Positions 1 to 63,391 of a DNA stretch of 63,391 nt are shown here, piece after piece. The notes under the pieces were generated by a model. That model was given only the letters and a program-made list of their open reading frames with translations, searched no databases and had not been told where the DNA came from. Positions within the stretch are counted from its first letter, which is position 1, and the number at the start of each line of letters is the position of its first letter. Origin of the DNA: an uncultured Cytophagaceae bacterium (GTDB lineage Bacteria > Bacteroidota > Bacteroidia > Cytophagales > Microscillaceae); the NCBI GenBank assembly GCA_964551015.1, contig CAZKBP010000003.1, forward strand, positions 213,327-276,717. The letters are read 5' to 3'. A program made the position numbers and the translations under genes.

Positions 1-782
1 CCCGTACCAACGTCTACGCCCCCGTGAGTGGTACGGTCTCCAAACTCAGCGTAGAGAAGGGTGAAAAAGTAGTAGGAACTGCTACCATGGCGGGTACGGA
101 AATGCTGATTATCGCCGATCTTAATAATATGGAAGTGCAGGTGGATGTCAATGAAAATGACATCGTCAAGGTGCGAATCGGTCAGAAAGTTATCATTGAT
201 GTAGATTCTTACAGCAGTACCGGACGTAAATTTGATGGCCTCGTTACCGAAATCGCCAATACGGCCAACGAGACGGCTACCGCTGATGCCGTAACCGAGT
301 TTGAGGTAAAGATTCGCATTCTCAATGAGTCTTACCAAGATTTGATTCGCAAAGGGAGCAAGTTACCGCCTTTCCGCCCGGGCATGACGGCCTCGGTAGA
401 CATTGTCACGGATCGGAAAGAGGGTATCATCACCGTACCCATCGCCGCGGTTACTACGCGCAATGCGACCCAAAACACGAACAAGAAAGGATCCAAGCAA
501 AAAGCCACCGCTACCCAGGTCAAGAATACAGATGCGCCCGCCCGTGAAGAAAACGAAATAGAAGAAGTGGTCTTTGTCTACAACGAAGAAACGCAGACCG
601 TAGAACAGAGAAAAGTAGAAACGGGCATTAGTGATTTTGAAAATATCGAGGTCACAAAAGGACTCAAACTAGGAGAGCAAGTCGTAACGGGGCCTTTTAA
701 TCTCGTCTCCAAACAACTCAAAGACGGTCAGAAGGTGGCCATCAAAGATGAAAATGCTAAAAGCACGGCCAAAGAAGATTAG
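1..782 (+). CDS. Efflux transporter periplasmic adaptor (membrane-fusion protein, HlyD/MacA family), 5'-truncated by the window edge
   Basis: The frame runs open from the window start to the stop at 780-782. The translation (GEKVVGTATMAGTEMLIIADLNNMEVQVDVNENDIVKVRIGQKV...VTGPFNLVSKQLKDGQKV) matches the beta-barrel and membrane-proximal domains of RND/MacAB membrane-fusion proteins, with a K/E-rich low-complexity linker. Confidence 0.7.
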   Translation, partial: RTNVYAPVSGTVSKLSVEKGEKVVGTATMAGTEMLIIADLNNMEVQVDVNENDIVKVRIGQKVIIDVDSYSSTGRKFDGLVTEIANTANETATADAVTEFEVKIRILNESYQDLIRKGSKLPPFRPGMTASVDIVTDRKEGIITVPIAAVTTRNATQNTNKKGSKQKATATQVKNTDAPAREENEIEEVVFVYNEETQTVEQRKVETGISDFENIEVTKGLKLGEQVVTGPFNLVSKQLKDGQKVAIKDENAKSTAKED

Positions 783-1066
783 AAACGCCTAATTACTCAT
801 CCGAGTGGAATGATCGCCTTAACCAACAGATGCATCAATAACTGATTTGTAAAGAGAACAAAGCTTCCCCCGCCTCGGAGTTTAGTATTCTGAGAGATTT
901 ATTACCATAAGCTTAGGATTTTTTAAAACTCAAAACGCTTCATTTCAGTAAATAGGGTTGAAAGGTAGCTTTCCGCAATGATAGCAAGAGCACCTGGTCT
1001 CACTAACGCTTACATGTTAGCAAGACGCTCAAATGGATAAAAGATAACTCACAACCCATAACTCAC

Positions 1067-2428
1067 ATGGCAGATTCAGACAAGAACCTACGTGCTTACT
1101 TTGACAAAATTTTAGAAATCCAAAAGCAACAACAAAGCCGTGAGCTAAGTGAAGCAGAGCTCAAAGAAATCGCGCTGGAGATGGGGCTTTCTGAAGGTGA
1201 TTGGCAAGCGGTAGAAAAAACTTTTCAGGATTACTACCAAAGAGGAGAAGGCTTTCTCAAGCATAAAAATTGGGAAGACGCCATTGCCGAGTTGAAACAA
1301 GCCTTGACCCTCAAACCCAGCCACGTGGCTACGCAATATCAAATCGCCCAAGCTTACGAAGGACTTTGGAAAGAACAAAAAAAACAGGAATACAAAGAAC
1401 TGGCTATTCAGCACGCACGCCAGTGTTTACAGCTCAAAGCCGACCACAGCGGTGCCCTCAAACTCATCAGTGATCTCAAAAGAAACCCGATCAAGCTTGC
1501 CTCTCCAAGCTCCGCAAATACACGAAAAATCTGGCTACCCGCCGTGGTTGGCCTAAGCTTGCTCTTCGTGGCAGTAACACTAGTACTATTCTTGAGCCCA
1601 AGGTCCTCTTCTAGCACGGTGCAAGTTGAAGTTAAAAAATCTGCCCCTATTGATCCAGATGACAACAGCCCTGCGGTCGATTACACGGAAACGGAAGAGA
1701 CAGGCATGGATACTAACCTGAATGCGATCGCACTTCCAGTTACGCTCGTGAATGACGATAAGTCCAAGGGGCTTGCCTATCAACCCCAGACTAGCATTTA
1801 CACGAAGTATGACAAGAGCTACAACTGTAAGGTGCTTGGCACTATCCGAGTGGATGGCTACGAGATTGACAAACTCAAGATGAAGGTAGAGTTTTTGGAT
1901 GCCACGCAAAAACCTATTTTTACCGATTATGTGGATGTGATTAATAATTATTCAGCTGCCGCACGCAATGGAGATCTCATTCCATTCAACTATTCCGATT
2001 ACAAGGACACCGGAAGCTTTCCTGACTTTCGTTCTATCCGGTTATCAGTGTCTTTGATAGAAAGAGAAGAAATGACCGCTGCCTATCAAGCCTCTCCCAG
2101 TAAAACCTTAGTCTGGCCTAACGCAAAACCCGCGAATATGGACTTGGAGCTTAGAGAAAGATTGAGCAGCCGCAATGGTAAATACCAGAAACTAGAACTC
2201 GCCTTCAAAAATACAGGAACACGCTCTATCAAACACTTACAGGTAGAATTGCAGTGGTTTGCACCGAATGGCGAGATGATCAAATCGGCCAAATTGTTTG
2301 TCTGTACCGATTCTAATCCTAAAATCAAGCCCGGTCAAACGAGAGTCAAACAGGGAACTTGGGACATTTCTGATAAGAAAGGACAACTAGCCACCAGCTA
2401 TCAGGTATCGGTGATGCGCTTGGAGTAA
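1067..2428 (+). CDS. Hypothetical membrane protein with an N-terminal cytoplasmic TPR-like helical region, one TM helix and a ~280-aa extracytoplasmic domain
   Basis: ATG at 1067 starts a 453-aa ORF. The N-terminus (AIAELKQALTLKPSHVATQYQIAQAYEGL) is TPR-like. A hydrophobic segment IWLPAVVGLSLLFVAVTLVLFL follows, and the C-terminal domain has no family I can name. Confidence 0.55.
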   Translation: MADSDKNLRAYFDKILEIQKQQQSRELSEAELKEIALEMGLSEGDWQAVEKTFQDYYQRGEGFLKHKNWEDAIAELKQALTLKPSHVATQYQIAQAYEGLWKEQKKQEYKELAIQHARQCLQLKADHSGALKLISDLKRNPIKLASPSSANTRKIWLPAVVGLSLLFVAVTLVLFLSPRSSSSTVQVEVKKSAPIDPDDNSPAVDYTETEETGMDTNLNAIALPVTLVNDDKSKGLAYQPQTSIYTKYDKSYNCKVLGTIRVDGYEIDKLKMKVEFLDATQKPIFTDYVDVINNYSAAARNGDLIPFNYSDYKDTGSFPDFRSIRLSVSLIEREEMTAAYQASPSKTLVWPNAKPANMDLELRERLSSRNGKYQKLELAFKNTGTRSIKHLQVELQWFAPNGEMIKSAKLFVCTDSNPKIKPGQTRVKQGTWDISDKKGQLATSYQVSVMRLE

Positions 2429-2572
2429 TGGGTTATGGGTTGTGAGTACGCACCAACGCAAGGAAGTTTTGTGAGAAATTCTAACCGTGCGTACCCAACT
2501 ATGAAAAATTGCAAAACATCAGGAGTAAAGCACTAGGCAAAGAAAAAATAACTCACAACTCACAACCCAAAA
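2429..2572. repeat. Structured palindromic element: outer inverted arms GGGTTGTGAGT / ACTCACAACCC (2437-2447 and 2557-2567) enclosing an inner 8-bp hairpin GTACGCAC / GTGCGTAC (2446-2453 and 2487-2494)
   Basis: Read directly from the sequence. The 16-mer ACTCACAACCCATAAC at 1047-1062 is present as an exact reverse complement at 2431-2446. Related copies lie at 25261-25338 and next to the sensor-kinase start (22486-22497). Confidence 0.55.
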
Positions 2573-2576
2573 CTAC

Positions 2577-3104
2577 TTAGGAGGCAGGTTCTACTTTGAA
2601 GCTTAATTGTAGATTCTCCCACATGTAATCTACTTTTTCTTTATCCACTTCAAAGGTCATTCTTTCTGTGAATTCTTCGGATTCCGTGGGCTTTACTTTT
2701 ACTCTCAACACGTCTTTACTTTCATCGTAATCATAGGCTCCCCACTGTTTGGAATCTGTGTTGAAAATGATTGTCCATTCATCTTCATTAGGAATCGTGA
2801 ACAAACCGTAGGTGCCCGCGGGTAGTTTTTGGCCTTCAATCATCACATCTTCGCTCACCTCGAAGGTAGTTGCTTCGTTGGCTCCAGTGCGCCACACATC
2901 ACCGTAAGGAACCAAGGCTCCCCAGATTTCGCGGTCTTTGACGCCGGGTTGGCTGTAGTTGATGACCACTTCGGCAGAGCCAATTTTACCTTTGGCTTCG
3001 GCAGGAGGGCTAGGACGCTTAGATTTGTCCTCTTGTGCACAAGCTGTAGAAAAAATACAACAAACACTAAAAACAAATAAATAAACACGAAAAGTAGTTT
3101 GCAT
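2577..3104 (-). CDS. DUF2911 family lipoprotein/secreted protein
   Basis: It has a signal peptide (MQTTFRVYLFVFSVCCIFSTACAQ). The body shows the conserved pattern GSAEVVINYSQPGVKDREIWGALVPYGDVWRTGANEATTFE...GTYGLFTIPNEDEWTIIFN typical of Bacteroidota DUF2911 proteins. Confidence 0.75.
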   Translation of the reverse strand: MQTTFRVYLFVFSVCCIFSTACAQEDKSKRPSPPAEAKGKIGSAEVVINYSQPGVKDREIWGALVPYGDVWRTGANEATTFEVSEDVMIEGQKLPAGTYGLFTIPNEDEWTIIFNTDSKQWGAYDYDESKDVLRVKVKPTESEEFTERMTFEVDKEKVDYMWENLQLSFKVEPAS

Positions 3105-3188
3105 AGTTTTGTGGATTAATATAAATCAAATTTAGAGATAGAAACCCATGTGATTTGTTACTGAAATGTTAAAGTAAAAAAATGAAAG

Positions 3189-5642
3189 CTACCATTGCCC
3201 TCTCAAAGCAATCATCCAATTCTGCCCCGGAGCGACAATTCCTGAAGAATAAGGGCGATATCGCTTGTCCAAGATATTTTCTACTCCCGTGTTGATTTCC
3301 AGAAAAGAAGTGATTTGGAAAGCCGCTTTCAAATGAAGTGTGTACCAAGCTGGCGAAAAAGGATTTCCGTTGGCATCCGTGGCGTAAATTTGTGGCTTAT
3401 CTCGCTCCGAAGGAGCCAAGCGATCATAAGGAATTTCACCACTATAATCTCCCGAAAACTCCAGTCTCCATCTCAAGGGAGTCCATACCAAACGCGTACT
3501 ACCAAAAAGCGGTGCCACGTGGCGAACCGCTTCTCCCTCGTCCGTTTCGCCCTGAGTATAAGTCAAGTGAGTTTGTAGGTACAAATTGGGCAACAGATAA
3601 GCTCTCAGACTCGTGCTGAAACCATAAATGCGTGCGCTAGCCGCGTTGACAATCGCTTCGGTCTTGCTCAACTGACCATCGTATAAGATCGAGTCTTGAC
3701 CGTTAAAGCGAAAATCCCTCCTTACCATCAAGTCATCTACCTGAGTATAAAAAGTATTTAATTGAATTTCGTGTCCTTGCTGCCAACGCTTGATAAGTGC
3801 CACGTCTAAATTGTAAGCATATTCAGGTTGTAGATTCGGGTTGGGTACTACGACGCTCCCGGGCTCTGAGTCAAAAACTTTGGCTACGTCATCTATATTG
3901 GGCGCGCGAAAACCCGTGGATAGATTCAAGTTAATTTGCCAATCTGTACGTGGGCGATAAACCATCCCCAGGCTACCATTGAGAGCGGCATTGCTGAGGT
4001 CAATTTGCTCGAAAGGAAAATCAAAAAAAGCTTCATTTTCGCTCACATCCGCACGGATAAGTACTTGATTAAAGCGCAAACCCGCCGTAAAGGTAAACTG
4101 TTCCTTCCAATTATATTTGTAGCTCGAGTAAACCGCCCAAGAAGCATACTCGGAGCCGTCTGGATAACGTGTAGAAGTACGCTCCTGCTGCCCATTGCTG
4201 ATATTCCGTACAAAAGCCGAAGACCCGACTTGATTATAAACCGCCTCTACTCCGTAGAATAAGGCTCCGTGCTGACCAATATCTCGGTCAAAATCTAAAT
4301 TAGCCGTGAAAATATCCACCTGCTCGGTACGACTTCTCAAATCGTCTTCTTTGAAACGGCGGTCTTGCCGACTCTCCTCGTAGCTTTGGTAAGCCAATGT
4401 AAATTGCGCTTGGTCAAAAAAAGAGGTAGGGTGAATGTACTGGGCATGCAGACGGTGCATCATCCATTTCTGCGGCCCATAGTACCATTCAGCAAAGCGC
4501 AATTGCCCCTCTCTGCGCTCAATCAAACGATCATAGCGAGGTACATCCGAAGTACGAGAATAATGGAAAGCATACTCGAGGTTTAGGTCATCGCGGGGCT
4601 GGAAGCGAATCTTTTGTAAGACATTTAATTGGTGGTAGCCAGTGGGGATTTGACGATTTTTGTCCGCGTTGAGCAGAACCGTATCCTGACCATGGATTCT
4701 ATCCACGTATTCAGGTCGGGTATATTCCTCGCGACCTTGGCTTCCCATCCGCAGGTCATCATAATCACTGAAGGAAACACTGCTCAGCCAGGCCCATTTT
4801 TGGCCGGCCAGAGTCCAGTCCAAATGTGCCATTTTTTCACGATTGGCACTGGAAAAGCGAGTTGAGGCATTCCCAGAAAACTCAGCTTGCTCGCCTGTGG
4901 CTAGCTTCGGACGCAGCGTGTGAAAATCCATCACACCTCCCAAGGCATCACTGCCATAAATAACCGAGCCGGGGCCAAACAAAACTTCCGCTTCCTCGAT
5001 ACTGTTGGCATCCAGAGAAATCACATTTTGCAGATTTCCTCCTCGGAAAATGGCATTGTTCATTCTCACGCCGTCCACGACCAACAAGACGGAATTAGCT
5101 GAAAAGCCGCGGAGCATAGGGCTACCCCCGCCTAGTTGGCTTTTTTGGATAAACACTTCTTTAGAAATGCCCAGCAAATCGGCTGCGGTTTGTGGATTTT
5201 GAAAGGCAATTTCTTCGGACTCTATCCGAGTAATCTTCACGGGGACTTCCTGTGCGTTTTGCTCCCATTTGCTCGCCGAAACTACAATTTCGTCTAAGTT
5301 GGTGTTTTTTTCAAGGAGTGTTACTTGATGGTCTTGTAGCAATAGTTGGGAATAGCTAATGGTACTCGGTTGGTAATTAGGATGTTGAAAAAAAATGGTG
5401 TCTCCTTGCTGAAAATATGCCTGCTTTACTTTTCCCTGCGCATTGCTACTGTAAGCTTTGGTTTTTCCTTGGTTGTAGATGAGCACCCCCACGACGGGTA
5501 GCCCTTTTTGATCTTGTATCTGGAGGGAAATTTGTGCCTGCAACGACGAGAAAAGCCCCAAGCACCAGAGGAAGAGGCAGAAACTCTTTTTGATCGGGGC
5601 AAGGTCTTTGGAAACCAAGCAAGGGAGAGCAAAAACGGACAT
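3189..5642 (-). CDS. TonB-dependent outer-membrane receptor
   Basis: 817 aa with a signal peptide. The N-terminus has a TonB-box/plug region (DEIVVSASKWEQNAQEVPVKITRIESEEI...LRGFSANSVLLVVDGVRMNN...FGPGSVIYGSDALGGVMDF). A long beta-barrel follows, ending in an aromatic C-terminus (...ALRGQW). Confidence 0.85.
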   Translation of the reverse strand: MSVFALPCLVSKDLAPIKKSFCLFLWCLGLFSSLQAQISLQIQDQKGLPVVGVLIYNQGKTKAYSSNAQGKVKQAYFQQGDTIFFQHPNYQPSTISYSQLLLQDHQVTLLEKNTNLDEIVVSASKWEQNAQEVPVKITRIESEEIAFQNPQTAADLLGISKEVFIQKSQLGGGSPMLRGFSANSVLLVVDGVRMNNAIFRGGNLQNVISLDANSIEEAEVLFGPGSVIYGSDALGGVMDFHTLRPKLATGEQAEFSGNASTRFSSANREKMAHLDWTLAGQKWAWLSSVSFSDYDDLRMGSQGREEYTRPEYVDRIHGQDTVLLNADKNRQIPTGYHQLNVLQKIRFQPRDDLNLEYAFHYSRTSDVPRYDRLIERREGQLRFAEWYYGPQKWMMHRLHAQYIHPTSFFDQAQFTLAYQSYEESRQDRRFKEDDLRSRTEQVDIFTANLDFDRDIGQHGALFYGVEAVYNQVGSSAFVRNISNGQQERTSTRYPDGSEYASWAVYSSYKYNWKEQFTFTAGLRFNQVLIRADVSENEAFFDFPFEQIDLSNAALNGSLGMVYRPRTDWQINLNLSTGFRAPNIDDVAKVFDSEPGSVVVPNPNLQPEYAYNLDVALIKRWQQGHEIQLNTFYTQVDDLMVRRDFRFNGQDSILYDGQLSKTEAIVNAASARIYGFSTSLRAYLLPNLYLQTHLTYTQGETDEGEAVRHVAPLFGSTRLVWTPLRWRLEFSGDYSGEIPYDRLAPSERDKPQIYATDANGNPFSPAWYTLHLKAAFQITSFLEINTGVENILDKRYRPYSSGIVAPGQNWMIALRGQW

Positions 5643-5648
5643 AGAGGT

Positions 5649-6011
5649 TTAAATGACAAACTTAGCGAGACGTTCTAATATGACATTGACAATCGATAAA
5701 AGAATACCAAAAGCAAAAGCCCAAACAAACTTGAAGATATAACCACCGGCAAAAATCGCGAAACCATCTATAAAAAAGGCTACTAACAAAACCATCACGG
5801 TATTAATGAATAATGGAAATAAACCCAAGGTCAAGATGGTGATCGGAAAGGTAAAAAAACGAATAATGGGCTTGATAAAGACATTAATTGCCAATAGCGC
5901 CAAAGCCGCAATCAAGCCTGATTCCAAGTTTTTGATCGCGATGCCTGGTAATAACCAATCACAGACAAATATTGCCGCGATAAATATGGCTGCTCGGAAC
6001 AAAATTTTCAT
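5649..6011 (-). CDS. Small polytopic membrane protein, DUF360 / 'phage holin 4_2-like' family
   Basis: 120 aa with 3-4 predicted TM helices (LLAINVFIKPIIRFFTFPITILTLGLFPLFINTVMVLLVAFFIDGF), the usual shape of this widespread non-phage membrane family. Confidence 0.55.
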   Translation of the reverse strand: MKILFRAAIFIAAIFVCDWLLPGIAIKNLESGLIAALALLAINVFIKPIIRFFTFPITILTLGLFPLFINTVMVLLVAFFIDGFAIFAGGYIFKFVWAFAFGILLSIVNVILERLAKFVI

Positions 6012-6148
6012 AAATAGCTTTTTATAATAAATAGCTACAAATATAAAAATTAATTTGGATTCAAATATTCGCGATTTAGTTTAATCGTGTTATTAATCAT
6101 CGCACTTAGGCAAACGTATTTCTGATATTTACATAACACCTTCATTCC

Positions 6149-6790
6149 ATGAAAGCATTTTTAAAAGTGAGTTTGATCCTGCTCGGCGTTCTGATGAGCC
6201 ATTGGGTTTCTGCTCAGTATGTTCCCAAAGAAGAAAGAGAAAAAGAAAAAAGAACCGACAGTACGCAAGTAGAGGCTACCGTCGATACTCCACAAAAAAC
6301 GAAACGATCTAGACCCTCTGAGCTTTCTGATCAGAGCTTTTTTCAACGTCTCACCTTCGGAGGGAACCTAGGCTTTGGCTTTGGTAATCCTACTTTTGTT
6401 GATATAGCTCCGACCGTGGGTTATCGCTTTACTGACAAATTTACGGCTGGTTTAGGCTTCAATTATCTCTATTATGATTTTGAGCAGCGATTCAGCAACG
6501 GCACGATTAATATCAATTCTAGCTATTATGGCGGAAGAGTTTACGGTCAATATTTTATTATTGACGAAATCTTTGCTTGGGCAGAATTTGAAGGACTGAA
6601 CGTGGAATTTTTCAACACAGACGGGCAAACCGAACGAGAATGGCAGTACGCTCCCTTGATTGGCGGCGGGGCACAAGTACCCATCGGCAACCGAGGAGGC
6701 ATTTATTTTTTGGGACTCTATAATCTCAATCACTCGGATACTTCTTGGCGAGGTACGCCTTGGGTCACACGGGTAGGATTTAACTTCTAG
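6149..6790 (+). CDS. Secreted outer-membrane beta-barrel-like protein (hypothetical)
   Basis: It has a signal peptide (MKAFLKVSLILLGVLMSHWVSAQ). The mature region alternates aromatic and glycine residues (FGGNLGFGFGNPTFVDIAPTVGYRF..) and ends in a C-terminal Phe (..RVGFNF). Confidence 0.5.
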   Translation: MKAFLKVSLILLGVLMSHWVSAQYVPKEEREKEKRTDSTQVEATVDTPQKTKRSRPSELSDQSFFQRLTFGGNLGFGFGNPTFVDIAPTVGYRFTDKFTAGLGFNYLYYDFEQRFSNGTININSSYYGGRVYGQYFIIDEIFAWAEFEGLNVEFFNTDGQTEREWQYAPLIGGGAQVPIGNRGGIYFLGLYNLNHSDTSWRGTPWVTRVGFNF

Positions 6791-6816
6791 AAATGTCTTT
6801 CTGAAAATATTTAACC

Positions 6817-6852
6817 AAAGCTTCCCTCCTCCAAAATTGGGAAGCTTTTTTC
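6817..6852 (+). terminator. Rho-independent terminator after the beta-barrel gene
   Basis: AAGCTTCCC (6818-6826) pairs with GGGAAGCTT (6839-6847) around a 12-nt loop, followed by TTTT. Confidence 0.55.
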
Positions 6853-7108
6853 CATTTTGACTCTATAACTTACCCAAGTGCCTCTTTCCTCAGCTATCAT
6901 CTACCCTGATTTATATCTGCTAAAAGTATGAAATGGCTCCCTTAGCTCGTGCTTTGGTAGAAATTTTTACAATCCTGAAACTAATCTCCTTGTTTTGGAG
7001 TGCTATTTGAAGGCGTTCTCGTGGAAACATCCTCTCAACCTTACATCTGGTCTGCAATCTCAGTCTTTTATCAATTTTAATTTGACACTAGATTAAATAC
7101 ATATTTTT

Positions 7109-8020
7109 ATGAAGAAGATTCTTTCGATAATCCTCTTCTTAAGCAGCTATTCTGGGATTACTTGTTTAGCACAACCTTCCCTAGATTCAGGTGCTTTTGA
7201 CTCTTCTGAAACCATCAGCCCTAGTTATTTTAATGCCCTAGGAAACCGATTTACTTATCAATATGAGCAAGTAGCTCTATTGGACGGAAAGCTCCTACTG
7301 GAAATACCTGCGGGTTTCAAATTCTTAGATCAAGCACAAAGTGAGTACGTGCTTCATGATTTGTGGGCTAATCCAAAAGCTCTCCGGACGCTGGGCATGC
7401 TTTTTCCCGAAGATCAGGAACCCACTGATCCTAGCAGTTGGGCTTTCAATCTGAATTATGAAGAAATAGGTTATTTAGACGACCAATTAGAAGCAGAACT
7501 TGCCGTGGATCAACTACTCGAACGGATGCAAAATAGCGTAGCCAAAGCTAACCTTTATCGGGAAGAAAAAGGCTATCCAGCCCTTAATCTGCTCGGCTGG
7601 GTGGCGCCCCCCCGCTACGACTCAGAACGCAAAGTACTTAGCTGGGCTAAGAAAATCCAGTTTGGAGCAGAGCAATCCCCGACTCTAAACTATGATATCC
7701 GCTTGCTAGGGCGTGAAGGGGTTCTCAGTTTGCACGCCATTGCTCCTCTAGATTATTTAGAGAGGGTCAAGAAGTACATTCCTGCTGTTATCCAGAGTGT
7801 TAGCTTTACCAAAGGAAATCGATACGAAGATTTTGATCCCCAAGTGGATGTTCGCTCTCACTACCGCCTCGCCGATCTCATTACGGGTGAGGCCGAAGTC
7901 GAGGCCAATTTTTGGTCAGAATTGGCTAAGTTTAGTAACTTTTTCGTGTTTGGTATTGCGGCCGTGGGCGGCTTGATTTGGCGCTTCGTAACGGGCAAAA
8001 AACAATCTGAGGAAGTGTAG
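7109..8020 (+). CDS. Secreted protein with a C-terminal membrane anchor (hypothetical; possibly DUF2167-like)
   Basis: It has a signal peptide (MKKILSIILFLSSYSGITCLAQ) and a C-terminal hydrophobic anchor (FFVFGIAAVGGLIWRFVTGKK). No catalytic motif is recognisable. Confidence 0.45.
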   Translation: MKKILSIILFLSSYSGITCLAQPSLDSGAFDSSETISPSYFNALGNRFTYQYEQVALLDGKLLLEIPAGFKFLDQAQSEYVLHDLWANPKALRTLGMLFPEDQEPTDPSSWAFNLNYEEIGYLDDQLEAELAVDQLLERMQNSVAKANLYREEKGYPALNLLGWVAPPRYDSERKVLSWAKKIQFGAEQSPTLNYDIRLLGREGVLSLHAIAPLDYLERVKKYIPAVIQSVSFTKGNRYEDFDPQVDVRSHYRLADLITGEAEVEANFWSELAKFSNFFVFGIAAVGGLIWRFVTGKKQSEEV

Positions 8021-8145
8021 AGCGCTAAGGTGGTCAATGCTCAATTGATTTGCCAAATTCCGCTCTCGTTTTGAAAAGATCAAAAACGCTCAACCAAATA
8101 CTTAAACTGATAGCAGTCAGAACCAAGAGTAACCCTGAAATAAAT

Positions 8146-9414
8146 TTAATACCCATATTTTTCTTGCCAAAGGGCTTTTAAGTATTTACGGAGTTCTTTT
8201 TCACGCGGGTTTTGGCCAGGATCATAGAATTGATGCCCTGAGATTTCATCGGGTAAATATTCCTGATTCACGAAATTGTATTGGAAATTATGCGCATATT
8301 GGTAGCCTTGGCCGTAGCCTTCTTTTTTCATCAACTTGGTAGGAGCATTGCGTAAATGGAGAGGCACGGGCAAATTCCCCTTTTTCCTGACCAAAGCCAA
8401 AGCCTTGTCAATGGCAAGATAGCTGGCATTACTCTTGGGAGAGGAAGCCAAGTAAGTAGCCGTTTGGGAGAGAATGATTCGAGCTTCGGGATAACCAACC
8501 ATCGATACGGCTTGGAAGCAGTTGGTCGCTATGACCAGGGCGGTGGGGTTGGCATTGCCAATGTCTTCGGAGGCCAAGATGAGCATTCTTCGGGCAATAA
8601 ACTTGGGATCTTCGCCACCCTCAATCATCCGAGCCAGCCAATAGACCGCCGCGTTGGGGTCGCTGCCTCGCATAGATTTGATAAAAGCCGAGATAATGTC
8701 ATAGTGTTGTTCGCCGTCTTTGTCGTAGAGCACGGTTTTTTGCTGGGCATTTTGGAGCACGGCTTCATTGGTAATGACGATAGGTTCTTGGCCGATGGCA
8801 TTCACAGTCATTTCAAAAAGATTCAACAAACGGCGGGCATCGCCACCCGAGAGATTGAGGAGGGCTTCGGTTTCCTCGATGTGAATTTCTTTTTCTTTGA
8901 GAATTTCATCCCTTTGCATCGCCTCTTGGAGCAGCTTTTCTAATTCCTCTTTTTCCAAATTTTTTAATATGTAAACCTGACAGCGGGAGAGGAGAGCCGA
9001 AATGACCTCGAAGGATGGATTCTCAGTCGTGGCTCCAATCAAAGTAATAGTTCCGTCTTCTACCGCCCCCAAAAGCGCGTCTTGCTGCGCTTTGTTAAAA
9101 CGATGAATTTCATCTATGAAAAGAATACTCCCCGGCTGGTTCTTGGCCTGCTCAATGACTTGGCGCACTTCCTTCACACCGGAGCTGATTGCACTCAGCG
9201 TAAAAAAAGGTTTTTCTAAGAGCTTGCCAATCATTCGAGCTAGCGTGGTTTTGCCTACGCCAGGTGGGCCCCAGAAAATCATAGAGCCGATTTTACCCGC
9301 TTGGAGCAAACGTGCGAAGATAGCTCCTTTTCCAACTAAATGTGACTGACCCATAAAGTGCTCTAAACTTTCGGGGCGCATACGTTCGGCTAAGGGCGGA
9401 AGATTTTTGGACAT
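8146..9414 (-). CDS. rarA: Replication-associated recombination protein A (AAA+ ATPase, MgsA/RarA)
   Basis: The protein has Walker A ([11 protein letters not shown]) and Walker B ([16 protein letters not shown]). Sensor and arginine-finger regions and a C-terminal MgsA helical domain follow. Length is 422 aa. Confidence 0.9.
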
Positions 9415-9484
9415 TGCTCAGTTTTTTATTCTTGTATGGTTGTATGGCTACCTTGTTTTGAAACCAAGGGCTAAGCACTGACTG

Positions 9485-10090
9485 CTATTTAAAAAGTAAA
9501 GGCTCAATGTCAGTTAATAGTTTCTTAAAACGCTCCATAGAAGATGTATCTGGCCACACACTTACATCTTGCTGAATCGGTAAGCGGAATTGATACACAT
9601 TGCCATCGAAGCGCACTTCGGCTTGCATATCTCGCAGCTTCCGGAGTACATACTGATTTTCAGGAAGCACACTACCGATAAAATATTCTAAGGCATGGGC
9701 CTTGGCTAATAGATACATAATCGCAGCCAAGAGATTGCCAATTCCTCGCCCCTGATAAGCATCAATCACGGTGATAGCGAGTTCAGCACAGCAAGTATCA
9801 TTGTCTAGCCGAATAAAACGAGCGATACCCACCCCTAAGTCTGGGTGCGCATTCGGGTCTAGTGCTCCCCAGGCCACGTGGTTGCACTGATCTACTTGGG
9901 TAAGATACTCGAGCTGAGACTTGCTCAGTTCTTTGAGATAGCTAAAAAAGCGCATGTATCGGGATTCTGTAGAAAGAAGCGAAAAACCTTCTTGGACACG
10001 GGCTTTATCCTCAGACAAAACCGTTCTCAGGAGTAATTCTTCTTCTGGCCTAAGACTGTACATAAACATTTTGTGGTGCTCGCGTAGCAT
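9485..10090 (-). CDS. GNAT family N-acetyltransferase
   Basis: Acetyl-CoA binding motif QGRGIGNLLAAIMY..A, within ~200 aa. Confidence 0.65.
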   Translation of the reverse strand: MLREHHKMFMYSLRPEEELLLRTVLSEDKARVQEGFSLLSTESRYMRFFSYLKELSKSQLEYLTQVDQCNHVAWGALDPNAHPDLGVGIARFIRLDNDTCCAELAITVIDAYQGRGIGNLLAAIMYLLAKAHALEYFIGSVLPENQYVLRKLRDMQAEVRFDGNVYQFRLPIQQDVSVWPDTSSMERFKKLLTDIEPLLFK

Positions 10091-10278
10091 AGTATTAAGT
10101 TAAAGTGGGAGATATTGGCATCTAATCAAGATGGACTTCGCCTATCTTACGATTTACGTATTTTTTCTTTCTTTAATAATATAATTTGTAGAGCTTTGAA
10201 TGAATGATTATATTCATGGCACTTTAGTAACAAATGTTGAAACGCTTACCTCAAGATAGATACTGAATAAGTTTACAA

Positions 10279-12252
10279 ATGCTAAGCAATGTAAACATTT
10301 CAGCGATTAATAAATACCTAATTCAAAAAATGGACACACTCAAAACCCTGAAAGTTATTCCCTACAGTTTATTTACCGATTTTGATATTCACCTCTTTAG
10401 AGCAGGAAAACACTTCAAATTATACGAAAAATTAGGTGCACATCCTACCGAAATCGAGGGAATTTCGGGGACTTATTTTGCCGTTTGGGCACCCAATGCC
10501 GAGAAAGTTTCGGTCATCGGTGACTTTAATTTTTGGAATGCAGAAGAGCATCATCTCTTCGTACGCTGGGACGGCTCAGGGATTTGGGAGGGCTTTATCC
10601 CCAACGTGAAACCAGGAAATTTTTATAAATATAGAATACTTTCTAATGAGGGGCAGGTGCTTGAGAAAGGCGATCCCTATGCTTATCTCTGGGAAGTGCC
10701 ACCCAAAACGGCTTCCGTAGTTTGGAATCTAGATTATGAATGGAAAGATCAGGCTTGGATGGAGAAAAGGGGGGAAGTTAATCGCTTGGATCGTCCTTTT
10801 TCTATCTATGAGGTACATATGGGTTCTTGGCGACGCAAAATGGAGGAGCAATACCGTTCTTATCATTACCGCGAACTAGCCGATGAACTGGTCAATTATG
10901 TAGCCGAGATGGGCTTTACGCACGTGGAGTTTTTGCCCGTGATGGAGCATCCTTTTTTTGGTTCTTGGGGTTATCAGGCTACCGGTTACTATGCTCCTTC
11001 CTCACGCTACGGCACACCACAGGATTTCATGTATTTGGTAGATGCTTTTCACCAAAAAGAGATCGGGGTGATCTTGGATTGGGTTCCTTCTCATTTTCCT
11101 GGGGATGAACATGGCTTAGCTTTTTTTGACGGAACACATCTTTACGAACACGCCGATCCCCGTAAGGGATTTCATCCGGATTGGAGTAGTTATATTTATA
11201 ATTACGGGCGGACAGAAGTCAGGGAGTTTTTGATTAGTAATGCCGTTTTTTGGCTGGATAAATATCATATTGACGGACTGAGAGTGGATGCCGTGGCTTC
11301 TATGCTCTATTTAGATTATTCGCGTAAGCACGGTGAATGGATTCCTAATGAACAGGGTGGCCGTGAAAATGAGGAAGCCATCAGCTTTTTGAAAGAATTT
11401 AATGAAACCATTTATGGAGCTTTCCCTGATATACAAACTATTGCCGAAGAGTCTACGGCCTGGACCGGGGTCTCTAGTCCTACCTTCAACGGAGGGCTGG
11501 GCTTCGGGATGAAATGGATGATGGGCTGGATGCACGATACACTTTTGTATTTTTCTAAAGACCCTATTCACCGTCAGTACCATCAAAACGATATTACTTT
11601 CAGCTTAGCTTATGCTTTTACCGAGAATTTTTTGTTACCGCTTTCCCACGATGAAGTAGTACACGGCAAAGGGGCATTGATCCAAAGAATGCCCGGAGAC
11701 GAATGGCAACGCTTTGCCAATATGCGTCTGCTGTACAGCTACATGTACACGCACCCGGGCAATAAATTACTATTCATGGGAGGCGAATTCGGCCAAACCT
11801 CCGAGTGGCGGCACGATAGCGGCCTAGAATGGCATCTGCTGGAGTTTGAACCCCATCAGGGCTTGCAGCAGTTAATGAAAGACTTGAATCAACTTTTGAA
11901 AAAGGAAAAAGCACTGCACGAGATTCCCTTTGGTCCTGATGGCTTTGAATGGATAGATTTAAATGATGCCCAGCATTCCGTTTTGGTTTATATCCGAAAG
12001 GGACACGATGAGGAAGACCGCTTGATCATTGTACTCAACTTCACTCCTGCCACGCACGATCAATATCGGATTGGTGTTTATCCCAGCGCGGGTTTTGAAG
12101 AAATATTCAATAGCGATGATCCGAAATATTGGGGCAGTGGCTACGAAACCAAAAAGAAAATCCCTACCGAGCTAATTACTTCCCACGGTCGTGAGTATTC
12201 TATTAATCTAAAATTACCTCCCTTGGGCATGCTCGTTTTGAGAGGAAAATAA
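10279..12252 (+). CDS. glgB: 1,4-alpha-glucan branching enzyme (GH13_9)
   Basis: Hallmark segments are present: [30 protein letters not shown], the catalytic region [31 protein letters not shown] and [12 protein letters not shown]. The start may instead be the internal ATG at about 10330 (MDTLKTL). Confidence 0.9.
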
Positions 12253-12368
12253 ACTTCAAGTTTCGGGTGGCGAGAGGCAGGTGATAAGTTTTGAATTACG
12301 GTTATTTTTGTTCTTTGCAGGGAATCGCGAAATAGACCCCTTGCAACCTGAAATACAACTACAAAGAA

Positions 12369-14789
12369 ATGAGTAAATACATCTGTATACACGGGCACTT
12401 TTACCAACCACCTCGAGAAAATCCTTGGCTGGAAGAGGTAGAGTTGCAAGAATCTGCCGAGCCTTTTCATGATTGGAACGAACGAATTACAGCCGAATGC
12501 TACAACCCAAACGGTGTCTCACGTATTTTGGATGGAGACGGTAAGATCGTAGATATTGTTAACAATTACGCCAAAATCAGCTTTAACTTCGGCCCTACGC
12601 TTCTCTCCTGGATGAAAGACAAAGCCCCCAAAAGCTATCAATATATCCTGGAAGGCGATAAGCAAAGCTTACAAAGATTTAATGGACATGGCTCAGCGAT
12701 GGCACAGGTTTATAACCATATCATTATGCCCCTAGCCAACCGAAGAGATAAGGAAACTCAGATTATCTGGGGCTTGGAAGATTTTAAGCGTCGTTTTGGG
12801 CGAGAAGCCGAAGGCATGTGGCTGGCCGAAACAGCCGTGGATACAGAATCTCTGGAGCTATTAGTAGAGCACGGCATCAAATTCACAGTACTAGCTCCCA
12901 ATCAGGCCAAACGCTATCGTAGCTTGGGTGAGCAAGATTGGCTGGAAGGCGTGAATCCTAAGCATCATTATATTTGCCGACTGCCTTCTGGAAAAAAAAT
13001 CGTACTATTTTTTTACGATGGAGATGTGTCGCAAGCCGTGGCTTTTAAGGGCTTATTGAAGGATGGAAAAGAATTTGCCAACTACCTAGTCGGTAATTTT
13101 AGTGAAGAAATGGGCGACCAAGCGCAGTTGGTACACATCGCTACCGATGGAGAAAGCTATGGTCATCACCACCGCCACGGAGACATGGCACTGGCCTATT
13201 GCTTACAGTATATAGAAGAAAATGACCTCGCACGCATTACCAACTACAGCGAATACATGAGCCTCGTAGCACCCACACACGAGGTGGAAATTTATGAGGA
13301 TAGTTCTTGGAGTTGTGCCCATGGGGTAGAACGCTGGAAAAGTAATTGTGGTTGTAGCACCGGAGGCAGACTAGAATGGAATCAGGCTTGGCGGACGCCT
13401 CTGCGTAATGCTCTGGATTGGCTCAGAGACGAATTGATAGAGGTGTATGAATCTGAAATGGCACTTTTTCATCCTGACCCTTGGAAAATTCGGAACGCTT
13501 ACATTTCCGTTTTGATGAATCGCGCTCCCGAGAATTTAGAGAAGTTTTTTGAAGAATATATCCAGACAGAATTATCTGAGCACGGAAAAACGCGGGTGAT
13601 GCGCCTCTTGGAAATGCAACGTTACTCCCTGTTGATGTTTACCAGTTGTGCTTGGTTCTTTGATGAAATATCGGGAATAGAGACCGTACAGGTACTGCAA
13701 TACGCCAACCGAGCGATTCAATTGGGAGAACGGGTGAGTGACCATTTGCTGGAACCTGAGTTCTTGGATCGCTTGCAAGAAGCAAGCAGTAATCTGCCAG
13801 AACACGGCAATGGAGCCGAAATTTACCAAAAATTTACAACGCCTGCCCGTCTGACCCTCACCAAGGTAGGGATGCACTATGCCGTGGCTTCACTCTTTGC
13901 CGATAATCCGGGTAGGATGAGTATCATGAATTACGATGTGGCCAATCAATACTTCGAGCGGCTCGAGGCGGGGATTCAGCGCATGGCCATCGGGCGTACC
14001 ACGGTATTTTCTAAAATTACCCTCTCTCAAAAGTATTTTAGCTTCGTAGTGGTCTACTTGGGGCAACATCAAATCATTGGTAGCTCCTCGAATCAGCTTT
14101 CCCGAAAGGATTTTGATACCATGCGAGATAAGGTAAGAGAAGCCTTTAATATGAGTAATCTCTCTGACGCATTGCAGATCATGCAAACTTATTTTCCCTC
14201 CAAAAATTTCTCTATCTGGGATTTGTTTAAGGATGAGCGTATTAAAGTATTGAATCAAATCCTCTCCTCGAGTATGGATGATGCCGAAGATGCTTATCAC
14301 AATATTTATGATCGTAACTACAACCTGATGAACGTCATGCGTTCGGCCAACCTGCCCATTCCCCCGATGCTTCGCCAAAATCTAGAAATTGTCATCAACA
14401 AAGACATTGAAGGATTTTTTAATGTAACCTCTTCACATCCCGATCGCTTGCATAATTTGGTGAACGAAGTAGGAAAATGGAGCGTATCGCTCAATCACGC
14501 TAAAATCTCTCACGTGGCGGAGCATAATTTATACGAACGAATCCAGAATTATTACCACCAAGAGCCAGAAAATTTTGAGTTGATTCACCATTTGAATCGG
14601 ATTCTGGAATGTCTTTATTCATTAAGCATCTATCCTGATCTCAACGAAATCCAAAATCTCGTCTTTCGGATGAGCCACGAGTTCATTCCCCAATGGAACG
14701 AGAAAATGGAGAAAGAAACCAAATACCAAGAAGCGAAGAATTATCTCCTACGACTTTGCGAGTTGACCAATTTACGAATCGAGGAATAG
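12369..14789 (+). CDS. Glycoside hydrolase family 57 protein (alpha-amylase/4-alpha-glucanotransferase-like, with C-terminal DUF3536-like region)
   Basis: The N-terminus MSKYICIHGHFYQPPRENPW is the GH57 signature, followed by the IATDGESYGHH region. Length is 806 aa. Confidence 0.85.
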   Translation: MSKYICIHGHFYQPPRENPWLEEVELQESAEPFHDWNERITAECYNPNGVSRILDGDGKIVDIVNNYAKISFNFGPTLLSWMKDKAPKSYQYILEGDKQSLQRFNGHGSAMAQVYNHIIMPLANRRDKETQIIWGLEDFKRRFGREAEGMWLAETAVDTESLELLVEHGIKFTVLAPNQAKRYRSLGEQDWLEGVNPKHHYICRLPSGKKIVLFFYDGDVSQAVAFKGLLKDGKEFANYLVGNFSEEMGDQAQLVHIATDGESYGHHHRHGDMALAYCLQYIEENDLARITNYSEYMSLVAPTHEVEIYEDSSWSCAHGVERWKSNCGCSTGGRLEWNQAWRTPLRNALDWLRDELIEVYESEMALFHPDPWKIRNAYISVLMNRAPENLEKFFEEYIQTELSEHGKTRVMRLLEMQRYSLLMFTSCAWFFDEISGIETVQVLQYANRAIQLGERVSDHLLEPEFLDRLQEASSNLPEHGNGAEIYQKFTTPARLTLTKVGMHYAVASLFADNPGRMSIMNYDVANQYFERLEAGIQRMAIGRTTVFSKITLSQKYFSFVVVYLGQHQIIGSSSNQLSRKDFDTMRDKVREAFNMSNLSDALQIMQTYFPSKNFSIWDLFKDERIKVLNQILSSSMDDAEDAYHNIYDRNYNLMNVMRSANLPIPPMLRQNLEIVINKDIEGFFNVTSSHPDRLHNLVNEVGKWSVSLNHAKISHVAEHNLYERIQNYYHQEPENFELIHHLNRILECLYSLSIYPDLNEIQNLVFRMSHEFIPQWNEKMEKETKYQEAKNYLLRLCELTNLRIEE

Positions 14790-14801
14790 AAAAATCCAAG
14801 C

Positions 14802-17219
14802 TTAATCTAAGCTCACCACGATTTCGTCTTCGCTCCAATCAATTTCTACATAAGCCAAACCAGAGACTACTTTGGAAAGGTCTTCGCTATCTTCGTAGGG
14901 GTCAAAATTAGAAATCGGCTCCACGAAGCGGTAGTCCATTTGGTGAATATCCAAGTCCAGACCTCCAGATTTGGGTTTCAAAGTATCTGGATCAAAACCG
15001 TGCAAATAAATCTTTGCTTTTTCAAAATGACTGCCCATTTGCCCCGTCTTGGCCTCGATGAGTAGCTGACTTTGAGCCGGCTCGTATCGTAAGATTCTCT
15101 GGTAGTATGCCTGTTGTTCATAGGCAAGTGTCTCCCCGTCGTCCTCGTAATAAGTGAAATTACTACCCGTATCACCTTGATAAAGATGAATTTCCAAGGT
15201 CTTTTCTGGTTTTTCGCCCGTGTGGCTAATGGGTGATTGCATCAGGAGCATACCACCTGCGCGTACGAAAGCTGGAATTTCGTCTTTGGCACATTCTACA
15301 AACATTTCTTGTGATCCTGTGTATTTTTGATCTACGAAGAGATGGTACCATTCACCTGCTGGCAAATAGATTTTATGATAATTTTGGCGACTATCCAGCG
15401 GGCAAATCAAGAGATTAGGACCGCAGAGAAATTGATTTTGATAAGTAGGATGATAGACCAAATCATCCCAAGTATAGTCCAGAGCCAAGGTACGACTAAT
15501 CGGTGCGCCCGTTTGGGAGGCTTCCCTAAAAAGCGAATAAAAATAAGGTAGTAAGCGATAGCGCAATTTGATAAAATTACGGGCAATCTCTTCGGCCTCT
15601 TCTCCAAAAGTCCAGGGTTCGGCATCTCGGCTATTAATCATCGTGTGGCATCGGAAAAAAGGCGAAAAAGCACCCCAAGCGACCCAGCGGCAGAATAAAT
15701 CTATGGAAGCTTCTCCCACGAAACCTCCTACGTCACAACCCGCGAAAGCGACCCCACTGAGTCCTAAGCTATTAATCAGACGCACATCTGAGAACATATG
15801 CTCTTCATAAGAAACATTATCTCCAGTCCAGATCGCGGCGTAGCGTTGCAAGCCAGCAAAGCCCGAACGGGTCAGGATAAAAGCTCTCCGATTAGGAGAT
15901 AACTTACTAACTCCCTCGTGCGTGGCGCGAATCATTTGTAAGCCGTAGATATTGTGGGCTTTTTTGTGTGTGGCTCCTAATCCGTCGTAATCAAATTCTA
16001 CCAGGTCGGGAAAGTTTTTGTCCCAAACGGCGGGCTCATTCATATCGTTCCAAAAGCCCTCGATTCCCATCTCCACGAGGCTTTGATAATAATCTCCCCA
16101 CCAAGCCCGCGTCTCTGGTTTTGTGAAGTCGGGAAAATGACACCATCCCGGCCAAACGGCTCCGGTGTATAGTCCTCCGTCTGGATATTTTACAAATAAA
16201 TCTTTGTCTTTACCCTCTTCATAACAATCGTAGCCCTCTTCTATCTTGATACCCGGGTCTACCATGGGGATTACGTGAAAGCCCTGCTCCTTGAGTTGCT
16301 TCACAAAACCGGCCGGATCAGGAAATCGCTCTTGGTGCCAAGTAAATACCTTGTAGCGTTCCATGTAGTGAATATCCAGATAGATGACATCGGCGGGAAT
16401 ATCTCGCTTGCGGAAATTTTCGGCCACATTCAATACTTCCTGATCGGGATAATAGCTATAGCGGCATTGCTGAAAGCCCAGACTCCACAAAGGGGGCATT
16501 TTCATTCTTCCAGTCAGCGCGGTGTAGGCTTCAACGATCTTGGTCAGACTTTCGTCGTGAATGAAATAATAGCGTAGCCCTCCCATACTCGCCTGAAAAA
16601 AGGAAAAACGGTCATTAGAAGCACCAAAATTAAATTTGGTATGGTAGGTATTGTCTAAAAAAATACCATAGGCGCTTGGCTGATGCAAGCCTACATAAAA
16701 AGGAATAGAAGCATAAAGTGGATCCGTATCTGGACCGTAGCCAAACTGATCCGTGTTCCAGTTGACGTACACGCGGCCTCGGCGGTCTAGATTACCGGTT
16801 TTCTCGCCAAGCCCTAAGAATCGTTCTCCTTCCTGTAATTTTTTATAGTTGGTGACTTCATCACCAATCCAAGCGATCCCTAAGCCGGGGTCGTCTTCAT
16901 TGAGCAAGTTCCCTTTTTTGTCCAAAAAGCGGATTCGCAGTGGATTTTTGTAAACAAATAAGTTGATTTTGTCAGTTTGAATCAAGTATTTATCTTCCTG
17001 CTCTTCCTGAGACCAGTCGATAGGTTGTGGCTCCATGACCACCGCATAGCTAAAGTCTTCAAATTCTTGGTCATTACGAACGGCGTGAATTTGAATAATC
17101 TCGTGGCTGTAAATGACGATTTTTAGCTTAGCTTCTACGGTCAGTATTTTAACATGCTGCGAAAAAGCCTTGTAATCAGTAATTCCCGTAAGGGAAATAT
17201 TCTGTGGGTCTTGTCTCAT
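14802..17219 (-). CDS. Glycoside hydrolase family 31 alpha-glucosidase
   Basis: It carries the GH31 catalytic nucleophile motif (GIEGFWNDMNEP), the WTGDN region and a Trp-rich TIM barrel. Length is 805 aa. Confidence 0.9.
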   Translation of the reverse strand: MRQDPQNISLTGITDYKAFSQHVKILTVEAKLKIVIYSHEIIQIHAVRNDQEFEDFSYAVVMEPQPIDWSQEEQEDKYLIQTDKINLFVYKNPLRIRFLDKKGNLLNEDDPGLGIAWIGDEVTNYKKLQEGERFLGLGEKTGNLDRRGRVYVNWNTDQFGYGPDTDPLYASIPFYVGLHQPSAYGIFLDNTYHTKFNFGASNDRFSFFQASMGGLRYYFIHDESLTKIVEAYTALTGRMKMPPLWSLGFQQCRYSYYPDQEVLNVAENFRKRDIPADVIYLDIHYMERYKVFTWHQERFPDPAGFVKQLKEQGFHVIPMVDPGIKIEEGYDCYEEGKDKDLFVKYPDGGLYTGAVWPGWCHFPDFTKPETRAWWGDYYQSLVEMGIEGFWNDMNEPAVWDKNFPDLVEFDYDGLGATHKKAHNIYGLQMIRATHEGVSKLSPNRRAFILTRSGFAGLQRYAAIWTGDNVSYEEHMFSDVRLINSLGLSGVAFAGCDVGGFVGEASIDLFCRWVAWGAFSPFFRCHTMINSRDAEPWTFGEEAEEIARNFIKLRYRLLPYFYSLFREASQTGAPISRTLALDYTWDDLVYHPTYQNQFLCGPNLLICPLDSRQNYHKIYLPAGEWYHLFVDQKYTGSQEMFVECAKDEIPAFVRAGGMLLMQSPISHTGEKPEKTLEIHLYQGDTGSNFTYYEDDGETLAYEQQAYYQRILRYEPAQSQLLIEAKTGQMGSHFEKAKIYLHGFDPDTLKPKSGGLDLDIHQMDYRFVEPISNFDPYEDSEDLSKVVSGLAYVEIDWSEDEIVVSLD

Positions 17220-17389
17220 CAGGTTTATCTTTCTGGATTGAGTAGGCTATTTAGAAAAAAACTCTAAGAATAACAACCCGTGATTAGCTTTCAGCAGTTA
17301 GTTTCCAGTGTTTAGCGTTTGGTAGGTATGATGTTTTGAGCTTCTAGGTAGCTTTTAACTGACTTATGAAAGTTAATTGAAGGCCTACG

Positions 17390-18026
17390 CTAAATCTGCT
17401 TGACTGCCTCTTGGATGGGTGTGTCTCCGCTTAATAAGTCCAAGCTTTTCCGATAAGTATTTTCTTGGGAGAGTAGCGCGAGCAAGGTGTGGGCTACATC
17501 TTCACGGGGAATTTCGCCAGAGGAAGGAAGCTTTTCGGAGAGAGCTATGTTTTGTGTAGCACTTTTATGATTGAGTTGGCCCGGACGGAGGATGGTATAA
17601 TCCAAGTCTGTCTCTCTTAGGTGGGCATCGGCCTTAGATTTGGCCTCAAAGTAATGTACCATGCTATCCGGCCAAGCTTTGGGTTGGTCGGCACGAAGGG
17701 CACTGACCATCAGATAGCGTTTGCTACCTTTTTCTACGGCAAAATCTATGGAGCGGATAGCTCCTTGATGATCTACTAATTCGGTTTTGTCTTTCCCGGT
17801 GTGTGCTCCCGAGCCTGCCGCAAATACGACTGCTTGACAACCTTCATAAGCGTGGGAAAAGTCTTTTTCTAGGTCGCCAATCACAGTTTCCGCCCCCAAT
17901 GCTTGCAAATCTGCTTCTTGTTCTGCTTTGCGCACCATGGCCTTGATTTCGAGATCTTGTTTGGCCATGAGTTCTACCAAAAATTTCCCGATTTGTCCGT
18001 TGGCTCCGATAATGAGTGTTTTCATG
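17390..18026 (-). CDS. NAD(P)H-binding (NmrA-like/atypical SDR) oxidoreductase
   Basis: Rossmann motif MKTLIIGANGQIGKFLVELMAKQD. I chose the ATG at 18026 over the track's upstream start at 18130. The longer ORF would overlap the neighbouring aldo/keto reductase and adds a non-Rossmann extension. Confidence 0.7.
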
Positions 18027-18062
18027 CTATTTTGTTTTTGAATTTTGAGTTTTGAGTTTTTT

Positions 18063-18887
18063 TTAGCTGTAGTCCCAAGCGGGGGCAAAGTCAGGGTCAA
18101 CCATTTTTTTGTTGGCTCGGTTGAGCTCAAAAATCTGGTTCATTTCCTCCGCAGAAAGTTCAAAGTCAAAAATTTGAAAATTTTCTTCCGCGTATTTTTC
18201 CGTGCCAGTTTTAGGGATCACCACCACATCTTCTTGTTGTAAGAGCCAACGGAGCGATACCTGTGCTGCGGTTTTATGGTGTTTGTCTGCGATTTCTTTG
18301 ATGCATTGATCATCTGTGACTTCTCCACGAGCCAGCGGGCTGTAGGCGGTTAAAGATATTCCGTGCTGACGCACATTTTTTAATACTTCACTTTGATTTA
18401 AGAAAGGATGATATTCTACCTGATTCGTAATGATTTCGGCTCCGTAGTCAATCACTTCATCCACCATTTTGGGCAGAAAATTGCTGACCCCGATAGATTT
18501 GGTGTAGCCTTTCTCCTTGGCTTTCATCAACTCTTCCACGCTTTCTTGCATAGGAATGTTAGGATTTGGCCAGTGGATGAGAAGCAAATCTACATAACCT
18601 AGTCCTAGTTTTTCTAGACTTTTTTCTGTCGAGGGGAGAAAGTTTTTTTTAGAAAGTTTCTCGAACCAGACTTTGGTGGTCACGAATAAGTTTTCTCGGC
18701 TCCCCGGGAGTTGCCTTAATCCTTGACCTACTTCTGCCTCGTTTCCGTAGATTTGAGCCGTATCGATGTGTCGGTAGCCGATTTCTAGGGCTTTCTCCAC
18801 CATTTTTTGGGCTTCCTGACCTTTGAGTTGCCAAGTACCAAAACCCAAGGCGGGGATTGTAGCCTTTTTAACATGTACATATCGCAT
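18063..18887 (-). CDS. Aldo/keto reductase (2,5-diketo-D-gluconate reductase-like)
   Basis: The sequence GFGTWQLKGQEAQKMVEKALEIGYRHIDTAQIYGNE includes the catalytic Tyr region, followed by LLIHWP and IGVSNF. Length is 274 aa. Confidence 0.85.
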   Translation of the reverse strand: MRYVHVKKATIPALGFGTWQLKGQEAQKMVEKALEIGYRHIDTAQIYGNEAEVGQGLRQLPGSRENLFVTTKVWFEKLSKKNFLPSTEKSLEKLGLGYVDLLLIHWPNPNIPMQESVEELMKAKEKGYTKSIGVSNFLPKMVDEVIDYGAEIITNQVEYHPFLNQSEVLKNVRQHGISLTAYSPLARGEVTDDQCIKEIADKHHKTAAQVSLRWLLQQEDVVVIPKTGTEKYAEENFQIFDFELSAEEMNQIFELNRANKKMVDPDFAPAWDYS

Positions 18888-19042
18888 AAGATGTCTTTTT
18901 TAGTGAATGTTCAGTCACTGACTAAACAGGAAGTAAAGAGAGTGGTTTGTTTTGGGAATCTCTAAACTCGAGAGTTGTAAGCTAGAGGGTAACGATACGA
19001 ATGAATTTTTTCAATTTTTTTCGTTTTCCAATCCTCGAGGTT

Positions 19043-22000
19043 TTAATCCGTAATCACGGCATTCGGCTGTTTGATAGGCAGGGTGATGATAAACTCTGTA
19101 CCCACGCCTGCTTCACTCTCCACCTCGATTTTCCCCTGATGTTTCTCGATGATGCTATGCACGATAGAAAGCCCCAGGCCTGTGCCTTCACCTACTTCTT
19201 TGGTGGTGAAAAAGGGTTCAAAAACACGCTTTCTAATTTCCTCGGGCATGCCCTTACCGGTATCGCGGATACGAATGAGGACAGAAGAGAGAGGGGCTTG
19301 ATCTGCTGACTCCTGATTGCTAGTTCCTGCCTGCTCAGTTTTAATAAAAATCTTTCCTTCTCCTTCAATGGCTTGAATGGCATTGGAAATGATGTTCATA
19401 AATACCTGATTAAGCTTACCCGGGTAGCACTCGATAGAAGGGATATGGCCATATTCTTTGACAATTTCCACACGGTTTTTGTACTGGTTGCGGAGAATGG
19501 ATAGGGTTGCGTCTAAATTCTCGTGCATATCCGCCATTTTGATATCGTCTTCATCTAGGCGGGAGAAGGTACGCAAGCCTTTAACAATCTCGGCGGTGCG
19601 CTCGGCTCCACGCTTGATACTTTCGGTCAGTTCGTTGACTTCTTCCAAGACTTCCTCGAATTCCATGTCTTCCTTCAATTCCATAATTTCCTTTAACTTT
19701 TCTTCTACATTTTGGGCGTCTACCTCTTCGTAATTCTCGAGCACTTCTATCAAATCTTGGATATTGGTTTTGAGCGAGCCAATGCCTGCGTAGACAAAGT
19801 TGATTGGATTATTGATCTCGTGGGCAATACCCGCGGTGAGTTGCCCGAGCGAAGCCATTTTATCGGCTTCTAGAAGTTGGGTCTGAGTGCTCTTGAGGTT
19901 ATCCAAGGTGGCTTGGATTTCTTCTTTTTGCTGATGAATTTGCGCCGTTTGCCGCTGTACCTCTTCTTCTAGTTCTTTTTTTCTTCTTTGGATTTGATTG
20001 ATACGATAGCGAGAAATCATATAAATGATGCCGACAAAAGCGATGATACATAGCGTCCAAAACCACCAAGTGAGCCAAAAAGGCGGTAAAATTTGGATGA
20101 CCAAGACCCTTCGCCCTGCTTTGCTCCAATCGGAGTTTTTGTTAATTGCTTCTACTTCAAAGACATAGGTAGCTGGATATAAATTCGTGTAAGTCACTAA
20201 GCGTTGGGTAGTGGTATAATTCCATTTGCCATCCTGAAAACCCAAGAGTCGATAGCGGTAGCGGGTTTTTTCGGGGTGTTTGTAATTGAGAGCCACAAAT
20301 TCAATAGAAAAAATAGACTGATGGTAATCCAAAGTGATCGTATCTGTCAGGGTGATATGCTTGGAGAGTACCGCGGATTCTTCTGTACTAATTTTTACGG
20401 ATTCATTAAAGATTTGAAAATCAGTCAGTACGACCGAAGGTGCCTCGATCTCCTTGAGGGCATTGACTCGAGCGGGATCAAAGTTGGTAAAGCCATTAAT
20501 GCCCCCAAAGAGCATATGGCCGGTTTTGCTTTTGAGGTAAGCACCCCCGTTGAATTCATTACTTTGCAAGCCATCAAATACATCATAATTGGCGATCACG
20601 GAATCTTGATCCAGACTTAATTGGAAAAGTCCTTTGTTGGTACTGATCCAAAGATAGCCACTCTCATCTTCTAAGATACCATAGGCGACATCATTGAACA
20701 GGCCATCGTCTTGGTCGTAGCGGGTAAATGTTTCCTGCTCGCGATCAAATTGGTTCAAACCGCCTCCGTAGGTTCCAACCCACAATTGTTTTCGGCTATC
20801 CTCGAAGACAGCCATGATGATGTCATTGCTGAGGCTGTTGGATTTTCGCTCATCGTATTGATAGCTATAGAATTTTTCTGTCTTGTAATCAAAGCGATTG
20901 AGTCCGCCGCCACGAGTGCCTACCCAGAGATTACCTTCACTGTCTTCGGCCAGGGCATAGATCGTGTTATGGCTGAGGCTAAGAGAATCTTTGGCATCGT
21001 GGAGAAAATGCCTAAAAGTATCGGTATCACGGTCTAAAAGACTCAGCCCCCCGCCCTTGGTGCCGATCCAGAGCTTGTTTTGAGAATCTTCATAAATGAC
21101 ACGGACGTTGGGATGTAGGAGTGCCTTCTTTGCCTGAGCATCTATTTGATTGTGAACAGGATAGGCTTTGAAATTCTGCCCACCCAGATATTTGAGTAAG
21201 CCTTGATTGAGCATACCCACCCAAATATTTCCCTGACGGTCGCGGTAGATTGTTTGCACGTCATTGTTAGGCAAATTAGAATTTTCTTTTCGGAAACCCG
21301 ACAGAATACGGTCTTGATTTACATCATAAATATCAATTCCGCCATTGTAAGTGGCTACCCAGAACTGATTGCTATCGGCGGGGCAAAACCCCTTGATGTT
21401 ATTGCTGGACAGCGAAGAGTTGTCTTGGGAAAAGTGGTGAAACATTCTTTGGGAAGGGTCATACTTGTTCACACCACCAATATAAGTGCCGATCCAGACC
21501 TGCCCTTGGTGGTCTGGATAAATATCAAAAATCAGGTTAGCATTCAGGCTTCCAGTTTTCTGTAAATCTTTCTGGTGATGAGACCAGTTGCCCGCTTGAT
21601 CTTTGACAAATAATCCCTGATTGCTCCCGACCCAAAGATTTTGTTCCTGATCCAATGCCAAGGTAAATATTCCCAATGAAGCAGTAGCATCTAAAGGTAG
21701 CTCTACTTTTTGTACCCGCTCTTGCTCAGAAACTTGCATCAGACCGTCCGTGGTGCCCACCCAAAGGTTTTGTTTTTGATCTCCCAGTAGGCTTAAGATC
21801 ACAGGGTAAGGTTCGGACTCGGAGAGAGGAAAAGCTTGAAAACGGGCGTGGCTAGCGTTCCACCGGAAGAGTCCCTGCTCGGTACCTGCCCAAATTTGAC
21901 CACCTGCATCTTCGGTGATTTCCTGTATTTGGGCAAGGCGAATGGTACGGAAAGTAATAGAGTCTAGGTTCTCATGCAACTTGGCCACGTAAGTTTGCTC

Positions 22001-22477
22001 GGGCGTGCTAATCCACAAGTACTCATTTTGATAGATGTAAAGATTTGAAATGTTTTTTTGGTGCAGGGATTGCGAGCTTGCCGGAGTCTCGGGAGTATAC
22101 TGAAACTGGTGTACAAAGGTTTGCTTTTCTGGGATAAAGATATTGAGTCCCTGGTCGGTTCCCACCCAGATTCTCCCCCAGCGATCCTCCACGAGCGTAC
22201 GCATATTATTAGCACTAATCGTATTGGTATCTTCGGGTGATTTTTTGTAAATCTTGAATTGGTAACCATCGTAGCGATTTAGGCCATCTTGGGTGCCAAA
22301 CCAGAGAAAGCCTAGGCGATCTTGCAAGATACAATAGACATGGCTCTGAGAAAGCCCTTCTTTGAGGGTAATGTGGTCAAACTCTAAGTTTATTCTCTGG
22401 GCAAAGAGAAGGGGAGGAGCCATCCCAAGGAAAATGATTAGTAAAAAAGACAAATAAACAAAAGAGCCTCTTTTCAT
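19043..22477 (-). CDS. Sensor histidine kinase with periplasmic two-component-regulator beta-propeller repeats and Y_Y_Y domain. No receiver or DNA-binding domain
   Basis: After a signal peptide come about 14 repeats of the (Q/R)G(N/Q)(L/I)W(V/I)GT type, a Y_Y_Y region ([15 protein letters not shown]) and a TM helix ([18 protein letters not shown]). A coiled coil, HisKA ([12 protein letters not shown]) and HATPase_c ([16 protein letters not shown]) follow, and the protein ends after the ATPase. Confidence 0.85.
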
Positions 22478-22689
22478 GGACTTTTGGGTTATGAGTTGTT
22501 GGTTTCCTTTCTAGGGCTTTCTTGACAATGGTTTCCAGCCCTAGCCGATTTGATACAACTGATTTTTGTGGATTCTGAATCTTGATTACTTACGTAAAGT
22601 TTGGCAAAAATCACCCCAATTTACGGAAAAAGAAAACATATTCGTAATGACTGCAAACGCTTTTCAGACGGTGTTGATGCGCTCGTGCA

Positions 22690-22860
22690 TGGCGTGAGAA
22701 ACTTTTTGTATGGTGTTAATGGATTCATCAGTGAGCTTAAAAACTTTTTAGATGGTGCTAATGGATTCATCAGCGGGCTTAAAAACTTTTTAGATGGCGT
22801 TGAAAGCTTTTTGTATGGTGCTAATGGATTCATCAGTGAGCTTAAAAAATCTTTTATCGA
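22690..22860. repeat. About four tandem copies of a 42-bp unit (AATGGATTCATCAGTGAGCTTAAAAACTTTTTAGATGGTGCT-like). It lies in overlapping ORFs on both strands (TTG-start 22601..23002 on +, ATG-start 22621..22833 on -)
   Basis: Seen directly. The + translation repeats FL(Y/D)G(V/A)NGFISELKN. The - translation repeats LMNPLAP(Y/S)KKFL(S/T)P. Which strand, if either, is coding is undetermined. Confidence 0.6.
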
Positions 22861-23086
22861 TAAAAACCTACTGCTAATCAGGGTTAAGCGAAAGTTCGAG
22901 TGTGTTTTTAAGCACTTATCTAAGTCAAGCCTAAATCTTCTAGAGGTGTTCTTAGCGATGTTTTCGCGGGGTGTAGGAAGAAAATTAGATGATTTTGGGT
23001 GAAACTGACTTTTGTCATTTTAATCCCAAGGCATCTCGGCTACCTTCGTACAAGATTAAACTTCTAACTCCTCAAAAACGATATTT

Positions 23087-25255
23087 ATGGAAGGGAAAGT
23101 ATTAACACGAGATACCCAACAAAAATCCTTAGACCTGCAGATTGAGAAGTTTAGCTACGATAACACAGTGGTCAAACTTTTCATCATCGCTACGGTGATC
23201 TTTGGAATCGTCGGCATGTCAGTCGGTTTGCTGATGGCCATTCAAATGTTCTATCCTGCTGCTAATTTTGGTATTCCTTATACTACTTTTGGCCGAATCA
23301 GACCTTTACACACCAACGCGGTCATTTTTGCCTTCGTTGGAAATGCTATGTTTGCCGGAGTCTATTACTCCTTGCAACGATTACTCAAAGCCAGAATGTA
23401 CAGCGATGCGCTGAGCCGTTTTCATTTCTGGGGCTGGCAAGCCATTATCTTGGCGGCGGCTATTACATTGCCCCTAGGATATACCACGAGCCACGAGTAC
23501 GCCGAATTAGAGTGGCCGATTGATATTGCCATTACTTTGGTATGGGTGGCCTTCGGGATCAACATGATCGGAACCATCCTCAAGCGTCGTGAAAGACACA
23601 TGTACGTGGCTATTTGGTTTTACATCGCGACTTTTATTACCGTGGCGATTCTACACGTATTCAACTCCATCCAGTTACCCATTGGTTGGTTCAAAAGCTA
23701 CTATGTATTTGCTGGGGTGCAAGATGCCTTGGTACAATGGTGGTACGGACACAACGCAGTGGCTTTCTTCCTGACCACACCTTTCTTGGGGCTGATGTAT
23801 TATTATCTGCCTAAGGCGGCCAATCGTCCGGTTTATTCCTATAAGCTTTCGATTATCCACTTCTGGTCCTTGATCTTTATCTATATCTGGGCAGGGCCTC
23901 ACCACTTATTATATACTTCACTGCCAGACTGGGCACAAAGCTTGGGTACGGTCTTTTCTATTATGTTGATTGCCCCTTCTTGGGGAGGAATGCTCAACGG
24001 TTTGTTGACGCTCAGAGGAGCTTGGGATAGAGTAAGAGAAGATCCGGTTTTGAAATTCTTGGTGGTAGCGGTTACGGCTTACGGTATGGCTACTTTTGAA
24101 GGGCCGATGCTTTCTTTGAAAAATGTCAACTGGCTATCGCACTATACCGACTGGACCATTGCTCACGTACACGTGGGAGGTTTGGGTTGGAATGGTTTTA
24201 TGATCTTTGGAGTACTTTATTGGTTGGTGCCCAAGCTTTGGGGAACTCAGTTATTCTCTCGCAAACTAGCCAATACACACTTCTGGCTAGGTACTTTGGG
24301 AATCATCTTTTATGCCTTACCGCTTTACATTGCTGGTTTTACCCAGAGTTTGATGTGGAAGCAATTCACGCCTGATGGATTCTTGGTATATAGTAACTTC
24401 CTACAAACGGTTACGCAAATCTTGCCGATGTACATGCTCCGTGCGGTCGGTGGAGCCTTATATTTGACCGGTGCTTTCTTACTAGCTTATAACCTTTGGA
24501 AAACCGCAACTCAGGGTAAATTTATCGCTAACGAAGAAGCACAAGCGCCTGCACTTGCCAAAAAATACGTGGCGAAGCCTAATGAGGGCTGGCACCACAG
24601 ATTGGAAAGAAGAGCCGTTCTTTTCACCGTCTTGACTTTTATTGCCGTGGCGATCGGAGGAATCATTGAGATTGTACCCACGATGATGGTCAAATCCAAC
24701 GTGCCTAGCATCGCTTCGGTACAGCCTTATACTCCATTAGAATTACACGGTAGAGATTTGTATATCCGCGAAGGTTGTGTGGGTTGCCACTCGCAAATGG
24801 TTCGTCCTTTCCGCGATGAAACCGAGCGATACGGTGAATACTCCAAAGCAGGTGAATTCGTGTACGATCACCCATTCCTATGGGGTTCTAAGCGTACTGG
24901 GCCAGACTTGCACCGCGAAGGTGGCCTGAGAAGCGATAGCTGGCACTACTTCCATATGTTGGAGCCAGAGCAAATGTCTCCAGGTTCTATTATGCCACCC
25001 TATCCTTGGTTGCTAGAAAATGATTACCAGACTTCAAGCATTATCCCGAAAGTTACGGCTATGCGTCAGTTGGGTGTGCCTTATCCTGAGGGTTACGAAG
25101 GTGAAGTAGAAGCCGAAGTACAGGCGCAAGCCGAGGCCATTGTGAAACGATTGGCAGAAGAAGCCAAAGTAAAGACTTCTCCTGATAAAGAAATCGTAGC
25201 CCTGATCGCTTACCTACAACGCTTAGGAACCGATATCAAAGTAGTAGAAGAATAA
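23087..25255 (+). CDS. ccoNO: cbb3-type cytochrome c oxidase, fused subunits I and II (CcoN-CcoO)
   Basis: 722 aa. The N-terminal ~470 aa form a 12-TM heme-copper oxidase subunit I with conserved His ligands (WAGPHHLLYT, TIAHVHVGG). The C-terminal part is a monoheme cytochrome c with CVGCHSQMVRPF (CcoO heme-binding CXXCH). This fused form is typical of Bacteroidota. Confidence 0.9.
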   Translation: MEGKVLTRDTQQKSLDLQIEKFSYDNTVVKLFIIATVIFGIVGMSVGLLMAIQMFYPAANFGIPYTTFGRIRPLHTNAVIFAFVGNAMFAGVYYSLQRLLKARMYSDALSRFHFWGWQAIILAAAITLPLGYTTSHEYAELEWPIDIAITLVWVAFGINMIGTILKRRERHMYVAIWFYIATFITVAILHVFNSIQLPIGWFKSYYVFAGVQDALVQWWYGHNAVAFFLTTPFLGLMYYYLPKAANRPVYSYKLSIIHFWSLIFIYIWAGPHHLLYTSLPDWAQSLGTVFSIMLIAPSWGGMLNGLLTLRGAWDRVREDPVLKFLVVAVTAYGMATFEGPMLSLKNVNWLSHYTDWTIAHVHVGGLGWNGFMIFGVLYWLVPKLWGTQLFSRKLANTHFWLGTLGIIFYALPLYIAGFTQSLMWKQFTPDGFLVYSNFLQTVTQILPMYMLRAVGGALYLTGAFLLAYNLWKTATQGKFIANEEAQAPALAKKYVAKPNEGWHHRLERRAVLFTVLTFIAVAIGGIIEIVPTMMVKSNVPSIASVQPYTPLELHGRDLYIREGCVGCHSQMVRPFRDETERYGEYSKAGEFVYDHPFLWGSKRTGPDLHREGGLRSDSWHYFHMLEPEQMSPGSIMPPYPWLLENDYQTSSIIPKVTAMRQLGVPYPEGYEGEVEAEVQAQAEAIVKRLAEEAKVKTSPDKEIVALIAYLQRLGTDIKVVEE

Positions 25256-25260
25256 AAACA

Positions 25261-25338
25261 GTTGTCCGGTTGTGGCTTGCTAGTTATGAGGGTAATAAAA
25301 CCCTCCAACGCGCAACTCACAACCGACAACCCGCAACT
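25261..25338. repeat. Palindromic element between ccoNO and ccoQ: outer arms GTTGTCCGGTTGTG / CACAACCGACAAC with an inner hairpin GAGGG-N8-CCCTC. The right arm continues into GCAACTCACAACC
   Basis: Seen directly. It has the same nested architecture and the same ACTCACAACC core as the element at 2429-2572. It ends 10 nt before the ccoQ ATG. Confidence 0.5.
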
Positions 25339-25348
25339 AAATAAAGCC

Positions 25349-25567
25349 ATGTTTAAACACTATTTCGAAGGAATCCAGAACGTAGAAATCTATCCGATTA
25401 TCTCTCTGATCATATTTTTCACCTTTTTCTTATTAATGATCATTTGGCTCATTAAAGTCAACCAAGGCTACATTGACAAGATGAAAAATATGCCCTTAGA
25501 ATCGGATGAAGAATTGGACCTAAAATCAAAAAACGAGCAAGAAAACTATGAACACGCTTCTTCATAA
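25349..25567 (+). CDS. ccoQ: cbb3 oxidase small subunit (CcoQ/FixQ-like, single TM)
   Basis: 72 aa from ATG 25349 (MFKHYFEGIQNVEIYPIISLIIFFTFFLLMIIWLIKV...), with one TM helix. Its position between ccoNO and ccoP fits. I discarded the track's longer start at 25262 because it lies inside the palindromic element. Confidence 0.6.
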   Translation: MFKHYFEGIQNVEIYPIISLIIFFTFFLLMIIWLIKVNQGYIDKMKNMPLESDEELDLKSKNEQENYEHASS

Positions 25568-26462
25568 ATCAAAAAATTTACTCAAAAAAGCAAGCCTAGC
25601 CACTGCCCTGCTCTTAGGTGGGGGAGTAGCCTGGGCGCAAGAAGCTGAGGAAGCTGCCGCGGCCGCTACTCAGCAAGCACAACTGTCCCAACAGGAGTGG
25701 ATGCTCCTGATGCTGATCGGTACTACGGTCTTTGTGACCATTCTGGTGCTCATCACGGTGCTGTACACCTTGGTGGTATTACGCCAGGTCGTCTTTAAGG
25801 AGATGAAAGGTAAGGAAGCACCCAGCCTTTGGGTAAGCATTGACAAGCAACTGACCAATGCCATTCCTCTGGAAAAAGAAGAGTCTATCATGCTGGACCA
25901 TAACTACGATGGCATCCGTGAGCTAGACAATCACTTACCACCTTGGTGGGTCTACTTGTTCTACGGTACGGTGGTATTTGGTATTATTTATATGTTTAAT
26001 TATCACGTGCTTGAGATCTCGCCTCTTTCTGATGAAGAATACGAAATCGCCATGGAGAAAGCCTCTTTTGAAGTAGCTGAATACAAAAAGCTAATGGCTG
26101 ATAACATTGATGAAAATAATGTAGAATTCCTCAGTGACGACTCCGAAGCACTGGCCGCAGGTAAAGAAATTTACGACAAAAACTGCGTGGCCTGTCACGG
26201 TGCCCAAGGCGAAGGAGGAACCGGACCAAACCTGACCGATGAGTATTGGCTTCACGGTGGGGATATCAAGCATATCTTCTCTACCATCAAGTATGGAGTA
26301 GCCCAGAAAGGGATGATCTCTTGGGAGAAAAAGCTTAAACCTGGCGATATGCAGAATGTGGCTAGCTATATCCTTAGCCTACAGGGAACCAACCCGCCCA
26401 ACGCCAAAGAACCACAAGGAGATCAATACGTGCCAGAAGAAGAGGAAGAAGCAAGTAAATAA
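25548..26462 (+). CDS. ccoP: cbb3-type cytochrome c oxidase subunit III (CcoP), monoheme form
   Basis: It has the CcoP N-terminal domain motif (HNYDGIRELDNHLPPWW) and a TM region. Only one CXXCH (NCVACHGAQGEGGTGPNL) is present, with a Met ligand region (KGMISWE). Confidence 0.8.
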   Translation: MNTLLHKSKNLLKKASLATALLLGGGVAWAQEAEEAAAAATQQAQLSQQEWMLLMLIGTTVFVTILVLITVLYTLVVLRQVVFKEMKGKEAPSLWVSIDKQLTNAIPLEKEESIMLDHNYDGIRELDNHLPPWWVYLFYGTVVFGIIYMFNYHVLEISPLSDEEYEIAMEKASFEVAEYKKLMADNIDENNVEFLSDDSEALAAGKEIYDKNCVACHGAQGEGGTGPNLTDEYWLHGGDIKHIFSTIKYGVAQKGMISWEKKLKPGDMQNVASYILSLQGTNPPNAKEPQGDQYVPEEEEEASK

Positions 26463-26468
26463 AAGCAT

Positions 26469-26909
26469 ATGCAACTGAGTGATGAGCAAATAGCATTAGT
26501 AAAAGATTCTTGGGTAACGCTCGTTACTCGCTATGAACAAGCCGGTCAGATTTTCTATGACCGGCTTTTCGAGAAAAATCCTGACTTGCGCTCGCTTTTT
26601 AAGCACGAAATGGAGACCCAAAATCGTAAACTTTTGTTTGCTGTTTCGCTCATTATCACAAAGCTTTCTAAACTGGACAAAGTCAAAGAAGAAATCAAAC
26701 ACCTAGGACGGCGACACGTGGATTATGGCGTGCTACCCAAGCATTTTGAACCCTTTGGAGAAGCTTTCTTAGCCATGCACCAAGAACTCTTGGGCGATAA
26801 ATGGACGCCCGAACTCGAGGCGGCTTGGGAAAAGGTATATCAGGTAATTTCCAAAGCCATGATCGAGCTGATCCAAGAAAAACGCGAAAACATGTCCTCA
26901 TCAAGCTAA
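26469..26909 (+). CDS. Single-domain bacterial hemoglobin (VHb/flavohemoglobin-globin-like)
   Basis: 146 aa. It aligns along its length with Vitreoscilla Hb. The B10 Tyr region is QIFYDRLFEKNPDLRSLF (VHb: TTFYKNLFAKHPEVRPLF). A distal Gln lies in METQNRKLL. The proximal His region is LGRRHVDYGV (VHb: VKHCQAGV), and the C-terminal LGDKWTPELEAAWEKVYQVI matches [20 protein letters not shown]. No reductase domain is present. Confidence 0.75.
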   Translation: MQLSDEQIALVKDSWVTLVTRYEQAGQIFYDRLFEKNPDLRSLFKHEMETQNRKLLFAVSLIITKLSKLDKVKEEIKHLGRRHVDYGVLPKHFEPFGEAFLAMHQELLGDKWTPELEAAWEKVYQVISKAMIELIQEKRENMSSSS

Positions 26910-26930
26910 TTGTTTCAAAAAGTCCTTTTT

Positions 26931-28376
26931 ATGGAAACCCTAGAAGAAATTATAGATAACGAAGAATACCGCGATAGTATCGCCACGGTAGACGGGGAAG
27001 GAAAGCGTATCTGGATTTATCCCAAAAAACCCAGCGGATGGTTTCATAACCGTCGTTTGATCGTATCAGCACTGCTGCTAACGGTCTTTTTTGCCACCCC
27101 ATTCATTTGGGTCAATGGGCATCCCTTTTTCCTCTTCAATATCTTCGAGCGTAAGTTTATTTTATTTGGGAATGTGTTCATGCCTCAGGATTTTCACTTG
27201 TTGGCTCTTTCTATGATTACCTTTTTCGTATTCGTGATTCTCTTCACGGTGGTCTACGGGAGGGTCTGGTGTGGCTGGGCTTGCCCACAAACGGTTTTCA
27301 TGGAGTCGGTCTTTCGTAAAGTGGAATATTGGATTGAAGGCGATGCCAAGCAACAGCGCCAACTCAACGCCCAAGCTTGGAACGGCGAAAAAATTAGAAA
27401 GAAAGTAACTAAACAAGCCATTTTCGTGGCGATTGCCGTTTTGATTGCGCATACGGCGATGGCTTATCTGATTGGAATCGATCAAGTAGCTCAGGTGGTC
27501 AGCAAGCCTCCAAGCGAGAATTTAACTGGCTTTATGGGGCTCGTAGCTTTTACCTTTATCTTTTATGGGGTTTTTGCTTACTTCCGAGAGCAGGCCTGTA
27601 TCGCAGTTTGCCCTTATGGTCGATTACAGAGTGTGCTTTTGGGGAAAGACTCTATGGTAGTTGCCTACGATTTTGAGAGAGGAGAGCCGCGTGGTAAGCT
27701 CAAAAAGAAAGCTTCCTCTCCTAACAACGGGAAAGCCCTTACGCTGGATGATTTGGAGAAGCCCAAAGGCGATTGTATTGATTGTAAACTTTGTGTGCAA
27801 GTATGCCCCACGGGGATCGATATTCGGAATGGAACCCAGATGGAATGTGTCAATTGTACGGCCTGTATTGATGCTTGCGATCAAGTGATGGAAAAAATCA
27901 AGAAGCCCAAAGGACTCATTCGCTATGCTTCTTTTAATAATATTGTTAATCAAACCAAGTTCAAATTCACGCCCCGCATCATGGCTTATACTGCCGTATT
28001 GATTGCTTTATTGAGCTTGGATGCTTACCTAATAGCCAGCCGTAGCCTGATTGAGGCCACCATTCTGCGCGTACCCGGCGCCATGTTTAATGAACTACCT
28101 AATGGAGATATTCGCAATATTTACAATGTACAAATTGCCAATAAATCCTTTGAAAATTTACCCATTAGCTTCAAGCTGAAAGAGGTCAAGGGAAATATCC
28201 AAGTGGCCGGAGAAGATTTTACGGCACTTAAAAATACCACCTCCGAAAGTGCTTTCTTAGTAGATATACCGCCTTCGGAGCTAGACGGACTCAAAACACG
28301 CATTGTGATCGAGGTCTGGTCGGGAGATGAATTGATGGAAACCGTTCGCACCAATTTCCTCGGGCCAGCCCAGTAA
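26931..28376 (+). CDS. ccoG: Cytochrome c oxidase accessory protein CcoG/FixG (membrane 4Fe-4S ferredoxin)
   Basis: It has TM helices and the CcoG-type Cys clusters CGWACPQ and CIDCKLCVQVCPTGIDIRNGTQMECVNCTACIDACD. The ATG at 26931 was chosen over the TTG at 26910 that abuts the globin stop. Confidence 0.85.
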   Translation: METLEEIIDNEEYRDSIATVDGEGKRIWIYPKKPSGWFHNRRLIVSALLLTVFFATPFIWVNGHPFFLFNIFERKFILFGNVFMPQDFHLLALSMITFFVFVILFTVVYGRVWCGWACPQTVFMESVFRKVEYWIEGDAKQQRQLNAQAWNGEKIRKKVTKQAIFVAIAVLIAHTAMAYLIGIDQVAQVVSKPPSENLTGFMGLVAFTFIFYGVFAYFREQACIAVCPYGRLQSVLLGKDSMVVAYDFERGEPRGKLKKKASSPNNGKALTLDDLEKPKGDCIDCKLCVQVCPTGIDIRNGTQMECVNCTACIDACDQVMEKIKKPKGLIRYASFNNIVNQTKFKFTPRIMAYTAVLIALLSLDAYLIASRSLIEATILRVPGAMFNELPNGDIRNIYNVQIANKSFENLPISFKLKEVKGNIQVAGEDFTALKNTTSESAFLVDIPPSELDGLKTRIVIEVWSGDELMETVRTNFLGPAQ

Positions 28377-28413
28377 TAAATTGAAATAATTCACCAAGAA
28401 AAACCTTAAAATT

Positions 28414-28917
28414 ATGAATTGGGGATATAGAATTGCATTAACCTACATTGGATTTATGGCTTTGATCCTGACGATGGTGGTGATGAGCCATCAGTACGAA
28501 GTCAACCTCATTGCCAAAGATTATTACAAACAAGAAATTGCTTACCAACAAGAAATTGAGAAAATGGTCAATGTAAGCCATCTCGATCACCAGTTAGATT
28601 TAGACTACAACGCGCAAAATCAAACTCTAGATTTACAAATTCCGACCGATCAGAGTGAAGGAGAAGTGGTTTTCTTTCGTCCCGCCACACGGCATCAAGA
28701 CCTGAAAATGCCCCTCGCCCTGGACGAAAAAGGCTTCCAAGCCCTACCTGTAGGAAATCTGGCTCGAGGACTGTGGCGCCTGAAAATCAACTGGAAATCA
28801 GGAGATAAAGCTTATTATGTAGAAAAACAACTACAAGTAAGCAAAGATGGCTCTGTGAAAATTCTCCGCTCGGGCAAGGGTCGCTCCGTTCCCGTAGAAA
28901 GAATGCCTAAGATCTAA
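28414..28917 (+). CDS. FixH/CcoH-like protein
   Basis: 167 aa with a single N-terminal TM helix (IALTYIGFMALILTMVVM), placed directly after ccoG as in cbb3 loci. Confidence 0.55.
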   Translation: MNWGYRIALTYIGFMALILTMVVMSHQYEVNLIAKDYYKQEIAYQQEIEKMVNVSHLDHQLDLDYNAQNQTLDLQIPTDQSEGEVVFFRPATRHQDLKMPLALDEKGFQALPVGNLARGLWRLKINWKSGDKAYYVEKQLQVSKDGSVKILRSGKGRSVPVERMPKI

Positions 28918-28991
28918 AGTTGTCAGTTGGCGGCTGTTCGCTATTTGTTTGAGTCTTTTCAGGATTTTATGTCTCAGTACTCATTAGAATT

Positions 28992-29714
28992 ATGCTTTTT
29001 TATTCTGCATTATTGGTTGGATTACTAGGAAGTTTTCACTGTGTAGGCATGTGTGGCCCCATTGCTTTTGCGCTGCCTCTCAAAAAGCGAAACCTCTGGC
29101 ACATCCTGTTGAGCCGTATCTTCTATAACTTAGGACGGATTTTTACCTATGCACTATTGGGTGGAATCGTGGGTTTAGCAGGAAGGGGGCTGCTCTTAAG
29201 TAGTTCACAACAATGGCTTTCTATCCTGATTGGGCTGGGAATTTTGGTTTTTTGGTTACTTCCGAGCAGCATATCGCACCGTTTTGGTTTTTTGCAGCCC
29301 TTTCAAAAGTTAAATTTTTGGGTGAAGCAAAAATTTAGTGCTTTGTTTCGCCAAAAAAGTATTTCCTCTTATTTACTCGTGGGTTTGTTGAATGGCTTTC
29401 TACCTTGTGGTTTGGTCTATTTGGCACTCGCTGGAGCCATTGCCACGGGCGAAGTAGTAGATGGAATGCTGTATATGGCTTTGTTTGGTCTGGGTACTTT
29501 CCCCACGATGCTGGTCGTATCTTTACTCGGTAATTTCGTAAAACCACGCTTCAAAAGCTTGATATACAAAAGGTTGTTGCCCGGTTTTACCATTTTGCTG
29601 GCCTTTTTGTTTATTTTAAGAGGATTAAATTTAGGAATTCCCTATATTAGTCCTGAGATTCATGTGCATCAAAGCCACGTAGAGGTGGAATGTTGCCACC
29701 CCTCATCCAAATAG
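28992..29714 (+). CDS. Polytopic membrane protein, TauE/SafE-like, with HCxxMCGP motif
   Basis: 240 aa with about 6 TM helices. The N-terminus is LLGSFHCVGMCGPIAF. A second Cys pair lies near the middle (LPCGLVYL). Confidence 0.5.
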   Translation: MLFYSALLVGLLGSFHCVGMCGPIAFALPLKKRNLWHILLSRIFYNLGRIFTYALLGGIVGLAGRGLLLSSSQQWLSILIGLGILVFWLLPSSISHRFGFLQPFQKLNFWVKQKFSALFRQKSISSYLLVGLLNGFLPCGLVYLALAGAIATGEVVDGMLYMALFGLGTFPTMLVVSLLGNFVKPRFKSLIYKRLLPGFTILLAFLFILRGLNLGIPYISPEIHVHQSHVEVECCHPSSK

Positions 29715-29936
29715 ACAATACTGAGTATTAAAGATAGGATCAGCTTGCATCGAGTACTTGACCATAGAAAAAGTCAGGCTGGTCTGGCCTCCACATCCCG
29801 TGGGGGTCTTTTTATTTGCTTACCGATCAGGTAGTTGAGCTATCATTTTCCTGAGAAAATACAAAGGCTGATTCCATGCGTGAAGAGTTAACAAATCTTG
29901 AGGGTATGGGCATCACTCCTTCATGAGCGAGTTTCA

Positions 29937-30854
29937 TCAGCTTTGTCGGTAAGCGGCTGGACTCATTCCCATGAGCTTTTTGAAAAAAGATGAAAAATGA
30001 TTGGGGTAATTAAAGCGAAGGCCATAAGCAATCTCTTTAATGGACTGATTGGTATTTTTGAGCTTAGCTTTGGCTAGACTAAGCAAATGATTTTGAATAT
30101 GCTTGGAAGCCGAAATATCGGTAATACGCTTGATCACTGCATTCAAATGATTAGGATGCATATGCATTTGCTCCGCGTAAAATTGGACTTGATGCAGATT
30201 CGCCTCGAGAGGGCTTTGATTGGGGTAAAAGGCTGTTTCCAACAAAGTTTTAAAGCGAGAAACTATATCTAAATCATTGTCCCGCTCCACCTGGCTATGG
30301 TTTTGGGCGGCAGGGTGGCGGTAGTAGAGGCGAGCTACTTTTCTGAGTAAAATACTGGTATGATAAAAAATAATCTCCTCACGGTGCGCTAAGCTTTGAT
30401 GGTACTCTGTGTAAATATCTTGGAAAGTATTAAAAAAATGCTTTGCTTCCTGTTCAGTAACCTCAAGGGGTAAAGTATTGTCATTAAGCAAGAAAGGAAA
30501 CTGCTCTGTAATACGCTTTGGAGGATGGAAACGGCGGTAAAAATCTTCACTAAACATAATGTAAAAACCTTTCCAATCGGGGGCGATGTCCCAGTGTAGA
30601 ATTTGGTAAGGAGAGTTGAAGAAGACCGTAGCTTTGAGGTCTTTGGTGTTATAGTTACCCGTGCTAGCGTAGCCGCTACCCTCTAGCTTGAGCGCAACCG
30701 CATAAAATTCGTGCTTAAAGGGAGGCATTCGTTGCCGGACGGTCTTCATGTTTTCCTCAAAGCAGCGCGTATCAAAATCGTCTTGCTTAGGAGCAGGAAT
30801 CCCAATGCCTTGGCAGTAAGCAGGCAGGGTGGAAAAATGTTGTAGGTCTGACAT
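29937..30854 (-). CDS. AraC family transcriptional regulator
   Basis: It has a C-terminal AraC HTH (IKEIAYGLRFNYPNHFSSFFKKLMGMSPAAYRQS) and an N-terminal ligand-binding region. Confidence 0.85.
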   Translation of the reverse strand: MSDLQHFSTLPAYCQGIGIPAPKQDDFDTRCFEENMKTVRQRMPPFKHEFYAVALKLEGSGYASTGNYNTKDLKATVFFNSPYQILHWDIAPDWKGFYIMFSEDFYRRFHPPKRITEQFPFLLNDNTLPLEVTEQEAKHFFNTFQDIYTEYHQSLAHREEIIFYHTSILLRKVARLYYRHPAAQNHSQVERDNDLDIVSRFKTLLETAFYPNQSPLEANLHQVQFYAEQMHMHPNHLNAVIKRITDISASKHIQNHLLSLAKAKLKNTNQSIKEIAYGLRFNYPNHFSSFFKKLMGMSPAAYRQS

Positions 30855-31006
30855 TTTCTTTTGGAAGCGATTTGAGTTTTATTTTGAAAATGTATTACAG
30901 TCTGTTTTTTTGCAGATGAAACTCCTTTTGAGCCGCCTACCGAAGTATGGCGGGAAAAAGCGGCATCATAAAATCTAAGTCTGGAATTCGAGCAGTCTCT
31001 TAGACC

Positions 31007-31759
31007 TCAGGTTTTAATCTCTTTCCAACTTGTAGTCGCTTGGGCGAGTTCTTTTCCGTCGCTGATCCGTTCCAGGCGATGGAGCAGATGCTGGCGATCT
31101 TCGAGCTGGGCAACTTTGCCCGAGATTTGATCGCCCCACAAACTTTCGGCCCGATAGATCATATCCAAAGTGTGTAGTTGATGCTCCCTAAGATAAACTT
31201 CGGGCAAGCACTCGATGACCCATTGGACATAATAGGCATTATTCACGTGATGATTTACATCCAAATCGTGCCAACCCACTCGGAACTCTCTTGTCGAAAA
31301 AGGCTCTTCCATCTTGGGCAACTTTCCCTTGGCGCGTGGATAAAATTCTATTTCCGCTGGCAAAGGAACCTTCCTGATAAAGTCTGGCACGCTAATCATA
31401 CTTCGCTTTTCCAAATCAATCACTAACCACACGCTCGTGGCGTGCGCGATTAAATGGCCTTGCGCATCTCTCACCTGAAAATCCCGATTTACATAGTACT
31501 TCTCGAAGCCCGCTGGATAGGTTTTTACCTGAACCTCTTCTTGGTGGAGGGGGTAGCGATCTACGGTCAGTTTCAAACGCATCAGGACCCAAGTAAGTCC
31601 TTTGGCTTGCAAGTCAGCCACCGAAATATTCAAGTGAGCCGCATTAATGCCAGCGGCTTCTTGCAAATAATTGGCAAGGGTAAAAATGGTGACTTGCTTA
31701 AAAGGATCAACCTCATAAGCTCTTACCTGATAAGTTCCTGTGTAGCTAGAGTTGTGCAT
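31007..31759 (-). CDS. Acyl-ACP thioesterase
   Basis: 250 aa. The N-terminal hotdog region YQVRAYEVDPFKQVTIFTLANYLQEAAGINAAHL and the tandem-hotdog layout (second half ..REFRVGWHDLDVNHHVNNAYYVQW) match the FatA/B-like family. Confidence 0.75.
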   Translation of the reverse strand: MHNSSYTGTYQVRAYEVDPFKQVTIFTLANYLQEAAGINAAHLNISVADLQAKGLTWVLMRLKLTVDRYPLHQEEVQVKTYPAGFEKYYVNRDFQVRDAQGHLIAHATSVWLVIDLEKRSMISVPDFIRKVPLPAEIEFYPRAKGKLPKMEEPFSTREFRVGWHDLDVNHHVNNAYYVQWVIECLPEVYLREHQLHTLDMIYRAESLWGDQISGKVAQLEDRQHLLHRLERISDGKELAQATTSWKEIKT

Positions 31760-31792
31760 CGCTTTGGTGATGTGAGTTGAAAAGCGAATATG

Positions 31793-32662
31793 CTAATTTT
31801 TTTTGATTTTAAAGAGGCGTTCTAGCAAAGGAGCAGGATGATTGAAAAGAGATTTACCAAAAAATTGCAGGAATTTTCCATAGTTTCGGGCATCCTTGAG
31901 ATAGCAAGCACTCAGAATGAGCGAAAGCCGCGCCAGACAATAGCGGTAATGGGCTTTACTTTGGAAAACCTGCTCTTTTCTCAATTTCTCAAAAGCGTAG
32001 CGCATATCCTGCTCCATGCGCGGAATGTTTTGGTGCATTTGCGCACTGTGGAGGCGGTATTTCACCAAAGGCTCAGCAACTCGACCAAAATCTCCTCGCC
32101 GAGCCATTTGTACCCACATTTCCCAATCGGCCGATGTGGATAAATTCGGATCAAACCCCTCGTGTTGCTCCATGATTGCGCGCCGGAGCATGACGCTCGT
32201 GGGGCTATAGACGACCGTTTTAGACATTTCCAATAAGTCGTTGAGCACTTTTCCGGCTGTTCCTGAAGTGATGGCGAGTGGTTTGCCCGTAGCAGAATCA
32301 AAATCAATCACATCGGAATGCACGAGTACGCACCCGGGGTGATTTTCCAGAAAGTTGACTTTTTTTTCTAGATTCTCAGGCAAATAAAGATCGTCTGCAT
32401 CTAAAAAAGCGATGTATTTTCCCCGCGCCTGAGCAATACCTGTATTTCTGGCGCAAGATACGCCCGCATTCTCCTGATAAAAATAGCGAATTCGCTCGTC
32501 TTGAAAAGATTGAATAATTTTAGCAGAATCATCCCGAGAACCATCATCCACGATGATCAACTCCCAACTGGAATAAGTTTGGGCCAGTACAGATTGAATC
32601 GTTTCCGAGATAAAGCTTTCGGCATTGTAGCAAGGCACGACAACAGAAACGAATGGAGTCAT
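31793..32662 (-). CDS. Glycosyltransferase family 2
   Basis: VSVVVPCYNAESFISETIQSVLAQTYSSWELIIVDDGSRDDS, with a DxD motif (FLDADD). Confidence 0.85.
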   Translation of the reverse strand: MTPFVSVVVPCYNAESFISETIQSVLAQTYSSWELIIVDDGSRDDSAKIIQSFQDERIRYFYQENAGVSCARNTGIAQARGKYIAFLDADDLYLPENLEKKVNFLENHPGCVLVHSDVIDFDSATGKPLAITSGTAGKVLNDLLEMSKTVVYSPTSVMLRRAIMEQHEGFDPNLSTSADWEMWVQMARRGDFGRVAEPLVKYRLHSAQMHQNIPRMEQDMRYAFEKLRKEQVFQSKAHYRYCLARLSLILSACYLKDARNYGKFLQFFGKSLFNHPAPLLERLFKIKKN

Positions 32663-32680
32663 TTTATAAAACGGGATAAA

Positions 32681-33145
32681 CTATGCATAAAATTGTCTTA
32701 GATACTTCACGATTTGCTGCATCTCCTCGTCAGAAAGCTTAGGACGGAGTTCGCTATCCAAGAGATTCTGCTCTTGGGCTGCTACTCGTGGATACCAATC
32801 GCCAGGCTCAGGCAAATCTCCCACTTGGCGTGGAACTAAATGCAAATGTACGTGAAACACGGTTTGTCCTGCCGAGGTACCGTCTTGAATCGTCCAGTTG
32901 AAGCCATTCGCATTGAAAATCTTCCTGAGTCCCAGCACTACCTTCCGGCTAAAAATCATCATCTCACCCAGCAATTCTTCGGGCATATCCAGCAGGCTCT
33001 GATAGTGAAACTCGGGAATTATCAATGAATGCCCAGGGAGAATGGGGGCGAGATTGTAAATGGCACGAAAATGTGAAGACGCCGCAAAGCTTGCCGCTAA
33101 GATTTTATCTTCACAAAAAGGACAATTAGAAACCGAACTTCCCAT
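32681..33145 (-). CDS. HIT family hydrolase
   Basis: It has the histidine triad HVHLHLVP, preceded by CPFC and IPEFH regions. The start was moved to ATG 33145 because the track start is GTG. Confidence 0.75.
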   Translation of the reverse strand: MGSSVSNCPFCEDKILAASFAASSHFRAIYNLAPILPGHSLIIPEFHYQSLLDMPEELLGEMMIFSRKVVLGLRKIFNANGFNWTIQDGTSAGQTVFHVHLHLVPRQVGDLPEPGDWYPRVAAQEQNLLDSELRPKLSDEEMQQIVKYLRQFYA

Positions 33146-33258
33146 ACAAAAAAAGATTCTTTTCTGGCGATACTCAGTACCTACAAAGATACGTATCACT
33201 TGAAAAGAATCAGAAAAATATCAATCTAAAAGCAAGTGGATTGCCAGTATAACCCGAT

Positions 33259-33606
33259 TTAGCGAGCGCTAAAAAACAAGACGATATAACCAAGAATCAT
33301 CATCCAGAAGTTCTCATCCAACTCTATTCCCCGAATATCAATAAAATCTAGACTGATATTGGTCACAAGAAATCCCGTGTACAGAACCAATCCGAGGAGG
33401 AAGAGAATAGCTCCGATCCACCGACTTGTGGAGTAACCCACTACGAAAGCCAGAGCGGCTCCGATCGCCATGAGCCAGAGCCCGATTGGTCCGGTCAGGC
33501 CAGAGATGAAAATCCAACCCATATGTAAGAAAAATCCGATGAGAAAAACGGTTAAACTAGCCCATTTCAAGGCTCCTGTATTTCTTGCACTCACTGTAGT
33601 TGCCAT
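33259..33606 (-). CDS. Small integral membrane protein (hypothetical)
   Basis: 115 aa with 4 predicted TM helices. Confidence 0.5.
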   Translation of the reverse strand: MATTVSARNTGALKWASLTVFLIGFFLHMGWIFISGLTGPIGLWLMAIGAALAFVVGYSTSRWIGAILFLLGLVLYTGFLVTNISLDFIDIRGIELDENFWMMILGYIVLFFSAR

Positions 33607-33931
33607 TTTGAAATAATTTTAGTTGTATGATTTGAGAGATGTTTTTGGTAGTTCTATTTTTATTCCAAAAGCAAGAATTTTCATATAAGTGATTTATTAT
33701 CAATTTCTTATATTTGAGGAGCCGAACAAGCGTTCCTTTGACTGGATGGGGAGTGAGTACATATTTCCACAAAAAAATGCCTCTTTTTTCCACATCTTCC
33801 TCATTTTCTTGGAATGCTTTCAAAAACGTATCTACAACCTTTGCGTGGGCACTGCGCGTCTGAGGTGCGTAAAGATGATCTGAAGAACATAGATCAGTAG
33901 GTTAAACTCAGATCAGGCATTACTGCCAAAA

Positions 33932-34258
33932 TCAAGGCAGGCGATGCCCAAAATCAATCAGAGCTTGAATAGCCGGGCGTAGTTCTTTGCCCAAAGGACT
34001 AATGGAGTAATAGACCACCTGGGGGGCTTTTTTGATGACGATTTTTTTCTCGATCAATTGGTCTTCCTTCATTTCTTTGAGCACTTGCGAAAGCATTTTT
34101 TCAGAAACACTACAAAGTGCTTCCTTTAATTCACTGTAGCGCTGGGAGCCTTCATCGATCAATTTCCATAGAATGAGTACTTTCCAACGGCTGCCCATCA
34201 CTTTGAGGGTCTTGGTAGCGGCCATGTAGGCGCAAGGATTGGGGGTTCGAGGGTACAT
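33932..34258 (-). CDS. HxlR-type winged-helix transcriptional regulator
   Basis: It has the HxlR pattern (C...GSRWKVLILWKL..GSQRYSELKEAL..VSEKMLSQVLKEMKEDQLIEKK) and is divergently paired with an NAD-dependent epimerase gene. Confidence 0.75.
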   Translation of the reverse strand: MYPRTPNPCAYMAATKTLKVMGSRWKVLILWKLIDEGSQRYSELKEALCSVSEKMLSQVLKEMKEDQLIEKKIVIKKAPQVVYYSISPLGKELRPAIQALIDFGHRLP

Positions 34259-34336
34259 GTGAAACCTACTTTTTGGTGCGTTATTGATTTTTCTGTCTTG
34301 TCAGGCTTCTTTTGTAACAAAACAAAGAACAAAATT

Positions 34337-35266
34337 ATGCAGGAAAGTACTAAAAATGTTTTTCTTTTGGGTGCCACAGGCTATATCGGTAAGCATATTA
34401 CCCAACAATTAATCGCAAGTGGCTATGAAGTCTACGCGCTAATTCGTAATCCTGAAAAGGCAAACCAACTTCCTCCTCAGGTGCACACGGTGCTAGGTGA
34501 TCTGCGAGAACCTCAAGTGTGGCTCGATCAATTAGCCAATAAAACTGCCGTGATTCACGCCGCTTTTCCCAGTCACGGAGGGACTTGGGCAGAATCTGTG
34601 GCTCATGAAGGCGTTTTTTTAGAGCAGCTTGTAGAAAAATTAACCAATCAGGAAACTACCCTGATTCTGAGTAATGGCACCGCTTTCTTAGGAGATAGTG
34701 GCACGCAGAACCGTTTGGATGAAAGTGCTCCTATTCTGGAAGCTCATCCGGGGAGCATCCGTGGAAAAATGATAGAAAAAATCCGACAAGCGGCCAACCA
34801 AAGTCTAAAAATCATGGAGCTTCGCCTGGCTTCTTTTGTGTATGGAGAAGATGGAAGTGTGTTTTTGCCAATTTTATTAGAATCTGCGCGTAAAACCAAA
34901 AAATCAATTTTCGTAGAAGAGGGCAATTTCTTTACCTCTACACTCCACGTAGAAGCGGCTGCCCGTGCCTACGTGGATGCGCTAGAACAAGGCAAATCTG
35001 GAGAAATCTATCACATCGCTGGCGACGAAGAACCTTCCATCAGAGACATAGCGCAGGCCGTGGCCGTGGCGGTAGGCAAAGACTGCCAAACCATTTCCGT
35101 GAGTGCCGAAGAGGCGTTGCATTATCTAGACCCTTTTACGGCTATGTTTCTATCACAAAATAATCGCTTGGACAGCCAAAAAGCACGAAAAGAACTAGCC
35201 TGGTCAGGACATACTCCTGTGCCCATGCTTTGGGATATTGCTTACGGTTCTTATCGGGTTTGCTAA
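34337..35266 (+). CDS. NAD-dependent epimerase/dehydratase family protein
   Basis: Rossmann motif VFLLGATGYIGKHI from ATG 34337. The track start is an upstream GTG. Confidence 0.75.
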   Translation: MQESTKNVFLLGATGYIGKHITQQLIASGYEVYALIRNPEKANQLPPQVHTVLGDLREPQVWLDQLANKTAVIHAAFPSHGGTWAESVAHEGVFLEQLVEKLTNQETTLILSNGTAFLGDSGTQNRLDESAPILEAHPGSIRGKMIEKIRQAANQSLKIMELRLASFVYGEDGSVFLPILLESARKTKKSIFVEEGNFFTSTLHVEAAARAYVDALEQGKSGEIYHIAGDEEPSIRDIAQAVAVAVGKDCQTISVSAEEALHYLDPFTAMFLSQNNRLDSQKARKELAWSGHTPVPMLWDIAYGSYRVC

Positions 35267-35415
35267 GCAAAAATATTTCGGCTGGCACTTTTGAATCTTT
35301 CGGCGTTTTTGCTGTTTTTAGAATAGAAGTTGTTCAGAGGCGTTGATTGAGTGGTGAAATATGAATTTTGCAACCCAAAGAGCAACTTTGGACAACTTCA
35401 TAAACAACAAAGCTT

Positions 35416-36444
35416 ATGCAAAAACGCGGTTGGTTACTTCTTCTAGGTCTTTTCATGCTCGATCTAAGTCTTGCTCAGGAAGAAAGTACACTAGATCAGA
35501 TTATTGCTCAGGTCAATGATGAAATCATCCTCGAGTCCGAATTGGGAAAACTTTACAGCCAATTACAAGCGGATGGTCAAATTGCTTCCGATGATGACCC
35601 ACAAACCATACGCTGTGAATTATTAGAATTTTTACTGACCAATAAAGTACTGCTGGCCAAGGCGCGTATGGATTCCATCAAAATTCCTGAAGAGGTCATA
35701 GAGGCAGAACTCAGGGAAAGACTGAGATTAGCTCCGTCTAATATTCCCGAGGTCAGGCTGCAAGAAATCCTCCGTGAGTTGCGCCCGGTCGTAGAAGAAC
35801 AATTGTTGGTGGCTAAAATAGAACGGATACTTACACAATCGGTAGAAGTCACCCCCCAAGAGGTGCGCTATTATTTTTCAGATACGCCGCCTGATGAAAT
35901 GCCCGAAGTAGGGGTGAGGGTAGAGGTAGCCCAACTCGTGGTTTTGCCGAGCGAAAACCAAGCTTTCAGGCGGCAATATGGTTTAGATGCCGATCCCAGT
36001 TTGGCGCAGGCATTTCTGGATAGCTTGCGTCAAGAGATGATAGCCGGAGAAATTAGTTTCGAGGAAGCGGCTCGTGCATTTTCAGATGATCGGCGCACGG
36101 CTGAAAATAATGGTTTTTTTTACTACAACTTAGGGGATAATCTTTTGCCCGTAGACGCATTAGATTCCTATGTTTTTTTTACGGTTGATACCATGGAGGT
36201 AGAAGAGATTTCTCCTTCCCTTCCTTATCGAGATGATGAGGGAGAAGCTGGTTTTCGTCTCCTCTATCTCAAATCTAAATTGCCTGCCCACCGTGCAAGC
36301 CTAGAAAATGACTTTGCTTACCTCCGTCAAATCGTGCTCCAAGCCAAGCGAGAAGAATTTATCCAAGACTGGATGCGAGAGAATGCCTCTCAATTAGCGA
36401 TCAGCTATGATGAAAACTTTGAGGATTGCACCTTTTGGGAATAG
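35416..36444 (+). CDS. Periplasmic SurA-N-terminal-domain-like chaperone/peptidyl-prolyl isomerase-like protein
   Basis: It has a signal peptide. IIAQVNDEIILESELGKLYSQLQADGQ resembles the SurA N-terminal chaperone domain. A PPIase domain is not clearly recognisable. Confidence 0.4.
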   Translation: MQKRGWLLLLGLFMLDLSLAQEESTLDQIIAQVNDEIILESELGKLYSQLQADGQIASDDDPQTIRCELLEFLLTNKVLLAKARMDSIKIPEEVIEAELRERLRLAPSNIPEVRLQEILRELRPVVEEQLLVAKIERILTQSVEVTPQEVRYYFSDTPPDEMPEVGVRVEVAQLVVLPSENQAFRRQYGLDADPSLAQAFLDSLRQEMIAGEISFEEAARAFSDDRRTAENNGFFYYNLGDNLLPVDALDSYVFFTVDTMEVEEISPSLPYRDDEGEAGFRLLYLKSKLPAHRASLENDFAYLRQIVLQAKREEFIQDWMRENASQLAISYDENFEDCTFWE

Positions 36445-36450
36445 TCGAGG

Positions 36451-36708
36451 CTATTCCTGAAAAGTCAGTTTGCAAAAAAGCAGGATCGAGGCCAAAGCCA
36501 AAGTAACCATATTAGCTAGGATAATCGGTAAATCCCAAATTAGCAATCCATAGATCAACCAAAGCATCACTCCAGCACAAAAAACCAAAAACATCGTCAA
36601 AGATAAATCCTTGGCCGATTTACTCTTGATGGTTTTGATGACCTGTGGCAAAAAGGCAATCGTGGTCAACGTTCCAGCCATAAGGCCAAGAAGCTGAATG
36701 TAGTTCAT
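36451..36708 (-). CDS. SemiSWEET sugar transporter (PQ-loop, 3-TM)
   Basis: 85 aa with three TM helices and the PQ motif (TIAFLPQVIKTIKSKSAKDLS). ...WDLPIILANMVTL closely resembles characterised bacterial SemiSWEETs. Confidence 0.8.
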   Translation of the reverse strand: MNYIQLLGLMAGTLTTIAFLPQVIKTIKSKSAKDLSLTMFLVFCAGVMLWLIYGLLIWDLPIILANMVTLALASILLFCKLTFQE

Positions 36709-36804
36709 ATGATTTTGGTTCGATGATTAATGGCAAACTTTGGGATGCTTCCTATTTATGAAAAGGAACAATTGCGATGAGTCAAGCTCTTCATTTACAA
36801 TTGC

Positions 36805-37332
36805 TTACAAAAGCATTTCTCCCACTTCGCGCCAGTTATTGACTCGGGTAAATTCCGTTTCTAATAGATTATGCGGAGCGGAAAACAAAATACCCTTCCC
36901 TGTAAAAGGACGTAAATTCCTAGGATGGTCATCGATGAGATAATCGGCCTGAATCATATACTTATGCCCACAAAAAACCCAATTCATACAAGGAATAAAA
37001 GGAAAATGCTCTTGCAACCACTCGTATTTATGGATAAAAGAAGTAGGAAACTCCATCGCCGCCGTCACGATAAATACTTCGTACTGCTCCATGAGCTGCT
37101 TGACCACCTCCTGACTGTCTGGCATCACGCCTAAATCCTTAAAAAAACCTAAGCGGTGCGGATAAGCTCTGGCAACCTCTTGGTGAGCGGTAATACCTCG
37201 GGGAAAGGTTTTTCCTTTCAAATCTTCCCGCTTGATTTCTATTTGATAATCTCTTTGATACCATTCCATGTATCGGCCTAGAGAATCAGCCAAGACTTCA
37301 TCCATATCGATAGCAATGCGTTTTTTTTCCAT
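36805..37332 (-). CDS. 5'(3')-deoxyribonucleotidase (HAD superfamily, NT5C-like)
   Basis: IAIDMDEVLAD matches HAD motif I (DxDxV/T). The size and overall pattern match NT5C-type deoxyribonucleotidases. Confidence 0.7.
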   Translation of the reverse strand: MEKKRIAIDMDEVLADSLGRYMEWYQRDYQIEIKREDLKGKTFPRGITAHQEVARAYPHRLGFFKDLGVMPDSQEVVKQLMEQYEVFIVTAAMEFPTSFIHKYEWLQEHFPFIPCMNWVFCGHKYMIQADYLIDDHPRNLRPFTGKGILFSAPHNLLETEFTRVNNWREVGEMLL

Positions 37333-37422
37333 TTCTTTTGTTTAAATTTGCATATTCACGAATATAAATGCAAATAAACGCACAAAAACGCGTACATACA
37401 AATTAAGAAATCGTGAAATTTT

Positions 37423-38172
37423 ATGCTCAAAGAAGAACGCTTCCGATACATTCTGGAGAAGCTACGCCTCAATAGCCGTGTCTTGTCCCAAGCACTAAGC
37501 CAAGAGTTGGGCGTCTCGGACGATACCATCCGGCGAGACTTACATCAGTTGGCCGAAGAAGGTTTGATCGAGAAAGTACACGGAGGCGCCATTCCCAAAT
37601 CTACCCTTTCTCCCGATTACCGGCAAAGACAAAAGATAGCCATTCCAGAAAAAAAAGTGCTGGCACAAAAGGCACTCAAATTACTCGAGCATCACCAAAC
37701 GATCATCCTAGACGGAGGAACAACTAATTTAGCCTTAGCACGTAGTTTGCCACCTGATTTACAAGCCACCGTTTTTACCAATGGATTACCCATTGCTTTG
37801 GCTTTGAGCAATCACCCCACCGTAGAAGTAATCCTGCTGGGAGGAAAGCTATTCAAATTGTCTCAGGTAACCGTGGGTTTAGAAGCGATCACCGCCTTAG
37901 AAAATGTGCGTGCAGACATTTGTATACTGGGGGTAGGTAGTATCCATACCGAGATTGGGCTGACGGTTCCAGACCGAGAAGAAGCGCAGGTCAAGCACAA
38001 AATGGTGGAGGCCTCTACACGAATTGTAGCCTTAGCCACAGAAGATAAAATCAACACGGCCGATCATTACGTGGTTTGTGCGTATCACGATTTATCCGTA
38101 TTGATTGTCGAGGACGGTTTAAACCCCAACCTGCTCCGAGGCTATGAGGAGCAGGGAGTGAATATTTTGTAG
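37423..38172 (+). CDS. DeoR/GlpR family transcriptional regulator
   Basis: It has an N-terminal HTH (ILEKLRLNSRVLSQALSQELGVSDDTIRRDL) and a C-terminal DeoR sugar-phosphate-binding domain (IILDGGTTNLALA). Confidence 0.85.
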   Translation: MLKEERFRYILEKLRLNSRVLSQALSQELGVSDDTIRRDLHQLAEEGLIEKVHGGAIPKSTLSPDYRQRQKIAIPEKKVLAQKALKLLEHHQTIILDGGTTNLALARSLPPDLQATVFTNGLPIALALSNHPTVEVILLGGKLFKLSQVTVGLEAITALENVRADICILGVGSIHTEIGLTVPDREEAQVKHKMVEASTRIVALATEDKINTADHYVVCAYHDLSVLIVEDGLNPNLLRGYEEQGVNIL

Positions 38173-38400
38173 AATTCAAAAAATTAAAAAAGGGGACGCC
38201 CTCCGATCTCTTTGTAGAGATTAGCCAAGGCGATCAAGAGTCTAATTGGTTCTATCAAGGTTGTTTTTTTGGCGATAAACTGCTAGATTAGTGAGTGCAA
38301 GTCAAAGGCTTAATTTCAACAGCATTTCAGGGTTTTTATAGCAAAGGGGCTTCGCTACCTTGCCTTGAAGTGCTTCCTCAACCCATCTATCTTTTGAGCA

Positions 38401-41115
38401 ATGATGAACCAAGAAATTGAGAAAAAAGGATTAGAAAAAACAAAAAATGATCTAGACTTTTTACTGAACTGCTATCGGGAAATGCTTTTGGAAGTGCCCG
38501 AACCAGAAATTGCCACACTGATTCATGCTTCCGAAGACAATCTAACTCTAGATTCACAGCACATTCCCAAAGATAAATTAATACAAGCACTCAGCATTTA
38601 TTTCCAATTAACTAACCTGGTGGAAGAAAACGCCGCGACCCAATTCCGCAGAGGTCTTGAGGATCAGTACGGCATGGATGCGATTCGAGGCTCTTGGGCT
38701 GAAACCTTCCGCTTATGGAAGCAACAGGGACTCGAGGAGGACGAAATGGCTGCTCTCTTGCCTCAATTGGACATCATGCCCGTACTCACGGCACACCCTA
38801 CCGAGGCCAAGCGCGTTTCGGTGCTGGAGTTGCATCGTGAATTGTATCTTTTGTTGGTCAAAAATGAAAATTCTATTTGGTCCAAAGCTGAGAAAAATGC
38901 CATCCGAACCAGCATAAAGGCCATCTTAGAACGCTGGTGGCGAACGGGCGAACTCTATTTGGAAAAACCAGATATCTCCGCCGAACGTGACAACGTGCTC
39001 TACTATTTTAGTCAAGTATTCCCGATCGCTTTACAACAGAGTGATATCCGATTGAAAAACATCTGGATAGCCATGGGTTTTGATGCGGACAAATTATCTC
39101 AACCAGAACAATACCCTCGCTTGCATTTCGGGAGCTGGGTAGGCGGGGATAGAGATGGACATCCCTTCGTGACCGCCGAAGTTACCAAAGATACTCTGGA
39201 GCTACATCGCGGAGTCGCTTTGAACCTGATTCACCAACAACTCGAGGCTTTGGCCGCTAAGATGACGATTTCTGATAATCTAATTTCTGTGCCAGCTTCC
39301 TTGCAAACAGCGATTCAAGCAAAAACCGAGGCACTGGGAGACGCTGGCAAGAAGGCCATCGAGCGCAACCCCATGGAGTCTTGGCGGCAGTATATCAATC
39401 TCTTGATCTTACAACTTGAAAATACACAAGCGCATCGTACCTCTGAGCTTCACTACGCATCTCCTCAGGAGCTACAGGCAGATTTGATGCTGCTGAGGGA
39501 GTCGCTGATTGAGATCGGGGCTAATAGGGTAGCCGAGGATGTCCTTTTCCACACTGAACGCCAAGTGCAATGCTTTGGCTTTCACCTTGCCAAATTGGAT
39601 ATCCGACAGAATAGCGCCTATCACGAAAAAGCAATCAGTCAAGTTTTAAGTACTGCTGGCTTGGAACAGGCAGACTACTTGCATTGGGAGGAAGAAAAAA
39701 GAGTTCAATTCTTAAGCGACGAACTTAAGAGCAAGCGGCCTTTTTTGGCTCAAGGAACTCCCTGTGGCCCCGAGGCCGATCAGGTATTGGCCTATTACCG
39801 GGTACTGCGAGCGCACGTCGATGCCTTTGGAACCGAGGGCATTGGCTCTCTGATCGTCAGTATGACTCGGGGACTGAGCGATTTATTGGTGGTTTATGTC
39901 TTTTTGAGGGAAGTGGGGCTGCTAGAACATGCCTTGCAAATCGTCCCGCTATTTGAAACCATTGATGATCTGAAAAATGGCGCACAAATTTTGGATAAAT
40001 TTCTAGCTCACCCTGCTACGCAAAAGCGATTTGAAGATACTGCGCTCGAAAATTTCCAAGAAGTGATGCTGGGTTACAGTGATAGCAACAAGGACGGAGG
40101 GATTTTGGCCAGCCGTTGGAATATCTACAAAGCAGAAAAAAAGCTAAGCGAGATTGGACGAAAACACGGGGTTAAACTGTGCTTCTTTCACGGCATTGGT
40201 GGTACGATCAGTAGAGGAGGGGGGAAATATCACCGTTTTTTGGAAAGCATGCCTTATAACACGATGAGTGGACACATCAAACTAACGGTGCAAGGAGAAA
40301 CGATCGCGCATCAGTTTGCTAATTTGATGAATGCCACTTATAATCTGGAAATGCTACTATCTGGGACAGCGCGCCAAGCTATGCGGGCAAAATTTCAAGA
40401 AGCGGAGGATTCCTTTCCAACGGAAATTATCGAGCAATTAGCTGAATATTCATTGGAGCATTTTCAGAGCCTCATTCAACATTCCGATTTTATACATTTC
40501 TACTCCGAAGCTACGCCCATTGACATTTTAGAACAAAGTAATATTGGCTCTCGTCCGGCTCGGCGCACGGGTACTCGCTCCCTGGCGGACCTCAGGGCAA
40601 TCCCTTGGGTATTTAGCTGGAATCAATCTCGCTTTGGCCTAACGGGTTGGTTTGGTTTGGGCACGGCTTTGAAAAAGTTGCAAACTCAATCTCCGGAGGC
40701 TTACGAGCAACTACAAAACACAGCCGATCACTGGCCTTTTCTGAGGTATGTTTTAATCCACGTAGAAACCAACCTCCTGATCGCCAACCCTGCCACCATG
40801 GAGGCTTATGCGGCATTGGTACAGGATGCCAATTTGAGAGATGAACTGCTGACAAAAATACAGGCCGATTATCGGGAAGGGCTCGAGCAAATTTCTACGC
40901 TTTTTGGGCAATCCGCGGAAGTGCGCCGAGTCAGCCAATTGGAAAATTTACGTACCCGCGAACAAAAATTACAAATTTTACATCAAATTCAAATGGAATA
41001 CCTAAAAGCTTGGCGGGGCTTAGAAAACCCTGATTCTGAGGTATCTGCGCAATTACTTGCTAGCATATTAGCTACGATTAACTCCATCTCGGCTGGCCTG
41101 CGGAATACGGGATGA
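38401..41115 (+). CDS. ppc: Phosphoenolpyruvate carboxylase
   Basis: 904 aa with the VLTAHPTEAKR signature, the FHGIGGTISRGGG motif and a C-terminus ending ...LRNTG. Confidence 0.9.
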   Translation: MMNQEIEKKGLEKTKNDLDFLLNCYREMLLEVPEPEIATLIHASEDNLTLDSQHIPKDKLIQALSIYFQLTNLVEENAATQFRRGLEDQYGMDAIRGSWAETFRLWKQQGLEEDEMAALLPQLDIMPVLTAHPTEAKRVSVLELHRELYLLLVKNENSIWSKAEKNAIRTSIKAILERWWRTGELYLEKPDISAERDNVLYYFSQVFPIALQQSDIRLKNIWIAMGFDADKLSQPEQYPRLHFGSWVGGDRDGHPFVTAEVTKDTLELHRGVALNLIHQQLEALAAKMTISDNLISVPASLQTAIQAKTEALGDAGKKAIERNPMESWRQYINLLILQLENTQAHRTSELHYASPQELQADLMLLRESLIEIGANRVAEDVLFHTERQVQCFGFHLAKLDIRQNSAYHEKAISQVLSTAGLEQADYLHWEEEKRVQFLSDELKSKRPFLAQGTPCGPEADQVLAYYRVLRAHVDAFGTEGIGSLIVSMTRGLSDLLVVYVFLREVGLLEHALQIVPLFETIDDLKNGAQILDKFLAHPATQKRFEDTALENFQEVMLGYSDSNKDGGILASRWNIYKAEKKLSEIGRKHGVKLCFFHGIGGTISRGGGKYHRFLESMPYNTMSGHIKLTVQGETIAHQFANLMNATYNLEMLLSGTARQAMRAKFQEAEDSFPTEIIEQLAEYSLEHFQSLIQHSDFIHFYSEATPIDILEQSNIGSRPARRTGTRSLADLRAIPWVFSWNQSRFGLTGWFGLGTALKKLQTQSPEAYEQLQNTADHWPFLRYVLIHVETNLLIANPATMEAYAALVQDANLRDELLTKIQADYREGLEQISTLFGQSAEVRRVSQLENLRTREQKLQILHQIQMEYLKAWRGLENPDSEVSAQLLASILATINSISAGLRNTG

Positions 41116-41198
41116 CGGGAAAAGCAGCTATTTCACCAAACGACCCGAACCACGAATTCAAAAACTTACCATTTGAACCTTAAAACTAACACGCGATC

Positions 41199-41852
41199 AT
41201 GTTTCTTAGAAAAGGCATCATTGCCACCAGCGGATTGTTCCTTTGCTTATTTCTCATCGTGCATCTCTCCGCCAATTGCATCCTTTTATTACCCCAAGAT
41301 ATAGCCAAGAGTACCTACAATGCTTACTCGACTTGGCTTCGCGAAAATCCACTCATTCAAGTAATTGCTTACGTGCTGTATTTATCCATTCTCTTGCACG
41401 TAATCTACGCCCTGATCATTACCATCAAAAATAGAAAAGCCAAGCCTAATTCATATGTGCTCAATCATAGCCGAGCCAATAGTACTTGGACTTCTCAGAA
41501 CATGGGCTTTTTAGGCGTGTTGATTCTTCTCTTTATCGTCGTGCATTTGTCTAATTTCTGGGCACGCATCAAATTAGGAATGGGAGCCGAGGTAGGCCAA
41601 GATCAGGCAGGTCATTTGGACGTGTATGCGGTGAGCTACGATCTATTCCAGAATATCTACTTTGTGCTGTTTTACACGATATTGGCGATTCCGCTGGGAT
41701 TTCATCTACATCACGGCCTCAAGAGTGCTTTCAAAACTTTGGGTTTTTACCATCGGAAGGGACTACGGGTACTTGCGCAAATTTCTTTAATTTATGCCGT
41801 TGTTATCTCCGTGGGTTTTGGGGTCATTCCCTTCGTGGTTTATTTCAAATAG
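41199..41852 (+). CDS. sdhC: Succinate dehydrogenase/fumarate reductase cytochrome b subunit (b558 family)
   Basis: 217 aa with 5 TM helices and conserved His residues. It lies immediately upstream of sdhA and sdhB. Confidence 0.75.
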   Translation: MFLRKGIIATSGLFLCLFLIVHLSANCILLLPQDIAKSTYNAYSTWLRENPLIQVIAYVLYLSILLHVIYALIITIKNRKAKPNSYVLNHSRANSTWTSQNMGFLGVLILLFIVVHLSNFWARIKLGMGAEVGQDQAGHLDVYAVSYDLFQNIYFVLFYTILAIPLGFHLHHGLKSAFKTLGFYHRKGLRVLAQISLIYAVVISVGFGVIPFVVYFK

Positions 41853-41861
41853 ATAAAATTT

Positions 41862-43772
41862 ATGAATTTAGATGCAAAAATTCCTGAGGGTAGCCTCGAG
41901 CATAAATGGCGTAACTACCAAACGCATAGCCAACTCATCAACCCTGCCAATAAAAAAAGATTACGAATCATCGTGGTCGGTTCAGGACTAGCCGGAGCCG
42001 GAGCCGCCGCTACCTTGGCCGAACTGGGATACGATGTGCAGTGCTTTTGCTATCAAGATTCGGCTCGAAGGGCACATTCAGTAGCGGCACAAGGCGGAAT
42101 CAACGCGGCCAAGAACTACCAACACGATGGGGATAGCGTGTGGCGGATGTTTTACGATACCCTCAAAGGAGGAGATTTTAGATCCAGAGAGGCCAATGTC
42201 TATCGCTTGGCAGAGCTTTCGGCTCCTCTGATTGACCATTTTACCCAGCAGGGCGTACCCTTTGCCCGAGAGTACGGAGGTGTTTTGGTAAATCGCAGTT
42301 TCGGGGGTGTGCAAGTACAGCGGACCTTCTACGCACGTGGGCAGACGGGTCAGCAATTGCTATTAGCAGCTTACTCACAATTGCGGAAAATGGTGCGTGC
42401 CCAGAAGGTGAAAATGTTTCCTCGGCATGAGATGCTAGATTTGGTATTAGTGAACCATCAAGCCAAGGGAATTATTGCTCGTGATCTGGTGAGTGGCACT
42501 CTGAAGCGTTTTGCGGCGGACGCGGTGGTGCTGGCGACAGGAGGTTATGCGCGTGTCTTTCGTCTGGCTACGCTGGCGATTGGTTGCAATGGGAGTGCCA
42601 TTTGGAAAGCACATAAGAAGGGTGCTTTTTTCGCGGCTCCCAGTTTCACACAAATTCATCCCACGGCACTTCCCCAATCCAGTGAAGCACAATCTAAACT
42701 CACTCTGATGTCAGAATCCTTACGGAATGATGGCCGCATCTGGGTTCCTAAACAAAAAGAAGATGCACGAAAGCCCAAGGACATTCCCGAAGACGAGCGA
42801 GATTACTACTTGGAAAGACGCTATCCTAGCTTTGGGAATCTAGCCCCGAGAGACATTGCATCACGGGCAGCCAAAGAAAGGATTGACGCGGGCTACGGGG
42901 TAGGAAGGCTCAAAAACGCGGTTTACCTAGATTTCCAACATGCCATTCAAGAGCTGGGTCTGGATACGATCCAAGATCGCTATGGGAATCTTTTCAAGAT
43001 GTACCAAAAAATCACCGGGCTGGATGCTTATCAAGAGCCGATGTTGATCTCTCCGGCGGCGCATTTCTCAATGGGAGGCTTATGGGTAGATTACGAGTTG
43101 ATGACCACCATTCCTGGCTTGTATGCGATCGGGGAGTGTAATTTTTCTGATCACGGAGCCAACCGATTAGGAGCCAATTCTTTGCTGCAGGCCAGTGTAG
43201 ATGGCTATTTTATCCTGCCCAATACCATCAATAATTACCTCTCTAGTGTCCTCAAAGAGGAAGCTATCACGACTGAGCATCCTGCTTTTGCTCGAGCAGA
43301 AGAAGAAGTAGAGCAACATATCCAAAAAATACTCTCAGTGCAAGGCCACAAAACAGTGGATCATTTTCATAGAGAATTGGGCAAGGTCATGTGGAAAGAG
43401 TGTGCGATGAGTCGCCATCGTGCTGGGCTCGAGGCGGCTCTCACCCGAATTCAAGACCTCAAAGCAGCCTTTTGGAAAGAAGTCAAAGTAACGGGTAAAG
43501 CCAATGAATTAAACACCGAACTCGAGAAAGCCCTGAGACTGGCAGACTTTCTCGAGCTGGGTGTGCTCATGTGCACCGACGCGCTGCAGCGGGAAGAATC
43601 TTGTGGGGCGCATTTCCGAGAAGAATTCCAGACGGCGGATGGAGAAGCCCTTCGGGTAGATGAAGAATATGCTTATGTCTCCGCTTGGGAATACCAGCAG
43701 GGAACTTTCAAATTACACAAAGAAGCACTTGATTTTGAATTTGTAGAACCGACGGTAAGAAGTTATAAATAA
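41862..43772 (+). CDS. sdhA: Succinate dehydrogenase/fumarate reductase flavoprotein subunit
   Basis: It has FAD-binding [10 protein letters not shown], the covalent-FAD His region [15 protein letters not shown] and the active-site region [11 protein letters not shown]. Confidence 0.9.
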
Positions 43773-43779
43773 AGAATTC

Positions 43780-44523
43780 ATGAAAGTTACGTTTCGTATC
43801 TGGCGACAAGATTCACCCCAAGATCAAGGGGAGTTAAAAGATTACCAAGTAGATGAACTGACCGAGGATATGTCTTTCCTCGAAGCCTTGGATCATCTTA
43901 ATGAGCAATTGGTTTTGAAAGGCGAAAGCGTAATTGCCTACGAATACGATTGCCGAGAAGGAATTTGTGGGCAGTGTGGTGTTTTTATCAACGGACGAGC
44001 CCATGGGCCTCACGACCATATTACGACTTGCCAGCTACACATGCGGAGCTTCCAAGATGGCGATACCATCGTGGTAGAACCTTGGCGAGCATCGGCTTTC
44101 CCCATTGTCAAAGATTTGATTGTAGATCGTTCCGCCTTGGATAGAATCATAGAGCAGGGAGGCTATATCAGTGCCAAAACCGGTACGGCTCCCGAGGCCA
44201 ATGCGATCTTGATTAGCAAAGAAATCGCTGACCAAGCCATGGACGCGGCGGCTTGCATCGGCTGTGGAGCCTGCGTCGCTACTTGCAAAAATGCCTCAGC
44301 GGCTTTATTTACTTCCGCTAAAATTAACCATTTAAACAGCCTCCCTCAGGGAAAAGTAGAAGCCAAGCAAAGAGTGCTGGACATGACCGCCCAAATGGAA
44401 GCCGAAGGTTTTGGAAGCTGTACCTTCACTGGAGCTTGTGAGGTAGAATGCCCCGAAGCCATTTCCATCGCTAATATTGCCAAAATGAACGCTCGCTACC
44501 TGAAGGCAAAGCTATTTGGTTAG
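43780..44523 (+). CDS. sdhB: Succinate dehydrogenase/fumarate reductase iron-sulfur subunit
   Basis: It has the 2Fe-2S ligands CREGICGQCG and the 4Fe-4S/3Fe-4S clusters CIGCGACVATC and CTFTGACEVECP. Confidence 0.9.
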   Translation: MKVTFRIWRQDSPQDQGELKDYQVDELTEDMSFLEALDHLNEQLVLKGESVIAYEYDCREGICGQCGVFINGRAHGPHDHITTCQLHMRSFQDGDTIVVEPWRASAFPIVKDLIVDRSALDRIIEQGGYISAKTGTAPEANAILISKEIADQAMDAAACIGCGACVATCKNASAALFTSAKINHLNSLPQGKVEAKQRVLDMTAQMEAEGFGSCTFTGACEVECPEAISIANIAKMNARYLKAKLFG

Positions 44524-44716
44524 GAAGGCTTCTGACAGGGAATCAGGACTTTACAGAATTGATAGATGACTTTGAAATAGAGAAATTCTTGCTTTCTAAC
44601 CGGATGGGCACTCACCAGGAGATCGCTGAGGAGATGGGAGGTTTTTGTCTATGAAAGCGGAATGATTAAAGCGATGAGGCTCTTTTTTAGCGATTTGTAT
44701 GTATAGGGTATGCATC

Positions 44717-44754
44717 AAAAAAAGGCACTTATGCGATTTGGTTCATAAGTGCCT
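44717..44754 (-). terminator. Rho-independent terminator directly downstream of tRNA-Arg
   Basis: On the minus strand, an 11-bp perfect stem (AGGCACTTATG / CATAAGTGCCT, + coordinates 44723-44733 and 44744-44754) with a 10-nt loop is followed by UUUUUUU (+ strand A-run 44717-44723). It sits 10 nt after the tRNA 3' end. Confidence 0.7.
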
Positions 44755-44764
44755 GACTATCAAG

Positions 44765-44838
44765 TGACCTCGCCAGGATTCTAACCTGGAACCTTCTGAT
44801 CCGTAGTCAGATGCTCTATACAGTTGAGCTACGAAGCC
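44765..44838 (-). tRNA. tRNA-Arg (anticodon ACG)
   Basis: Reverse complement: GGCTTCGTAGCTCAACTGTATAGAGCATCTGACTACGGATCAGAAGGTTCCAGGTTAGAATCCTGGCGAGGTCA. It folds into a 7-bp acceptor stem, D-arm (GCTC/GAGC), a 5-bp anticodon stem (TCTGA/TCAGA), loop CTACGGA (anticodon ACG) and T-arm (CCAGG/CCTGG). The T-loop reads TTAGAAT, with A rather than the usual C at position 56. Confidence 0.8.
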
Positions 44839-44906
44839 ATTTCCTTTCAATAGGATTGCAAAGTAAACTATAAATCGAGATAAATAAAAGCGTTTTTATA
44901 AAAAAA

Positions 44907-45845
44907 TTAGGATCCCATCAAAAATTTGAGAATAGCCTGATTCACTTCTTCGTATTTCTCGAATTGTACCAAGTGACCTGCCTCTGAGATCATTTTCATT
45001 TGTGCCTTGGGCATCTTTGCTACGGCTTGTTGGGCTAGTTTCTCAGTCGTGGTGGAGTTGTTAAAATAGCGGTTAGGGATGAGCGCATCTTCTTCCCCGA
45101 ATAAAATCAAAACAGGCAAAACGATATCCCCCAGACGATCAAACACGGGTTCAGCGAGCATTCCCGATACCGATTTGGAAACCGCCGTCGCGTAAGTATC
45201 AAAATCTCGAGCTTGTCTCATATTGATCCGATCCTCTACCATAAATTTAGCTTCCTCCGGTGTTTGATAAAAGCCCTGCGCCAGATTTGCCTTGATTTTG
45301 GTTTCGGAAGTATTGCGGATGTGTTCTGGAGAAGTAAAATTCTTGAGGAGCTCTGCTTGATCTGCCGAAAAAGTTTCTAAACCCGCTGGCGCGACCAAAA
45401 TCAATCGTTTCAAGAACTCGGGCTTTTCCAAAGCAAGGGTCATCGCAATTTGTCCGCCCATGGAGTGCCCTACCAAATTTACCGATTGTAGGTCCAGCTT
45501 TTCAATAAAATTGATCAGTACTGTGCTATAAAAACTCATGTCATAGGCATAATCTCCCTTGGAAGATAGCCCATAGCCCGGTAAGTCTAGCGCGATACAA
45601 CGAAACTGCTTGCTAAGACTATCTAGATTGGGTTGCCAAACCCTTAGGTAGCTGCCCAAGCCGTGTACAAAGAGCAAAGTTTCGGCTCCATTCCCTTTTT
45701 CTACGTAAGCAAGGTTAATATCACCTTCCAGTTTAGCTCGTTTTACCTCGTATGGATACACTAGTTGCGAATCCTGTGCAACTAAGCCACGAGCCACAAA
45801 CAGTATGAAGATCAGACCTAAATATTTCACGTGTAAAAATTTCAT
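44907..45845 (-). CDS. Secreted alpha/beta hydrolase
   Basis: It has a signal peptide, the nucleophile elbow GHSMGG and the HGLGSY region. The start was moved to ATG 45845 because the track start is GTG. Confidence 0.8.
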   Translation of the reverse strand: MKFLHVKYLGLIFILFVARGLVAQDSQLVYPYEVKRAKLEGDINLAYVEKGNGAETLLFVHGLGSYLRVWQPNLDSLSKQFRCIALDLPGYGLSSKGDYAYDMSFYSTVLINFIEKLDLQSVNLVGHSMGGQIAMTLALEKPEFLKRLILVAPAGLETFSADQAELLKNFTSPEHIRNTSETKIKANLAQGFYQTPEEAKFMVEDRINMRQARDFDTYATAVSKSVSGMLAEPVFDRLGDIVLPVLILFGEEDALIPNRYFNNSTTTEKLAQQAVAKMPKAQMKMISEAGHLVQFEKYEEVNQAILKFLMGS

Positions 45846-45940
45846 AATGTTATGGTGAAACACAAACTCGAGCCTTATATGTTCAAATTTAGTGCCTCTT
45901 CGTCAAAAAATATTTACAGTTGCGTTACGATTAAAGGTAT

Positions 45941-46786
45941 TTATTTATCTGCTCTTAAGAAATTTTCAATCGCTCGGACAATCTGTTGAGCACCCTCTCC
46001 ATAGAGCATCGTCTGATGATTGCCCGCTACCTCCTGATACTGACAATTTTGCATCATATCAACGGTTTCTAGCGCATTTTCTTTGGGTAGAAGGGGAGGG
46101 GCATCTGAGTCTCCATACGAGCCAGTAGCATTTATCAAAAGAGCAGGTTGACTGACTCCGGCAATGTAATCCGCCCAAGGTTCTCCCAGTACCGCATCGG
46201 TGGCTTTGGCAATGTGTTCGGGCTTAGAGCGAGGCAGGACGCTCCCATCCTCGAGTTCTTCTACGTCGGCTCGGTAGTAGCTAAGCATATGATCTTCCCA
46301 AGCATCTTGCAGAAAAGGCATTTGCTTTACCTGCTCTATGTAAGTCTCAAAAGAAGCAATCTTTTTGCCTAAACGACTCAGGGTAGGTTGTAGCATTTCG
46401 CGGGTGTTGGGATGCATCTGTGCCGCTGCATCCATTAAGAGCAGTTTTTGCGCTCGCTCAGGATAATGATAAGCGAGATGCATGGTGATAAAAGCCCCGA
46501 AGGAGTGCCCCCCCATGATCGCTTTTTCTATATGCAAATTGTCCAAAAGTCCAATAATATCCTGAGTGTGAGCCATCATGCTATAATCCTCAGGCTGACT
46601 ACTCAGGCCACGACCTCTCAGGTCTACACTGATTACACGAAATTTGGGGCTAAGCCCTGCTTGGATGAGTCCGTCAAAAGCGTGGGCATTAGCCGTAAGC
46701 CCATGACTGAGTAAAATGGTCGGCCCCTCACCCGCAAACTCCAAGTAATGAAGGCGAATGCCGTTAATTTCTATATACTTGTCCAT
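45941..46786 (-). CDS. Alpha/beta hydrolase
   Basis: It has the HG oxyanion region (LLSHGLTANAHAF) and the nucleophile elbow GGHSFGA. Length is 281 aa. Confidence 0.8.
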   Translation of the reverse strand: MDKYIEINGIRLHYLEFAGEGPTILLSHGLTANAHAFDGLIQAGLSPKFRVISVDLRGRGLSSQPEDYSMMAHTQDIIGLLDNLHIEKAIMGGHSFGAFITMHLAYHYPERAQKLLLMDAAAQMHPNTREMLQPTLSRLGKKIASFETYIEQVKQMPFLQDAWEDHMLSYYRADVEELEDGSVLPRSKPEHIAKATDAVLGEPWADYIAGVSQPALLINATGSYGDSDAPPLLPKENALETVDMMQNCQYQEVAGNHQTMLYGEGAQQIVRAIENFLRADK

Positions 46787-46889
46787 ATTTGCTAAAATTT
46801 CATGAACCTAGTTTAAGGATTCTGTCTCAAAGGAAACAGGACTTGGCCAGATTACAAAATTTTTTAGAAAATATAAAAGAAAAGCCCCA

Positions 46890-47336
<447 letters not shown>

Positions 47337-47380
47337 TCAACTGAATGCTGATTACGAAGAGCGGATTGCTCACGGCCAAT

Positions 47381-48352
47381 TCAATTCTGCTTATTCCGAT
47401 AAAAAGCCGCTAGAATTTCTTGGCGGGTTGTATTTTTTAGTGTTTTCTGCTGGCGATCTTGGATTTGAATGATGGGTGGCTTTTCTTGCTGATGAGATTG
47501 AGCAGCATTTTCCAAGACCATAAGCAGGTCGGTTTCGGTCTGAAAAGGTAAAACTGGGTGGTCGGCAATTTCGTGAGAAGTAAGCGTGGGAAGAATATCT
47601 TCCAGCGTCATCACTTTGAGTTCTAACTGAAAGCGTTGTGAATCGAAAAAATCAGCCACAAATTGATTTTGGGGGGAAAAGATTAATTCAGCGGGTGTGC
47701 CCAATTGTTGAATTTGCCCTTGATCCATCAAGCAGATCATATCTCCTAGTTCTACCGCTTCAAATACATCGTGGGTAACCATTAGAATGGTTTTTTCTTG
47801 AATACCTTCTAGATGGTCAAATTCATCACGAATCTGGCTCCGAGTAATGGGGTCAAGCGCGCCAAAAGGCTCATCCATAAGCATGAGCGGTGGATCTACA
47901 GCCAAGGCACGGGCAATCCCTATCCGTTGTTTCTGTCCGCCACTAAGCTCGCGGGGATAGCGATTTTTGAAATCACCAGTGGGGAGGCCCATCATAGCGA
48001 GTAGTTCGTCAATGCGCTGGCTAATCTTGGATTTTTCCCAATGCAATAACTGAGGCACAATGGCAATATTTTGCCCTACGGTGTAATGTGGAAAAAGTCC
48101 TGAGTTTTGGATCACATAGCCAATCTTTTGTCGAAGTTTCTCAGGAGATTGTTGCATGACATTTTCGCCGTTAATATAAACCTCGCCAGAGGTCGGTTCT
48201 ATCAAGCGATTAATCATCTTCAGGGTCGTTGTTTTGCCACTACCACTGGTGCCAAGCAGAATGAGCTTCTGTCCTTTCTCCAGAGCAAAAGAGGCTTGAT
48301 CTACGGCGGTAAAGTCCCCAAATTTCTTAGTCAAATTTTTAATTTGGATCAT
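47381..48352 (-). CDS. ABC transporter ATP-binding protein of the compatible-solute (ProV/OpuC/OsmV) type with one C-terminal CBS-like domain. No cognate permease is encoded nearby
   Basis: Walker A is GTSGSGKTT. NRLIEPTSGEVYINGENV is a hallmark of OpuA/OpuC-class ATPases. The signature motif is LSGGQKQRIGIARAL and Walker B is LMLMDEPFGALD. The C-terminal ~85 aa look like a CBS domain. Confidence 0.85.
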   Translation of the reverse strand: MIQIKNLTKKFGDFTAVDQASFALEKGQKLILLGTSGSGKTTTLKMINRLIEPTSGEVYINGENVMQQSPEKLRQKIGYVIQNSGLFPHYTVGQNIAIVPQLLHWEKSKISQRIDELLAMMGLPTGDFKNRYPRELSGGQKQRIGIARALAVDPPLMLMDEPFGALDPITRSQIRDEFDHLEGIQEKTILMVTHDVFEAVELGDMICLMDQGQIQQLGTPAELIFSPQNQFVADFFDSQRFQLELKVMTLEDILPTLTSHEIADHPVLPFQTETDLLMVLENAAQSHQQEKPPIIQIQDRQQKTLKNTTRQEILAAFYRNKQN

Positions 48353-48409
48353 GGTAAAATGGCTTGTCGTTGTGGGTGATTGCTTACTCGATTCTGCGGA
48401 GTCTGGCGA

Positions 48410-49576
48410 TTATTTTTTCACACGGAGTAGGACGGATAAATGCTGTCCACAACCTAAGCCCTGCTGTAATTCAAATTCCAAACTTCTGAGAATGTATGCA
48501 ATATGAGGTTCAATTAGATTTGCTCTGGGATCACCGTAAGCAATCCACTCGTTGTCTCTGATCAAACGATCGAGCGTGAGAAGGCCAAATTGTAAAATGG
48601 GAGGAAAGCTCGCCCAGTCTTTCAGGTCGTGGGGAGCAATGGGAGCTTGCAGTCTTTTTTGGGCATATTTGATCATCAAATTCCAACTATTCAATAATTG
48701 GCTCAGAAAAGACTCTACTTGGGCGTGTGAAGTGTCGGGAAAAATTTCGGGCTTGAGAATCAATTTGCTCAAGTCAGTACGTACAAAAGGCTCTAACAAG
48801 CTGTTTACTGACTGGCGAATATGTTTAAAGAAATTGCCATAAGCGCGCTGGTCCTCAGGACAAGCAACTAAAATAGAACGATCTACCTGTCGGAGAATTT
48901 CTAGATTTGCATCCAAATCACGAGATAATTCACCAACCAAATGAGCGATTTCTTCCCCACTCCAATCATAGCCCTCGGGGGCATCGGCCATAAAACTATT
49001 CAAAATAGAATATTTGCCTTTGACATCCAATACAATCAAGCTATGCGGATGCGCGTGCTCACAAATATCTTTGAGGAGATCATATAGTTCCTGTGGGGTC
49101 AAGCGAGAAAGTGCCCCCCAGGCAGAAAAATACACGTCAAAGGGGGCTTCTAATTCTTTGAACATACCCAATCCTTCGTGATAATCGGCCTTGATAAAGC
49201 GAACCCGTTTTTGGTCTTTGTGTAGTTCATTGGCGCTTTCTACCAGATCTAAATCCTGCTCCAAGCCAAGATACAGCTCTATCATTTCTTCGGGGAGAAG
49301 ATAAGAAGGTTCTAGGGATAGTTCAGAGGCATCTTGGCGAATACGGCTGATTATGCCGTAATTTTGCCCATAAGACGAACCAATCTCGAGGATACGGATA
49401 CCTTGTCGCTTTTTTTGCTTGCGTTGGACTAACTTTTTGAGGAAAGGACGCAGTGTAAACTGAATGAGTTCGCTTTCCCAACGCGTGCGAACCGCGTCCC
49501 GTGCGGGCTTTGACTCGGTAGCGGGAGTGGCTAATCCCTGCCAGTCGTAAAAAATCGCTTGCCTCAATTCTCCCAT
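48410..49576 (-). CDS. Hypothetical protein with class I SAM-methyltransferase-like, possibly EgtD/Methyltransf_33-like, features
   Basis: 388 aa. FYD lies near the N-terminus (QAIFYDWQG, compare EgtD WFYDAVGS). IRILEIGSSYG compares with EgtD LVELGSGTS. VYFSAWGALSRLTPQE compares with VVFLGSTIGNLTPAP, and HPHSLIVLDV with QPGDSLLLGTDL. The similarity is remote and the comparison EgtD segments are quoted from memory. Confidence 0.35.
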   Translation of the reverse strand: MGELRQAIFYDWQGLATPATESKPARDAVRTRWESELIQFTLRPFLKKLVQRKQKKRQGIRILEIGSSYGQNYGIISRIRQDASELSLEPSYLLPEEMIELYLGLEQDLDLVESANELHKDQKRVRFIKADYHEGLGMFKELEAPFDVYFSAWGALSRLTPQELYDLLKDICEHAHPHSLIVLDVKGKYSILNSFMADAPEGYDWSGEEIAHLVGELSRDLDANLEILRQVDRSILVACPEDQRAYGNFFKHIRQSVNSLLEPFVRTDLSKLILKPEIFPDTSHAQVESFLSQLLNSWNLMIKYAQKRLQAPIAPHDLKDWASFPPILQFGLLTLDRLIRDNEWIAYGDPRANLIEPHIAYILRSLEFELQQGLGCGQHLSVLLRVKK

Positions 49577-50010
49577 AGTAGAGTAATTTGTTTTAATATT
49601 TGAGTCCCGGTGCTACAGGCATTGGACGCCATTGCTTCTGGCTTTTATCTAAAAAAGGCGTAGTTATCCTGAATTTTGTTTCTATACTTCAAACTAAATA
49701 CCTAAAACTTTAATAATCAAATTTTTAGCTAAAAATTTAAAGCAAAACACGAAATTAATTTTGGAAGTAAGGCCAAAAAGCAAATCAGGCTTTTGTCAAA
49801 CGAATTATTTGAAATATAAGGACTTATAACTTGATTATATTGAGAAATAATCCCTATCCAGCAAATAACCAAAATGACGAAAGCTCTCAAAAAATCCACA
49901 TCAACCATGCCAAAAATAGTGGAATGCTTGCTTTTATTAACAAAACCCACGGTGCCTCCAAAACCCAGTGGGTAGGGAGCCATGCGGCTAAGCACGGTAG
50001 CAAAGCCACC

Positions 50011-51234
50011 TCAAACTTGCACGGGCAGCACCTGCTTAAACATACTTATAAACCCTGATTTGATTAACTTCGGGTGGTAATTCTCTTCGTAGCACAGACG
50101 TGCATTTTGGGACATTTCTTGATAGGCTTCGGGCGACATTCGGTAAATCTCTTGAAGTGCCTCTCTGGCTTCTTCTACATGACGAACCACAAAGCCTGCA
50201 CCATAGGCACTTACCTGCTCGTGAATGGGCACTTTATCGGTGATAATAATAGGCTTAGAAAAAGAGAGTGCTTCCACGATGCTCAATCCAAAACCCTCGT
50301 AGCGAGAGAGTTGCATATAGACATAAGCTTCACTCAGGTATTGATGCTTGTCTTCATCAGAGACCTTACCCGTCAAGATTACATCCTGACCAATTTCTAG
50401 CCCCGCCTGATTGCAAAGCTGCCTTACCTGTCTTTGTTTTTGCTCGGAAGCATTGCCCAGCATGTACAAGGGAAATCGAGAAGAGGTTTTATCATAAAAA
50501 CTTCTCAAAGCTTTGATCTGTAAGTCGATACCTTTTTGGTAAATATCAAATCTTCCTACAAAGCAAATGTATTTTTTAGGGTCAGGAGTATGCTGTGTAG
50601 GAGCATAATCATTCACAAAATTAGTTACTGTCATCACCTGATTGTGGCTATAACGTTGAATATATTCGGCTCCTTCTTCGGTGATGGCGTGTATGAGCTT
50701 GGCTTGGTCTAAAAGGCGTTTTTCCAGAGTTTTAAGAAAAAACAATTTCAGAAGATAATTTTTTCTCAAGCTCTCAGGGCTGTAAGAATCGTGAGGCGTA
50801 AAAACATAAGGAATGTTGCGCTTATGGAGCGACTGTGCCAGATGGTAGTTAGCCAGATTGAACATACTATGCAGGTGAAAAATACTATTCTCCTGTGAGG
50901 GTAGCTCATCTAACCAGCGATAAAAGGTGTTAGGCAAGTACCATCCTTTCAGGTGCATTTTACCAAAAAGATGTACATCAATATTTTCTTCTTCTTTCAC
51001 TACCTGATAGTCTTGGGCATCCTCCAAGGCAAAGTTGATAAAGTGAATATGTACCTGATCTTTGAGAAGTTGTGCTAGCTGGTACAAGTACTCTCTCACG
51101 CCACAGCCTGATTCAGCTTGGTACACTCCAAATTGATAGAGATGGATTGTAGGCATCTTGGACGGCGTTTGCTGGTATCTTAGATCTAAAATGGTAGTCT
51201 TTCCGGCTAGTAAAGGATTGTGTGAGTAAACCAT
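50011..51234 (-). CDS. Glycosyltransferase family 4 (GT-B)
   Basis: The C-terminal GT-B domain has EGFGLSIVEALSFSKPII (the EX7E region) and an upstream FVGRFDIYQKGIDL. Confidence 0.8.
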   Translation of the reverse strand: MVYSHNPLLAGKTTILDLRYQQTPSKMPTIHLYQFGVYQAESGCGVREYLYQLAQLLKDQVHIHFINFALEDAQDYQVVKEEENIDVHLFGKMHLKGWYLPNTFYRWLDELPSQENSIFHLHSMFNLANYHLAQSLHKRNIPYVFTPHDSYSPESLRKNYLLKLFFLKTLEKRLLDQAKLIHAITEEGAEYIQRYSHNQVMTVTNFVNDYAPTQHTPDPKKYICFVGRFDIYQKGIDLQIKALRSFYDKTSSRFPLYMLGNASEQKQRQVRQLCNQAGLEIGQDVILTGKVSDEDKHQYLSEAYVYMQLSRYEGFGLSIVEALSFSKPIIITDKVPIHEQVSAYGAGFVVRHVEEAREALQEIYRMSPEAYQEMSQNARLCYEENYHPKLIKSGFISMFKQVLPVQV

Positions 51235-51857
51235 GATTGTTGTTAGTGCAATATACTAGATTAGTTTTTTAATGGCTTGTCCAAACTAAATCGTCTGCTC
51301 GAGGCAATATCCTATCCAAAAACCTGCTTTTAGGCTTTCTTGATACATATTGACCGGGAGCTTGTCTCAAAAAAAGATAGTAAAGACAAGTGATATTGCT
51401 ATTATGGAAAGAATCCTTATTTTGGTGAAATCGTGTCTCAGGATTTTAAAATTGCATTCTCTGATACTTACGTATAAGTAGCGTTCAGAGATAAATTTTG
51501 AGATGAGAAAATGCTAGATGAAGGATTTTATTTCTTGGGTAAAACTAACTCGTCTCCTACAAAAGGATACATTGGTTAGAACGCAAAGCTGGAAGTTTGG
51601 TTCGAGATACTTAGGAAGGGGAAGATAGTTTACCCTCTATTCTACAAAAATGGTACGGATGATTGATTTCCCTTCTTGTTTTCTTACAAGGAGAGAAAGC
51701 TTTTCTAAGAATTTAGTCTCATTTTGAGATGAGCTCTGAGTTTTTCAAGGGGATATCTCCCAAAGAGAGACGTTTTCCAAATGATCTTAACTCGGCAAGG
51801 CTGTGATTTCACATAAAAACCCAGTAGATTATCACATCCACTAAGTTTTTTTTAGAA

Positions 51858-53024
51858 TCAATACTTTGGTAGAGAAGGGTCAATCTCTTTGACCCAGGCC
51901 AAGATACCTCCTTCTAAATTATAAAGGTTTTTAAATCCATATTGATCTTCTAAAAGCCGAATGGCCTCCTTGCTTCGCTTGCCACTACGGCAGTGAAGAA
52001 TGACTTTCTTGTTCAGGCTAATTCGATCCACTTCTTCGCGAATGGTATGGAGAGGGAGCAAATCGCCTTGAAGGTTGACAATCTCGTATTCATAAGGTTC
52101 GCGGACATCAATCAACTGAAAATCTTCTTTTTGCTGAATCATTTCCTGTAATTGTTGAACCCCGATTGACTTGATAGAACTGGTTTCTCGCTCTTGCTGC
52201 TGAGGAACACCGCAAAACTCCTGATAATCAATTAGTTTAGTGATCGTGGGATGCTCACCATTGATCGGATTATTTTTATGACGCTTGATCTTCAGAACGT
52301 GTGTCTCAAAAGAAGCCGCATCAAATACAAAGAAACGCCCCGAAAGTGGTTGACCCACTCCCGTGATCACCTTGATGACCTCATTGGCCTGCAAGCTACC
52401 AATAATGCCCGGTAAAACACCCAATACGCCCCCTTCGGCACAACTAGGAACCATATCGGGAGGGGGAGGACTAGGATACAAATCACGATAATTTGGGCCT
52501 AAGTTTCCTGCTTGATCGCGATAATTGAATACGGATACTTGTCCTTCAAAACGAAAAATAGCAGCGTAGATGAGGGGCTTATCCAACAATACACAAGCAT
52601 CATTGACCAGATAACGAGTAGGGAAATTATCGGTGCCATCCGCCACAAGATCGTAATCTTGGATGATCTCGAGGGCATTTTTGGAGGTTAATACCGTGTT
52701 GTGTGGCATGATTTTGATGTGGGGATTGAGGCTTTCCAAGCGTTTTTGAGCCGCTTCTACTTTGGGTTGGCCTATATTTTCTACCCCGAAGAGCACTTGT
52801 CTTTGCAGATTAGATTCATCTACAACATCAAAATCGACAATGCCAATCGTGCCCACACCCGCCGCGGTCAAATAAAGCAACAGCGGGCTACCCAAACCAC
52901 CTGAACCCACCACCAGCACGCTGGCCGCTTTGAGCTTGCGTTGTCCTTCTATATTAAATTCAGGGATTAGCAAGTGACGGCTGTATCTCTCCAACTCGGC
53001 CTTGCTAAATTCAATTTTTTCCAT
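51858..53024 (-). CDS. moeB: Molybdopterin-synthase/ThiS adenylyltransferase (MoeB/ThiF E1-like) with C-terminal rhodanese domain
   Basis: RYSRHLLIPEF is followed by the nucleotide-binding VLVVGSGGLGSPLLLYLTAAGVG, and the C-terminal rhodanese domain has an active-site Cys (ILHCRSGKRS). The ATG at 53024 was chosen over the upstream TTG at 53042. Confidence 0.85.
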   Translation of the reverse strand: MEKIEFSKAELERYSRHLLIPEFNIEGQRKLKAASVLVVGSGGLGSPLLLYLTAAGVGTIGIVDFDVVDESNLQRQVLFGVENIGQPKVEAAQKRLESLNPHIKIMPHNTVLTSKNALEIIQDYDLVADGTDNFPTRYLVNDACVLLDKPLIYAAIFRFEGQVSVFNYRDQAGNLGPNYRDLYPSPPPPDMVPSCAEGGVLGVLPGIIGSLQANEVIKVITGVGQPLSGRFFVFDAASFETHVLKIKRHKNNPINGEHPTITKLIDYQEFCGVPQQQERETSSIKSIGVQQLQEMIQQKEDFQLIDVREPYEYEIVNLQGDLLPLHTIREEVDRISLNKKVILHCRSGKRSKEAIRLLEDQYGFKNLYNLEGGILAWVKEIDPSLPKY

Positions 53025-53130
53025 GTTGATTTTGAGTTTCAAAGATTAATTGATCGCGAAATAGCTTTCCTTTACCAAATAGATAATACTTTTTTTTTGA
53101 ACACAGAGACACAGAGGCCTTACGAGGCTT

Positions 53131-53290
53131 ATTCAAACACAGAGACACGGAGACACAGAGGCCTTACTAGGCTTATTCAAACACAGAGACAAATAAAGAC
53201 ACAGAGACAAATAAAGACAAGAGACACAGAGACACAGAGACACAGAGACAAATAGAGACATAAAGATAAAGAGACACACAGATACAGCGC
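53131..53290. repeat. Compound microsatellite built on (CACAGAGA)n. It holds two ~44-bp copies of ACACAGAGACAC..AGAGGCCTTAC(G/T)AGGCTTATTCAA followed by degenerate GAGACA/ATAAAGACA repeats
   Basis: Seen directly in the divergent intergenic region between moeB (-) and the GH2 gene (+). The track ORFs 52974..53255 (+) and 53173..53385 (-) are translation artefacts of this repeat (...TETQRHRDK... and ...CLCVSVSLCL...). Confidence 0.8.
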
Positions 53291-53547
53291 AAACCGCCAA
53301 GACTGGCCTTTACGTGCACGCTACACTTCTTAGCTCCTGCCTCTAGGGTAGGAAGGATCGCTTTTCTTTCTATCTCTACCAACACAGTTGACAGGATTTT
53401 TTATTTATTTTGCTTCCAAATTTTCGTAGAATGAATCATGCCCTCCGATCCTCTCATCGTGTGCTTTCTGATCAAAAAGCGAGAGGATACAGGAGCTAAA
53501 TTATTAAAACAGAAACCCATAACAGACAACTACTTAGCATTTAGCCC

Positions 53548-56145
53548 ATGAAACCAACCGTATGTCCAGCCCTTTTGCTCTTTTTTTTCCTTTCGGGAAA
53601 TGCCTTATTCGGCCAGAGTGGGAGAGGCCAAGAAAATATCAACCAAGATTGGCAATTCTATTTGGGTAATTTTCCCTCTGCCCAAGCCGCCCAAGCTTCC
53701 AGCCAAAATTGGCAAAAAGTAAACCTTCCCCACACTTGGAATGACCAAGATATTGTAGACGAAAAAAAAGGCTACCGCCGAGGCGAAGCTTGGTACAAAA
53801 AAGACCTCGATCAAACTTTCGATCCCGCCCAATTTGCCTATACACTTCATTTTGAAGGGGTAGGGCAGGAGGCCGAGGTTTTTTTAAATGGCAACTCTCT
53901 GGGAAAACATTTAGGAGGTTACACGGCGTTCCAGTTTTCTTTAAATAATTACCTTAAGCCCAATCAAAATCAGCTTTTGGTCAAGGTCAGTAATGCCCTC
54001 AACCGAGATTTGCCCCCCATTGATGGAGATTTTAATATGTTCGGGGGCATCTATCGGGATGTGTTTTTGATTCGCACGGACAAAATACATTTTGATATGC
54101 AAAATAAAGGCTCCCAAGGGGTTTTCGTGGAAACCCCTCAGGTCAGCGCACAGAGAGGAACGGCTACCATTCGTGGACGGGTACACAACGAGTTCAAACA
54201 AACTGAGAAGCTCCGAGTCCGAGCCATTATTTATGACCCCCTGCGAAAATTAGTCCAAAATCAAGAGGCTAAGCTTTCGGCACAAGCGGGGCAATTCGCA
54301 GATTTTTCTTTTTCGCTTCAAGTCGACAATCCACAACTCTGGAGTCCTGAAAATCCGAATCTGTACCAAATTCAGTTAGAAGTTTTTCAGGGCGATCAGA
54401 AAAGAGCTTCGGATGTACTCACTTTGCCCCTTGGCTTTCGTTGGTGGTCGCTCGATGCGCAGACAGGGCTTCGGCTGAACGGACAACCCTATGTGCTCCG
54501 AGGCGCGAGCCGCCACCAAGATTACGCGGGACTGGGAAATGCCCTGAGCAATGAACTGCATATTCAGGACATGGAAAACCTCAAAGCCATGGGAGCTAAC
54601 TTTGTCCGCATTGCCCATTATCCTCAAGACCCGGCGGTGTTAGAAGCTTGTGACCGCCTGGGTTTGCTGGTTTGGGAAGAAATTCCAGTAGTAACTTCCA
54701 TCCATAATAGCGAAGGTTTTCGGGAAAATGCCAAAGAAATGCTTCGTGAAATGATTCGCCAGCATTACAACCACCCCTCGGTGATGATTTGGGGCTATCT
54801 CAATGAGGTGCTCTTGTACGCCAAGGCACAAGATCAAGCCAAGATCAGTCAAGGTTTTACGCTGGCTCAGGAACTGGAGCAGGTAGCTAAGTCAGAAGAC
54901 CCCAATCGCTTGACGGCGCTGGCGCAACATGGGAATTTTAACCTGACCAATGCTTCGGGCATGAATCAAGTACCCGATGTGGTGGGTTTTAATATTTATT
55001 TTGGTTGGTACGGAGGAATCAAGCCGCTGGTGGGGAATTTGGATGGAAATTTAAAATTAAACCCACCCCGACCCACTTTGATTTCAGAATACGGAGCCGG
55101 AAGCGATCCGCGTATTCACTCTCTGGAACCCAAACGCTTTGATTTTTCGGAAGAACATGCCTTCTTTGTTCACCAAACTTATCTAAAAGAACTGCAAACC
55201 ACGCGTCCCTACCTGATCGGGTCGGCCATCTGGAATCTGAACGACTTTAGCTCCAATATTCGGGGCGATGCCGTGCCTTTTATCAATAGTAAGGGAATTT
55301 TTACCTTTGATCGCCAACCTAAGGATGTATATTATCTGTATAAGGTTTTATGGAAACCCGAAGAACCTTTGGTACACATTGCCAGCCAGAATTGGCAGTA
55401 TCGGGTAGGAGAGGCCGAAACCGAGGGCGCACCTTTTAGCTTTCAGGAGGTGCAGGTATTTAGCAATTTGCCCGAAATAGAACTCATTCTCAATAATAGA
55501 ACCTTGACTACGCAGAAAGTGGTGGATGGAATTGCCAAGTTTGATGTGCCTTTCTTAGCAGGAGAAAACACGCTGGAGGCTCGTGGGCAGCGAAGAGGCA
55601 AAACCTATCAAGACAAAATAAAGATTCAATTTCGCTTACATCCTTATTTGCTCCGCGAAAAAGAGCCATTCACCCCCATCTACATGAACTTAGGTGCGCC
55701 TTTCTATTTTGTGGATAAAACGAGAAAGCTATGCTGGGAACCCGAAAAAGCCTACCGCCAGGGAAGCTATGGCTACCTAGGAGGAGAAGCTTTTACCATT
55801 TCTAAACACGGAGGACGCTTTGGTACAGACCGTAATATTGAGAACTCTGAACTGGACCCTCTCTTCCAGACCCGACGAGACGGTCGGCACGCACTAAAAT
55901 TTGATGTGCCCGATGGTACTTATGAGCTAACTCTATACTTTGCCGAGATCAATCAGGGGCAGAGCCGAGCTTTTATCGTGGATGCGGAGGGGCAGAGACT
56001 TTTGGACGGTTTTTCGCCCCGACAAGAAGTAGGAAATTTTAAAATGGTTGCCAAAAAATTCAAGCTAGAAGCAAAAAACCAACAAGGCATACAAATCCGA
56101 CTCTCGGATGGCTTTGTCAATGCAGTGAGTTTGGAGAAACTGTAA
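53548..56145 (+). CDS. Glycoside hydrolase family 2 (beta-galactosidase/beta-glucuronidase/beta-mannosidase-like) with a C-terminal ~250-aa carbohydrate-binding (malectin-like) region
   Basis: It has a signal peptide, the GH2 sugar-binding N-terminal domain and a TIM barrel with acid/base WGYLNEV and nucleophile ISEYGAG. The C-terminal extension (CWEPEKAYRQGSYGYLGGEAF...) resembles a malectin-type domain, but this is a tentative call. Confidence 0.8.
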   Translation: MKPTVCPALLLFFFLSGNALFGQSGRGQENINQDWQFYLGNFPSAQAAQASSQNWQKVNLPHTWNDQDIVDEKKGYRRGEAWYKKDLDQTFDPAQFAYTLHFEGVGQEAEVFLNGNSLGKHLGGYTAFQFSLNNYLKPNQNQLLVKVSNALNRDLPPIDGDFNMFGGIYRDVFLIRTDKIHFDMQNKGSQGVFVETPQVSAQRGTATIRGRVHNEFKQTEKLRVRAIIYDPLRKLVQNQEAKLSAQAGQFADFSFSLQVDNPQLWSPENPNLYQIQLEVFQGDQKRASDVLTLPLGFRWWSLDAQTGLRLNGQPYVLRGASRHQDYAGLGNALSNELHIQDMENLKAMGANFVRIAHYPQDPAVLEACDRLGLLVWEEIPVVTSIHNSEGFRENAKEMLREMIRQHYNHPSVMIWGYLNEVLLYAKAQDQAKISQGFTLAQELEQVAKSEDPNRLTALAQHGNFNLTNASGMNQVPDVVGFNIYFGWYGGIKPLVGNLDGNLKLNPPRPTLISEYGAGSDPRIHSLEPKRFDFSEEHAFFVHQTYLKELQTTRPYLIGSAIWNLNDFSSNIRGDAVPFINSKGIFTFDRQPKDVYYLYKVLWKPEEPLVHIASQNWQYRVGEAETEGAPFSFQEVQVFSNLPEIELILNNRTLTTQKVVDGIAKFDVPFLAGENTLEARGQRRGKTYQDKIKIQFRLHPYLLREKEPFTPIYMNLGAPFYFVDKTRKLCWEPEKAYRQGSYGYLGGEAFTISKHGGRFGTDRNIENSELDPLFQTRRDGRHALKFDVPDGTYELTLYFAEINQGQSRAFIVDAEGQRLLDGFSPRQEVGNFKMVAKKFKLEAKNQQGIQIRLSDGFVNAVSLEKL

Positions 56146-56710
56146 AGAATCGGTCATCTGGGTGCTACTGATTTTCTATCCCAAACTAGCTTCTTGCCGA
56201 GCGTGGCCAGATCTCCACCTCGGGCGGTAGTTTATTATATTTCTTAAGATAGAGCAGGACATAGAGCACACCCAGAGAGGCAATGGGGTCTTCTGTGCGG
56301 AGGAATTCGCTTTCGGCATTTTGGATTTCTTTGAGAGCTTCTGACATATTTTTGACACTGCCAAACGCTTGGTATCCTTCTTTGAATCCTCGACTCAAAA
56401 ACCGAAACGCCGTGCTTAAGTTGCCTTTTTTAATTTGACGGAGGGCATTTTTTCCAGCTTGCGTGTTGGAAAAGTGCTGTCAGGCAATAATTTCCAGACA
56501 TGCAATCGATATTTTGAGGTTTGTTTAAAGCCACGATAGGACAGGAGTTTGTGGATAGCAAGACTGAAGGCCGAAGCCTAGAGATTGAATATATAGAGTT
56601 CTTTAGGAAAGACAAATCTAGGTTCGCCCATGTTTCTAGTCAGCCTCAATTTTCTGGGAAAATTCTTTCAAAAGCAGAAATCAGACGAGGGATCAGTAAA
56701 TTTTTGGATA

Positions 56711-56775
56711 CCTAACAGCATTAGGTTTGTTATACTCAATATTGTTAGGTATATTTGCCTAATGATATTAGGTAA
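56711..56775 (+). promoter_or_regulatory. Putative PadR operator: three TTAGGT half-sites spaced exactly 24 bp apart (56721, 56745, 56769), two of them within palindromes CCTAACAGCATTAGG (56711-56725) and TTAGGTATATTTGCCTAA (56745-56762)
   Basis: Seen directly, 20-80 bp upstream of the padR ATG (56794). Assigning it a function is inference. Confidence 0.4.
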
Positions 56776-56793
56776 AATTAAATTCTTAAAACT

Positions 56794-57138
56794 ATGGCAA
56801 GTAAAGCAATGGTAGCGGCTTCTACCCGACCGATTATTCTTTCGCTTCTATCGCACGGGGAGAGTTACGGATATCAGATCATCAAGAATGTAGAGCGTCT
56901 TTCGGGAGGGGAACTTGAGTGGACAGATGCTATGCTCTATCCTGTTCTGCATCGGATGGAACGTGAAGGGGTGATCCAGTCCAAATGGGTGATTCAAGAG
57001 AATGGCCGCAAACGCAAGTATTATCACCTCACCGAAGCGGGTCAAGAAGCACTTGCCTTAGAAAAGAAACAATGGGTGAACGTGAATCAAGCCCTGAATC
57101 TACTCTGGGGTCCTTCTCCGCAATTAAATCTGGGATAA
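56794..57138 (+). CDS. PadR family transcriptional regulator
   Basis: RPIILSLLSHGESYGYQIIKNVERLSGGELEWTDAMLYPVLHRMEREGVIQSKWV...GRKRKYYHLTEAGQEAL is a canonical PadR winged helix. Confidence 0.85.
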   Translation: MASKAMVAASTRPIILSLLSHGESYGYQIIKNVERLSGGELEWTDAMLYPVLHRMEREGVIQSKWVIQENGRKRKYYHLTEAGQEALALEKKQWVNVNQALNLLWGPSPQLNLG

Positions 57139-57255
57139 GTAAAGAGACGATCAGCCCTTTCTCATGGCTAGTAAAATAGCCTCGGGGAATATGAATCCAA
57201 GCGCTGAAAAGCCCCCACAAACCATTACCAATCATTTTACAAGTACCATCAAACC

Positions 57256-59964
57256 ATGAAATTTGATCTAGAAAAAGCTATCCAAAGCTGGCACCGAGAA
57301 CTACGGAGCCATCCTGGCTTGGAGCCAGGCTATATCGAGGAGCTCGAGTGCAGCCTCCGCGATCGTATTGACGATTACCTGATCCAAGGGATGGACGAAG
57401 CATCAGCTTTCCAGAAAGCCAAGGCCAAGTCTCTCGAGAGTGCCGAAGCCGTAGCGGATGAATTCTACAAAGCACGCCGTCGCACGCATCGCCGCCCGCC
57501 CTGGAAAAAACGTTTTGATTTCTTCTATCTTCTGCCCAATTATCTGAAGGTTGCTTTCCGCAGTTTTGCCCGTAAAAGATTCTATACAAGTATTAATCTC
57601 CTAGGATTAATCATCGGTTTGCTCTGTGCCACGGTGGTGTTCCTCTACATCCAATATGAGGTGGGTTATGACCAATTCCACGAAAAATCAGATCGACTTT
57701 ATCGGGTTGCTCGCACTTTTCGCTCCCAAGACTATAGTGTGGTGAGTTTTGACGGCTATTACAGTGCACCCCCCAAAGTACAGATGAAACAGATAGAGGG
57801 TATGCGGGCGGTCACCGGCGTCAAGAATGCGACGCATTTTTATATTTTTGATCAACCGATCTTCGTGGACAATGGGTACAAGCGTCTGGAGGTCAAACAA
57901 ATCTTGAGTACCAACACGCCCGCTTCCTTTTTCGAGATGTTTAGCTGGCAGTTCATCCGTGGGAATGCGCAGAGAGTGGCTTTCGGTTCGGGGAGAGCGG
58001 TACTGACCAGAAGCACCATAGAAAAAATCTATGGCAAAAATTGGCAAACTCTTCCTGACTTATTCAAAAAAACCTTAGAAATTGAAGGGGAAAATTACCT
58101 CATCGCTGGGGTGATTGAGGATATTCCTGCCAATTCGCACTTTGAATTCAGTATGCTCCTGCACCAGCCTAAGATTGGCTACTGGGGCGGGAGGACTTAT
58201 GTAGAACTCTCACCAGGAACCGACCCTGAGCAGGTGGCTGAACGCATGAATGCATCCATTGACAAGATTAATACCCGCCTGGCAGAGAGTGAGCTTTTCG
58301 GAGGAAATTTCTTACAAGCCATCACGAGCATTCATCTCTACTCCGATCTGCTCTACGAGATGAAACCGCCCGGAGAACTACGTTATTTGTATGTATTCGG
58401 GGCAATGGCTTTGATTATTCTCATCATTACCATTACCAACTATACCAACCTCTCGATCGCGATGAATACCGGAAGAACCCGTGAGATTGGTCTGCGCAAG
58501 GTTTTGGGAGCAGGAAAACGTAGCATTGTACAGCAATTTCTGCTGGAATCAGTGTTGCTCAGCTTGATAGCCGTGCCGCTGGTTTTGATCTTATTGCGGT
58601 GGGTCTTACCAGAATTTAACCAATTCATGGGCGTGTCTTTGGAGAATTTATTTATAGAAATGCCTCTTTATACTTTGGGTCTGACTTTGGGGGCGGTTCT
58701 CGTGGGGACATTGTCTGGCTTGTACCCGGCTTTTTATTTATCTGGGAAAAAAATCACCCAACTGTTCCGCAAGAATGGCATCCAAGCCAAAACCCGAGGC
58801 TTCACTTTACGCAAAGCCCTGATTACTTTCCAGTTTGCCCTTTTGATTGGGCTAGGTAGTGTAACGTTTTTAATCAATGAGCAATTACGCTACGTAGATC
58901 AAAAAGACCTGGGCTACCGTCGGGAAGGTCTGCTTTATGTCCTGCTAGAAAATGATGAATACTCCCTAATTCGCGAAAAATTGGAAAAAATGCCCGAAGT
59001 CCAGGCCGTGGGGGCGGGTTCTGCTCTTGGTCGCCAGCCTTTCAACCAGCTTACTTACAAGCTAGATCAAACCGAGGAAGTTTTTGATGATGCCACCAGC
59101 CTTTTTATGGACTATGGTGCCGTCAAAGCTTACAATCTTGACATTCCCACCGTTTATCAAAAATACTTGGACGACCCTAGTCAGGCACCCGACGAGATTT
59201 TACTCATTAACGAAACTGCTGCCCAAAAGCTAGCTCGCGTACACGGAATAGATCAACAAGACCTGATCGGTCGCCAAATTATTACTGAGCCAGAATACAC
59301 CCAAGAAGATGGAACGGTGGGTTTCCCCAAAACCATCGCGGGCATCTTTGAGGACATTCATCTTTTCTCACTCCGCGAAGCCGTAGGACCTTATTTCCTA
59401 AGTGTAGAGAGAGACATTGACTGGACTCACAAAGCGGTCGTGCATTTCCAAACGGATCAACTGTTGCCTTTACTGGATAAAATTGGTAAAGCTTATCGGG
59501 AAATTAACCAAAAGACACCTTTTCGCTACGAGTTTCAGGAGGAAAATTTGGCCGAACTCTATGAGCAGGAGCGCCGAATCGCCACGCTTACGATTTGCCT
59601 GAGTGTGATTGCTTTTATGGTGGCCCTGCTAGGTCTGATTGCGCTTTCGGCCTACTTGACGACACTTCGCAAGAAAGAGGTAGGCGTTCGCAAGGTACTG
59701 GGAGCTTCCATCAGTCAGATCGTGCTTTTGTTTAATAAAGAATATATTTACCTGATTGGCTTTGCCCTCTTGATTGCCTCTCCTTTAGCTTATTATGGCG
59801 TAAGGCAGTGGTTGGCCAATTTTGCCTATCGCATTCAGGTTAGCCCGCTGGTTTTTGTAGGAGCCGCCGCCCTTACCCTTACGATTGCACTCGTGGCCGT
59901 GAGTTCTATGGCTTACCGGGCTGCGATCTCCAACCCAGTCAAATCCCTGAGAGATGACCAATAA
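57256..59964 (+). CDS. MacB-like ABC transporter permease with duplicated FtsX domains and an N-terminal PadR-associated cytoplasmic prefix. No ATPase gene is adjacent
   Basis: 902 aa. An N-terminal ~90-aa soluble region comes first. A 4-TM FtsX domain (GLRKVLGAGKRSIVQQFLLESVLLSLIAV) and large periplasmic domains follow, then a second FtsX domain (GVRKVLGASISQIVLLFNKEYIYLIGFALLIA). Confidence 0.85.
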   Translation: MKFDLEKAIQSWHRELRSHPGLEPGYIEELECSLRDRIDDYLIQGMDEASAFQKAKAKSLESAEAVADEFYKARRRTHRRPPWKKRFDFFYLLPNYLKVAFRSFARKRFYTSINLLGLIIGLLCATVVFLYIQYEVGYDQFHEKSDRLYRVARTFRSQDYSVVSFDGYYSAPPKVQMKQIEGMRAVTGVKNATHFYIFDQPIFVDNGYKRLEVKQILSTNTPASFFEMFSWQFIRGNAQRVAFGSGRAVLTRSTIEKIYGKNWQTLPDLFKKTLEIEGENYLIAGVIEDIPANSHFEFSMLLHQPKIGYWGGRTYVELSPGTDPEQVAERMNASIDKINTRLAESELFGGNFLQAITSIHLYSDLLYEMKPPGELRYLYVFGAMALIILIITITNYTNLSIAMNTGRTREIGLRKVLGAGKRSIVQQFLLESVLLSLIAVPLVLILLRWVLPEFNQFMGVSLENLFIEMPLYTLGLTLGAVLVGTLSGLYPAFYLSGKKITQLFRKNGIQAKTRGFTLRKALITFQFALLIGLGSVTFLINEQLRYVDQKDLGYRREGLLYVLLENDEYSLIREKLEKMPEVQAVGAGSALGRQPFNQLTYKLDQTEEVFDDATSLFMDYGAVKAYNLDIPTVYQKYLDDPSQAPDEILLINETAAQKLARVHGIDQQDLIGRQIITEPEYTQEDGTVGFPKTIAGIFEDIHLFSLREAVGPYFLSVERDIDWTHKAVVHFQTDQLLPLLDKIGKAYREINQKTPFRYEFQEENLAELYEQERRIATLTICLSVIAFMVALLGLIALSAYLTTLRKKEVGVRKVLGASISQIVLLFNKEYIYLIGFALLIASPLAYYGVRQWLANFAYRIQVSPLVFVGAAALTLTIALVAVSSMAYRAAISNPVKSLRDDQ

Positions 59965-59997
59965 TTCTGAAAATTTTTACACAAAAAATACGATAAG

Positions 59998-60849
59998 ATG
60001 AAAAAAGGATTCATTTTGTTACTACTTGCGATCGTTCCCTGTCTCATTTTCGCGCAAGCAGAAATTAACCCTGAAACGGGTCAGGTTCCCGAATGGGAAA
60101 CCTTTGCTCCCGGCGTGATTTCTCTGCCGGATATTCGGGAAACTTCACCCTCCATCACCGCCGATGGCCAAACCCTGGTCTTTGCCCGCACCCAAAACTG
60201 GAAAGACAAAGTGCCCTACATCGCTCAGTGGGTGGATGGAACATGGCAGGTAGAAAAAGCTCCCTTCGTGGATACGGTCTACAACCTCGCGATCAGCCCC
60301 GACGGGCAGACGATCTTTATCAAAAAATATGAGAAGCGCGGGGAAGGCGAAGACGATATCAGCCACGTGTACCGAGTCGATAGAACCGCCTCGGGCTGGA
60401 GCGAAATGAAAGAAATCAAATCGCTCTATAATATCAATGCGGGCTACTTCTGCCCCATGGCCAGTGGCCGGCTTTACTTCTATGCCCGGGGCCATCTGGA
60501 AAAGGGAATTTACTACGCCGATCCTTTGGGAAATGGCGATTATGGCCCGCCCGTTTGGCTGAGTGATGAAGTCAGCACGTCCGAGGTCAGCACCTCCTTT
60601 GATGTTTACATCAATGTTGAGGAAGACCGCTTGTTCATTACTAAAAGCGGAGGAGAAGATTTCGACCGTGGCTTTTATTTTTATGAAAAGACAGCATCGG
60701 GCTGGAACCAGAGGAAGAAACTCGATAACTTACCTTACGGCTGGGGGATGACCGTCTTGCCCGGCGAGCGAGTGCTGTTTGTGGATGCAGGTGATCTGCA
60801 GGTGATGCCCCTTGCGAAGTTAAAGGTCGATTGGAGCCAGCCGGAATAA
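59998..60849 (+). CDS. Secreted protein with PD40/TolB-like beta-propeller repeat features (hypothetical)
   Basis: It has a signal peptide (MKKGFILLLLAIVPCLIFAQA), and ITADGQTLVFA and ISPDGQTIFI are PD40-like repeat signatures. Confidence 0.5.
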   Translation: MKKGFILLLLAIVPCLIFAQAEINPETGQVPEWETFAPGVISLPDIRETSPSITADGQTLVFARTQNWKDKVPYIAQWVDGTWQVEKAPFVDTVYNLAISPDGQTIFIKKYEKRGEGEDDISHVYRVDRTASGWSEMKEIKSLYNINAGYFCPMASGRLYFYARGHLEKGIYYADPLGNGDYGPPVWLSDEVSTSEVSTSFDVYINVEEDRLFITKSGGEDFDRGFYFYEKTASGWNQRKKLDNLPYGWGMTVLPGERVLFVDAGDLQVMPLAKLKVDWSQPE

Positions 60850-60901
60850 GGATAATGAGTTCAGATAATCTCTCAAACATTACAATGAAATCTTAAAACT
60901 C

Positions 60902-61708
60902 ATGAAAAAGACTTGGCTACTAATCCTTTTTATTCATTTGCTAAGGTTGGAAAGTCCAGCCCAGAAGGTCAATCGATTATTAGACTCACTGGAGATTTAC
61001 CCGACGACCATTAGTTTCCACCCTAGAGGACAAATTCTGATCTCTGAGTACAAGCGTAAAACCAGACAACGGTTTATGTACATGATTTCGCAAAATGAGC
61101 AAGGGTGGCAACTTGATACTTTGCCAGTGGATGACCCCAATCGGGCGGCATTTTCCAAAGGGGGAGAATACATCATTTATAATACTTTTGATCCGCTTTC
61201 TAGGGAGCAGTACACGATTAAAAGAAAATTTGATGGCAAGGACAAATTCGGCTCTCCCTTTTACCTCTCTCAGCAATTGATGTTGGATAACATGTATTAT
61301 TATTTCATGGATGAGGAGGAGAATTTCTACTATTATACTTTCGTGAGAAAAGACCGCTCCCAAGGAGGCTTATTTTTATCTGCTTTCGAGAATGGACGCT
61401 ATCAGAAACCACAGCAAATCTATCCCGACCGTGAAAATGCCGTGGCTTACACGCCGCTCATCTTGGACGAGGAAACCATGCTTTTTACCCAGCATGGCAT
61501 TAAAGACAACTCGACCAATGGAACCTATTTTGCCTTGAAAGAAGGTGAAAAATGGTCAGACCCGATTCTCTTGGAAGAAATTCCCTTCAGCAACGTGATT
61601 ACTTATTATGATGAGGACACCGTGGCGTTTCTGTTAGCGGAAACCGCACGCGTGAAGCTCTACCCCAAAGCAGAATTGCTCGCTTTAATCAAAAACCAAA
61701 GCAACTAA
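60902..61708 (+). CDS. Secreted hypothetical protein (loosely similar in layout to the preceding gene)
   Basis: It has a signal peptide (MKKTWLLILFIHLLRLESPAQ) and the same size class and hydrophobicity pattern as 59998..60849. No motif is recognised. Confidence 0.45.
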   Translation: MKKTWLLILFIHLLRLESPAQKVNRLLDSLEIYPTTISFHPRGQILISEYKRKTRQRFMYMISQNEQGWQLDTLPVDDPNRAAFSKGGEYIIYNTFDPLSREQYTIKRKFDGKDKFGSPFYLSQQLMLDNMYYYFMDEEENFYYYTFVRKDRSQGGLFLSAFENGRYQKPQQIYPDRENAVAYTPLILDEETMLFTQHGIKDNSTNGTYFALKEGEKWSDPILLEEIPFSNVITYYDEDTVAFLLAETARVKLYPKAELLALIKNQSN

Positions 61709-61777
61709 GCCCGGGGCAAATTCGCACTGTACTCTCATTTGAAATTGATTTGAATCTTAAAAACCCTCAAAACATAC

Positions 61778-63154
61778 GTGAAACGATTTTTTTATCTATC
61801 CGCTTATCTTTTTTTAATCTTATCCAGTCTTTCCTCTGCCGCCCAAGAAGTTAGCCCAGATTACTCTCTGGCGGGCTTCTGGCGGGGAGCCATTATCCGC
61901 ACGGGCAACTCCATCCAAGTGATGGAAGCCGAAATCTACCCGCAAGGTGACTCTATGGTGATTGCCATCATGATTCCCGAATGGACTTTCCGCCCGGCGC
62001 AGGTTCGAAAATTAGAAGTGGAACAAAACGTGGTGCGCTTTGATGCCATCTACGGGCAAGCACGAATGATCTTGGATTCTTCCTTTATGGAAATGGTGGG
62101 CACGGTTGGCTCGGCTTACCCACCCATCAATTTTCACTTGAAAAAGAGCCTCCGGCCTTACCGCCCTCAGATAGAGGAGCAGGCACTCGTCGTCAATCGG
62201 GCTGGAGCCAAGCTCGGTGGTACGCTCTTCCTGCCTTCCCGCTTACAAGAGCCAGCTGCTTGTGCGATTCTGGTGCACGGACGAGGCTGCGGTCCCCGGC
62301 AATATCTGGCCGCCCGCGCTCGCAAGCTCGCCGAATACGGCATTGCTACCTACGCCTACGACAAGCGGGGCAGTGCGCCCACGGGCTTTGACTGCGTGCA
62401 ATCCAACCACGAGATGGTCGTTCAGGATTTGGTGGCCGTGATCCAGATGCTTGCTGAGCAGACAGAGATCGACCCCGAGCGCATTGGCTTGCTTAGCTAC
62501 AGTGCTGGTGCTTGGATCGTGCCCGATGCCGCCCGGCGGAGTAAAGTTCCGGTGGCTTTTATGGCGACGGTGGTAGGGCCGCCCACGAGTGTGCGCGAGC
62601 AGCAGTTTGATGGCGTGGAAGCTTTTGCCCTCGTGGATAATTATTCGGAGGCGGCACTGCAAGAAGCCCTGGAGTACACAGAGTTGACTTTTTCAGAAGA
62701 AGACCCGCAGCAGATTTATCCGCGGATGCAAGAACTCTTGGTACTAGCCGAGCAAAATGGTTGGCGCGATTGGCTGGCCGATACCGACATTCCGCCCTCG
62801 GCAGAGAAAATCCCCGAACTGTGGGTTCGACGCTTTGCTTACGATCCAGGAGAGGATTTGAAGCAATTCCAAGGCCCTTTTCTCTCTATTCTAAGTGAAG
62901 ATGATCCAGTAGTGCCTTATCAGAAACAAGTGCAGCGATTTCAGGAATTGTTCGGAGCCGCGGGAAAAGAAAATTACAGCATCAAAATCCTGCAATCGGC
63001 TGGGCACGGACGCGGACACGGGGCAAGAGTTCGAGACCTGGGCTATAATGAAACCTTAGAAAGCACTTCTTATTACTATAAGTATTATCGCCCTGCTTAC
63101 GGTTCCATCCAGTACATCGTGGACTTTCTGGAAGAAAATGGTTTTTTGGATTAG
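61778..63154 (+). CDS. Secreted alpha/beta hydrolase (dienelactone hydrolase/S9-like)
   Basis: GTG start with a signal peptide (MKRFFYLSAYLFLILSSLSSAAQ), the HG region ILVHGRGCGPRQY and the nucleophile elbow LSYSAGAW. Confidence 0.7.
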   Translation: MKRFFYLSAYLFLILSSLSSAAQEVSPDYSLAGFWRGAIIRTGNSIQVMEAEIYPQGDSMVIAIMIPEWTFRPAQVRKLEVEQNVVRFDAIYGQARMILDSSFMEMVGTVGSAYPPINFHLKKSLRPYRPQIEEQALVVNRAGAKLGGTLFLPSRLQEPAACAILVHGRGCGPRQYLAARARKLAEYGIATYAYDKRGSAPTGFDCVQSNHEMVVQDLVAVIQMLAEQTEIDPERIGLLSYSAGAWIVPDAARRSKVPVAFMATVVGPPTSVREQQFDGVEAFALVDNYSEAALQEALEYTELTFSEEDPQQIYPRMQELLVLAEQNGWRDWLADTDIPPSAEKIPELWVRRFAYDPGEDLKQFQGPFLSILSEDDPVVPYQKQVQRFQELFGAAGKENYSIKILQSAGHGRGHGARVRDLGYNETLESTSYYYKYYRPAYGSIQYIVDFLEENGFLD

Positions 63155-63246
63155 ATTTCAGCAAAAAAATCTTTCCTTCGTTATTTCTGGCAAGAAGCAA
63201 AATCGAGTGTGGCTCGCATAGAATATCGCTAAACACGGGCGTGCAG

Positions 63247-63391
63247 TTGGGAAACTTCGCGGAGTTGGAGAAGTCTCAAGTTGTAAGATCGTTCTACGAC
63301 GATGGTTTGAGAAGTCTCCAGCGGTAAGATCGTTCTACGACGCTCGTTGGAGAAGTCTCAAGAGGAAAGATCTTTCAACGACGATCGTTGG
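63247..63391. repeat. At least 3 copies of a degenerate 40-42-bp tandem repeat (TTGGAGAAGTCTCAAG-nnnn-AAGATCGTTCTACGACG-nnnn), truncated by the window end
   Basis: Seen directly: units at 63265-63306, 63307-63346 and 63347-63387, with the next unit starting at 63388. Both the conserved blocks and the 'variable' blocks are short, and the whole unit repeats. Confidence 0.7.

What the first reader, a model, noticed from the sequence alone, without database searches (positions are those of the whole stretch)
1044..2572. Recurring ACTCACAACC(C) motif family: sits directly on start/stop codons and forms nested palindromes
The 16-mer ACTCACAACCCATAAC occurs at 1047-1062, running straight into the ATG of the TPR/TM gene at 1067. 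It occurs as an exact inverted copy at 2431-2446, immediately after that gene's stop. At 2429-2572 the motif forms outer inverted arms (GGGTTGTGAGT...ACTCACAACCC) around an inner hairpin (GTACGCAC-N33-GTGCGTAC). The same nested design recurs at 25261-25338, between the ccoNO stop and the ccoQ ATG, with core GCAACTCACAACCGACAACC. Related sequences abut the sensor-kinase ATG (rc of 22486-22497: CAACTCATAACC) and the GH2 ATG (53517-53538, sharing AACTACTTAG with 2571-2580). This looks like a family of short structured cis elements tied to translation starts or transcript ends, or a miniature palindromic repeat (REP/MITE-like), rather than chance.
Basis: seen in the sequence. Interest (0 to 1): 0.55.

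Follow-up and report, generated by a model that had tools for sequence, protein, structure and literature searches.

The report
Heptamer repeat arrays at gene boundaries
The ACTCACAACC motif is real and is not due to chance: it is a 7-base tandem repeat (AACYCAN)n belonging to a known but poorly understood class of bacterial intergenic heptamer repeats, placed next to start and stop codons and sometimes paired into hairpins, and it is not a conserved regulatory RNA or a classical mobile element.

Summary
ACTCACAACC occurs 4 times against 0.07 expected, and the 16-mer occurs once on each strand (the inverted copy is at 2432-2447). The motif is a 7-nt tandem repeat with units AACTCAC, AACCCAT, AACCCAA and AACCGAC.

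A profile scan finds six strong arrays and one weak array in the window. All are intergenic. In each, the 3' end of the A/C-rich strand lies within -1 to +13 nt of a start or stop codon.

Two inverted pairs fold into long hairpins (2428-2577 and 25261-25330). The nearest relatives (Microscillaceae, ccoNO 82-85% identical) have no such arrays in 64 kb, and their ccoNO-ccoQ spacers are shorter.

The same repeat occurs in at least 119 genome loci, mostly Bacteroidota but spanning many phyla. There, inverted pairs are always G/T arm first (27 of 27), and arrays sometimes encode protein linkers.

This matches the described heptamer simple-repeat class: cyanobacterial STRR, TAACTGA repeats, and Xanthomonas GGGAATC repeats. 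It does not match REP elements, MITEs, riboswitch-like RNAs or intrinsic terminators.

Verdict: a new member of a known kind. Its function is unproven; the likely effects are a G-free leader and hairpins at the 3' ends of genes or between genes of an operon.

The parts
1046..1066 (+). Array AACTCAC AACCCAT AACTCAC. It contains no G and ends at the base before the ATG (1067) of the weak-TPR gene 1067..2428.
   Evidence: profile score 33.4 bits; gap to the start codon 0 nt; weak TPR Pfam hits.
2428..2448 (-). Array read on the minus strand as (T)ACTCAC AACCCAT AACCCAT. On the plus-strand mRNA it is the G/U-rich 5' arm, GGGUUAUGGGUUGUGAGU. It overlaps the TAA stop (2426-2428) of the TPR gene by 1 nt.
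   Evidence: 25.4 bits; gap -1 nt.
2446..2494 (.). Inner inverted repeat: GTACGCAC (2446-2453), 33 nt, GTGCGTAC (2487-2494). It lies inside the loop of the outer hairpin and is not repeated elsewhere in the window.
   Evidence: sequence. It is not chosen in the minimum-energy fold. No other copy was found.
2550..2577 (+). Array AACTCAC AACTCAC AACCCAA AACTACT. It is the A/C-rich 3' arm of the outer hairpin. Its last base overlaps the stop codon (2577-2579, minus strand) of the DUF2911 gene 2577..3104.
   Evidence: TRF period 7, 3.6 copies; 33.2 bits; pairs with 2430-2447 in the fold; gap -1 nt; DUF2911 hit E = 1.6e-55.
18038..18058 (-). Array AACTCAA AACTCAA AATTCAA, new relative to the finding. 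It lies in the 37-nt spacer between the aldo/keto reductase stop (18063-18065) and the ATG (18025) of an NAD(P)H-binding protein gene.
   Evidence: TRF period 7; period-7 self-match scan; 23.1 bits; sequence; Pfam hits.
22478..22504 (-). Array AACCAAC AACTCAT AACCCAA AAGTCC, running into the ATG (22477) of the propeller-type sensor histidine kinase gene 19043..22477.
   Evidence: 27.7 bits; gap 0 nt; Pfam Reg_prop, HisKA and HATPase_c.
25261..25280 (+). Degenerate G/T-rich 5' arm GTTGTCCGGTTGTGGCTTGC, beginning 5 nt after the ccoNO stop (25253-25255).
   Evidence: As an array it is weak: best 8.4 bits on the complementary strand.
25288..25305 (+). Inner hairpin at the tip of the long stem: GAGGGT, 6 nt, ACCCTC.
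25307..25341 (+). Array AACGCGC AACTCAC AACCGAC AACCCGC AACTAAA. Bases up to 25330 form the 3' arm of the hairpin 25261-25330. The array ends 7 nt before the ccoQ ATG (25349).
   Evidence: 20-26 bits; fold -35.8 kcal/mol, z = -8.3; the ccoQ start is fixed by alignment with relatives, MFKHYFEGIQ....
53514..53534 (+). Weak, decayed array AACCCAT AACAGAC AACTACT, 13 nt before the ATG (53548) of the GH2 gene. It shares AACTACTTAG with 2571-2580.
   Evidence: repeat family D8; 13.5 bits, just under the 14-bit cut-off; gap 13 nt.

Best explanation
**What it is.** The motif is the visible part of a heterogeneous heptanucleotide simple-sequence repeat, (AAC-Y-C-A-N)n, with GTT-type units on the other strand. 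It belongs to the class of bacterial intergenic heptamer repeats that includes cyanobacterial STRR, TAACTGA repeats, and GGGAATC/GGGGATT repeats.

**How it arises (inferred).** Arrays arise and change length at the DNA level in 7-nt steps, by replication slippage. They persist only where they do no harm: in spacers, and in flexible protein linkers.

**The polarity (shown).** The 3' end of the A/C-rich strand points at, and usually touches, the neighbouring start or stop codon. Inverted pairs are therefore always 5'-G/T arm ... A/C arm-3'.

**What it does in the transcript (inferred).**
- A lone A/C array in front of an ATG gives a G-free leader that cannot fold. That suits the G-poor initiation regions of this Bacteroidota genome, which lack Shine-Dalgarno sequences.
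- A G/U arm just after a stop codon, together with a downstream A/C arm, forms a long hairpin. Examples are 2428-2577 between convergent genes and 25261-25330 between ccoNO and ccoQ. Such a hairpin would act as a barrier at the 3' end of a gene or between genes of an operon, stabilising the upstream mRNA or helping end it. It would also partly mask the leader of the next gene.

**How specific it is.** Any effect comes from base composition and generic complementarity, not from a specific conserved fold.
For: **Shown in the window**
- The repeat has period 7.
- A profile scan gives 13 hits at 6 sites, against 0.13 expected.
- All arrays are intergenic, P about 2e-6. All 7 have the 3' end of the A/C strand within -1 to +13 nt of a start or stop codon.
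- The pairs form hairpins.
- Leaders in this window are 8.7% G, and 0 of 43 carry a Shine-Dalgarno-like core. This agrees with Bacteroidetes initiation being tuned by mRNA structure (PMC6847099).

**Shown in relatives**
- Four relatives with 82-85% identical ccoNO have no array in 64 kb.
- Their ccoNO-ccoQ spacers are 27-56 nt, against 93 nt here. Two of them carry unrelated hairpins at that spot.

**Shown in other genomes**
- At least 119 loci carry the 17-mer, and 103 arrays have 4 or more units.
- An ATG lies within 40 nt downstream on the A/C strand in 27 cases, against 7 in the opposite orientation. The stop codon of a gene on the opposite strand lies next to the A/C 3' end in 35 cases; a same-strand stop lies upstream in 14.
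- All 27 inverted pairs are G/T arm first, and they fold into long stems.
- Divergent spacers are depleted: 6 of 110 arrays, although about 17% of spacers are divergent.
- Arrays have no conserved flanks and the loops of pairs share no sequence.
- Arrays at orthologous sites differ in unit number. They can also be translated, as a linker in an E2 acyltransferase and as an N-terminal extension of PurD.

**Published parallels**
- TAACTGA arrays lie just upstream of start codons, including in Bacteroidetes, and differ between strains by indels of 7 nt (PMC4679880).
- Xanthomonas GGGAATC arrays occur in always-convergent pairs and lie close to the ORF on the 5' side of the G-rich strand. Only 7-8% are in divergent spacers (PMC4692102).
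Against: - No copy-number difference was seen for this organism. Three Logan contigs from the samples SRR6462993 and SRR6462995 are identical to the window. Slippage is therefore inferred from the class and from other genomes.
- No expression, 3'-end or translation data exist, so every RNA-level effect is inference.
- Gene boundaries in the 119 loci come from a crude ORF caller.
Some non-Bacteroidota hits may be mis-binned MAG contigs.
- Depletion in divergent spacers argues that being a leader is not the main reason the arrays exist.
- The strict G/T-first order of pairs has no proven cause.
Confidence: 0.62

Rival explanations
1. A REP/REPIN-like or MITE-like non-autonomous mobile element. 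The inverted pair would be the mobile unit, moved by a transposase encoded elsewhere in the genome, and lone arrays would be decayed halves.
For: Pairs have one fixed arm order (27 of 27), as REP doublets do. The arrays sit after stop codons in spacers. They are absent from the nearest relatives, and the ccoNO-ccoQ spacer is longer here, which looks like an insertion.
Against: - Loops between arms share no sequence.
- No conserved terminal bases or target duplication.
- Arm length and unit order vary freely, and arms match arms from other genomes as well as their own partner.
- The same unit family occurs across many phyla, unlike species-specific REPs.
- A single arm is G-free and is not itself a palindrome.
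- Arrays also occur in frame inside genes.
Confidence: 0.1
2. A dedicated post-transcriptional control element. The A/C heptamers would be repeated binding sites for a single-strand RNA-binding protein such as ribosomal protein S1, a cold-shock protein or a similar factor, setting the translation rate of the gene downstream. This was proposed for TAACTGA repeats.
For: Five of seven window arrays end 0-13 nt before an ATG on the sense strand. Across genomes the sense-to-antisense ratio is 27 to 7. MacGregor proposed this model for TAACTGA repeats (PMC4679880). This genome's leaders lack Shine-Dalgarno sequences and are G-poor.
Against: - Downstream genes have no common function: TPR protein, NAD-binding protein, kinase, ccoQ, GH2.
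- About as many arrays abut stop codons with the G/T strand in the mRNA (35 cases).
- Divergent spacers, which hold two leaders, are depleted.
- Orthologous genes in close relatives have no arrays.
- Arrays are also found as coding linkers.
Confidence: 0.15
3. A compositional by-product. A/C-rich, G-poor leaders are the rule in Bacteroidota, so similar strings in front of start codons would arise without any repeat family.
For: Leaders in this window are 44% A, 21% C and 9% G. Several other leaders look vaguely similar. The 53514 site is only borderline.
Against: - Shuffles that keep local composition give 0.13 hits against 13 observed.
- The 16-mer is exact on both strands.
- The period is strictly 7.
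- Copies occur after stop codons in the G/T orientation.
- The same units recur in long arrays in other phyla.
Confidence: 0.03
4. G-quadruplex-forming repeats, or intrinsic (Rho-independent) transcription terminators.
For: GGGTTNT units on the G/T strand could give quadruplexes in long arrays such as L040 and L088. Related GGGAATC repeats form quadruplexes in vitro (PMC4692102). The hairpins lie at gene ends.
Against: - The window has no (G3 N1-7)x4 motif on either strand.
- About half of the units are GTGAGTT, which has no G run.
- No terminator-like hairpin followed by a T run was found at 2429-2576.
- The stems are long, A/U- and G/U-rich, and are not followed by U tracts.
Confidence: 0.1

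Closest known systems
GGGAATC (Xanthomonas) and GGGGA(T/C)T (Nostoc) heptameric repeats, Rehm et al. 2015 (PMC4692102)
   Same: - Heterogeneous 7-nt tandem arrays of 2 to more than 20 units, mostly intergenic.
- Frequent inverted pairs, always with the G-rich strands convergent.
- The G-rich strand starts close to the ORF on its 5' side.
- About equal numbers on either strand between co-oriented genes, about 16% between convergent genes and only 7-8% between divergent genes. Here the figures are 80%, 14.5% and 5.5%.
- Length differs between related species.
   Different: - The unit sequence differs: AACYCAN / NTGRGTT against GATTCCC / GGGAATC.
- About half of the units here have no G3 run, so quadruplex formation is not a general property, and the window has none.
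- This unit family is spread over many phyla instead of one genus.
- In this Bacteroidota genome, which lacks Shine-Dalgarno sequences, the arrays often run right into the ATG.
TAACTGA direct repeats of marine Beggiatoaceae, cyanobacteria and some Bacteroidetes, MacGregor 2015 (PMC4679880)
   Same: - Heptamer arrays, mostly intergenic, in forward orientation within a few nucleotides of a start codon.
- No common function among the downstream genes.
- Patchy distribution across taxa.
- Strain differences in 7-nt steps.
- Mixed with other heptamers in Bacteroidetes. AACTGAT-type units occur inside some arrays found here, in L032, L068 and L116.
   Different: - The dominant unit differs.
- In the Cand. 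'Maribeggiatoa' genome, 169 sets are direct repeats and only one is inverted. Here inverted pairs are common (27 pairs), and many arrays abut stop codons.
STRR (short tandemly repeated repetitive) heptamers of heterocystous cyanobacteria. Known from general knowledge and cited in PMC4692102 as three tandem heptanucleotides in Calothrix PCC 7601.
   Same: Dispersed, intergenic, tandem 7-nt units that occur many times in a genome.
   Different: The units differ (CCCCAGT, TTGGTCA, CAACAGT), and so does the host phylum. No STRR sequence was compared directly here.
REP / BIME / REPIN elements of proteobacteria
   Same: Extragenic, often just after stop codons. Inverted doublets form long hairpins. 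Thought to stabilise upstream mRNA (general knowledge).
   Different: REPs are near-identical, species-specific imperfect palindromes of 20-40 nt, tied to a RAYT transposase. Here one arm is G-free and not a palindrome, the copies are variable-length arrays of 7-mers, and the same units occur across phyla.

Membership tests
Intergenic heptanucleotide simple-sequence repeats (STRR / TAACTGA / GGGAATC class) | Head-to-tail tandem units with a 7-nt period | tested here: met
   TRF reports period 7 at 2550-2574 and 18036-18060. (AACNNNN)x3+AAC gives 3 hits against 0.02 expected. The self-match scan finds hits at period 7, 2 against 0.1 expected from shuffles (the only other period with hits, 8, is the separate 8-mer repeat).
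Intergenic heptanucleotide simple-sequence repeats (STRR / TAACTGA / GGGAATC class) | Heterogeneous units with a few fixed positions, and a variable number of units per site | tested here: met
   Positions 1-3 (AAC), 5 (C) and 6 (A) are nearly fixed, while positions 4 and 7 vary. Arrays have 3-5 units in the window and 3-21 units in other genomes.
Intergenic heptanucleotide simple-sequence repeats (STRR / TAACTGA / GGGAATC class) | Strong preference for intergenic DNA, few in divergent spacers, and inverted pairs with convergent G-rich strands | tested here: met
   All six strong window arrays are intergenic. Elsewhere, 88 arrays lie between co-oriented genes, 16 between convergent genes and 6 between divergent genes. 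All 27 pairs are G/T arm first. This matches PMC4692102.
Intergenic heptanucleotide simple-sequence repeats (STRR / TAACTGA / GGGAATC class) | Length change in 7-nt steps between related genomes | tested here: inconclusive
   Orthologous arrays differ in unit number between two Flavobacterium species (L048 and L086) and between Moheibacter and a Weeksellaceae genome (L016 and L057). For the window's own organism, only identical contigs were available.
REP / REPIN | Each repeat is itself an imperfect palindrome, and copies within one genome are near-identical | tested here: not met
   Single arrays contain no G and cannot self-pair. The copies differ in length and in unit order.
REP / REPIN | An associated RAYT (Y1 transposase) gene in the genome | not tested
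   Only 63 kb of the genome is available, and the window's ORFs were not all screened for transposases.
MITE | Terminal inverted repeats around a conserved core, with target-site duplications | tested here: not met
   Loops between arms are unrelated. There are no conserved flanking bases and no duplications. No second copy of the 2449-2549 core exists in the window.
Conserved structured cis-regulatory RNA (Rfam-type) | A match to a described family, or conservation with compensatory changes at orthologous sites | tested here: not met
   No Rfam hit even at E up to 1. Relatives lack the element. A pair's own arms are no more complementary than arms from different pairs: median longest exact run 11 against 10, p = 0.09.
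Intrinsic terminator | A short G+C-rich stem-loop followed by a T run | tested here: not met
   The consensus scan finds none in 2429-2576. The stems are 15-20 bp, G/U- and A/U-rich, with no U tract after them.
G-quadruplex-forming repeats | At least four G3 tracts separated by loops of 1-7 nt | tested here: not met
   No such motif exists anywhere in the window on either strand.

The most novel reading that the evidence does not exclude
AACYCAN/GTT arrays could be one element type found across many bacterial phyla and built by a directional DNA-level process. One possibility is that G/T-rich 3' ends fold back and prime copying of themselves. Another is that repeats are added to the 3' ends of a break, followed by head-to-head joining. 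Either would explain why every inverted pair, in Bacteroidota, Gemmatimonadota, Acidobacteriota, candidate-phyla-radiation bacteria and (for GGGAATC) Xanthomonas, has the G-rich arm first, and why the C-rich 3' end always faces the gene.

Alternatively, the arrays could be read by a conserved single-strand-binding protein that tunes translation in lineages lacking Shine-Dalgarno sequences.

Either reading would turn a long-standing curiosity, dating from the STRR reports cited above, into a defined mechanism.
Probability: 0.15. Interest if true: 0.7.

Novelty: new member of a known kind. Interest (0 to 1): 0.38.

Why it matters
Heptamer repeats are reported to be the most common long simple repeats in many bacterial genomes (Mrazek 2007, as cited in PMC4679880), yet no function or mechanism of origin has been established.

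This window adds a unit family, AACYCAN, for which I found no description in the searchable literature. The family has two properties that make the question testable:
- It is spread over many phyla, with most loci from Bacteroidota.
- It obeys a simple polarity rule: the 3' end of the C-rich strand touches the neighbouring start or stop codon, and pairs always have the G-rich arm first.

In Bacteroidota, whose leaders must be G-poor and unstructured, orientation-swap experiments on such arrays could show whether the rule reflects selection on mRNA or the way the arrays are made.

There are two practical consequences:
- Genome annotation: these arrays caused wrong ORF starts. The list of ORFs gives TTG 18130 where the real start is ATG 18025, and TTG 25262 where the real start is ATG 25349.
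- Motif discovery: these arrays can be mistaken for regulatory RNAs.

Tried and rejected
- **Rfam.** Searched at gathering thresholds over the whole window, and at E up to 1 over both hairpin regions. Nothing was found except one tRNA.
- **Terminator and promoter scan of 900-2800.** Nothing at the element.
- **Orthologues of the TPR gene.** The best relative is 38% identical, so no orthologous spacer could be compared.
- **Source genome.** The TPR and ccoNO proteins are listed on an NCBI contig of 276,717 bp. Only short Logan contigs, identical to the window, could be fetched, so there was no genome-wide count and no polymorphism data.
- **Viral contigs.** Seven loci, representing five different sequences. 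Most are isolated matches or short arrays, with no enrichment.
- **Literature search.** All 14 rotations of AACTCAC and its complement were searched, and no relevant paper was found.
- **Arm-to-arm copying.** I tested whether a pair's two arms are specifically matched, which would indicate a recent inverted duplication or compensatory evolution. They are not significantly better matched than arms from different pairs.
- **Conserved element ends or a terminal cap.** AACTACTTAG is shared by two window sites, but no consensus appears across 103 arrays.
- **G-quadruplex reading.** No motif in the window.
- **Metagenome scan.** Not used, because the window's proteins are not recorded from JGI sources.
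Full report
**1.

ACTCACAACC occurs four times in the window, at 1047+, 2438-, 2558+ and 25315+. The expectation is 0.07, and none of 100 dinucleotide-preserving shuffles reached four. Three further copies have 1-2 mismatches, against 0.00 expected.

- the plus-strand copy runs into the ATG at 1067;
- the inverted copy starts one base after the TAA at 2426-2428;
- the outer arms are at 2437-2447 and 2558-2568;
- the inner pair is GTACGCAC, 33 nt, GTGCGTAC;
- the second nested design lies between the ccoNO stop and the next ATG.

**2. What the motif really is**

It is a tandem repeat with a 7-nt period. The arrays read as follows:
- 1046-1066: AACTCAC AACCCAT AACTCAC
- 2550-2577: AACTCAC AACTCAC AACCCAA AACTACT
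- 25307-25341: AACGCGC AACTCAC AACCGAC AACCCGC AACTAAA
- 22504-22478 (minus strand): AACCAAC AACTCAT AACCCAA AAGTCC

Tandem Repeats Finder reports period 7 at 2550-2574. (AACNNNN)x3+AAC occurs three times against 0.02 expected. A self-match scan finds hits at period 7 (2 regions against 0.1 expected from shuffles); the only other period with hits is 8, which is the separate 8-mer repeat near 53200.

I built a position-weight profile of the unit (AAC, Y, C, A, N) and scored it over three consecutive units. It gives 13 hits at six sites, against 0.13 expected from locally shuffled sequence. The six sites are 1046(+), 2448(-), 2550(+), 18058(-), 22504(-) and 25307(+). The site at 53514 scores 13.5 bits, just below the cut-off.

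The array at 18038-18058(-) reads AACTCAA AACTCAA AATTCAA. It fills the short spacer between an aldo/keto reductase gene and an NAD(P)H-binding protein gene whose true start is ATG 18025.

**3. Position and polarity in the window**

Only 11% of the window is non-coding, yet all six strong arrays are intergenic (P about 2e-6). All seven arrays have the 3' end of their A/C-rich strand within -1 to +13 nt of a gene boundary. Five of these boundaries are start codons (1067, 18025, 22477, 25349, 53548). Two are stop codons (2428 and 2577).

At the two stop codons, the mRNA of the gene carries the G/U-rich strand immediately after its stop. The genes concerned have nothing in common: a weak-TPR protein, DUF2911, an NAD-binding protein, a propeller-type sensor kinase, ccoQ, and a GH2 glycosidase.

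**4. Structure**

A lone A/C array contains no G, so it cannot fold on itself. Long hairpins are predicted where a G/T array lies upstream of an A/C array:
- 25261-25330 folds at -35.8 kcal/mol with z = -8.3.
- 2430-2568 folds at -38.7 kcal/mol with z = -3.3.

No Rfam family matches, even at E up to 1. No terminator-like hairpin followed by a T run was found. The window contains no G-quadruplex motif.

**5. Close relatives**

The ccoNO protein places the organism near the Microscillaceae (Cytophagales). The best outside hits are 85%, 85%, 83% and 82% identical. I fetched four such loci, about 64 kb of non-redundant sequence. None contains an array scoring 12 bits or more.

Their ccoNO-ccoQ spacers are 27, 30, 54 and 56 nt, against 93 nt in the window. 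The two longer spacers hold perfect hairpins of unrelated sequence, and the two shorter ones hold nothing. A stem-loop at this position therefore recurs, but its sequence is lineage-specific, and the heptamer version is peculiar to this genome.

The TPR gene has no close orthologue; the best is 38% identical. Logan contigs from the samples SRR6462993 and SRR6462995 are identical to the window, so I have no polymorphism data for this organism.

**6. The same repeat in other genomes**

About 139 chance matches would be expected in the whole collection (my estimate from its size). However, 103 of the 124 arrays found extend in phase to four or more AAC-type units, with a median of 5 and a maximum of 21. 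Chance cannot produce that.

Roughly two thirds of the loci come from Bacteroidota: Flavobacterium, Chitinophaga, Saprospiraceae, Pedobacter, Prevotella and others. The rest include Anaerolineae, Gemmatimonadaceae, Acidobacteriota, Poribacteria, Roizmanbacteria (a complete chromosome with four pairs in the two loci fetched), Saccharibacteria, Sericytochromatia and Abditibacteriaceae. Several of these genomes contribute two to four contigs. Some single hits in MAGs may come from mis-binned contigs. Viral contigs gave only seven loci, mostly isolated matches or short arrays.

**7. Rules seen across those genomes**

Gene boundaries here come from a simple ORF caller, so the numbers are approximate.
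- An ATG opening a long frame lies within 40 nt downstream of the A/C strand in 27 arrays, against 7 for the opposite orientation (binomial p about 8e-4).
- The stop codon of a gene on the opposite strand lies next to the A/C 3' end in 35 arrays. A same-strand stop lies upstream in 14 (p about 4e-3). About half of the 35 lie within 5 nt.
- All 27 inverted pairs are 5'-G/T arm ... A/C arm-3', and none has the other order (p about 1.5e-8). They fold into stems of roughly 15-35 bp.
- Arrays lie between co-oriented genes (88), convergent genes (16) and divergent genes (6). Divergent spacers make up about 17% of all spacers. Between co-oriented genes, either strand is equally likely to carry the A/C array (45 against 43).
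- No conserved bases flank the arrays. The loops of pairs share no sequence. A pair's two arms are no more complementary to each other than to arms from other genomes: median longest exact run 11 against 10, p = 0.09.
- Arrays at orthologous sites differ in unit number and type. Some are translated. In two Flavobacterium species the array encodes the linker (...SQPITQNS...) before the catalytic domain of an E2 acyltransferase. In Moheibacter and a Weeksellaceae genome it encodes an N-terminal extension of PurD. Arrays deep inside long open frames are mostly A/C-sense, 15 against 4.

**8. Interpretation**

These properties describe a simple-sequence repeat. They do not describe a discrete mobile element or a specific RNA motif.

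The class is already known. MacGregor (PMC4679880) described TAACTGA heptamer arrays lying a few nucleotides upstream of start codons in Beggiatoaceae, cyanobacteria and five Bacteroidetes. Differences between strains were in 7-nt steps, and S1, cold-shock or CsrA proteins were suggested as readers.

Rehm et al. (PMC4692102) described GGGAATC arrays in Xanthomonas. There are 70-75 inverted pairs per genome, always convergent. The G-rich strand lies 28 nt from the ORF on its 5' side and 160 nt from the next ORF. About 16% are in convergent spacers and 7-8% in divergent spacers. That is the same architecture and polarity found here, with a different unit. Both papers cite Mrazek 2007 for heptamers being the most abundant long simple repeats in many bacteria, and for polymerase slippage as the proposed origin.

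I found no paper naming AACTCAC or any rotation of it.

**9. How it most likely works**

What is shown is the anatomy, the polarity, the lack of conservation in relatives, and the fit to the known class.

What is inferred:
- Arrays expand and contract by slippage.
- They survive only where the transcript or the protein tolerates them.
- In this genome the 25 nt before start codons are 8.7% G, and none of 43 leaders has a Shine-Dalgarno-like core. This fits Bacteroidetes initiation being governed by mRNA structure rather than Shine-Dalgarno pairing (PMC6847099).
- An A/C array is an ideal structure-free leader, whereas the G/T strand would not be. That gives a simple selective reason for the orientation next to start codons.
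- A G/U arm after a stop codon, together with a downstream A/C arm, gives a hairpin. The hairpin could protect or define the 3' end of the upstream message. In the cco operon it could also partly mask the ccoQ leader until a ribosome terminating on ccoNO opens it.

Why pairs are never A/C arm first remains unexplained. Three possibilities are recorded in the notebook: exposure of a C-rich, G-poor Rho loading site; fold-back priming by G/T-rich 3' ends; and repeat addition at 3' ends followed by head-to-head joining.

**10. Verdict**

It is a new member of a known kind. Interest is moderate to low for this window alone. Interest is somewhat higher for the cross-phylum polarity rule, which could be tested experimentally.

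Noticed in passing
window 53101-53290: A second, different simple-repeat system lies in the divergent spacer upstream of the GH2 gene. It has two 44-nt units (ACACAGAGACACAGAGGCCTTACGAGGCTTATTCAAACACAGAG, 95% identical), followed by about 11 copies of an 8-mer (AGACACAG) mixed with ACAAATAA-type units.
   Followed up: no
window 63264-63391: A 41-nt tandem repeat (GTTGGAGAAGTCTCAAGAGGTAAGATCGTTCTACGACGATC, 3.1 copies, 85% matches) in non-coding DNA after the gene 61778..63154. It runs off the end of the window.
   Followed up: no
window 22647-22854: A 42-nt (14-codon) tandem repeat, 2.4-4 copies at 82-91% identity, inside the ORF 22601..23002, which has no Pfam match. It lies just upstream of ccoNO.
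   Followed up: no
window 18025 and 25349: The mechanical ORF list gives starts at TTG 18130 and TTG 25262, both reading through heptamer arrays. The real starts are ATG 18025 (Pfam NAD_binding_10 aligns from residue 7) and ATG 25349 (ccoQ, aligned with relatives as MFKHYFEGIQ).
   Followed up: yes
L121 8046-8101; L124 7644-7697: Relatives carry perfect hairpins of unrelated sequence in the same ccoNO-ccoQ spacer: CCGTCGGGAAGGGTGC...GCACCCTTCCCGAC in L121 and CATGGTGCAAG...CTTGCACCA in L124. Two other relatives have none. A stem-loop at this position in the operon therefore seems to have been gained repeatedly.
   Followed up: partly
L048 2159-2228 and L086 7940-7974; L016 7424-7493 and L057 471-533: The same heptamer arrays are translated in frame in other Bacteroidota. 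In two Flavobacterium species they form the interdomain linker (...SQPITQNSEQTTQNSQPKTHNPQP...) of an E2 acyltransferase. In Moheibacter and a Weeksellaceae genome they form an N-terminal extension (MNSQPITQNTQHTTHNSQHTT-RILIIGSGGREHA) of PurD. Unit numbers differ between the orthologues.
   Followed up: partly
window, 25 nt upstream of 43 ATG starts: Leaders are 44% A and only 8.7% G, against 22.7% G in the window as a whole. None has a GGAG, GAGG or AGGA core at -20 to -4. This is the typical Bacteroidota pattern of initiation without Shine-Dalgarno sequences.
   Followed up: yes
window 927-940 and 953-960: Possible decayed array remnants upstream of the 1046 array: AACTCAAAACGCTT, and GGGTTGAA on the other polarity. 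These were seen by eye only and not scored.
   Followed up: no

What the first reader, a model, noticed from the sequence alone, without database searches (positions are those of the whole stretch)
26469..26909. VHb-like single-domain hemoglobin gene inside the cbb3 oxidase operon, between ccoP and ccoG
The 146-aa ORF aligns end-to-end with Vitreoscilla hemoglobin, with B10 Tyr, E7 Gln and proximal His conserved. It sits co-directionally in 6-bp and 0-bp gaps between ccoP (ends 26462) and ccoG (starts 26910/26931), so it is almost certainly co-transcribed with the high-affinity terminal oxidase. VHb has been proposed to deliver O2 to terminal oxidases. A hard-wired operonic link to a cbb3 oxidase would be genetic support for an O2-shuttling or NO-protecting partner of this oxidase. 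I cannot confirm from memory that this arrangement has been described.
Basis: partly seen in the sequence, partly recalled or inferred. Interest (0 to 1): 0.65.

Follow-up and report, generated by a model that had tools for sequence, protein, structure and literature searches.

The report
Globin gene inside cbb3 oxidase operon
A small haemoglobin gene sits between two genes of the high-affinity (cbb3) respiratory oxidase operon, and this order is kept in several related marine gliding bacteria, which is genetic support for the old, unproven idea that bacterial haemoglobins work together with terminal oxidases.

Summary
ORF 26469-26909 (+, 146 aa) is a true 3-on-3 globin (Pfam Globin E=7e-21; AF2 pLDDT 87). 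TyrB10 (Y30), PheCD1 (F44), GlnE7 (Q51), LeuE11 (L55) and HisF8 (H83) are in place. It lies 6 bp after ccoP and 21 bp before the real ccoG start (ATG 26931), inside ccoNO-ccoQ-ccoP-globin-ccoG-fixH-dsbD_2.

"VHb-like" is only loosely right. The closest solved relatives are Methylacidiphilum HGbI/HGbRL and neuroglobins; VHb is about 25% identical. The VHb/flavohaemoglobin proximal His-Tyr-Glu triad is missing (F93, I135).

New here: the same ccoP-globin-ccoG order occurs in five further Cytophagales lineages, mostly Microscillaceae. These include cultured Microscilla marina ATCC 23134 and isolate AO1-C, and one MAG carries two tandem globins. Globin identity falls to 45-58%, synonymous sites are saturated, and the globin's non-synonymous divergence matches ccoP's.

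In 77 other Bacteroidota cbb3 loci, the only gene inserted in that slot was again a globin, from an unrelated lineage (PA3967-like, L052). Other members of the same globin clade are not next to cco genes.

Function is inferred, not shown: an O2 buffer or feeder for cbb3 (favoured) or an NO scavenger. I found no paper describing the arrangement. Verdict: new variant of a known kind; interest about 0.6.

The parts
22478..23086 (+). Intergenic region upstream of ccoNO (presumed operon promoter region). It contains a 42-bp tandem repeat array from 22699 to at least 22797.
   Evidence: No promoter was demonstrated. The divergent sensor kinase gene ends at 22477.
23087..25255 (+). ccoNO: fused catalytic subunit CcoN plus mono-haem CcoO (722 aa)
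   Evidence: Pfam COX1 E=1e-118 and FixO E=2e-97. 66-87% identical to the ccoNO of 70+ Bacteroidota loci.
25262..25567 (+). Small ccoQ-like membrane ORF (101 aa); overlaps the ccoP start by 20 bp
   Evidence: No Pfam or NCBIfam hit. It is conserved in position and sequence (49-64% identity) in related loci. The L094 counterpart has a weak FixQ hit.
25548..26462 (+). ccoP (304 aa; one cytochrome c domain detected)
   Evidence: Pfam FixP_N E=1e-20, Cytochrome_CBB3 E=2e-14.
26469..26909 (+). Single-domain 3/3 globin (146 aa), the finding. Y30 B10, F44 CD1, Q51 E7, L55 E11, H83 F8; F93 at G5.
   Evidence: Pfam Globin E=7e-21. PDB sequence hits HGbRL/HGbI/neuroglobin/VHb. AF2 pLDDT 87 with 7 helices. 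Foldseek top hit 3s1i, TM 0.85/0.95, rmsd 1.1 A. Residue mapping.
26931..28376 (+). ccoG (481 aa from ATG 26931), the cbb3 assembly factor with two 4Fe-4S motifs
   Evidence: TIGR02745 421 bits against a cut-off of 317. Pfam Fer4_18, FixG_C, Fer4_5. Start supported by the L002 homologue.
28414..28917 (+). fixH/ccoH-like (167 aa)
   Evidence: Pfam FixH E=1e-19.
28992..29714 (+). DsbD_2-family membrane protein (240 aa), the usual last gene of the Bacteroidota cbb3 cluster
   Evidence: Pfam DsbD_2 E=1e-50. Present after fixH in nearly all 80 related loci.
29786..29808 (+). Terminator-like hairpin (9 pairs, 6 GC, T-rich tail) after the last gene; likely end of the transcription unit
   Evidence: It is the strongest + strand terminator-like site in 22400-30000.

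Best explanation
The ORF encodes a cytoplasmic haem-b single-domain globin with a 3-on-3 fold and a TyrB10/GlnE7 distal pocket. It belongs to the HGbI/neuroglobin-like branch of the M family. In one lineage of Cytophagales (mainly Microscillaceae) it has become a fixed gene of the cbb3 oxidase cluster, placed between ccoP and ccoG, so it is made from the same transcript and under the same low-oxygen conditions as the high-affinity oxidase.

Most likely mechanism (inferred): the oxy-ferrous globin binds O2 tightly at the cytoplasmic face of the membrane. It buffers or facilitates O2 supply to cbb3 when O2 is in the nanomolar range. This is the logic of leghaemoglobin feeding the FixNOQP oxidase of bacteroids, and of the VHb-oxidase hypothesis, but hard-wired in one operon. 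NO scavenging by the same oxy-globin is a close second and may coexist.

Shown: globin identity, pocket residues, operon embedding, conservation of the arrangement, purifying selection. Inferred: co-transcription, haem and O2 binding, and any interaction with the oxidase.
For: Identity and fold.

Tight packing: 6-bp and 21-bp gaps. No + strand terminator-like hairpin lies at the junctions; the strongest lies after dsbD_2. No TAnnTTTG box anywhere in 24467-30052. Native base composition, GC 43.8% against 44.7% for the window.

Conserved synteny ccoNO-Q-ccoP-globin-ccoG-fixH-dsbD_2:
- L002/L003, globin 58% identical
- Microscilla marina ATCC 23134, L084, 47-48%
- L086-88
- isolate AO1-C, L103
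- Microscillaceae MAG L094, with two tandem globins
5 of 5 looked-up members of the tight 14-cluster tier are embedded.

Selection: pS is saturated (0.72-0.85). Globin pN is 0.21-0.34, against ccoP pN 0.18-0.34 in the same pairs.

Second globin lineage in the same slot: in L052 a PA3967/1tu9-like globin (E=2.7e-25) sits 5 bp after ccoP and overlaps ccoG by ATGA. It was the only gene found inserted there among 77 loci with both ccoP and ccoG.

When the cluster is split (MAG S19.Bin083), the globin stays 1.6 kb from ccoNOQP while ccoG-fixH-dsbD lies on another contig.

For reversible O2 binding rather than catalysis: the FHb/VHb/Cgb proximal His-TyrG5-GluH23 triad is replaced by Phe93 and Ile135 throughout the clade, as in neuroglobin, which has Phe at G5. 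The best structural match is oxygen-bound HGbI.

Background (own knowledge): leghaemoglobin supplies the FixNOQP oxidase in nodules, and VHb was reported to bind subunit I of cytochrome bo. A comparable co-regulation of an O2-binding hemerythrin-like protein with cbb3 is reported in Myxococcus (PMC12753109).
Against: There are no expression, spectral or kinetic data. TyrB10/GlnE7 pockets often give very slow O2 release, which suits NO dioxygenation or scavenging as well as, or better than, delivery. The best-validated role of bacterial single-domain globins and flavohaemoglobins is NO detoxification (PMC3820574).

The arrangement is rare. 0 of 80 sampled Bacteroidota cbb3 loci have this globin, including two Microscillaceae MAGs, L007 and L008. 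So cbb3 does not need it.

Many members of the same globin clade sit in unrelated contexts, so the family is not intrinsically oxidase-linked.

In M. marina and AO1-C the gaps are larger (77-268 bp), so co-transcription with ccoG is less certain there.

The O2-reducing site of cbb3 takes O2 from the membrane phase, so a soluble carrier may give little kinetic benefit in a cell of bacterial size.
Confidence: 0.42

Rival explanations
1. NO guard. The oxy-globin works as an NO dioxygenase or scavenger that keeps NO away from the haem b3-CuB centre of cbb3. That centre is most vulnerable when O2 is scarce. Making the globin from the oxidase transcript guarantees stoichiometric protection. The reductase that recycles the ferric globin is encoded elsewhere, or reduction comes from a generic donor.
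For: The TyrB10/GlnE7/LeuE11 pocket is identical to that of flavohaemoglobins, Cgb and VHb. The best NCBIfam hit is the globin domain of the NO-inducible flavohaemoprotein. JGI labels close homologues 'nitric oxide dioxygenase'. Reviews state that oxy-globins protect haem-copper oxidases from NO, especially in hypoxia (PMC3820574), and that NO interacts with cbb3 oxidases (PMC8780969). S. meliloti fhb lies between nos and fix genes (PMC4648194). In L090 the displaced globin lies next to a DDAH-family gene, an enzyme family tied to NO metabolism in eukaryotes.
Against: There is no reductase domain or adjacent reductase gene. The proximal His-Tyr-Glu triad thought to favour NOD chemistry in FHb/VHb/Cgb is absent (F93, I135). 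No NO-responsive regulator or nor/nir/nos genes were seen among the window genes annotated. Known NO-detoxifying globins are usually NO-induced from their own promoters rather than embedded in oxidase operons (own knowledge).
Confidence: 0.3
2. Co-regulation only. The slot between ccoP and ccoG is simply a convenient low-O2-induced expression site. The globin serves a general hypoxia function (O2 storage, redox or oxidative-stress buffering) with no specific relation to the oxidase.
For: Close clade members function in unrelated neighbourhoods: an enoyl-CoA hydratase, an ion channel, a saccharopine-dehydrogenase-like gene, and tandem globins next to a penicillin amidase. Related Microscillaceae cbb3 clusters lack the globin (L007, L008).
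Against: The order is kept across six lineages while synonymous sites are saturated. A different globin family is independently present in exactly the same slot (L052). The globin stays beside ccoNOQP when the cluster breaks.
Confidence: 0.17
3. Assembly or sensing role. The globin acts with CcoG/CcoH in maturation of the oxidase. It could be an O2/redox sensor gating copper reduction, an electron partner of the CcoG Fe-S clusters, or a transient haem-b carrier for CcoN.
For: The gene lies immediately upstream of ccoG. In L052 the globin is translationally coupled to ccoG by an ATGA overlap, and that globin belongs to the PA3967-like group, which is classed with sensor-type single-domain globins (own knowledge). 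The electron donor of the cupric reductase CcoG is not established (own knowledge).
Against: In the split cluster, the globin stays with ccoNOQP, not with ccoG. In M. marina and AO1-C the gap after the globin (268 and 152 bp) is larger than the gap before it (77 and 104 bp). No signalling or transmitter domain is present. The pocket is that of an O2-binding globin.
Confidence: 0.08

Closest known systems
Hell's Gate globin I (HGbI) and the HGbRL globin domain of Methylacidiphilum infernorum (PDB 3s1i/3ubc, 3wfw)
   Same: These are the closest solved relatives by sequence (E=2.5e-22 and 9e-27) and by fold (TM 0.85/0.95, rmsd 1.1 A). They share the single-domain 3/3 globin architecture of about 135-146 aa and the same FY(B9-B10), Q(E7) and RH(F8) motifs.
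   Different: Identity is only about 32%. HGbI has Tyr at G5 where this protein has Phe93. I know of no cbb3-operon context for HGbI (own knowledge; not checked here).
Vitreoscilla haemoglobin (VHb)
   Same: Both are 146-aa single-domain bacterial globins. TyrB10, GlnE7, LeuE11, PheCD1 and HisF8 all align, with TM ~0.83. VHb is hypoxia-induced and was proposed to hand O2 to terminal oxidases (own knowledge), which is the functional idea the operon position supports.
   Different: Identity is about 25% and phmmer E=7e-11, so it is not the nearest relative. The VHb proximal triad His85-Tyr95-Glu137 is not conserved (Phe93, Ile135). vgb is a stand-alone gene with its own promoter and its proposed partner is cytochrome bo, not cbb3 (own knowledge).
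Leghaemoglobin with the rhizobial FixNOQP (cbb3) oxidase
   Same: The same functional pairing is proposed: a high-affinity O2-binding globin buffering O2 for a cbb3 oxidase with nanomolar Km (own knowledge). Leghaemoglobins are detectable sequence relatives (E about 1e-9 to 1e-7).
   Different: There the globin is made by the plant host and acts outside the bacterium. Here both are encoded in one bacterial operon and the globin is cytoplasmic.
Campylobacter Cgb/Ctb and flavohaemoglobins (Hmp)
   Same: Cgb and Hmp share the TyrB10/GlnE7 pocket. Hmp and Cgb protect respiration from NO, and Ctb was proposed to moderate O2 flux to cbb3 (own knowledge; PMC3820574 for NOD).
   Different: Those genes are not in the cco operon and are NO-regulated. 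Hmp carries an FAD/NAD reductase domain that is absent here (76 bits against a cut-off of 432). Ctb is a 2/2 truncated globin.
Canonical Bacteroidota cbb3 cluster ccoNO-ccoQ-ccoP-ccoG-fixH-dsbD_2
   Same: All six standard genes are present in the standard order, with 50-87% identity to 80 other loci.
   Different: An extra globin gene lies between ccoP and ccoG. 76 of 77 sampled loci have nothing there (gaps mostly under 260 bp), and one has a different globin.
Myxococcus xanthus NmpRSTU oxygen-utilisation regulon
   Same: A small soluble O2-binding protein is expressed together with a cbb3 oxidase (PMC12753109, PMC11841059).
   Different: That protein is a hemerythrin-like protein, not a globin. 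The link is a shared regulator, not the same operon.

Membership tests
Globin superfamily (Pfam PF00042), 3-on-3 fold | Profile match above the curated threshold | tested here: met
   E=7e-21, 75.3 bits against a cut-off of 22, covering residues 29-131.
Globin superfamily (Pfam PF00042), 3-on-3 fold | All-helical 3/3 sandwich of about 7-8 helices | tested here: met
   AF2 pLDDT 87, pTM 0.80, 7 helices. 313 PDB matches at E<=1e-3, and all 50 listed are 3/3 globins or flavohaemoglobin globin domains.
Globin superfamily (Pfam PF00042), 3-on-3 fold | Proximal His F8 and Phe CD1 | tested here: met
   H83 and F44 are invariant in 54 of 54 aligned relatives.
Globin superfamily (Pfam PF00042), 3-on-3 fold | Binds haem b and O2 | not testable with these tools
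   Needs UV-vis spectra of recombinant protein.
VHb / flavohaemoglobin-type M-family globins | Distal TyrB10, GlnE7, LeuE11 | tested here: met
   Y30, Q51 and L55 align with VHb Y29, Q53 and L57.
VHb / flavohaemoglobin-type M-family globins | Proximal H-bond triad HisF8-TyrG5-GluH23 | tested here: not met
   G5 is Phe93 and H23 is Ile135. The same holds in every Bacteroidota-clade member printed residue by residue (13 sequences) and Phe93 is invariant in the 14-cluster tight tier. Proteobacterial relatives and VHb keep Tyr at G5.
VHb / flavohaemoglobin-type M-family globins | VHb is the nearest characterised relative | tested here: not met
   HGbRL 9e-27, HGbI 2.5e-22 and neuroglobin 1e-13 all rank ahead of VHb at 7e-11. 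Foldseek gives the same order.
Flavohaemoglobin (Hmp) | C-terminal FAD/NAD(P)H reductase domain | tested here: not met
   The protein is 146 aa. The NF009805 hit covers only profile positions 2-142 of 399, at 76 bits against a cut-off of 432.
Truncated (2/2) haemoglobins | Short 2-on-2 fold | tested here: not met
   Full-length A-H helices. No trHb appears among the listed best sequence or fold matches.
Sensor-type single-domain globins (PA3967/1tu9-like) | Sequence similarity to PA3967-like globins | tested here: not met
   Window globin against the L052 PA3967-like globin: E=0.02-0.8. 1tu9 is not among the best 60 PDB hits listed for the window globin. The L052 protein itself is a member (E=2.7e-25).
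cbb3 oxidase gene cluster (ccoNOQP + ccoGH) | CcoN, CcoO, CcoP, CcoG and FixH homologues contiguous on one strand | tested here: met
cbb3 oxidase gene cluster (ccoNOQP + ccoGH) | The globin is a regular component of such clusters | tested here: not met
   0 of 80 sampled Bacteroidota loci have this globin type and 1 of 77 has another globin. It is present only in a tight tier of 14 protein clusters, with every named source in Microscillaceae or Cytophagales.
cbb3 oxidase gene cluster (ccoNOQP + ccoGH) | Co-transcription of the globin with ccoP and ccoG | not testable with these tools
   Only indirect evidence: 6-bp and 21-bp gaps and no terminator or -7 box. Needs RNA data.

The most novel reading that the evidence does not exclude
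The globin is a dedicated, physically docking accessory subunit or partner of the cbb3 oxidase. It would be an operon-encoded 'bacterial leghaemoglobin' that hands O2 to, or removes NO from, the enzyme. Two unrelated globin lineages (HGbI/neuroglobin-like in Microscillaceae; PA3967-like in L052) occupy the same ccoP-ccoG slot, which suggests convergent selection for a globin-cbb3 partnership and would be the first genetic proof of the long-debated globin-terminal oxidase coupling.
Probability: 0.22. Interest if true: 0.82.

Novelty: new variant of a known kind. Interest (0 to 1): 0.6.

Why it matters
Whether bacterial haemoglobins really cooperate with terminal oxidases has been argued since the VHb work of the 1980s-2000s, mostly from heterologous over-expression. 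Here the link is written into the genome. A globin is kept inside the operon of the highest-affinity oxidase over long divergence, and a second globin lineage occupies the same slot elsewhere.

Two carriers are cultured: Microscilla marina ATCC 23134 and isolate AO1-C. The question therefore becomes directly testable by deletion, nanomolar-O2 respirometry, NO challenge and interaction assays. If confirmed, it would define a natural O2-management module useful for engineering micro-aerobic respiration. It would also give a functional anchor for the large, uncharacterised neuroglobin-like bacterial globin clade (3,038 cluster representatives at E<1e-10).

Tried and rejected
1. The first screen of the 80 GTDB loci used tblastn alone with the window globin and found nothing. 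It missed the divergent L052 globin, which appeared only when oversized ccoP-ccoG gaps were inspected. A phmmer --max re-screen with three globin queries then found no others.

Frequencies from it describe a sample, not a census.

3. The metagenome scan with alignment A2 failed because the degenerate patterns produced 600 false stretches. A hand-made DNA pattern then gave 5 true globins, none next to cco genes.

4. The word-index search with the L052 globin returned only itself, so the spread of PA3967-like globins in cbb3 clusters is unknown.

5. dN/dS could not be computed because synonymous sites are saturated. Only pN against pS and the comparison with ccoP are reported.

6. The NJ tree of about 54 short globins is poorly resolved. 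One ancestral insertion cannot be distinguished from several.

7. The sigma-70 promoter scan is uninformative for Bacteroidota. The TAnnTTTG scan gives only absence of evidence.

8. Rfam found no RNA element near the operon.

9. Rejected ideas: horizontal-transfer island (native GC), flavohaemoglobin fragment or pseudogene (intact ORF, conserved, purifying selection), truncated haemoglobin (fold), and a second globin elsewhere in the window (none).

10. Single-sequence AF2 of the L052 globin gave a poor model (pLDDT 58). It was used only to confirm that 1tu9 is the top fold hit.

Full report
**1. The observation**

The window has an ATG-initiated ORF at 26469-26909 (+), 146 aa. The sequence shows the ccoP stop (TAA, 26460-26462), six bases, the globin ATG, and the globin stop TAA at 26907-26909. 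ccoG could start at TTG 26910, but homologues begin at the METLEE methionine, so ATG 26931 is the likely start and the downstream gap is 21 bp.

Pfam calls the ORF Globin (E=7e-21, 75 bits, cut-off 22). It calls the neighbours a fused CcoN-CcoO (COX1+FixO), CcoP (FixP_N, Cytochrome_CBB3), CcoG (Fer4_18, FixG_C), FixH and a DsbD_2 protein. NCBIfam confirms CcoG (TIGR02745, 421 bits). All are on the + strand. A small ccoQ-like ORF (25262-25567) lies between ccoNO and ccoP.

**2. What kind of globin**

- Against all PDB sequences the best hits are the globin domain of Methylacidiphilum HGbRL (3wfw, 9e-27) and HGbI (3s1i/3ubc, ~3e-22). Neuroglobins follow (~1e-13), then thermoglobin and plant non-symbiotic haemoglobins, with VHb only at 7e-11.
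- An AF2 model built on seven sequences has pLDDT 87 and pTM 0.80, with seven helices. Its best structural match is oxygen-bound HGbI (TM 0.85/0.95, rmsd 1.1 A), followed by neuroglobins, flavohaemoglobin globin domains, thermoglobin and VHb (TM ~0.83, 25% identity).
- In a multiple alignment with VHb, Y30, F44, Q51, L55 and H83 fall on B10, CD1, E7, E11 and F8. Four of the five are invariant or nearly so across 54 relatives; L55 (E11) is Leu in 49 of the 54, Phe in the other 5.
- Two proximal residues of the VHb/flavohaemoglobin His-Tyr(G5)-Glu(H23) triad are Phe93 and Ile135 here. The same holds in every Bacteroidota-clade member printed residue by residue (13 sequences).
- There is no reductase domain, no other globin in the window, and no compositional sign of recent transfer (GC 43.8% against 44.7%).

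The protein is thus a single-domain M-family globin of the HGbI/neuroglobin-like kind, and 'VHb-like' only in the broad sense.

**3. Is it one transcription unit?**

This rests on indirect evidence only. The gaps are 6 and 21 bp. No + strand terminator-like hairpin lies at either junction. The strongest + strand hairpin (9 pairs, T tail) lies at 29786-29808, just after dsbD_2. The Bacteroidetes -7 box TAnnTTTG is enriched in the window (79 against 52 expected) but is absent on both strands from 24467 to 30052. Co-transcription is very likely but not shown.

**4. Relatives and their neighbourhoods**

An exhaustive phmmer search of 1.84 billion cluster representatives gave 3,038 hits at E<1e-10. 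The nearest single-domain representatives are only 43-48% identical. Context look-ups gave these results:

| Protein | Identity to window | Source | Arrangement |
|---|---|---|---|
| P0002 | 58% | L002/L003 | ccoP (72%) - globin - ccoG (86%) |
| P0048 | 47-48% | Microscilla marina ATCC 23134 (WP_002698465.1, UniProt A1ZN75 'Neuroglobin') | ccoNO-Q-ccoP-globin-ccoG-fixH-dsbD_2 |
| P0061 | 46-48% | three metagenomes | same order |
| P0164 | 44% | isolate 'marine bacterium AO1-C', Cytophagales | same order |
| P0067 + P0083 | 45%, 44% | a Microscillaceae MAG | two tandem globins between ccoP and ccoG |
| P0088 | 42% | Microscillaceae MAG S19.Bin083 | ccoNOQP, two opposite-strand genes, then the globin; its ccoG-fixH-dsbD_2 lies on another contig (L006) |

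A profile of the embedded globins separates a tight tier of 14 protein clusters (204 bits or more) from the rest (176 bits or less). All five members of that tier that were looked up are embedded.

Other members of the wider Bacteroidota clade are not next to cco genes. These are P0075, P0068, P0089, P0069, P0084 and the five JGI loci L098-L102.

**5. How common is it among cbb3 clusters?**

A ccoG-seeded scan of one genome per GTDB species returned 80 Bacteroidota loci with 50-78% ccoG identity. None has a globin of the window type. In the 77 loci with both ccoP and ccoG, the apparent gap is mostly under 260 bp.

Inspection of the four largest gaps showed one real insertion, in L052. It is a 136-aa ORF 5 bp after ccoP, overlapping the ccoG start by ATGA. 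It is homologous to P. aeruginosa PA3967 (PDB 1tu9, 'structurally highly homologous to a human hemoglobin'; E=2.7e-25) but has no significant similarity to the window globin. So the only other gene found in this slot is again a globin, from a different lineage.

Two Microscillaceae MAGs (L007, L008) lack the globin.

**6. Selection**

Between embedded lineages the synonymous sites are saturated (pS 0.72-0.85). The globin's non-synonymous difference (pN 0.21-0.34) is about that of ccoP in the same pairs (0.18-0.34). The gene has therefore been kept intact, with its haem pocket, for as long as these oxidase genes have diverged. The tight tier also has its own signature positions: N52, L61, I62, N67, N71, N85, F100, M103, K122 and V123. 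The window protein is its most divergent member.

**7. Interpretation**

Shown: a bona fide globin gene is a conserved, selected component of the cbb3 cluster in one Cytophagales lineage.

Inferred: it is co-expressed with the oxidase and acts on the same problem, namely respiration at very low O2.

I favour O2 buffering or facilitated supply (confidence ~0.42). The pairing mirrors leghaemoglobin and FixNOQP, and the VHb hypothesis (own knowledge). The closest structure is an O2-binding globin. The catalytic-type proximal triad is missing. The globin stays with the structural genes when the cluster splits.

NO scavenging (~0.30) is nearly as good. The distal pocket is that of NO dioxygenases, and oxy-globins are known to protect haem-copper oxidases in hypoxia (PMC3820574, PMC8780969). 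Mere co-regulation (~0.17) and an assembly or sensing role with CcoG (~0.08) cannot be excluded.

**8. Novelty**

Full-text searches combining globin or haemoglobin with cbb3, ccoG, ccoP, ccoNOQP, Microscilla and terminal oxidase found no description of a globin inside a cco cluster. The nearest items are:
- co-regulation of a hemerythrin-like gene with cbb3 in Myxococcus (PMC12753109);
- conserved but unlinked globins in Tenderiales.

The library lacks most subscription papers, so prior mention cannot be ruled out, and the M. marina gene has been public for years. I rate this as a new variant of a known kind: a cbb3 operon with a built-in globin. Interest is about 0.6, because it offers a genetically tractable test of a long-standing hypothesis in cultured strains.

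Noticed in passing
L052 3597-4007 (JANNSF010000044.1, 'bacterium isolate SOY_31_metabat_245'): A PA3967/1tu9-like globin (136 aa), unrelated in sequence to the window globin, sits in the same ccoP-ccoG slot. The gap to ccoP is 5 bp and it overlaps ccoG by ATGA. A word-index search found no other homologue.
   Followed up: partly
L094 4447-4905 and 5001-5480 (Microscillaceae MAG; MCS6820771/MCS6820770): Two tandem globin genes (152 and 159 aa) lie between ccoP and ccoG. A tandem globin pair also occurs outside any cco context in L092/L093.
   Followed up: partly
L090 5001-5432 and L006 (both Microscillaceae MAG S19.Bin083, GCA_011390205.1): The cbb3 cluster is split. ccoNOQP is followed by two opposite-strand genes without Pfam hits and then the globin, while ccoG-fixH-dsbD_2 is on another contig. 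The globin's downstream neighbour is a DDAH-family (dimethylarginine dimethylaminohydrolase) gene.
   Followed up: partly
window 22699-22797 (continuing to about 22850): A 42-bp tandem repeat (2.4 or more copies, 91% match) lies in the intergenic region upstream of ccoNO and creates a spurious repetitive ORF. M. marina has unrelated 61-bp tandem arrays upstream of its ccoNO (L084 581-2316). Its function, regulatory or otherwise, is unknown.
   Followed up: partly
L098, L101, L102 (JGI metagenome contigs): A sister group of globins (44-48% identical to the window globin) is repeatedly adjacent to a 373/374-aa saccharopine-dehydrogenase-like gene. This is a different conserved neighbourhood for the same globin clade.
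   Followed up: partly
window 19043-22477 (-): A 1144-aa sensor histidine kinase with Reg_prop/Y_Y_Y propeller domains lies divergent from the cbb3 operon. An AraC-family regulator (29937-30854, -) lies just downstream. Whether either regulates the operon is unknown.
   Followed up: no
window 25262-25567 (+): The ccoQ-position ORF (101 aa) has no Pfam or NCBIfam hit, yet it is conserved in place and sequence (49-64%) across related loci. It overlaps the ccoP start by 20 bp.
   Followed up: partly
L004, L005, L006 (closest ccoG relatives, 76-78%): In these Cytophagales/Microscillaceae MAGs, ccoG-fixH(-dsbD_2) is not preceded by ccoNOQP, so the cluster is split in several lineages.
   Followed up: partly
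L012 5004-5920: ccoP appears split into two overlapping ORFs, which may be a frameshift or an assembly error.
   Followed up: no
window 10279-17219: A glycogen/alpha-glucan gene group: a GH13 branching-enzyme-like gene (CBM48), a GH57+DUF3536 gene, and a GH31 gene on the opposite strand.
   Followed up: no
window 44765-44838 (-): A single tRNA gene is the only Rfam gathering-level hit in the window.
   Followed up: no

What the first reader, a model, noticed from the sequence alone, without database searches (positions are those of the whole stretch)
47381..49576. Divergent EgtD-like methyltransferase-fold protein co-directional with an orphan betaine-type ABC ATPase
The 388-aa protein carries N-terminal FYD, an SAM motif-I-like ILEIGSSYG, and WGALSRLTPQE...HPHSLIVLDV matching EgtD LGSTIGNLTP...PGDSLLLGTDL. 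EgtD is the histidine trimethylating enzyme of hercynine/ergothioneine synthesis (Methyltransf_33). Fifty-seven bp downstream on the same strand is an ABC ATPase with the NRLIEPT hallmark of OpuA/OpuC/EgtV-class betaine transporters plus a CBS domain. No permease, substrate-binding protein or EgtB-like sulfoxide synthase is present. This may be an uncharacterised amino-acid-betaine making or sensing module whose membrane partner lies elsewhere, or the ATPase may have another role.
Basis: partly seen in the sequence, partly recalled or inferred. Interest (0 to 1): 0.55.

Follow-up and report, generated by a model that had tools for sequence, protein, structure and literature searches.

The report
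Trimmed remnant of an osmolyte gene cluster
The two genes are what remains, in one bacterial family (Microscillaceae), of a widespread "make-and-import a betaine-like osmolyte" gene cluster: a strongly altered methyltransferase-fold protein (not EgtD) next to an intact betaine-type transporter ATPase whose membrane partner is missing from the locus.

Summary
Both ORFs lie on the minus strand: a 388-aa protein (48410-49576) and, 57 bp downstream, a 323-aa ABC ATPase (47381-48352). The window holds no permease or binding-protein gene.

The EgtD reading is not supported:
- The 388-aa protein has no Pfam or NCBIfam hit.
- Its family matches generic class-I methyltransferase models.
- Its predicted fold matches many class-I methyltransferases, with EgtD absent from the listed hits.

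The protein belongs to a small, apparently uncharacterised two-domain methyltransferase family.

The Microscillaceae clade is a derived branch:
- It has lost 14 of 52 family-conserved residues, including part of SAM motif I.
- It has lost a ~30-aa segment, the asnB gene and the permease/binding-protein gene.
- It is still under strong purifying selection (dN/dS 0.06-0.09).

The ATPase is an ordinary ~325-aa OpuC-type subunit with all catalytic motifs and a single CBS-like tail.

Most likely this is relic synteny: a repurposed methyltransferase-fold protein beside a transporter ATPase that probably serves a permease encoded elsewhere. Interest is moderate.

The parts
48410..49576 (-). Gene for the 388-aa methyltransferase-fold protein, a member of the divergent Microscillaceae clade of a two-domain class-I methyltransferase family.
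   Evidence: ORF. No Pfam or NCBIfam hit. 32 relatives in the 5.8-billion-protein set and 188 clusters in the 1.84-billion-protein set. Model pLDDT 91.6. Class-I methyltransferase fold.
49004..49501 (-). N-terminal Rossmann-type methyltransferase domain (aa 26-191).
49361..49393 (-). Degenerate SAM motif I (aa 62-72, ILEIGSSYGQN). The family consensus is LDLGCGxGxG.
   Evidence: Alignments. Column statistics: C67 is 0/14 and G68 is 5/14 in the Microscillaceae clade, against 87% and 100% in 70 canonical members.
48413..48967 (-). Family-specific C-terminal domain (aa 204-388). It keeps the conserved R254/N258/L260, W298-N299 and GDxRANxIEPxxAYxLRxLE...GxGCG motifs. It lacks the canonical ~30-aa 'YSMSYLY...FPxRFW' segment and the VGRHxDT motif.
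   Evidence: pLDDT dips at aa 191-200 and 241-250, exactly where the canonical motifs are missing.
48353..48409 (-). 57-bp spacer between the two genes. No terminator-like site lies in it, so co-transcription is possible.
47381..48352 (-). Gene for the 323-aa OpuC/OpuA-type ('osmoprotectant transport system') ABC ATPase.
   Evidence: TIGR01186 proV subfamily, 297.9 bits. Best PDB sequence match is OpuA ATPase 7ahc, E 5e-57. 55-66% identical over its full length to thousands of ~325-aa homologues. Walker A/B, Q-loop, LSGGQ and H-loop are intact.
47384..47617 (-). C-terminal tail of the ATPase (aa 246-323): a single CBS-like module.
   Evidence: Model topology is (strand)-helix-strand-helix-strand-strand-helix, at pLDDT about 76-95. 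The OpuAA alignment runs into the start of CBS1. No Pfam CBS hit in any of 48 homologues.
49577..50010 (.). 434-bp AT-rich (35% GC) non-coding gap upstream of the 388-aa gene, presumably the promoter region. No RNA family and no Thx gene is present here.
47241..47380 (.). 140-bp AT-rich gap downstream of the ATPase. It holds a promoter-like site for the following ferredoxin gene, so the two-gene unit probably ends here.
   Evidence: minus-strand site 47318-47290..

Best explanation
SHOWN.
- The 388-aa protein is a member of a small two-domain class-I methyltransferase family: an N-terminal Rossmann methyltransferase domain plus a family-specific C-terminal domain.
- In Cyanobacteria, Scalindua/Brocadiaceae, Opitutaceae, Myxococcota, Vicinamibacterales, Armatimonadota, Ignavibacteriales and others, the ~415-aa canonical members sit in one conserved cluster. 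The order is asparagine synthase B, methyltransferase, ~325-aa (or ~255-aa) OpuC/OpuA-type ATPase, then permease plus OpuAC binding protein, the last two often fused.
- The window carries a reduced version of that cluster, restricted to Microscillaceae. Only the methyltransferase-like gene and the ATPase gene directly behind it remain.
- The ATPase is conserved over its full length with cluster-embedded ATPases and keeps every catalytic and membrane-domain-coupling motif.
- The methyltransferase-like protein has diverged strongly but is under strong purifying selection.

INFERRED.
(a) The adjacency is inherited synteny from the complete cluster, not a newly evolved two-gene 'module'.
(b) The ATPase still energises an OpuC-type importer whose permease/binding-protein gene lies elsewhere in the genome.
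(c) The methyltransferase-like protein no longer carries out the ancestral reaction, presumably N-methylation of an amino-acid-type osmolyte precursor. It has been repurposed, either as a methyltransferase with a different substrate or as a non-catalytic protein that still binds a ligand. It does not depend on the ATPase, because some relatives keep it without the ATPase.
For: Family and fold.

Conserved cluster:
- L006, L007 and L008.
- A tblastn survey of 80 genome loci finds AsnB directly upstream, and ATPase plus permease plus binding protein directly downstream, in most non-Microscillaceae loci.
- ORF maps of Scalindua, Nodularia and Calothrix give AsnB, methyltransferase (415-417 aa), ATPase (323-329 aa) and a fused permease/binding protein (525-541 aa).
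- The AsnB neighbour scores 620 bits against a cut-off of 499 for NF006949.

Microscillaceae pair without a permease:
- Seen in the window, L001, L002/L010, L004/L005 and L012.
- Two further cases are suggested by matching contig lengths: P0003/P0178 and P0008/P0190.

Other points:
- The clade is monophyletic and nested within the family.
- Of 52 columns conserved at >=85% in 70 canonical members, 30 are kept, 14 lost and 8 partly lost. The losses include motif I, H158, E192/W193/W197, R239/H240/T243 and H378, plus a ~30-aa deletion.
- dN/dS is 0.06-0.09 between L004 and L012, in both halves of the gene.
- The window ATPase is 58.7% identical over 322 aa to the Scalindua rubra cluster ATPase. 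That is as close as it is to other Microscillaceae copies.
- All ATPase motifs are intact, including the Q-loop 'GLFPHYTV' segment.
- The nearest non-Microscillaceae ATPase (62% identity) sits beside a fused permease/binding protein.
- GC content of both genes equals the window average, so there is no sign of recent transfer.
Against: - No partner permease was found. None of the top 120 relatives of a Scalindua permease/binding protein is labelled Microscillaceae. The rest of this genome could not be searched.
- Microscillaceae ATPases are more divergent from one another (50-60% identity) than permease-linked ATPases are across phyla (57-67%). This fits some relaxation or a change of role.
- The window protein keeps G66, G70, E106, D131 and D147. 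A GxxxG motif I occurs in active enzymes such as catechol O-methyltransferase (from my own knowledge). It may therefore still be an active methyltransferase, possibly still making a betaine.
- The adjacency persists in about 7 lineages even where the flanks differ (L004), which could reflect functional coupling rather than inertia.
- The function of the canonical family is itself only inferred from gene context. I found no characterised member in the paper library.
Confidence: 0.6

Rival explanations
1. The 388-aa protein is still an active SAM-dependent N-methyltransferase that makes an amino-acid betaine or similar osmolyte. The adjacent ATPase is the dedicated energiser of the matching importer, whose membrane parts are encoded elsewhere. 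The pair is then a working 'make and take up' unit.
For: - Canonical relatives are tightly linked to betaine-type importers.
- The window protein retains several SAM-site positions: E64, G66, G70, E106, D131 and D147.
- The gene is under strong purifying selection.
- The spacer is 57 bp with no terminator-like site.
- The family profile's best PDB matches are phosphoethanolamine N-methyltransferases, enzymes that build a quaternary amine.
Against: - 14 of 52 family-conserved residues are lost and are not replaced by clade-conserved alternatives at those positions. The ~30-aa canonical segment is deleted.
- The glycine loop of motif I varies freely within the clade (GLPNLRG, GVGPQDA, GIEASSS, GDRQDST), whereas it is nearly invariant in 70 canonical members.
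- No methyltransferase Pfam model detects the window protein, although 71 of 85 family members are detected.
- asnB, the usual upstream partner, is absent.
- Four lineages keep the protein without the ATPase: L009, L011, L097 and L098/L099.
Confidence: 0.15
2. The 388-aa protein is a pseudo-enzyme that has become a regulatory or sensing partner of the ATPase. The pair works as a soluble, non-transport ATPase module: for example, ligand binding by the methyltransferase fold could control ATP hydrolysis, or the reverse.
For: - The catalytic-site motifs are relaxed or lost while the scaffold is under strong purifying selection.
- The pair is retained without permease or binding protein in about 7 lineages, including one with different flanks.
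- Microscillaceae ATPases evolve somewhat faster than permease-linked ones.
- Orphan copies seem to be the rule in this family.
Against: - The ATPase keeps the Q-loop/'GLFPHYTV' segment that contacts the membrane domain in importers. It is indistinguishable in architecture from thousands of permease-linked homologues.
- The 388-aa protein occurs without the ATPase in four lineages, and the ATPase occurs without it in L090.
- No direct evidence of an interaction could be obtained with these tools.
Confidence: 0.15
3. Both genes are non-functional leftovers of a decaying cluster.
For: Neighbouring cluster genes have been lost. Conserved residues have been lost. The ATPase in L012 is split into three frames.
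Against: - ORFs are intact in many genomes that share only 42-66% identity.
- dN/dS is 0.06-0.09.
- All ATPase motifs are intact.
- The broken copy in L012 comes from a contig with 2.9x coverage, so sequencing error is the likelier cause.
Confidence: 0.03

Closest known systems
EgtD (histidine N-alpha-trimethyltransferase, Pfam Methyltransf_33 / PF10017)
   Same: Class-I SAM-methyltransferase fold. EgtD makes an amino-acid betaine, and canonical relatives of the 388-aa protein sit next to betaine-type importers.
   Different: - No PF10017 hit for this protein; only 4 of 85 family members touch it weakly.
- EgtD is not retrieved by a family profile search of PDB sequences.
- The C-terminal domain is different, and there are no EgtB/C/E neighbours.
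Small-molecule N-methyltransferases that build quaternary amines (phosphoethanolamine N-methyltransferase, glycine-sarcosine and sarcosine-dimethylglycine N-methyltransferases)
   Different: Similarity is confined to the ~100-180-residue Rossmann core. The family has its own ~185-aa C-terminal domain. The window protein has lost motif-I residues and the family's invariant His/Trp/Arg positions.
The unnamed asnB-linked two-domain methyltransferase family (canonical ~415-aa members in Scalindua, Nodularia, Calothrix, Leptolyngbya PCC 7375, Opitutaceae, Myxococcota and others)
   Same: Full-length homology at 29-43% identity, E down to 1e-90. Same two-domain layout. 30 of 52 conserved columns are retained. 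An OpuC-type ATPase gene lies directly downstream.
   Different: 14 conserved columns are lost and a ~30-aa segment is deleted. The protein is not detected by any methyltransferase Pfam model. There is no asnB upstream and no permease or binding protein downstream.
OpuA/OpuC/OpuB-type osmoprotectant ABC importers with a fused permease/binding-protein subunit (for example L. lactis OpuA, PDB 7ahc; two-gene systems such as L096)
   Same: The ATPase's best PDB sequence match is OpuA ATPase (E 5e-57). Its best NCBIfam hit is the proV subfamily. It has the NRLIEPT and GLFPHYTV segments and all catalytic motifs. It is 62% identical to an ATPase that sits next to a fused permease/binding protein.
   Different: No permease or binding-protein gene is at the locus or in the 63-kb window. 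The tail is a single CBS-like unit invisible to Pfam, instead of a tandem CBS pair. The score is below the TIGR01186 cut-off. Walker A reads GTSGSGKTT in all Microscillaceae copies, against GTSGCGKTT elsewhere.

Membership tests
EgtD / Methyltransf_33 (PF10017) | Significant match to the PF10017 profile | tested here: not met
   No Pfam family at E<=1 for the 388-aa protein. Only 4 of 85 family members match PF10017, best E 1.4e-4, against 71 of 85 for PF13649.
EgtD / Methyltransf_33 (PF10017) | Closest solved structures or sequences are EgtD-type enzymes | tested here: not met
EgtD / Methyltransf_33 (PF10017) | Ergothioneine-pathway neighbours (EgtB sulfoxide synthase, EgtC, EgtE) | tested here: not met
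   The neighbours are a GT4 glycosyltransferase, the ABC ATPase, a ferredoxin and alpha/beta hydrolases. Related loci show none either.
Class-I (Rossmann-fold) SAM-dependent methyltransferases | Seven-stranded Rossmann-like methyltransferase fold | tested here: met
Class-I (Rossmann-fold) SAM-dependent methyltransferases | Motif I glycine loop (E/D-x-G-x-G-x-G) and the acidic residue after strand 2 | tested here: inconclusive
   The window has E64-I-G66-S-S68-Y-G70, so the middle glycine is lost, and E106 is kept. The loop is highly variable in the clade but nearly invariant in canonical members. GxxxG variants exist in active enzymes (own knowledge), so SAM binding can be neither affirmed nor excluded.
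Class-I (Rossmann-fold) SAM-dependent methyltransferases | SAM binding and methyl transfer | not testable with these tools
   Needs biochemistry (ITC or DSF with SAM and SAH, and activity assays).
asnB-linked two-domain methyltransferase family (unnamed) | Full-length homology including the C-terminal domain motifs (R254, N258, W298-N299, RANxIEPxxAYxLR, GxGCG) | tested here: met
asnB-linked two-domain methyltransferase family (unnamed) | Family-invariant putative active-site residues (C67/G68, H158, E192/W193/W197, R239/H240/T243, H378) and the 'YSMSYLY...FPxRFW' segment | tested here: not met
   All are lost or deleted in the window protein and its clade.
asnB-linked two-domain methyltransferase family (unnamed) | Gene context: asnB upstream; ATPase, permease and OpuAC binding protein downstream | tested here: not met
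   Only the ATPase is present.
OpuA/OpuC-type betaine ABC importer ATPase (TIGR01186 proV subfamily) | Profile score above the curated cut-off | tested here: not met
   It is the best hit, but at 297.9 bits against a cut-off of 326.6. The profile (363 positions) expects a longer tandem-CBS tail; the match covers positions 2-249.
OpuA/OpuC-type betaine ABC importer ATPase (TIGR01186 proV subfamily) | Intact Walker A/B, Q-loop, LSGGQ signature, D-loop and H-loop | tested here: met
OpuA/OpuC-type betaine ABC importer ATPase (TIGR01186 proV subfamily) | C-terminal CBS regulatory domain | tested here: inconclusive
   No Pfam CBS hit in any of 48 homologues. The model shows one CBS-like unit at aa 248-323. 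The weak best match of the tail alone is a CNNM2 CBS domain at E 1.2. The OpuAA alignment enters CBS1.
OpuA/OpuC-type betaine ABC importer ATPase (TIGR01186 proV subfamily) | Cognate permease and substrate-binding protein | tested here: not met
   Absent from the 63-kb window and from the flanks fetched at the related Microscillaceae loci. Presence elsewhere in the genome could not be tested.

The most novel reading that the evidence does not exclude
In Microscillaceae, an osmolyte-pathway methyltransferase has become a pseudo-enzyme that is kept under strong selection. Together with an OpuC-type ATPase that has lost its membrane partner, it forms a soluble ligand-sensing ATPase module with a non-transport role. 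This would be an ABC importer subunit recruited to a new job alongside a dead enzyme.
Probability: 0.12. Interest if true: 0.7.

Novelty: new variant of a known kind. Interest (0 to 1): 0.4.

Why it matters
For this locus the value is mostly corrective. It is not an ergothioneine- or hercynine-type enzyme, and 'orphan betaine module' overstates what the evidence shows.

Two leads are worth keeping:
- The parent family is a conserved asnB, methyltransferase, OpuC-importer cluster. It occurs in ecologically important marine and soil bacteria: Scalindua anammox bacteria and many cyanobacteria (Nodularia, Calothrix, Baaleninema and Leptolyngbya carry it), as well as Opitutaceae and Myxococcota. 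It has no Pfam or NCBIfam family of its own, and I found no characterised member. It predicts an undescribed N-methylated, possibly asparagine- or aspartate-derived, compatible solute.
- The Microscillaceae branch is a clean natural example of an enzyme fold that lost its conserved active-site residues yet stays under strong purifying selection. It sits next to a transporter ATPase without a local membrane partner. That makes it a tractable case for studying how cluster remnants are repurposed.

Tried and rejected
- Anti-phage defence system. PADLOC gives nothing for the 388-aa protein and only generic ABC similarity for the ATPase. Rejected.
- Riboswitch or other RNA in the gaps (SAM, glycine, c-di-AMP types). 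No Rfam match at E<=1 in 46500-51900.
- Thx ribosomal-protein gene in the upstream gap, as in L001 and L002. Absent here.
- Pseudogene decay. Rejected by dN/dS and intact motifs.
- Search for the missing permease:
  - tblastn of the window and of the Microscillaceae loci found nothing.
  - A database search with the Scalindua permease/binding protein gave no Microscillaceae-labelled hit in the top 120.
  - Attempts to reach the 277-kb source contig only returned short Logan contigs.
  - The question remains open.
- Literature search for a characterised family member or an Asn/Asp/Gln/Glu/homoserine betaine pathway gene. Nothing relevant found.
- The first genome scan, with the 85-sequence alignment, failed for lack of a conserved stretch. 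It succeeded with a 22-sequence alignment.
Full report
WHAT IS THERE.

Both genes lie on the minus strand. The 388-aa ORF is at 48410-49576. After a 57-bp spacer comes the 323-aa ABC ATPase at 47381-48352.

Upstream of the 388-aa gene is a 434-bp, 35%-GC gap and then a GT4 glycosyltransferase. Downstream of the ATPase is a 140-bp AT-rich gap with a promoter-like site, then a YfhL-type di-cluster ferredoxin and two alpha/beta hydrolases. Because the genes are on the minus strand, a permease gene would be expected below 47381, not 'beyond 49576'. Neither side has one.

tblastn with permease, binding-protein and AsnB queries from complete clusters finds nothing in the whole 63-kb window. No Rfam family matches in 46500-51900. 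The GC content of both genes equals the window mean.

THE 388-aa PROTEIN IS METHYLTRANSFERASE-FOLD BUT NOT EgtD.

It has no Pfam or NCBIfam match at E<=1. Homologues are few:
- 32 in a 5.8-billion-protein set.
- 188 clusters at 50% identity in a 1.84-billion-protein set.

Close relatives (42-55% identity) come from Microscillaceae (Bacteroidota) assemblies and also lack Pfam hits. More distant ~410-436-aa relatives carry generic class-I methyltransferase domains.

Across 85 members, Methyltransf_25 matches 71, Methyltransf_12 matches 64 and Methyltransf_31 matches 59. Methyltransf_33, the EgtD family, matches only 4, and weakly. A family profile searched against PDB sequences finds phosphoethanolamine N-methyltransferases best (E 4e-6) and no EgtD.

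The similarity covers only the N-terminal ~170-214 residues. The C-terminal ~185 residues form a family-specific domain.

THE FAMILY'S NORMAL HOME IS AN OSMOLYTE CLUSTER.

Look-ups of distant members showed this gene order: Asn_synthase, methyltransferase, ABC ATPase, BPD_transp_1 permease, OpuAC binding protein. In one case the cluster lies next to a fused trehalose-phosphate synthase/phosphatase and an MscS channel.

A scan of one genome per GTDB species found 216 loci. The taxa include:
- Cyanobacteria: Crocosphaera, Cyanothece, Leptolyngbya PCC 7375, Calothrix, Nodularia and diatom endosymbionts.
- Scalindua and Brocadiaceae.
- Opitutaceae, Myxococcota, Vicinamibacterales, Armatimonadota, Ignavibacteriales, Caldilineaceae and others.

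In the 80 loci kept, tblastn shows AsnB directly upstream, and ATPase plus permease plus binding protein directly downstream, in most non-Microscillaceae loci. In Scalindua, Nodularia and Calothrix the order is AsnB, methyltransferase (415-417 aa), ATPase (323-329 aa) and a fused permease/binding protein (525-541 aa).

The AsnB neighbour passes the curated asparagine synthase B model, at 620 bits against a cut-off of 499. The canonical methyltransferase has no NCBIfam model. I found no paper that characterises a member.

THE MICROSCILLACEAE CLADE IS A REDUCED, DIVERGENT BRANCH.

A neighbour-joining tree places the window protein and 13 relatives in one clade nested inside the family. Of 52 alignment columns conserved at >=85% in 70 canonical members, the clade keeps 30, partly keeps 8 and has lost 14. 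The losses are:
- C67 and G68 of motif I. The consensus LDLGCGxGxG becomes EIGSSYGQN here, and GLPNLRG, GVGPQDA, GIEASSS or GDRQDST in relatives.
- H158.
- S190, E192, W193 and W197.
- G238, R239, H240 and T243.
- H378.
- A deleted ~30-aa segment, 'YSMSYLY...FPxRFW'.

These positions lie in loops after strands 4 and 5 and later strands. In class-I methyltransferases those loops usually line the substrate pocket; this is inference from general knowledge. The model's only low-confidence internal stretches (aa 191-200 and 241-250) coincide with them.

Scaffold residues and most C-terminal motifs are kept. The clade has its own conserved positions: N116, K123, R126, F330, D341, Y347 and H358.

The gene is not decaying. 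Between two orthologues (L004 and L012, 87% identical) dN/dS is 0.06-0.09, in both halves of the gene.

Gene context in this clade:
- Protein plus ATPase, with no asnB and no permease: the window, L001, L002/L010, L004/L005 (different flanks) and L012. Two further contigs probably belong here, judged by matching contig lengths.
- Protein alone: L009, L011, L097 and L098/L099.

THE ATPase IS AN ORDINARY OpuC/OpuA-TYPE SUBUNIT.

Its best NCBIfam hit is the proV/betaine subfamily. The score of 297.9 bits is under the 326.6 cut-off, and the match covers only the first 249 of the model's 363 positions, leaving the model's C-terminal part unmatched. Its best PDB sequence match is the L. lactis OpuA ATPase (E 5e-57), and that alignment runs into the start of CBS1.

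Thousands of ~322-328-aa proteins from many phyla match it over 99-100% of its length at 54-66% identity. Many are named 'osmoprotectant transport system ATP-binding protein'. Many of them have the same longest-contig length as a fused permease/binding protein from the permease search. The nearest non-Microscillaceae one (62% identity) sits directly beside such a gene.

The window ATPase is 58.7% identical over 322 residues to the cluster-embedded ATPase of Scalindua rubra. Walker A/B, the Q-loop with the following GLFPHYTV segment, LSGGQ, the D-loop and the H-loop are all intact in all five Microscillaceae copies examined. Those copies share a Ser for Cys in Walker A (GTSGSGKTT), which is consistent with common descent within the family.

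The 78-residue tail is not recognised as CBS by Pfam in any of 48 homologues. It is nevertheless modelled with good confidence as one CBS-like beta-alpha-beta-beta-alpha unit.

Microscillaceae copies are somewhat more divergent from one another (50-60% identity) than permease-linked copies are across phyla (57-67%). A further Microscillaceae genome has the ATPase with neither the methyltransferase-like gene nor a permease gene nearby.

INTERPRETATION.

The simplest account is relic synteny. An ancestor of Microscillaceae held the full cluster. asnB and the permease/binding-protein gene were lost from the locus, leaving the methyltransferase-like gene and the ATPase gene that always follows it.

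The ATPase looks fully competent and typical. It most likely still powers an OpuC-type importer encoded elsewhere. This is inferred and was not verified, because the rest of the genome could not be searched.

The methyltransferase-fold protein has lost what appears to be the ancestral substrate pocket, and the constraint on its SAM loop is relaxed. Yet it is strongly conserved. It has therefore been repurposed, either to a new substrate or to a non-catalytic role. For the window copy itself, SAM binding cannot be excluded, since E64, G66, G70, E106, D131 and D147 are retained.

Rivals:
- It still makes a betaine and works with the ATPase (0.15).
- It is a pseudo-enzyme acting as regulatory partner in a soluble ATPase module (0.15).
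- Both genes are dead remnants (0.03).

A defence-system reading was checked and dropped.

VERDICT.

This is a new variant of known kinds (a class-I methyltransferase fold and an OpuC-type ATPase). It is of moderate interest in itself. The parent asnB, methyltransferase, importer cluster is the more promising lead for a new compatible-solute pathway.

Noticed in passing
L035:6414-11827; L023:6388-11945; L013:7914-11720; also L006, L007 and about 40 other loci: A conserved cluster occurs across more than 10 phyla: asparagine synthase B, an uncharacterised ~415-aa two-domain methyltransferase, an OpuC/OpuA-type ATPase, and a permease with OpuAC binding protein. The methyltransferase has no NCBIfam model, and I found no paper on it. 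The cluster may encode synthesis and uptake of an undescribed N-methylated osmolyte.
   Followed up: partly
L006:4089-7560: In one metagenomic contig the cluster sits beside a fused trehalose-6-phosphate synthase/phosphatase gene and an MscS mechanosensitive channel gene. This looks like an osmoadaptation island.
   Followed up: no
P0038 (934 aa), P0039 (901 aa), P0070 (597 aa): In these long proteins the methyltransferase-family region starts only at about residue 540 (or about 210). In the two longest, the N-terminal region is the right size for a fused AsnB. The N-terminal part was not examined.
   Followed up: no
L090:6001-7682 and L091: Another Microscillaceae genome (GCA_003483885.1) has a 323-aa OpuC-type ATPase (56% identical) with no methyltransferase-like gene or permease gene nearby. 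Its 3' end overlaps a leucine-rich-repeat protein gene by 19 bp. Orphan copies of this ATPase may be the rule in the family.
   Followed up: partly
window 47381-48352 and the Microscillaceae ATPases in L001, L002, L004 and L090: All Microscillaceae copies have Ser in Walker A (GTSGSGKTT), whereas permease-linked homologues from other phyla have Cys (GTSGCGKTT).
   Followed up: partly
L001:5550-5672; L002:5604-5753; window 49577-50010: A tiny Thx (ribosomal protein S31-like) gene lies between the GT4 gene and the methyltransferase-like gene in two related genomes. It is absent from the corresponding 434-bp gap of the window.
   Followed up: yes
window 46890-47240 (-): The YfhL-type 2x[4Fe-4S] ferredoxin is 116 aa, against an 80-position profile, and matches it in two stretches. 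That implies an insertion of about 35 aa between the cluster motifs. The same gene follows the ATPase in L001 and L002.
   Followed up: no
L012:9056-10067: The ATPase downstream of the methyltransferase-like gene is split into three overlapping frames. The contig has only 2.9x coverage, so assembly error is more likely than a true pseudogene.
   Followed up: partly
window 53101-53287: Intergenic tandem repeats (44 bp x 2.1, then an 18-bp/8-bp 'ACACAGAG'-rich array) lie next to the ThiF/MoeB-rhodanese gene at 51858-53042.
   Followed up: no
window 63264-63391 and 22699-22797: A 41-bp tandem repeat (3.1 copies) runs into the right end of the window. A 42-bp repeat (2.4 copies, 91% match) lies at 22699-22797.
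   Followed up: no
window 51858-53042 (-); L001:1076-3962: A ThiF/MoeB-rhodanese gene lies upstream of the GT4 gene. In L001 it is preceded by PALP, JAB and ThiS-like genes, which looks like a sulfur-carrier set. Whether those genes are also in the window was not checked.
   Followed up: no
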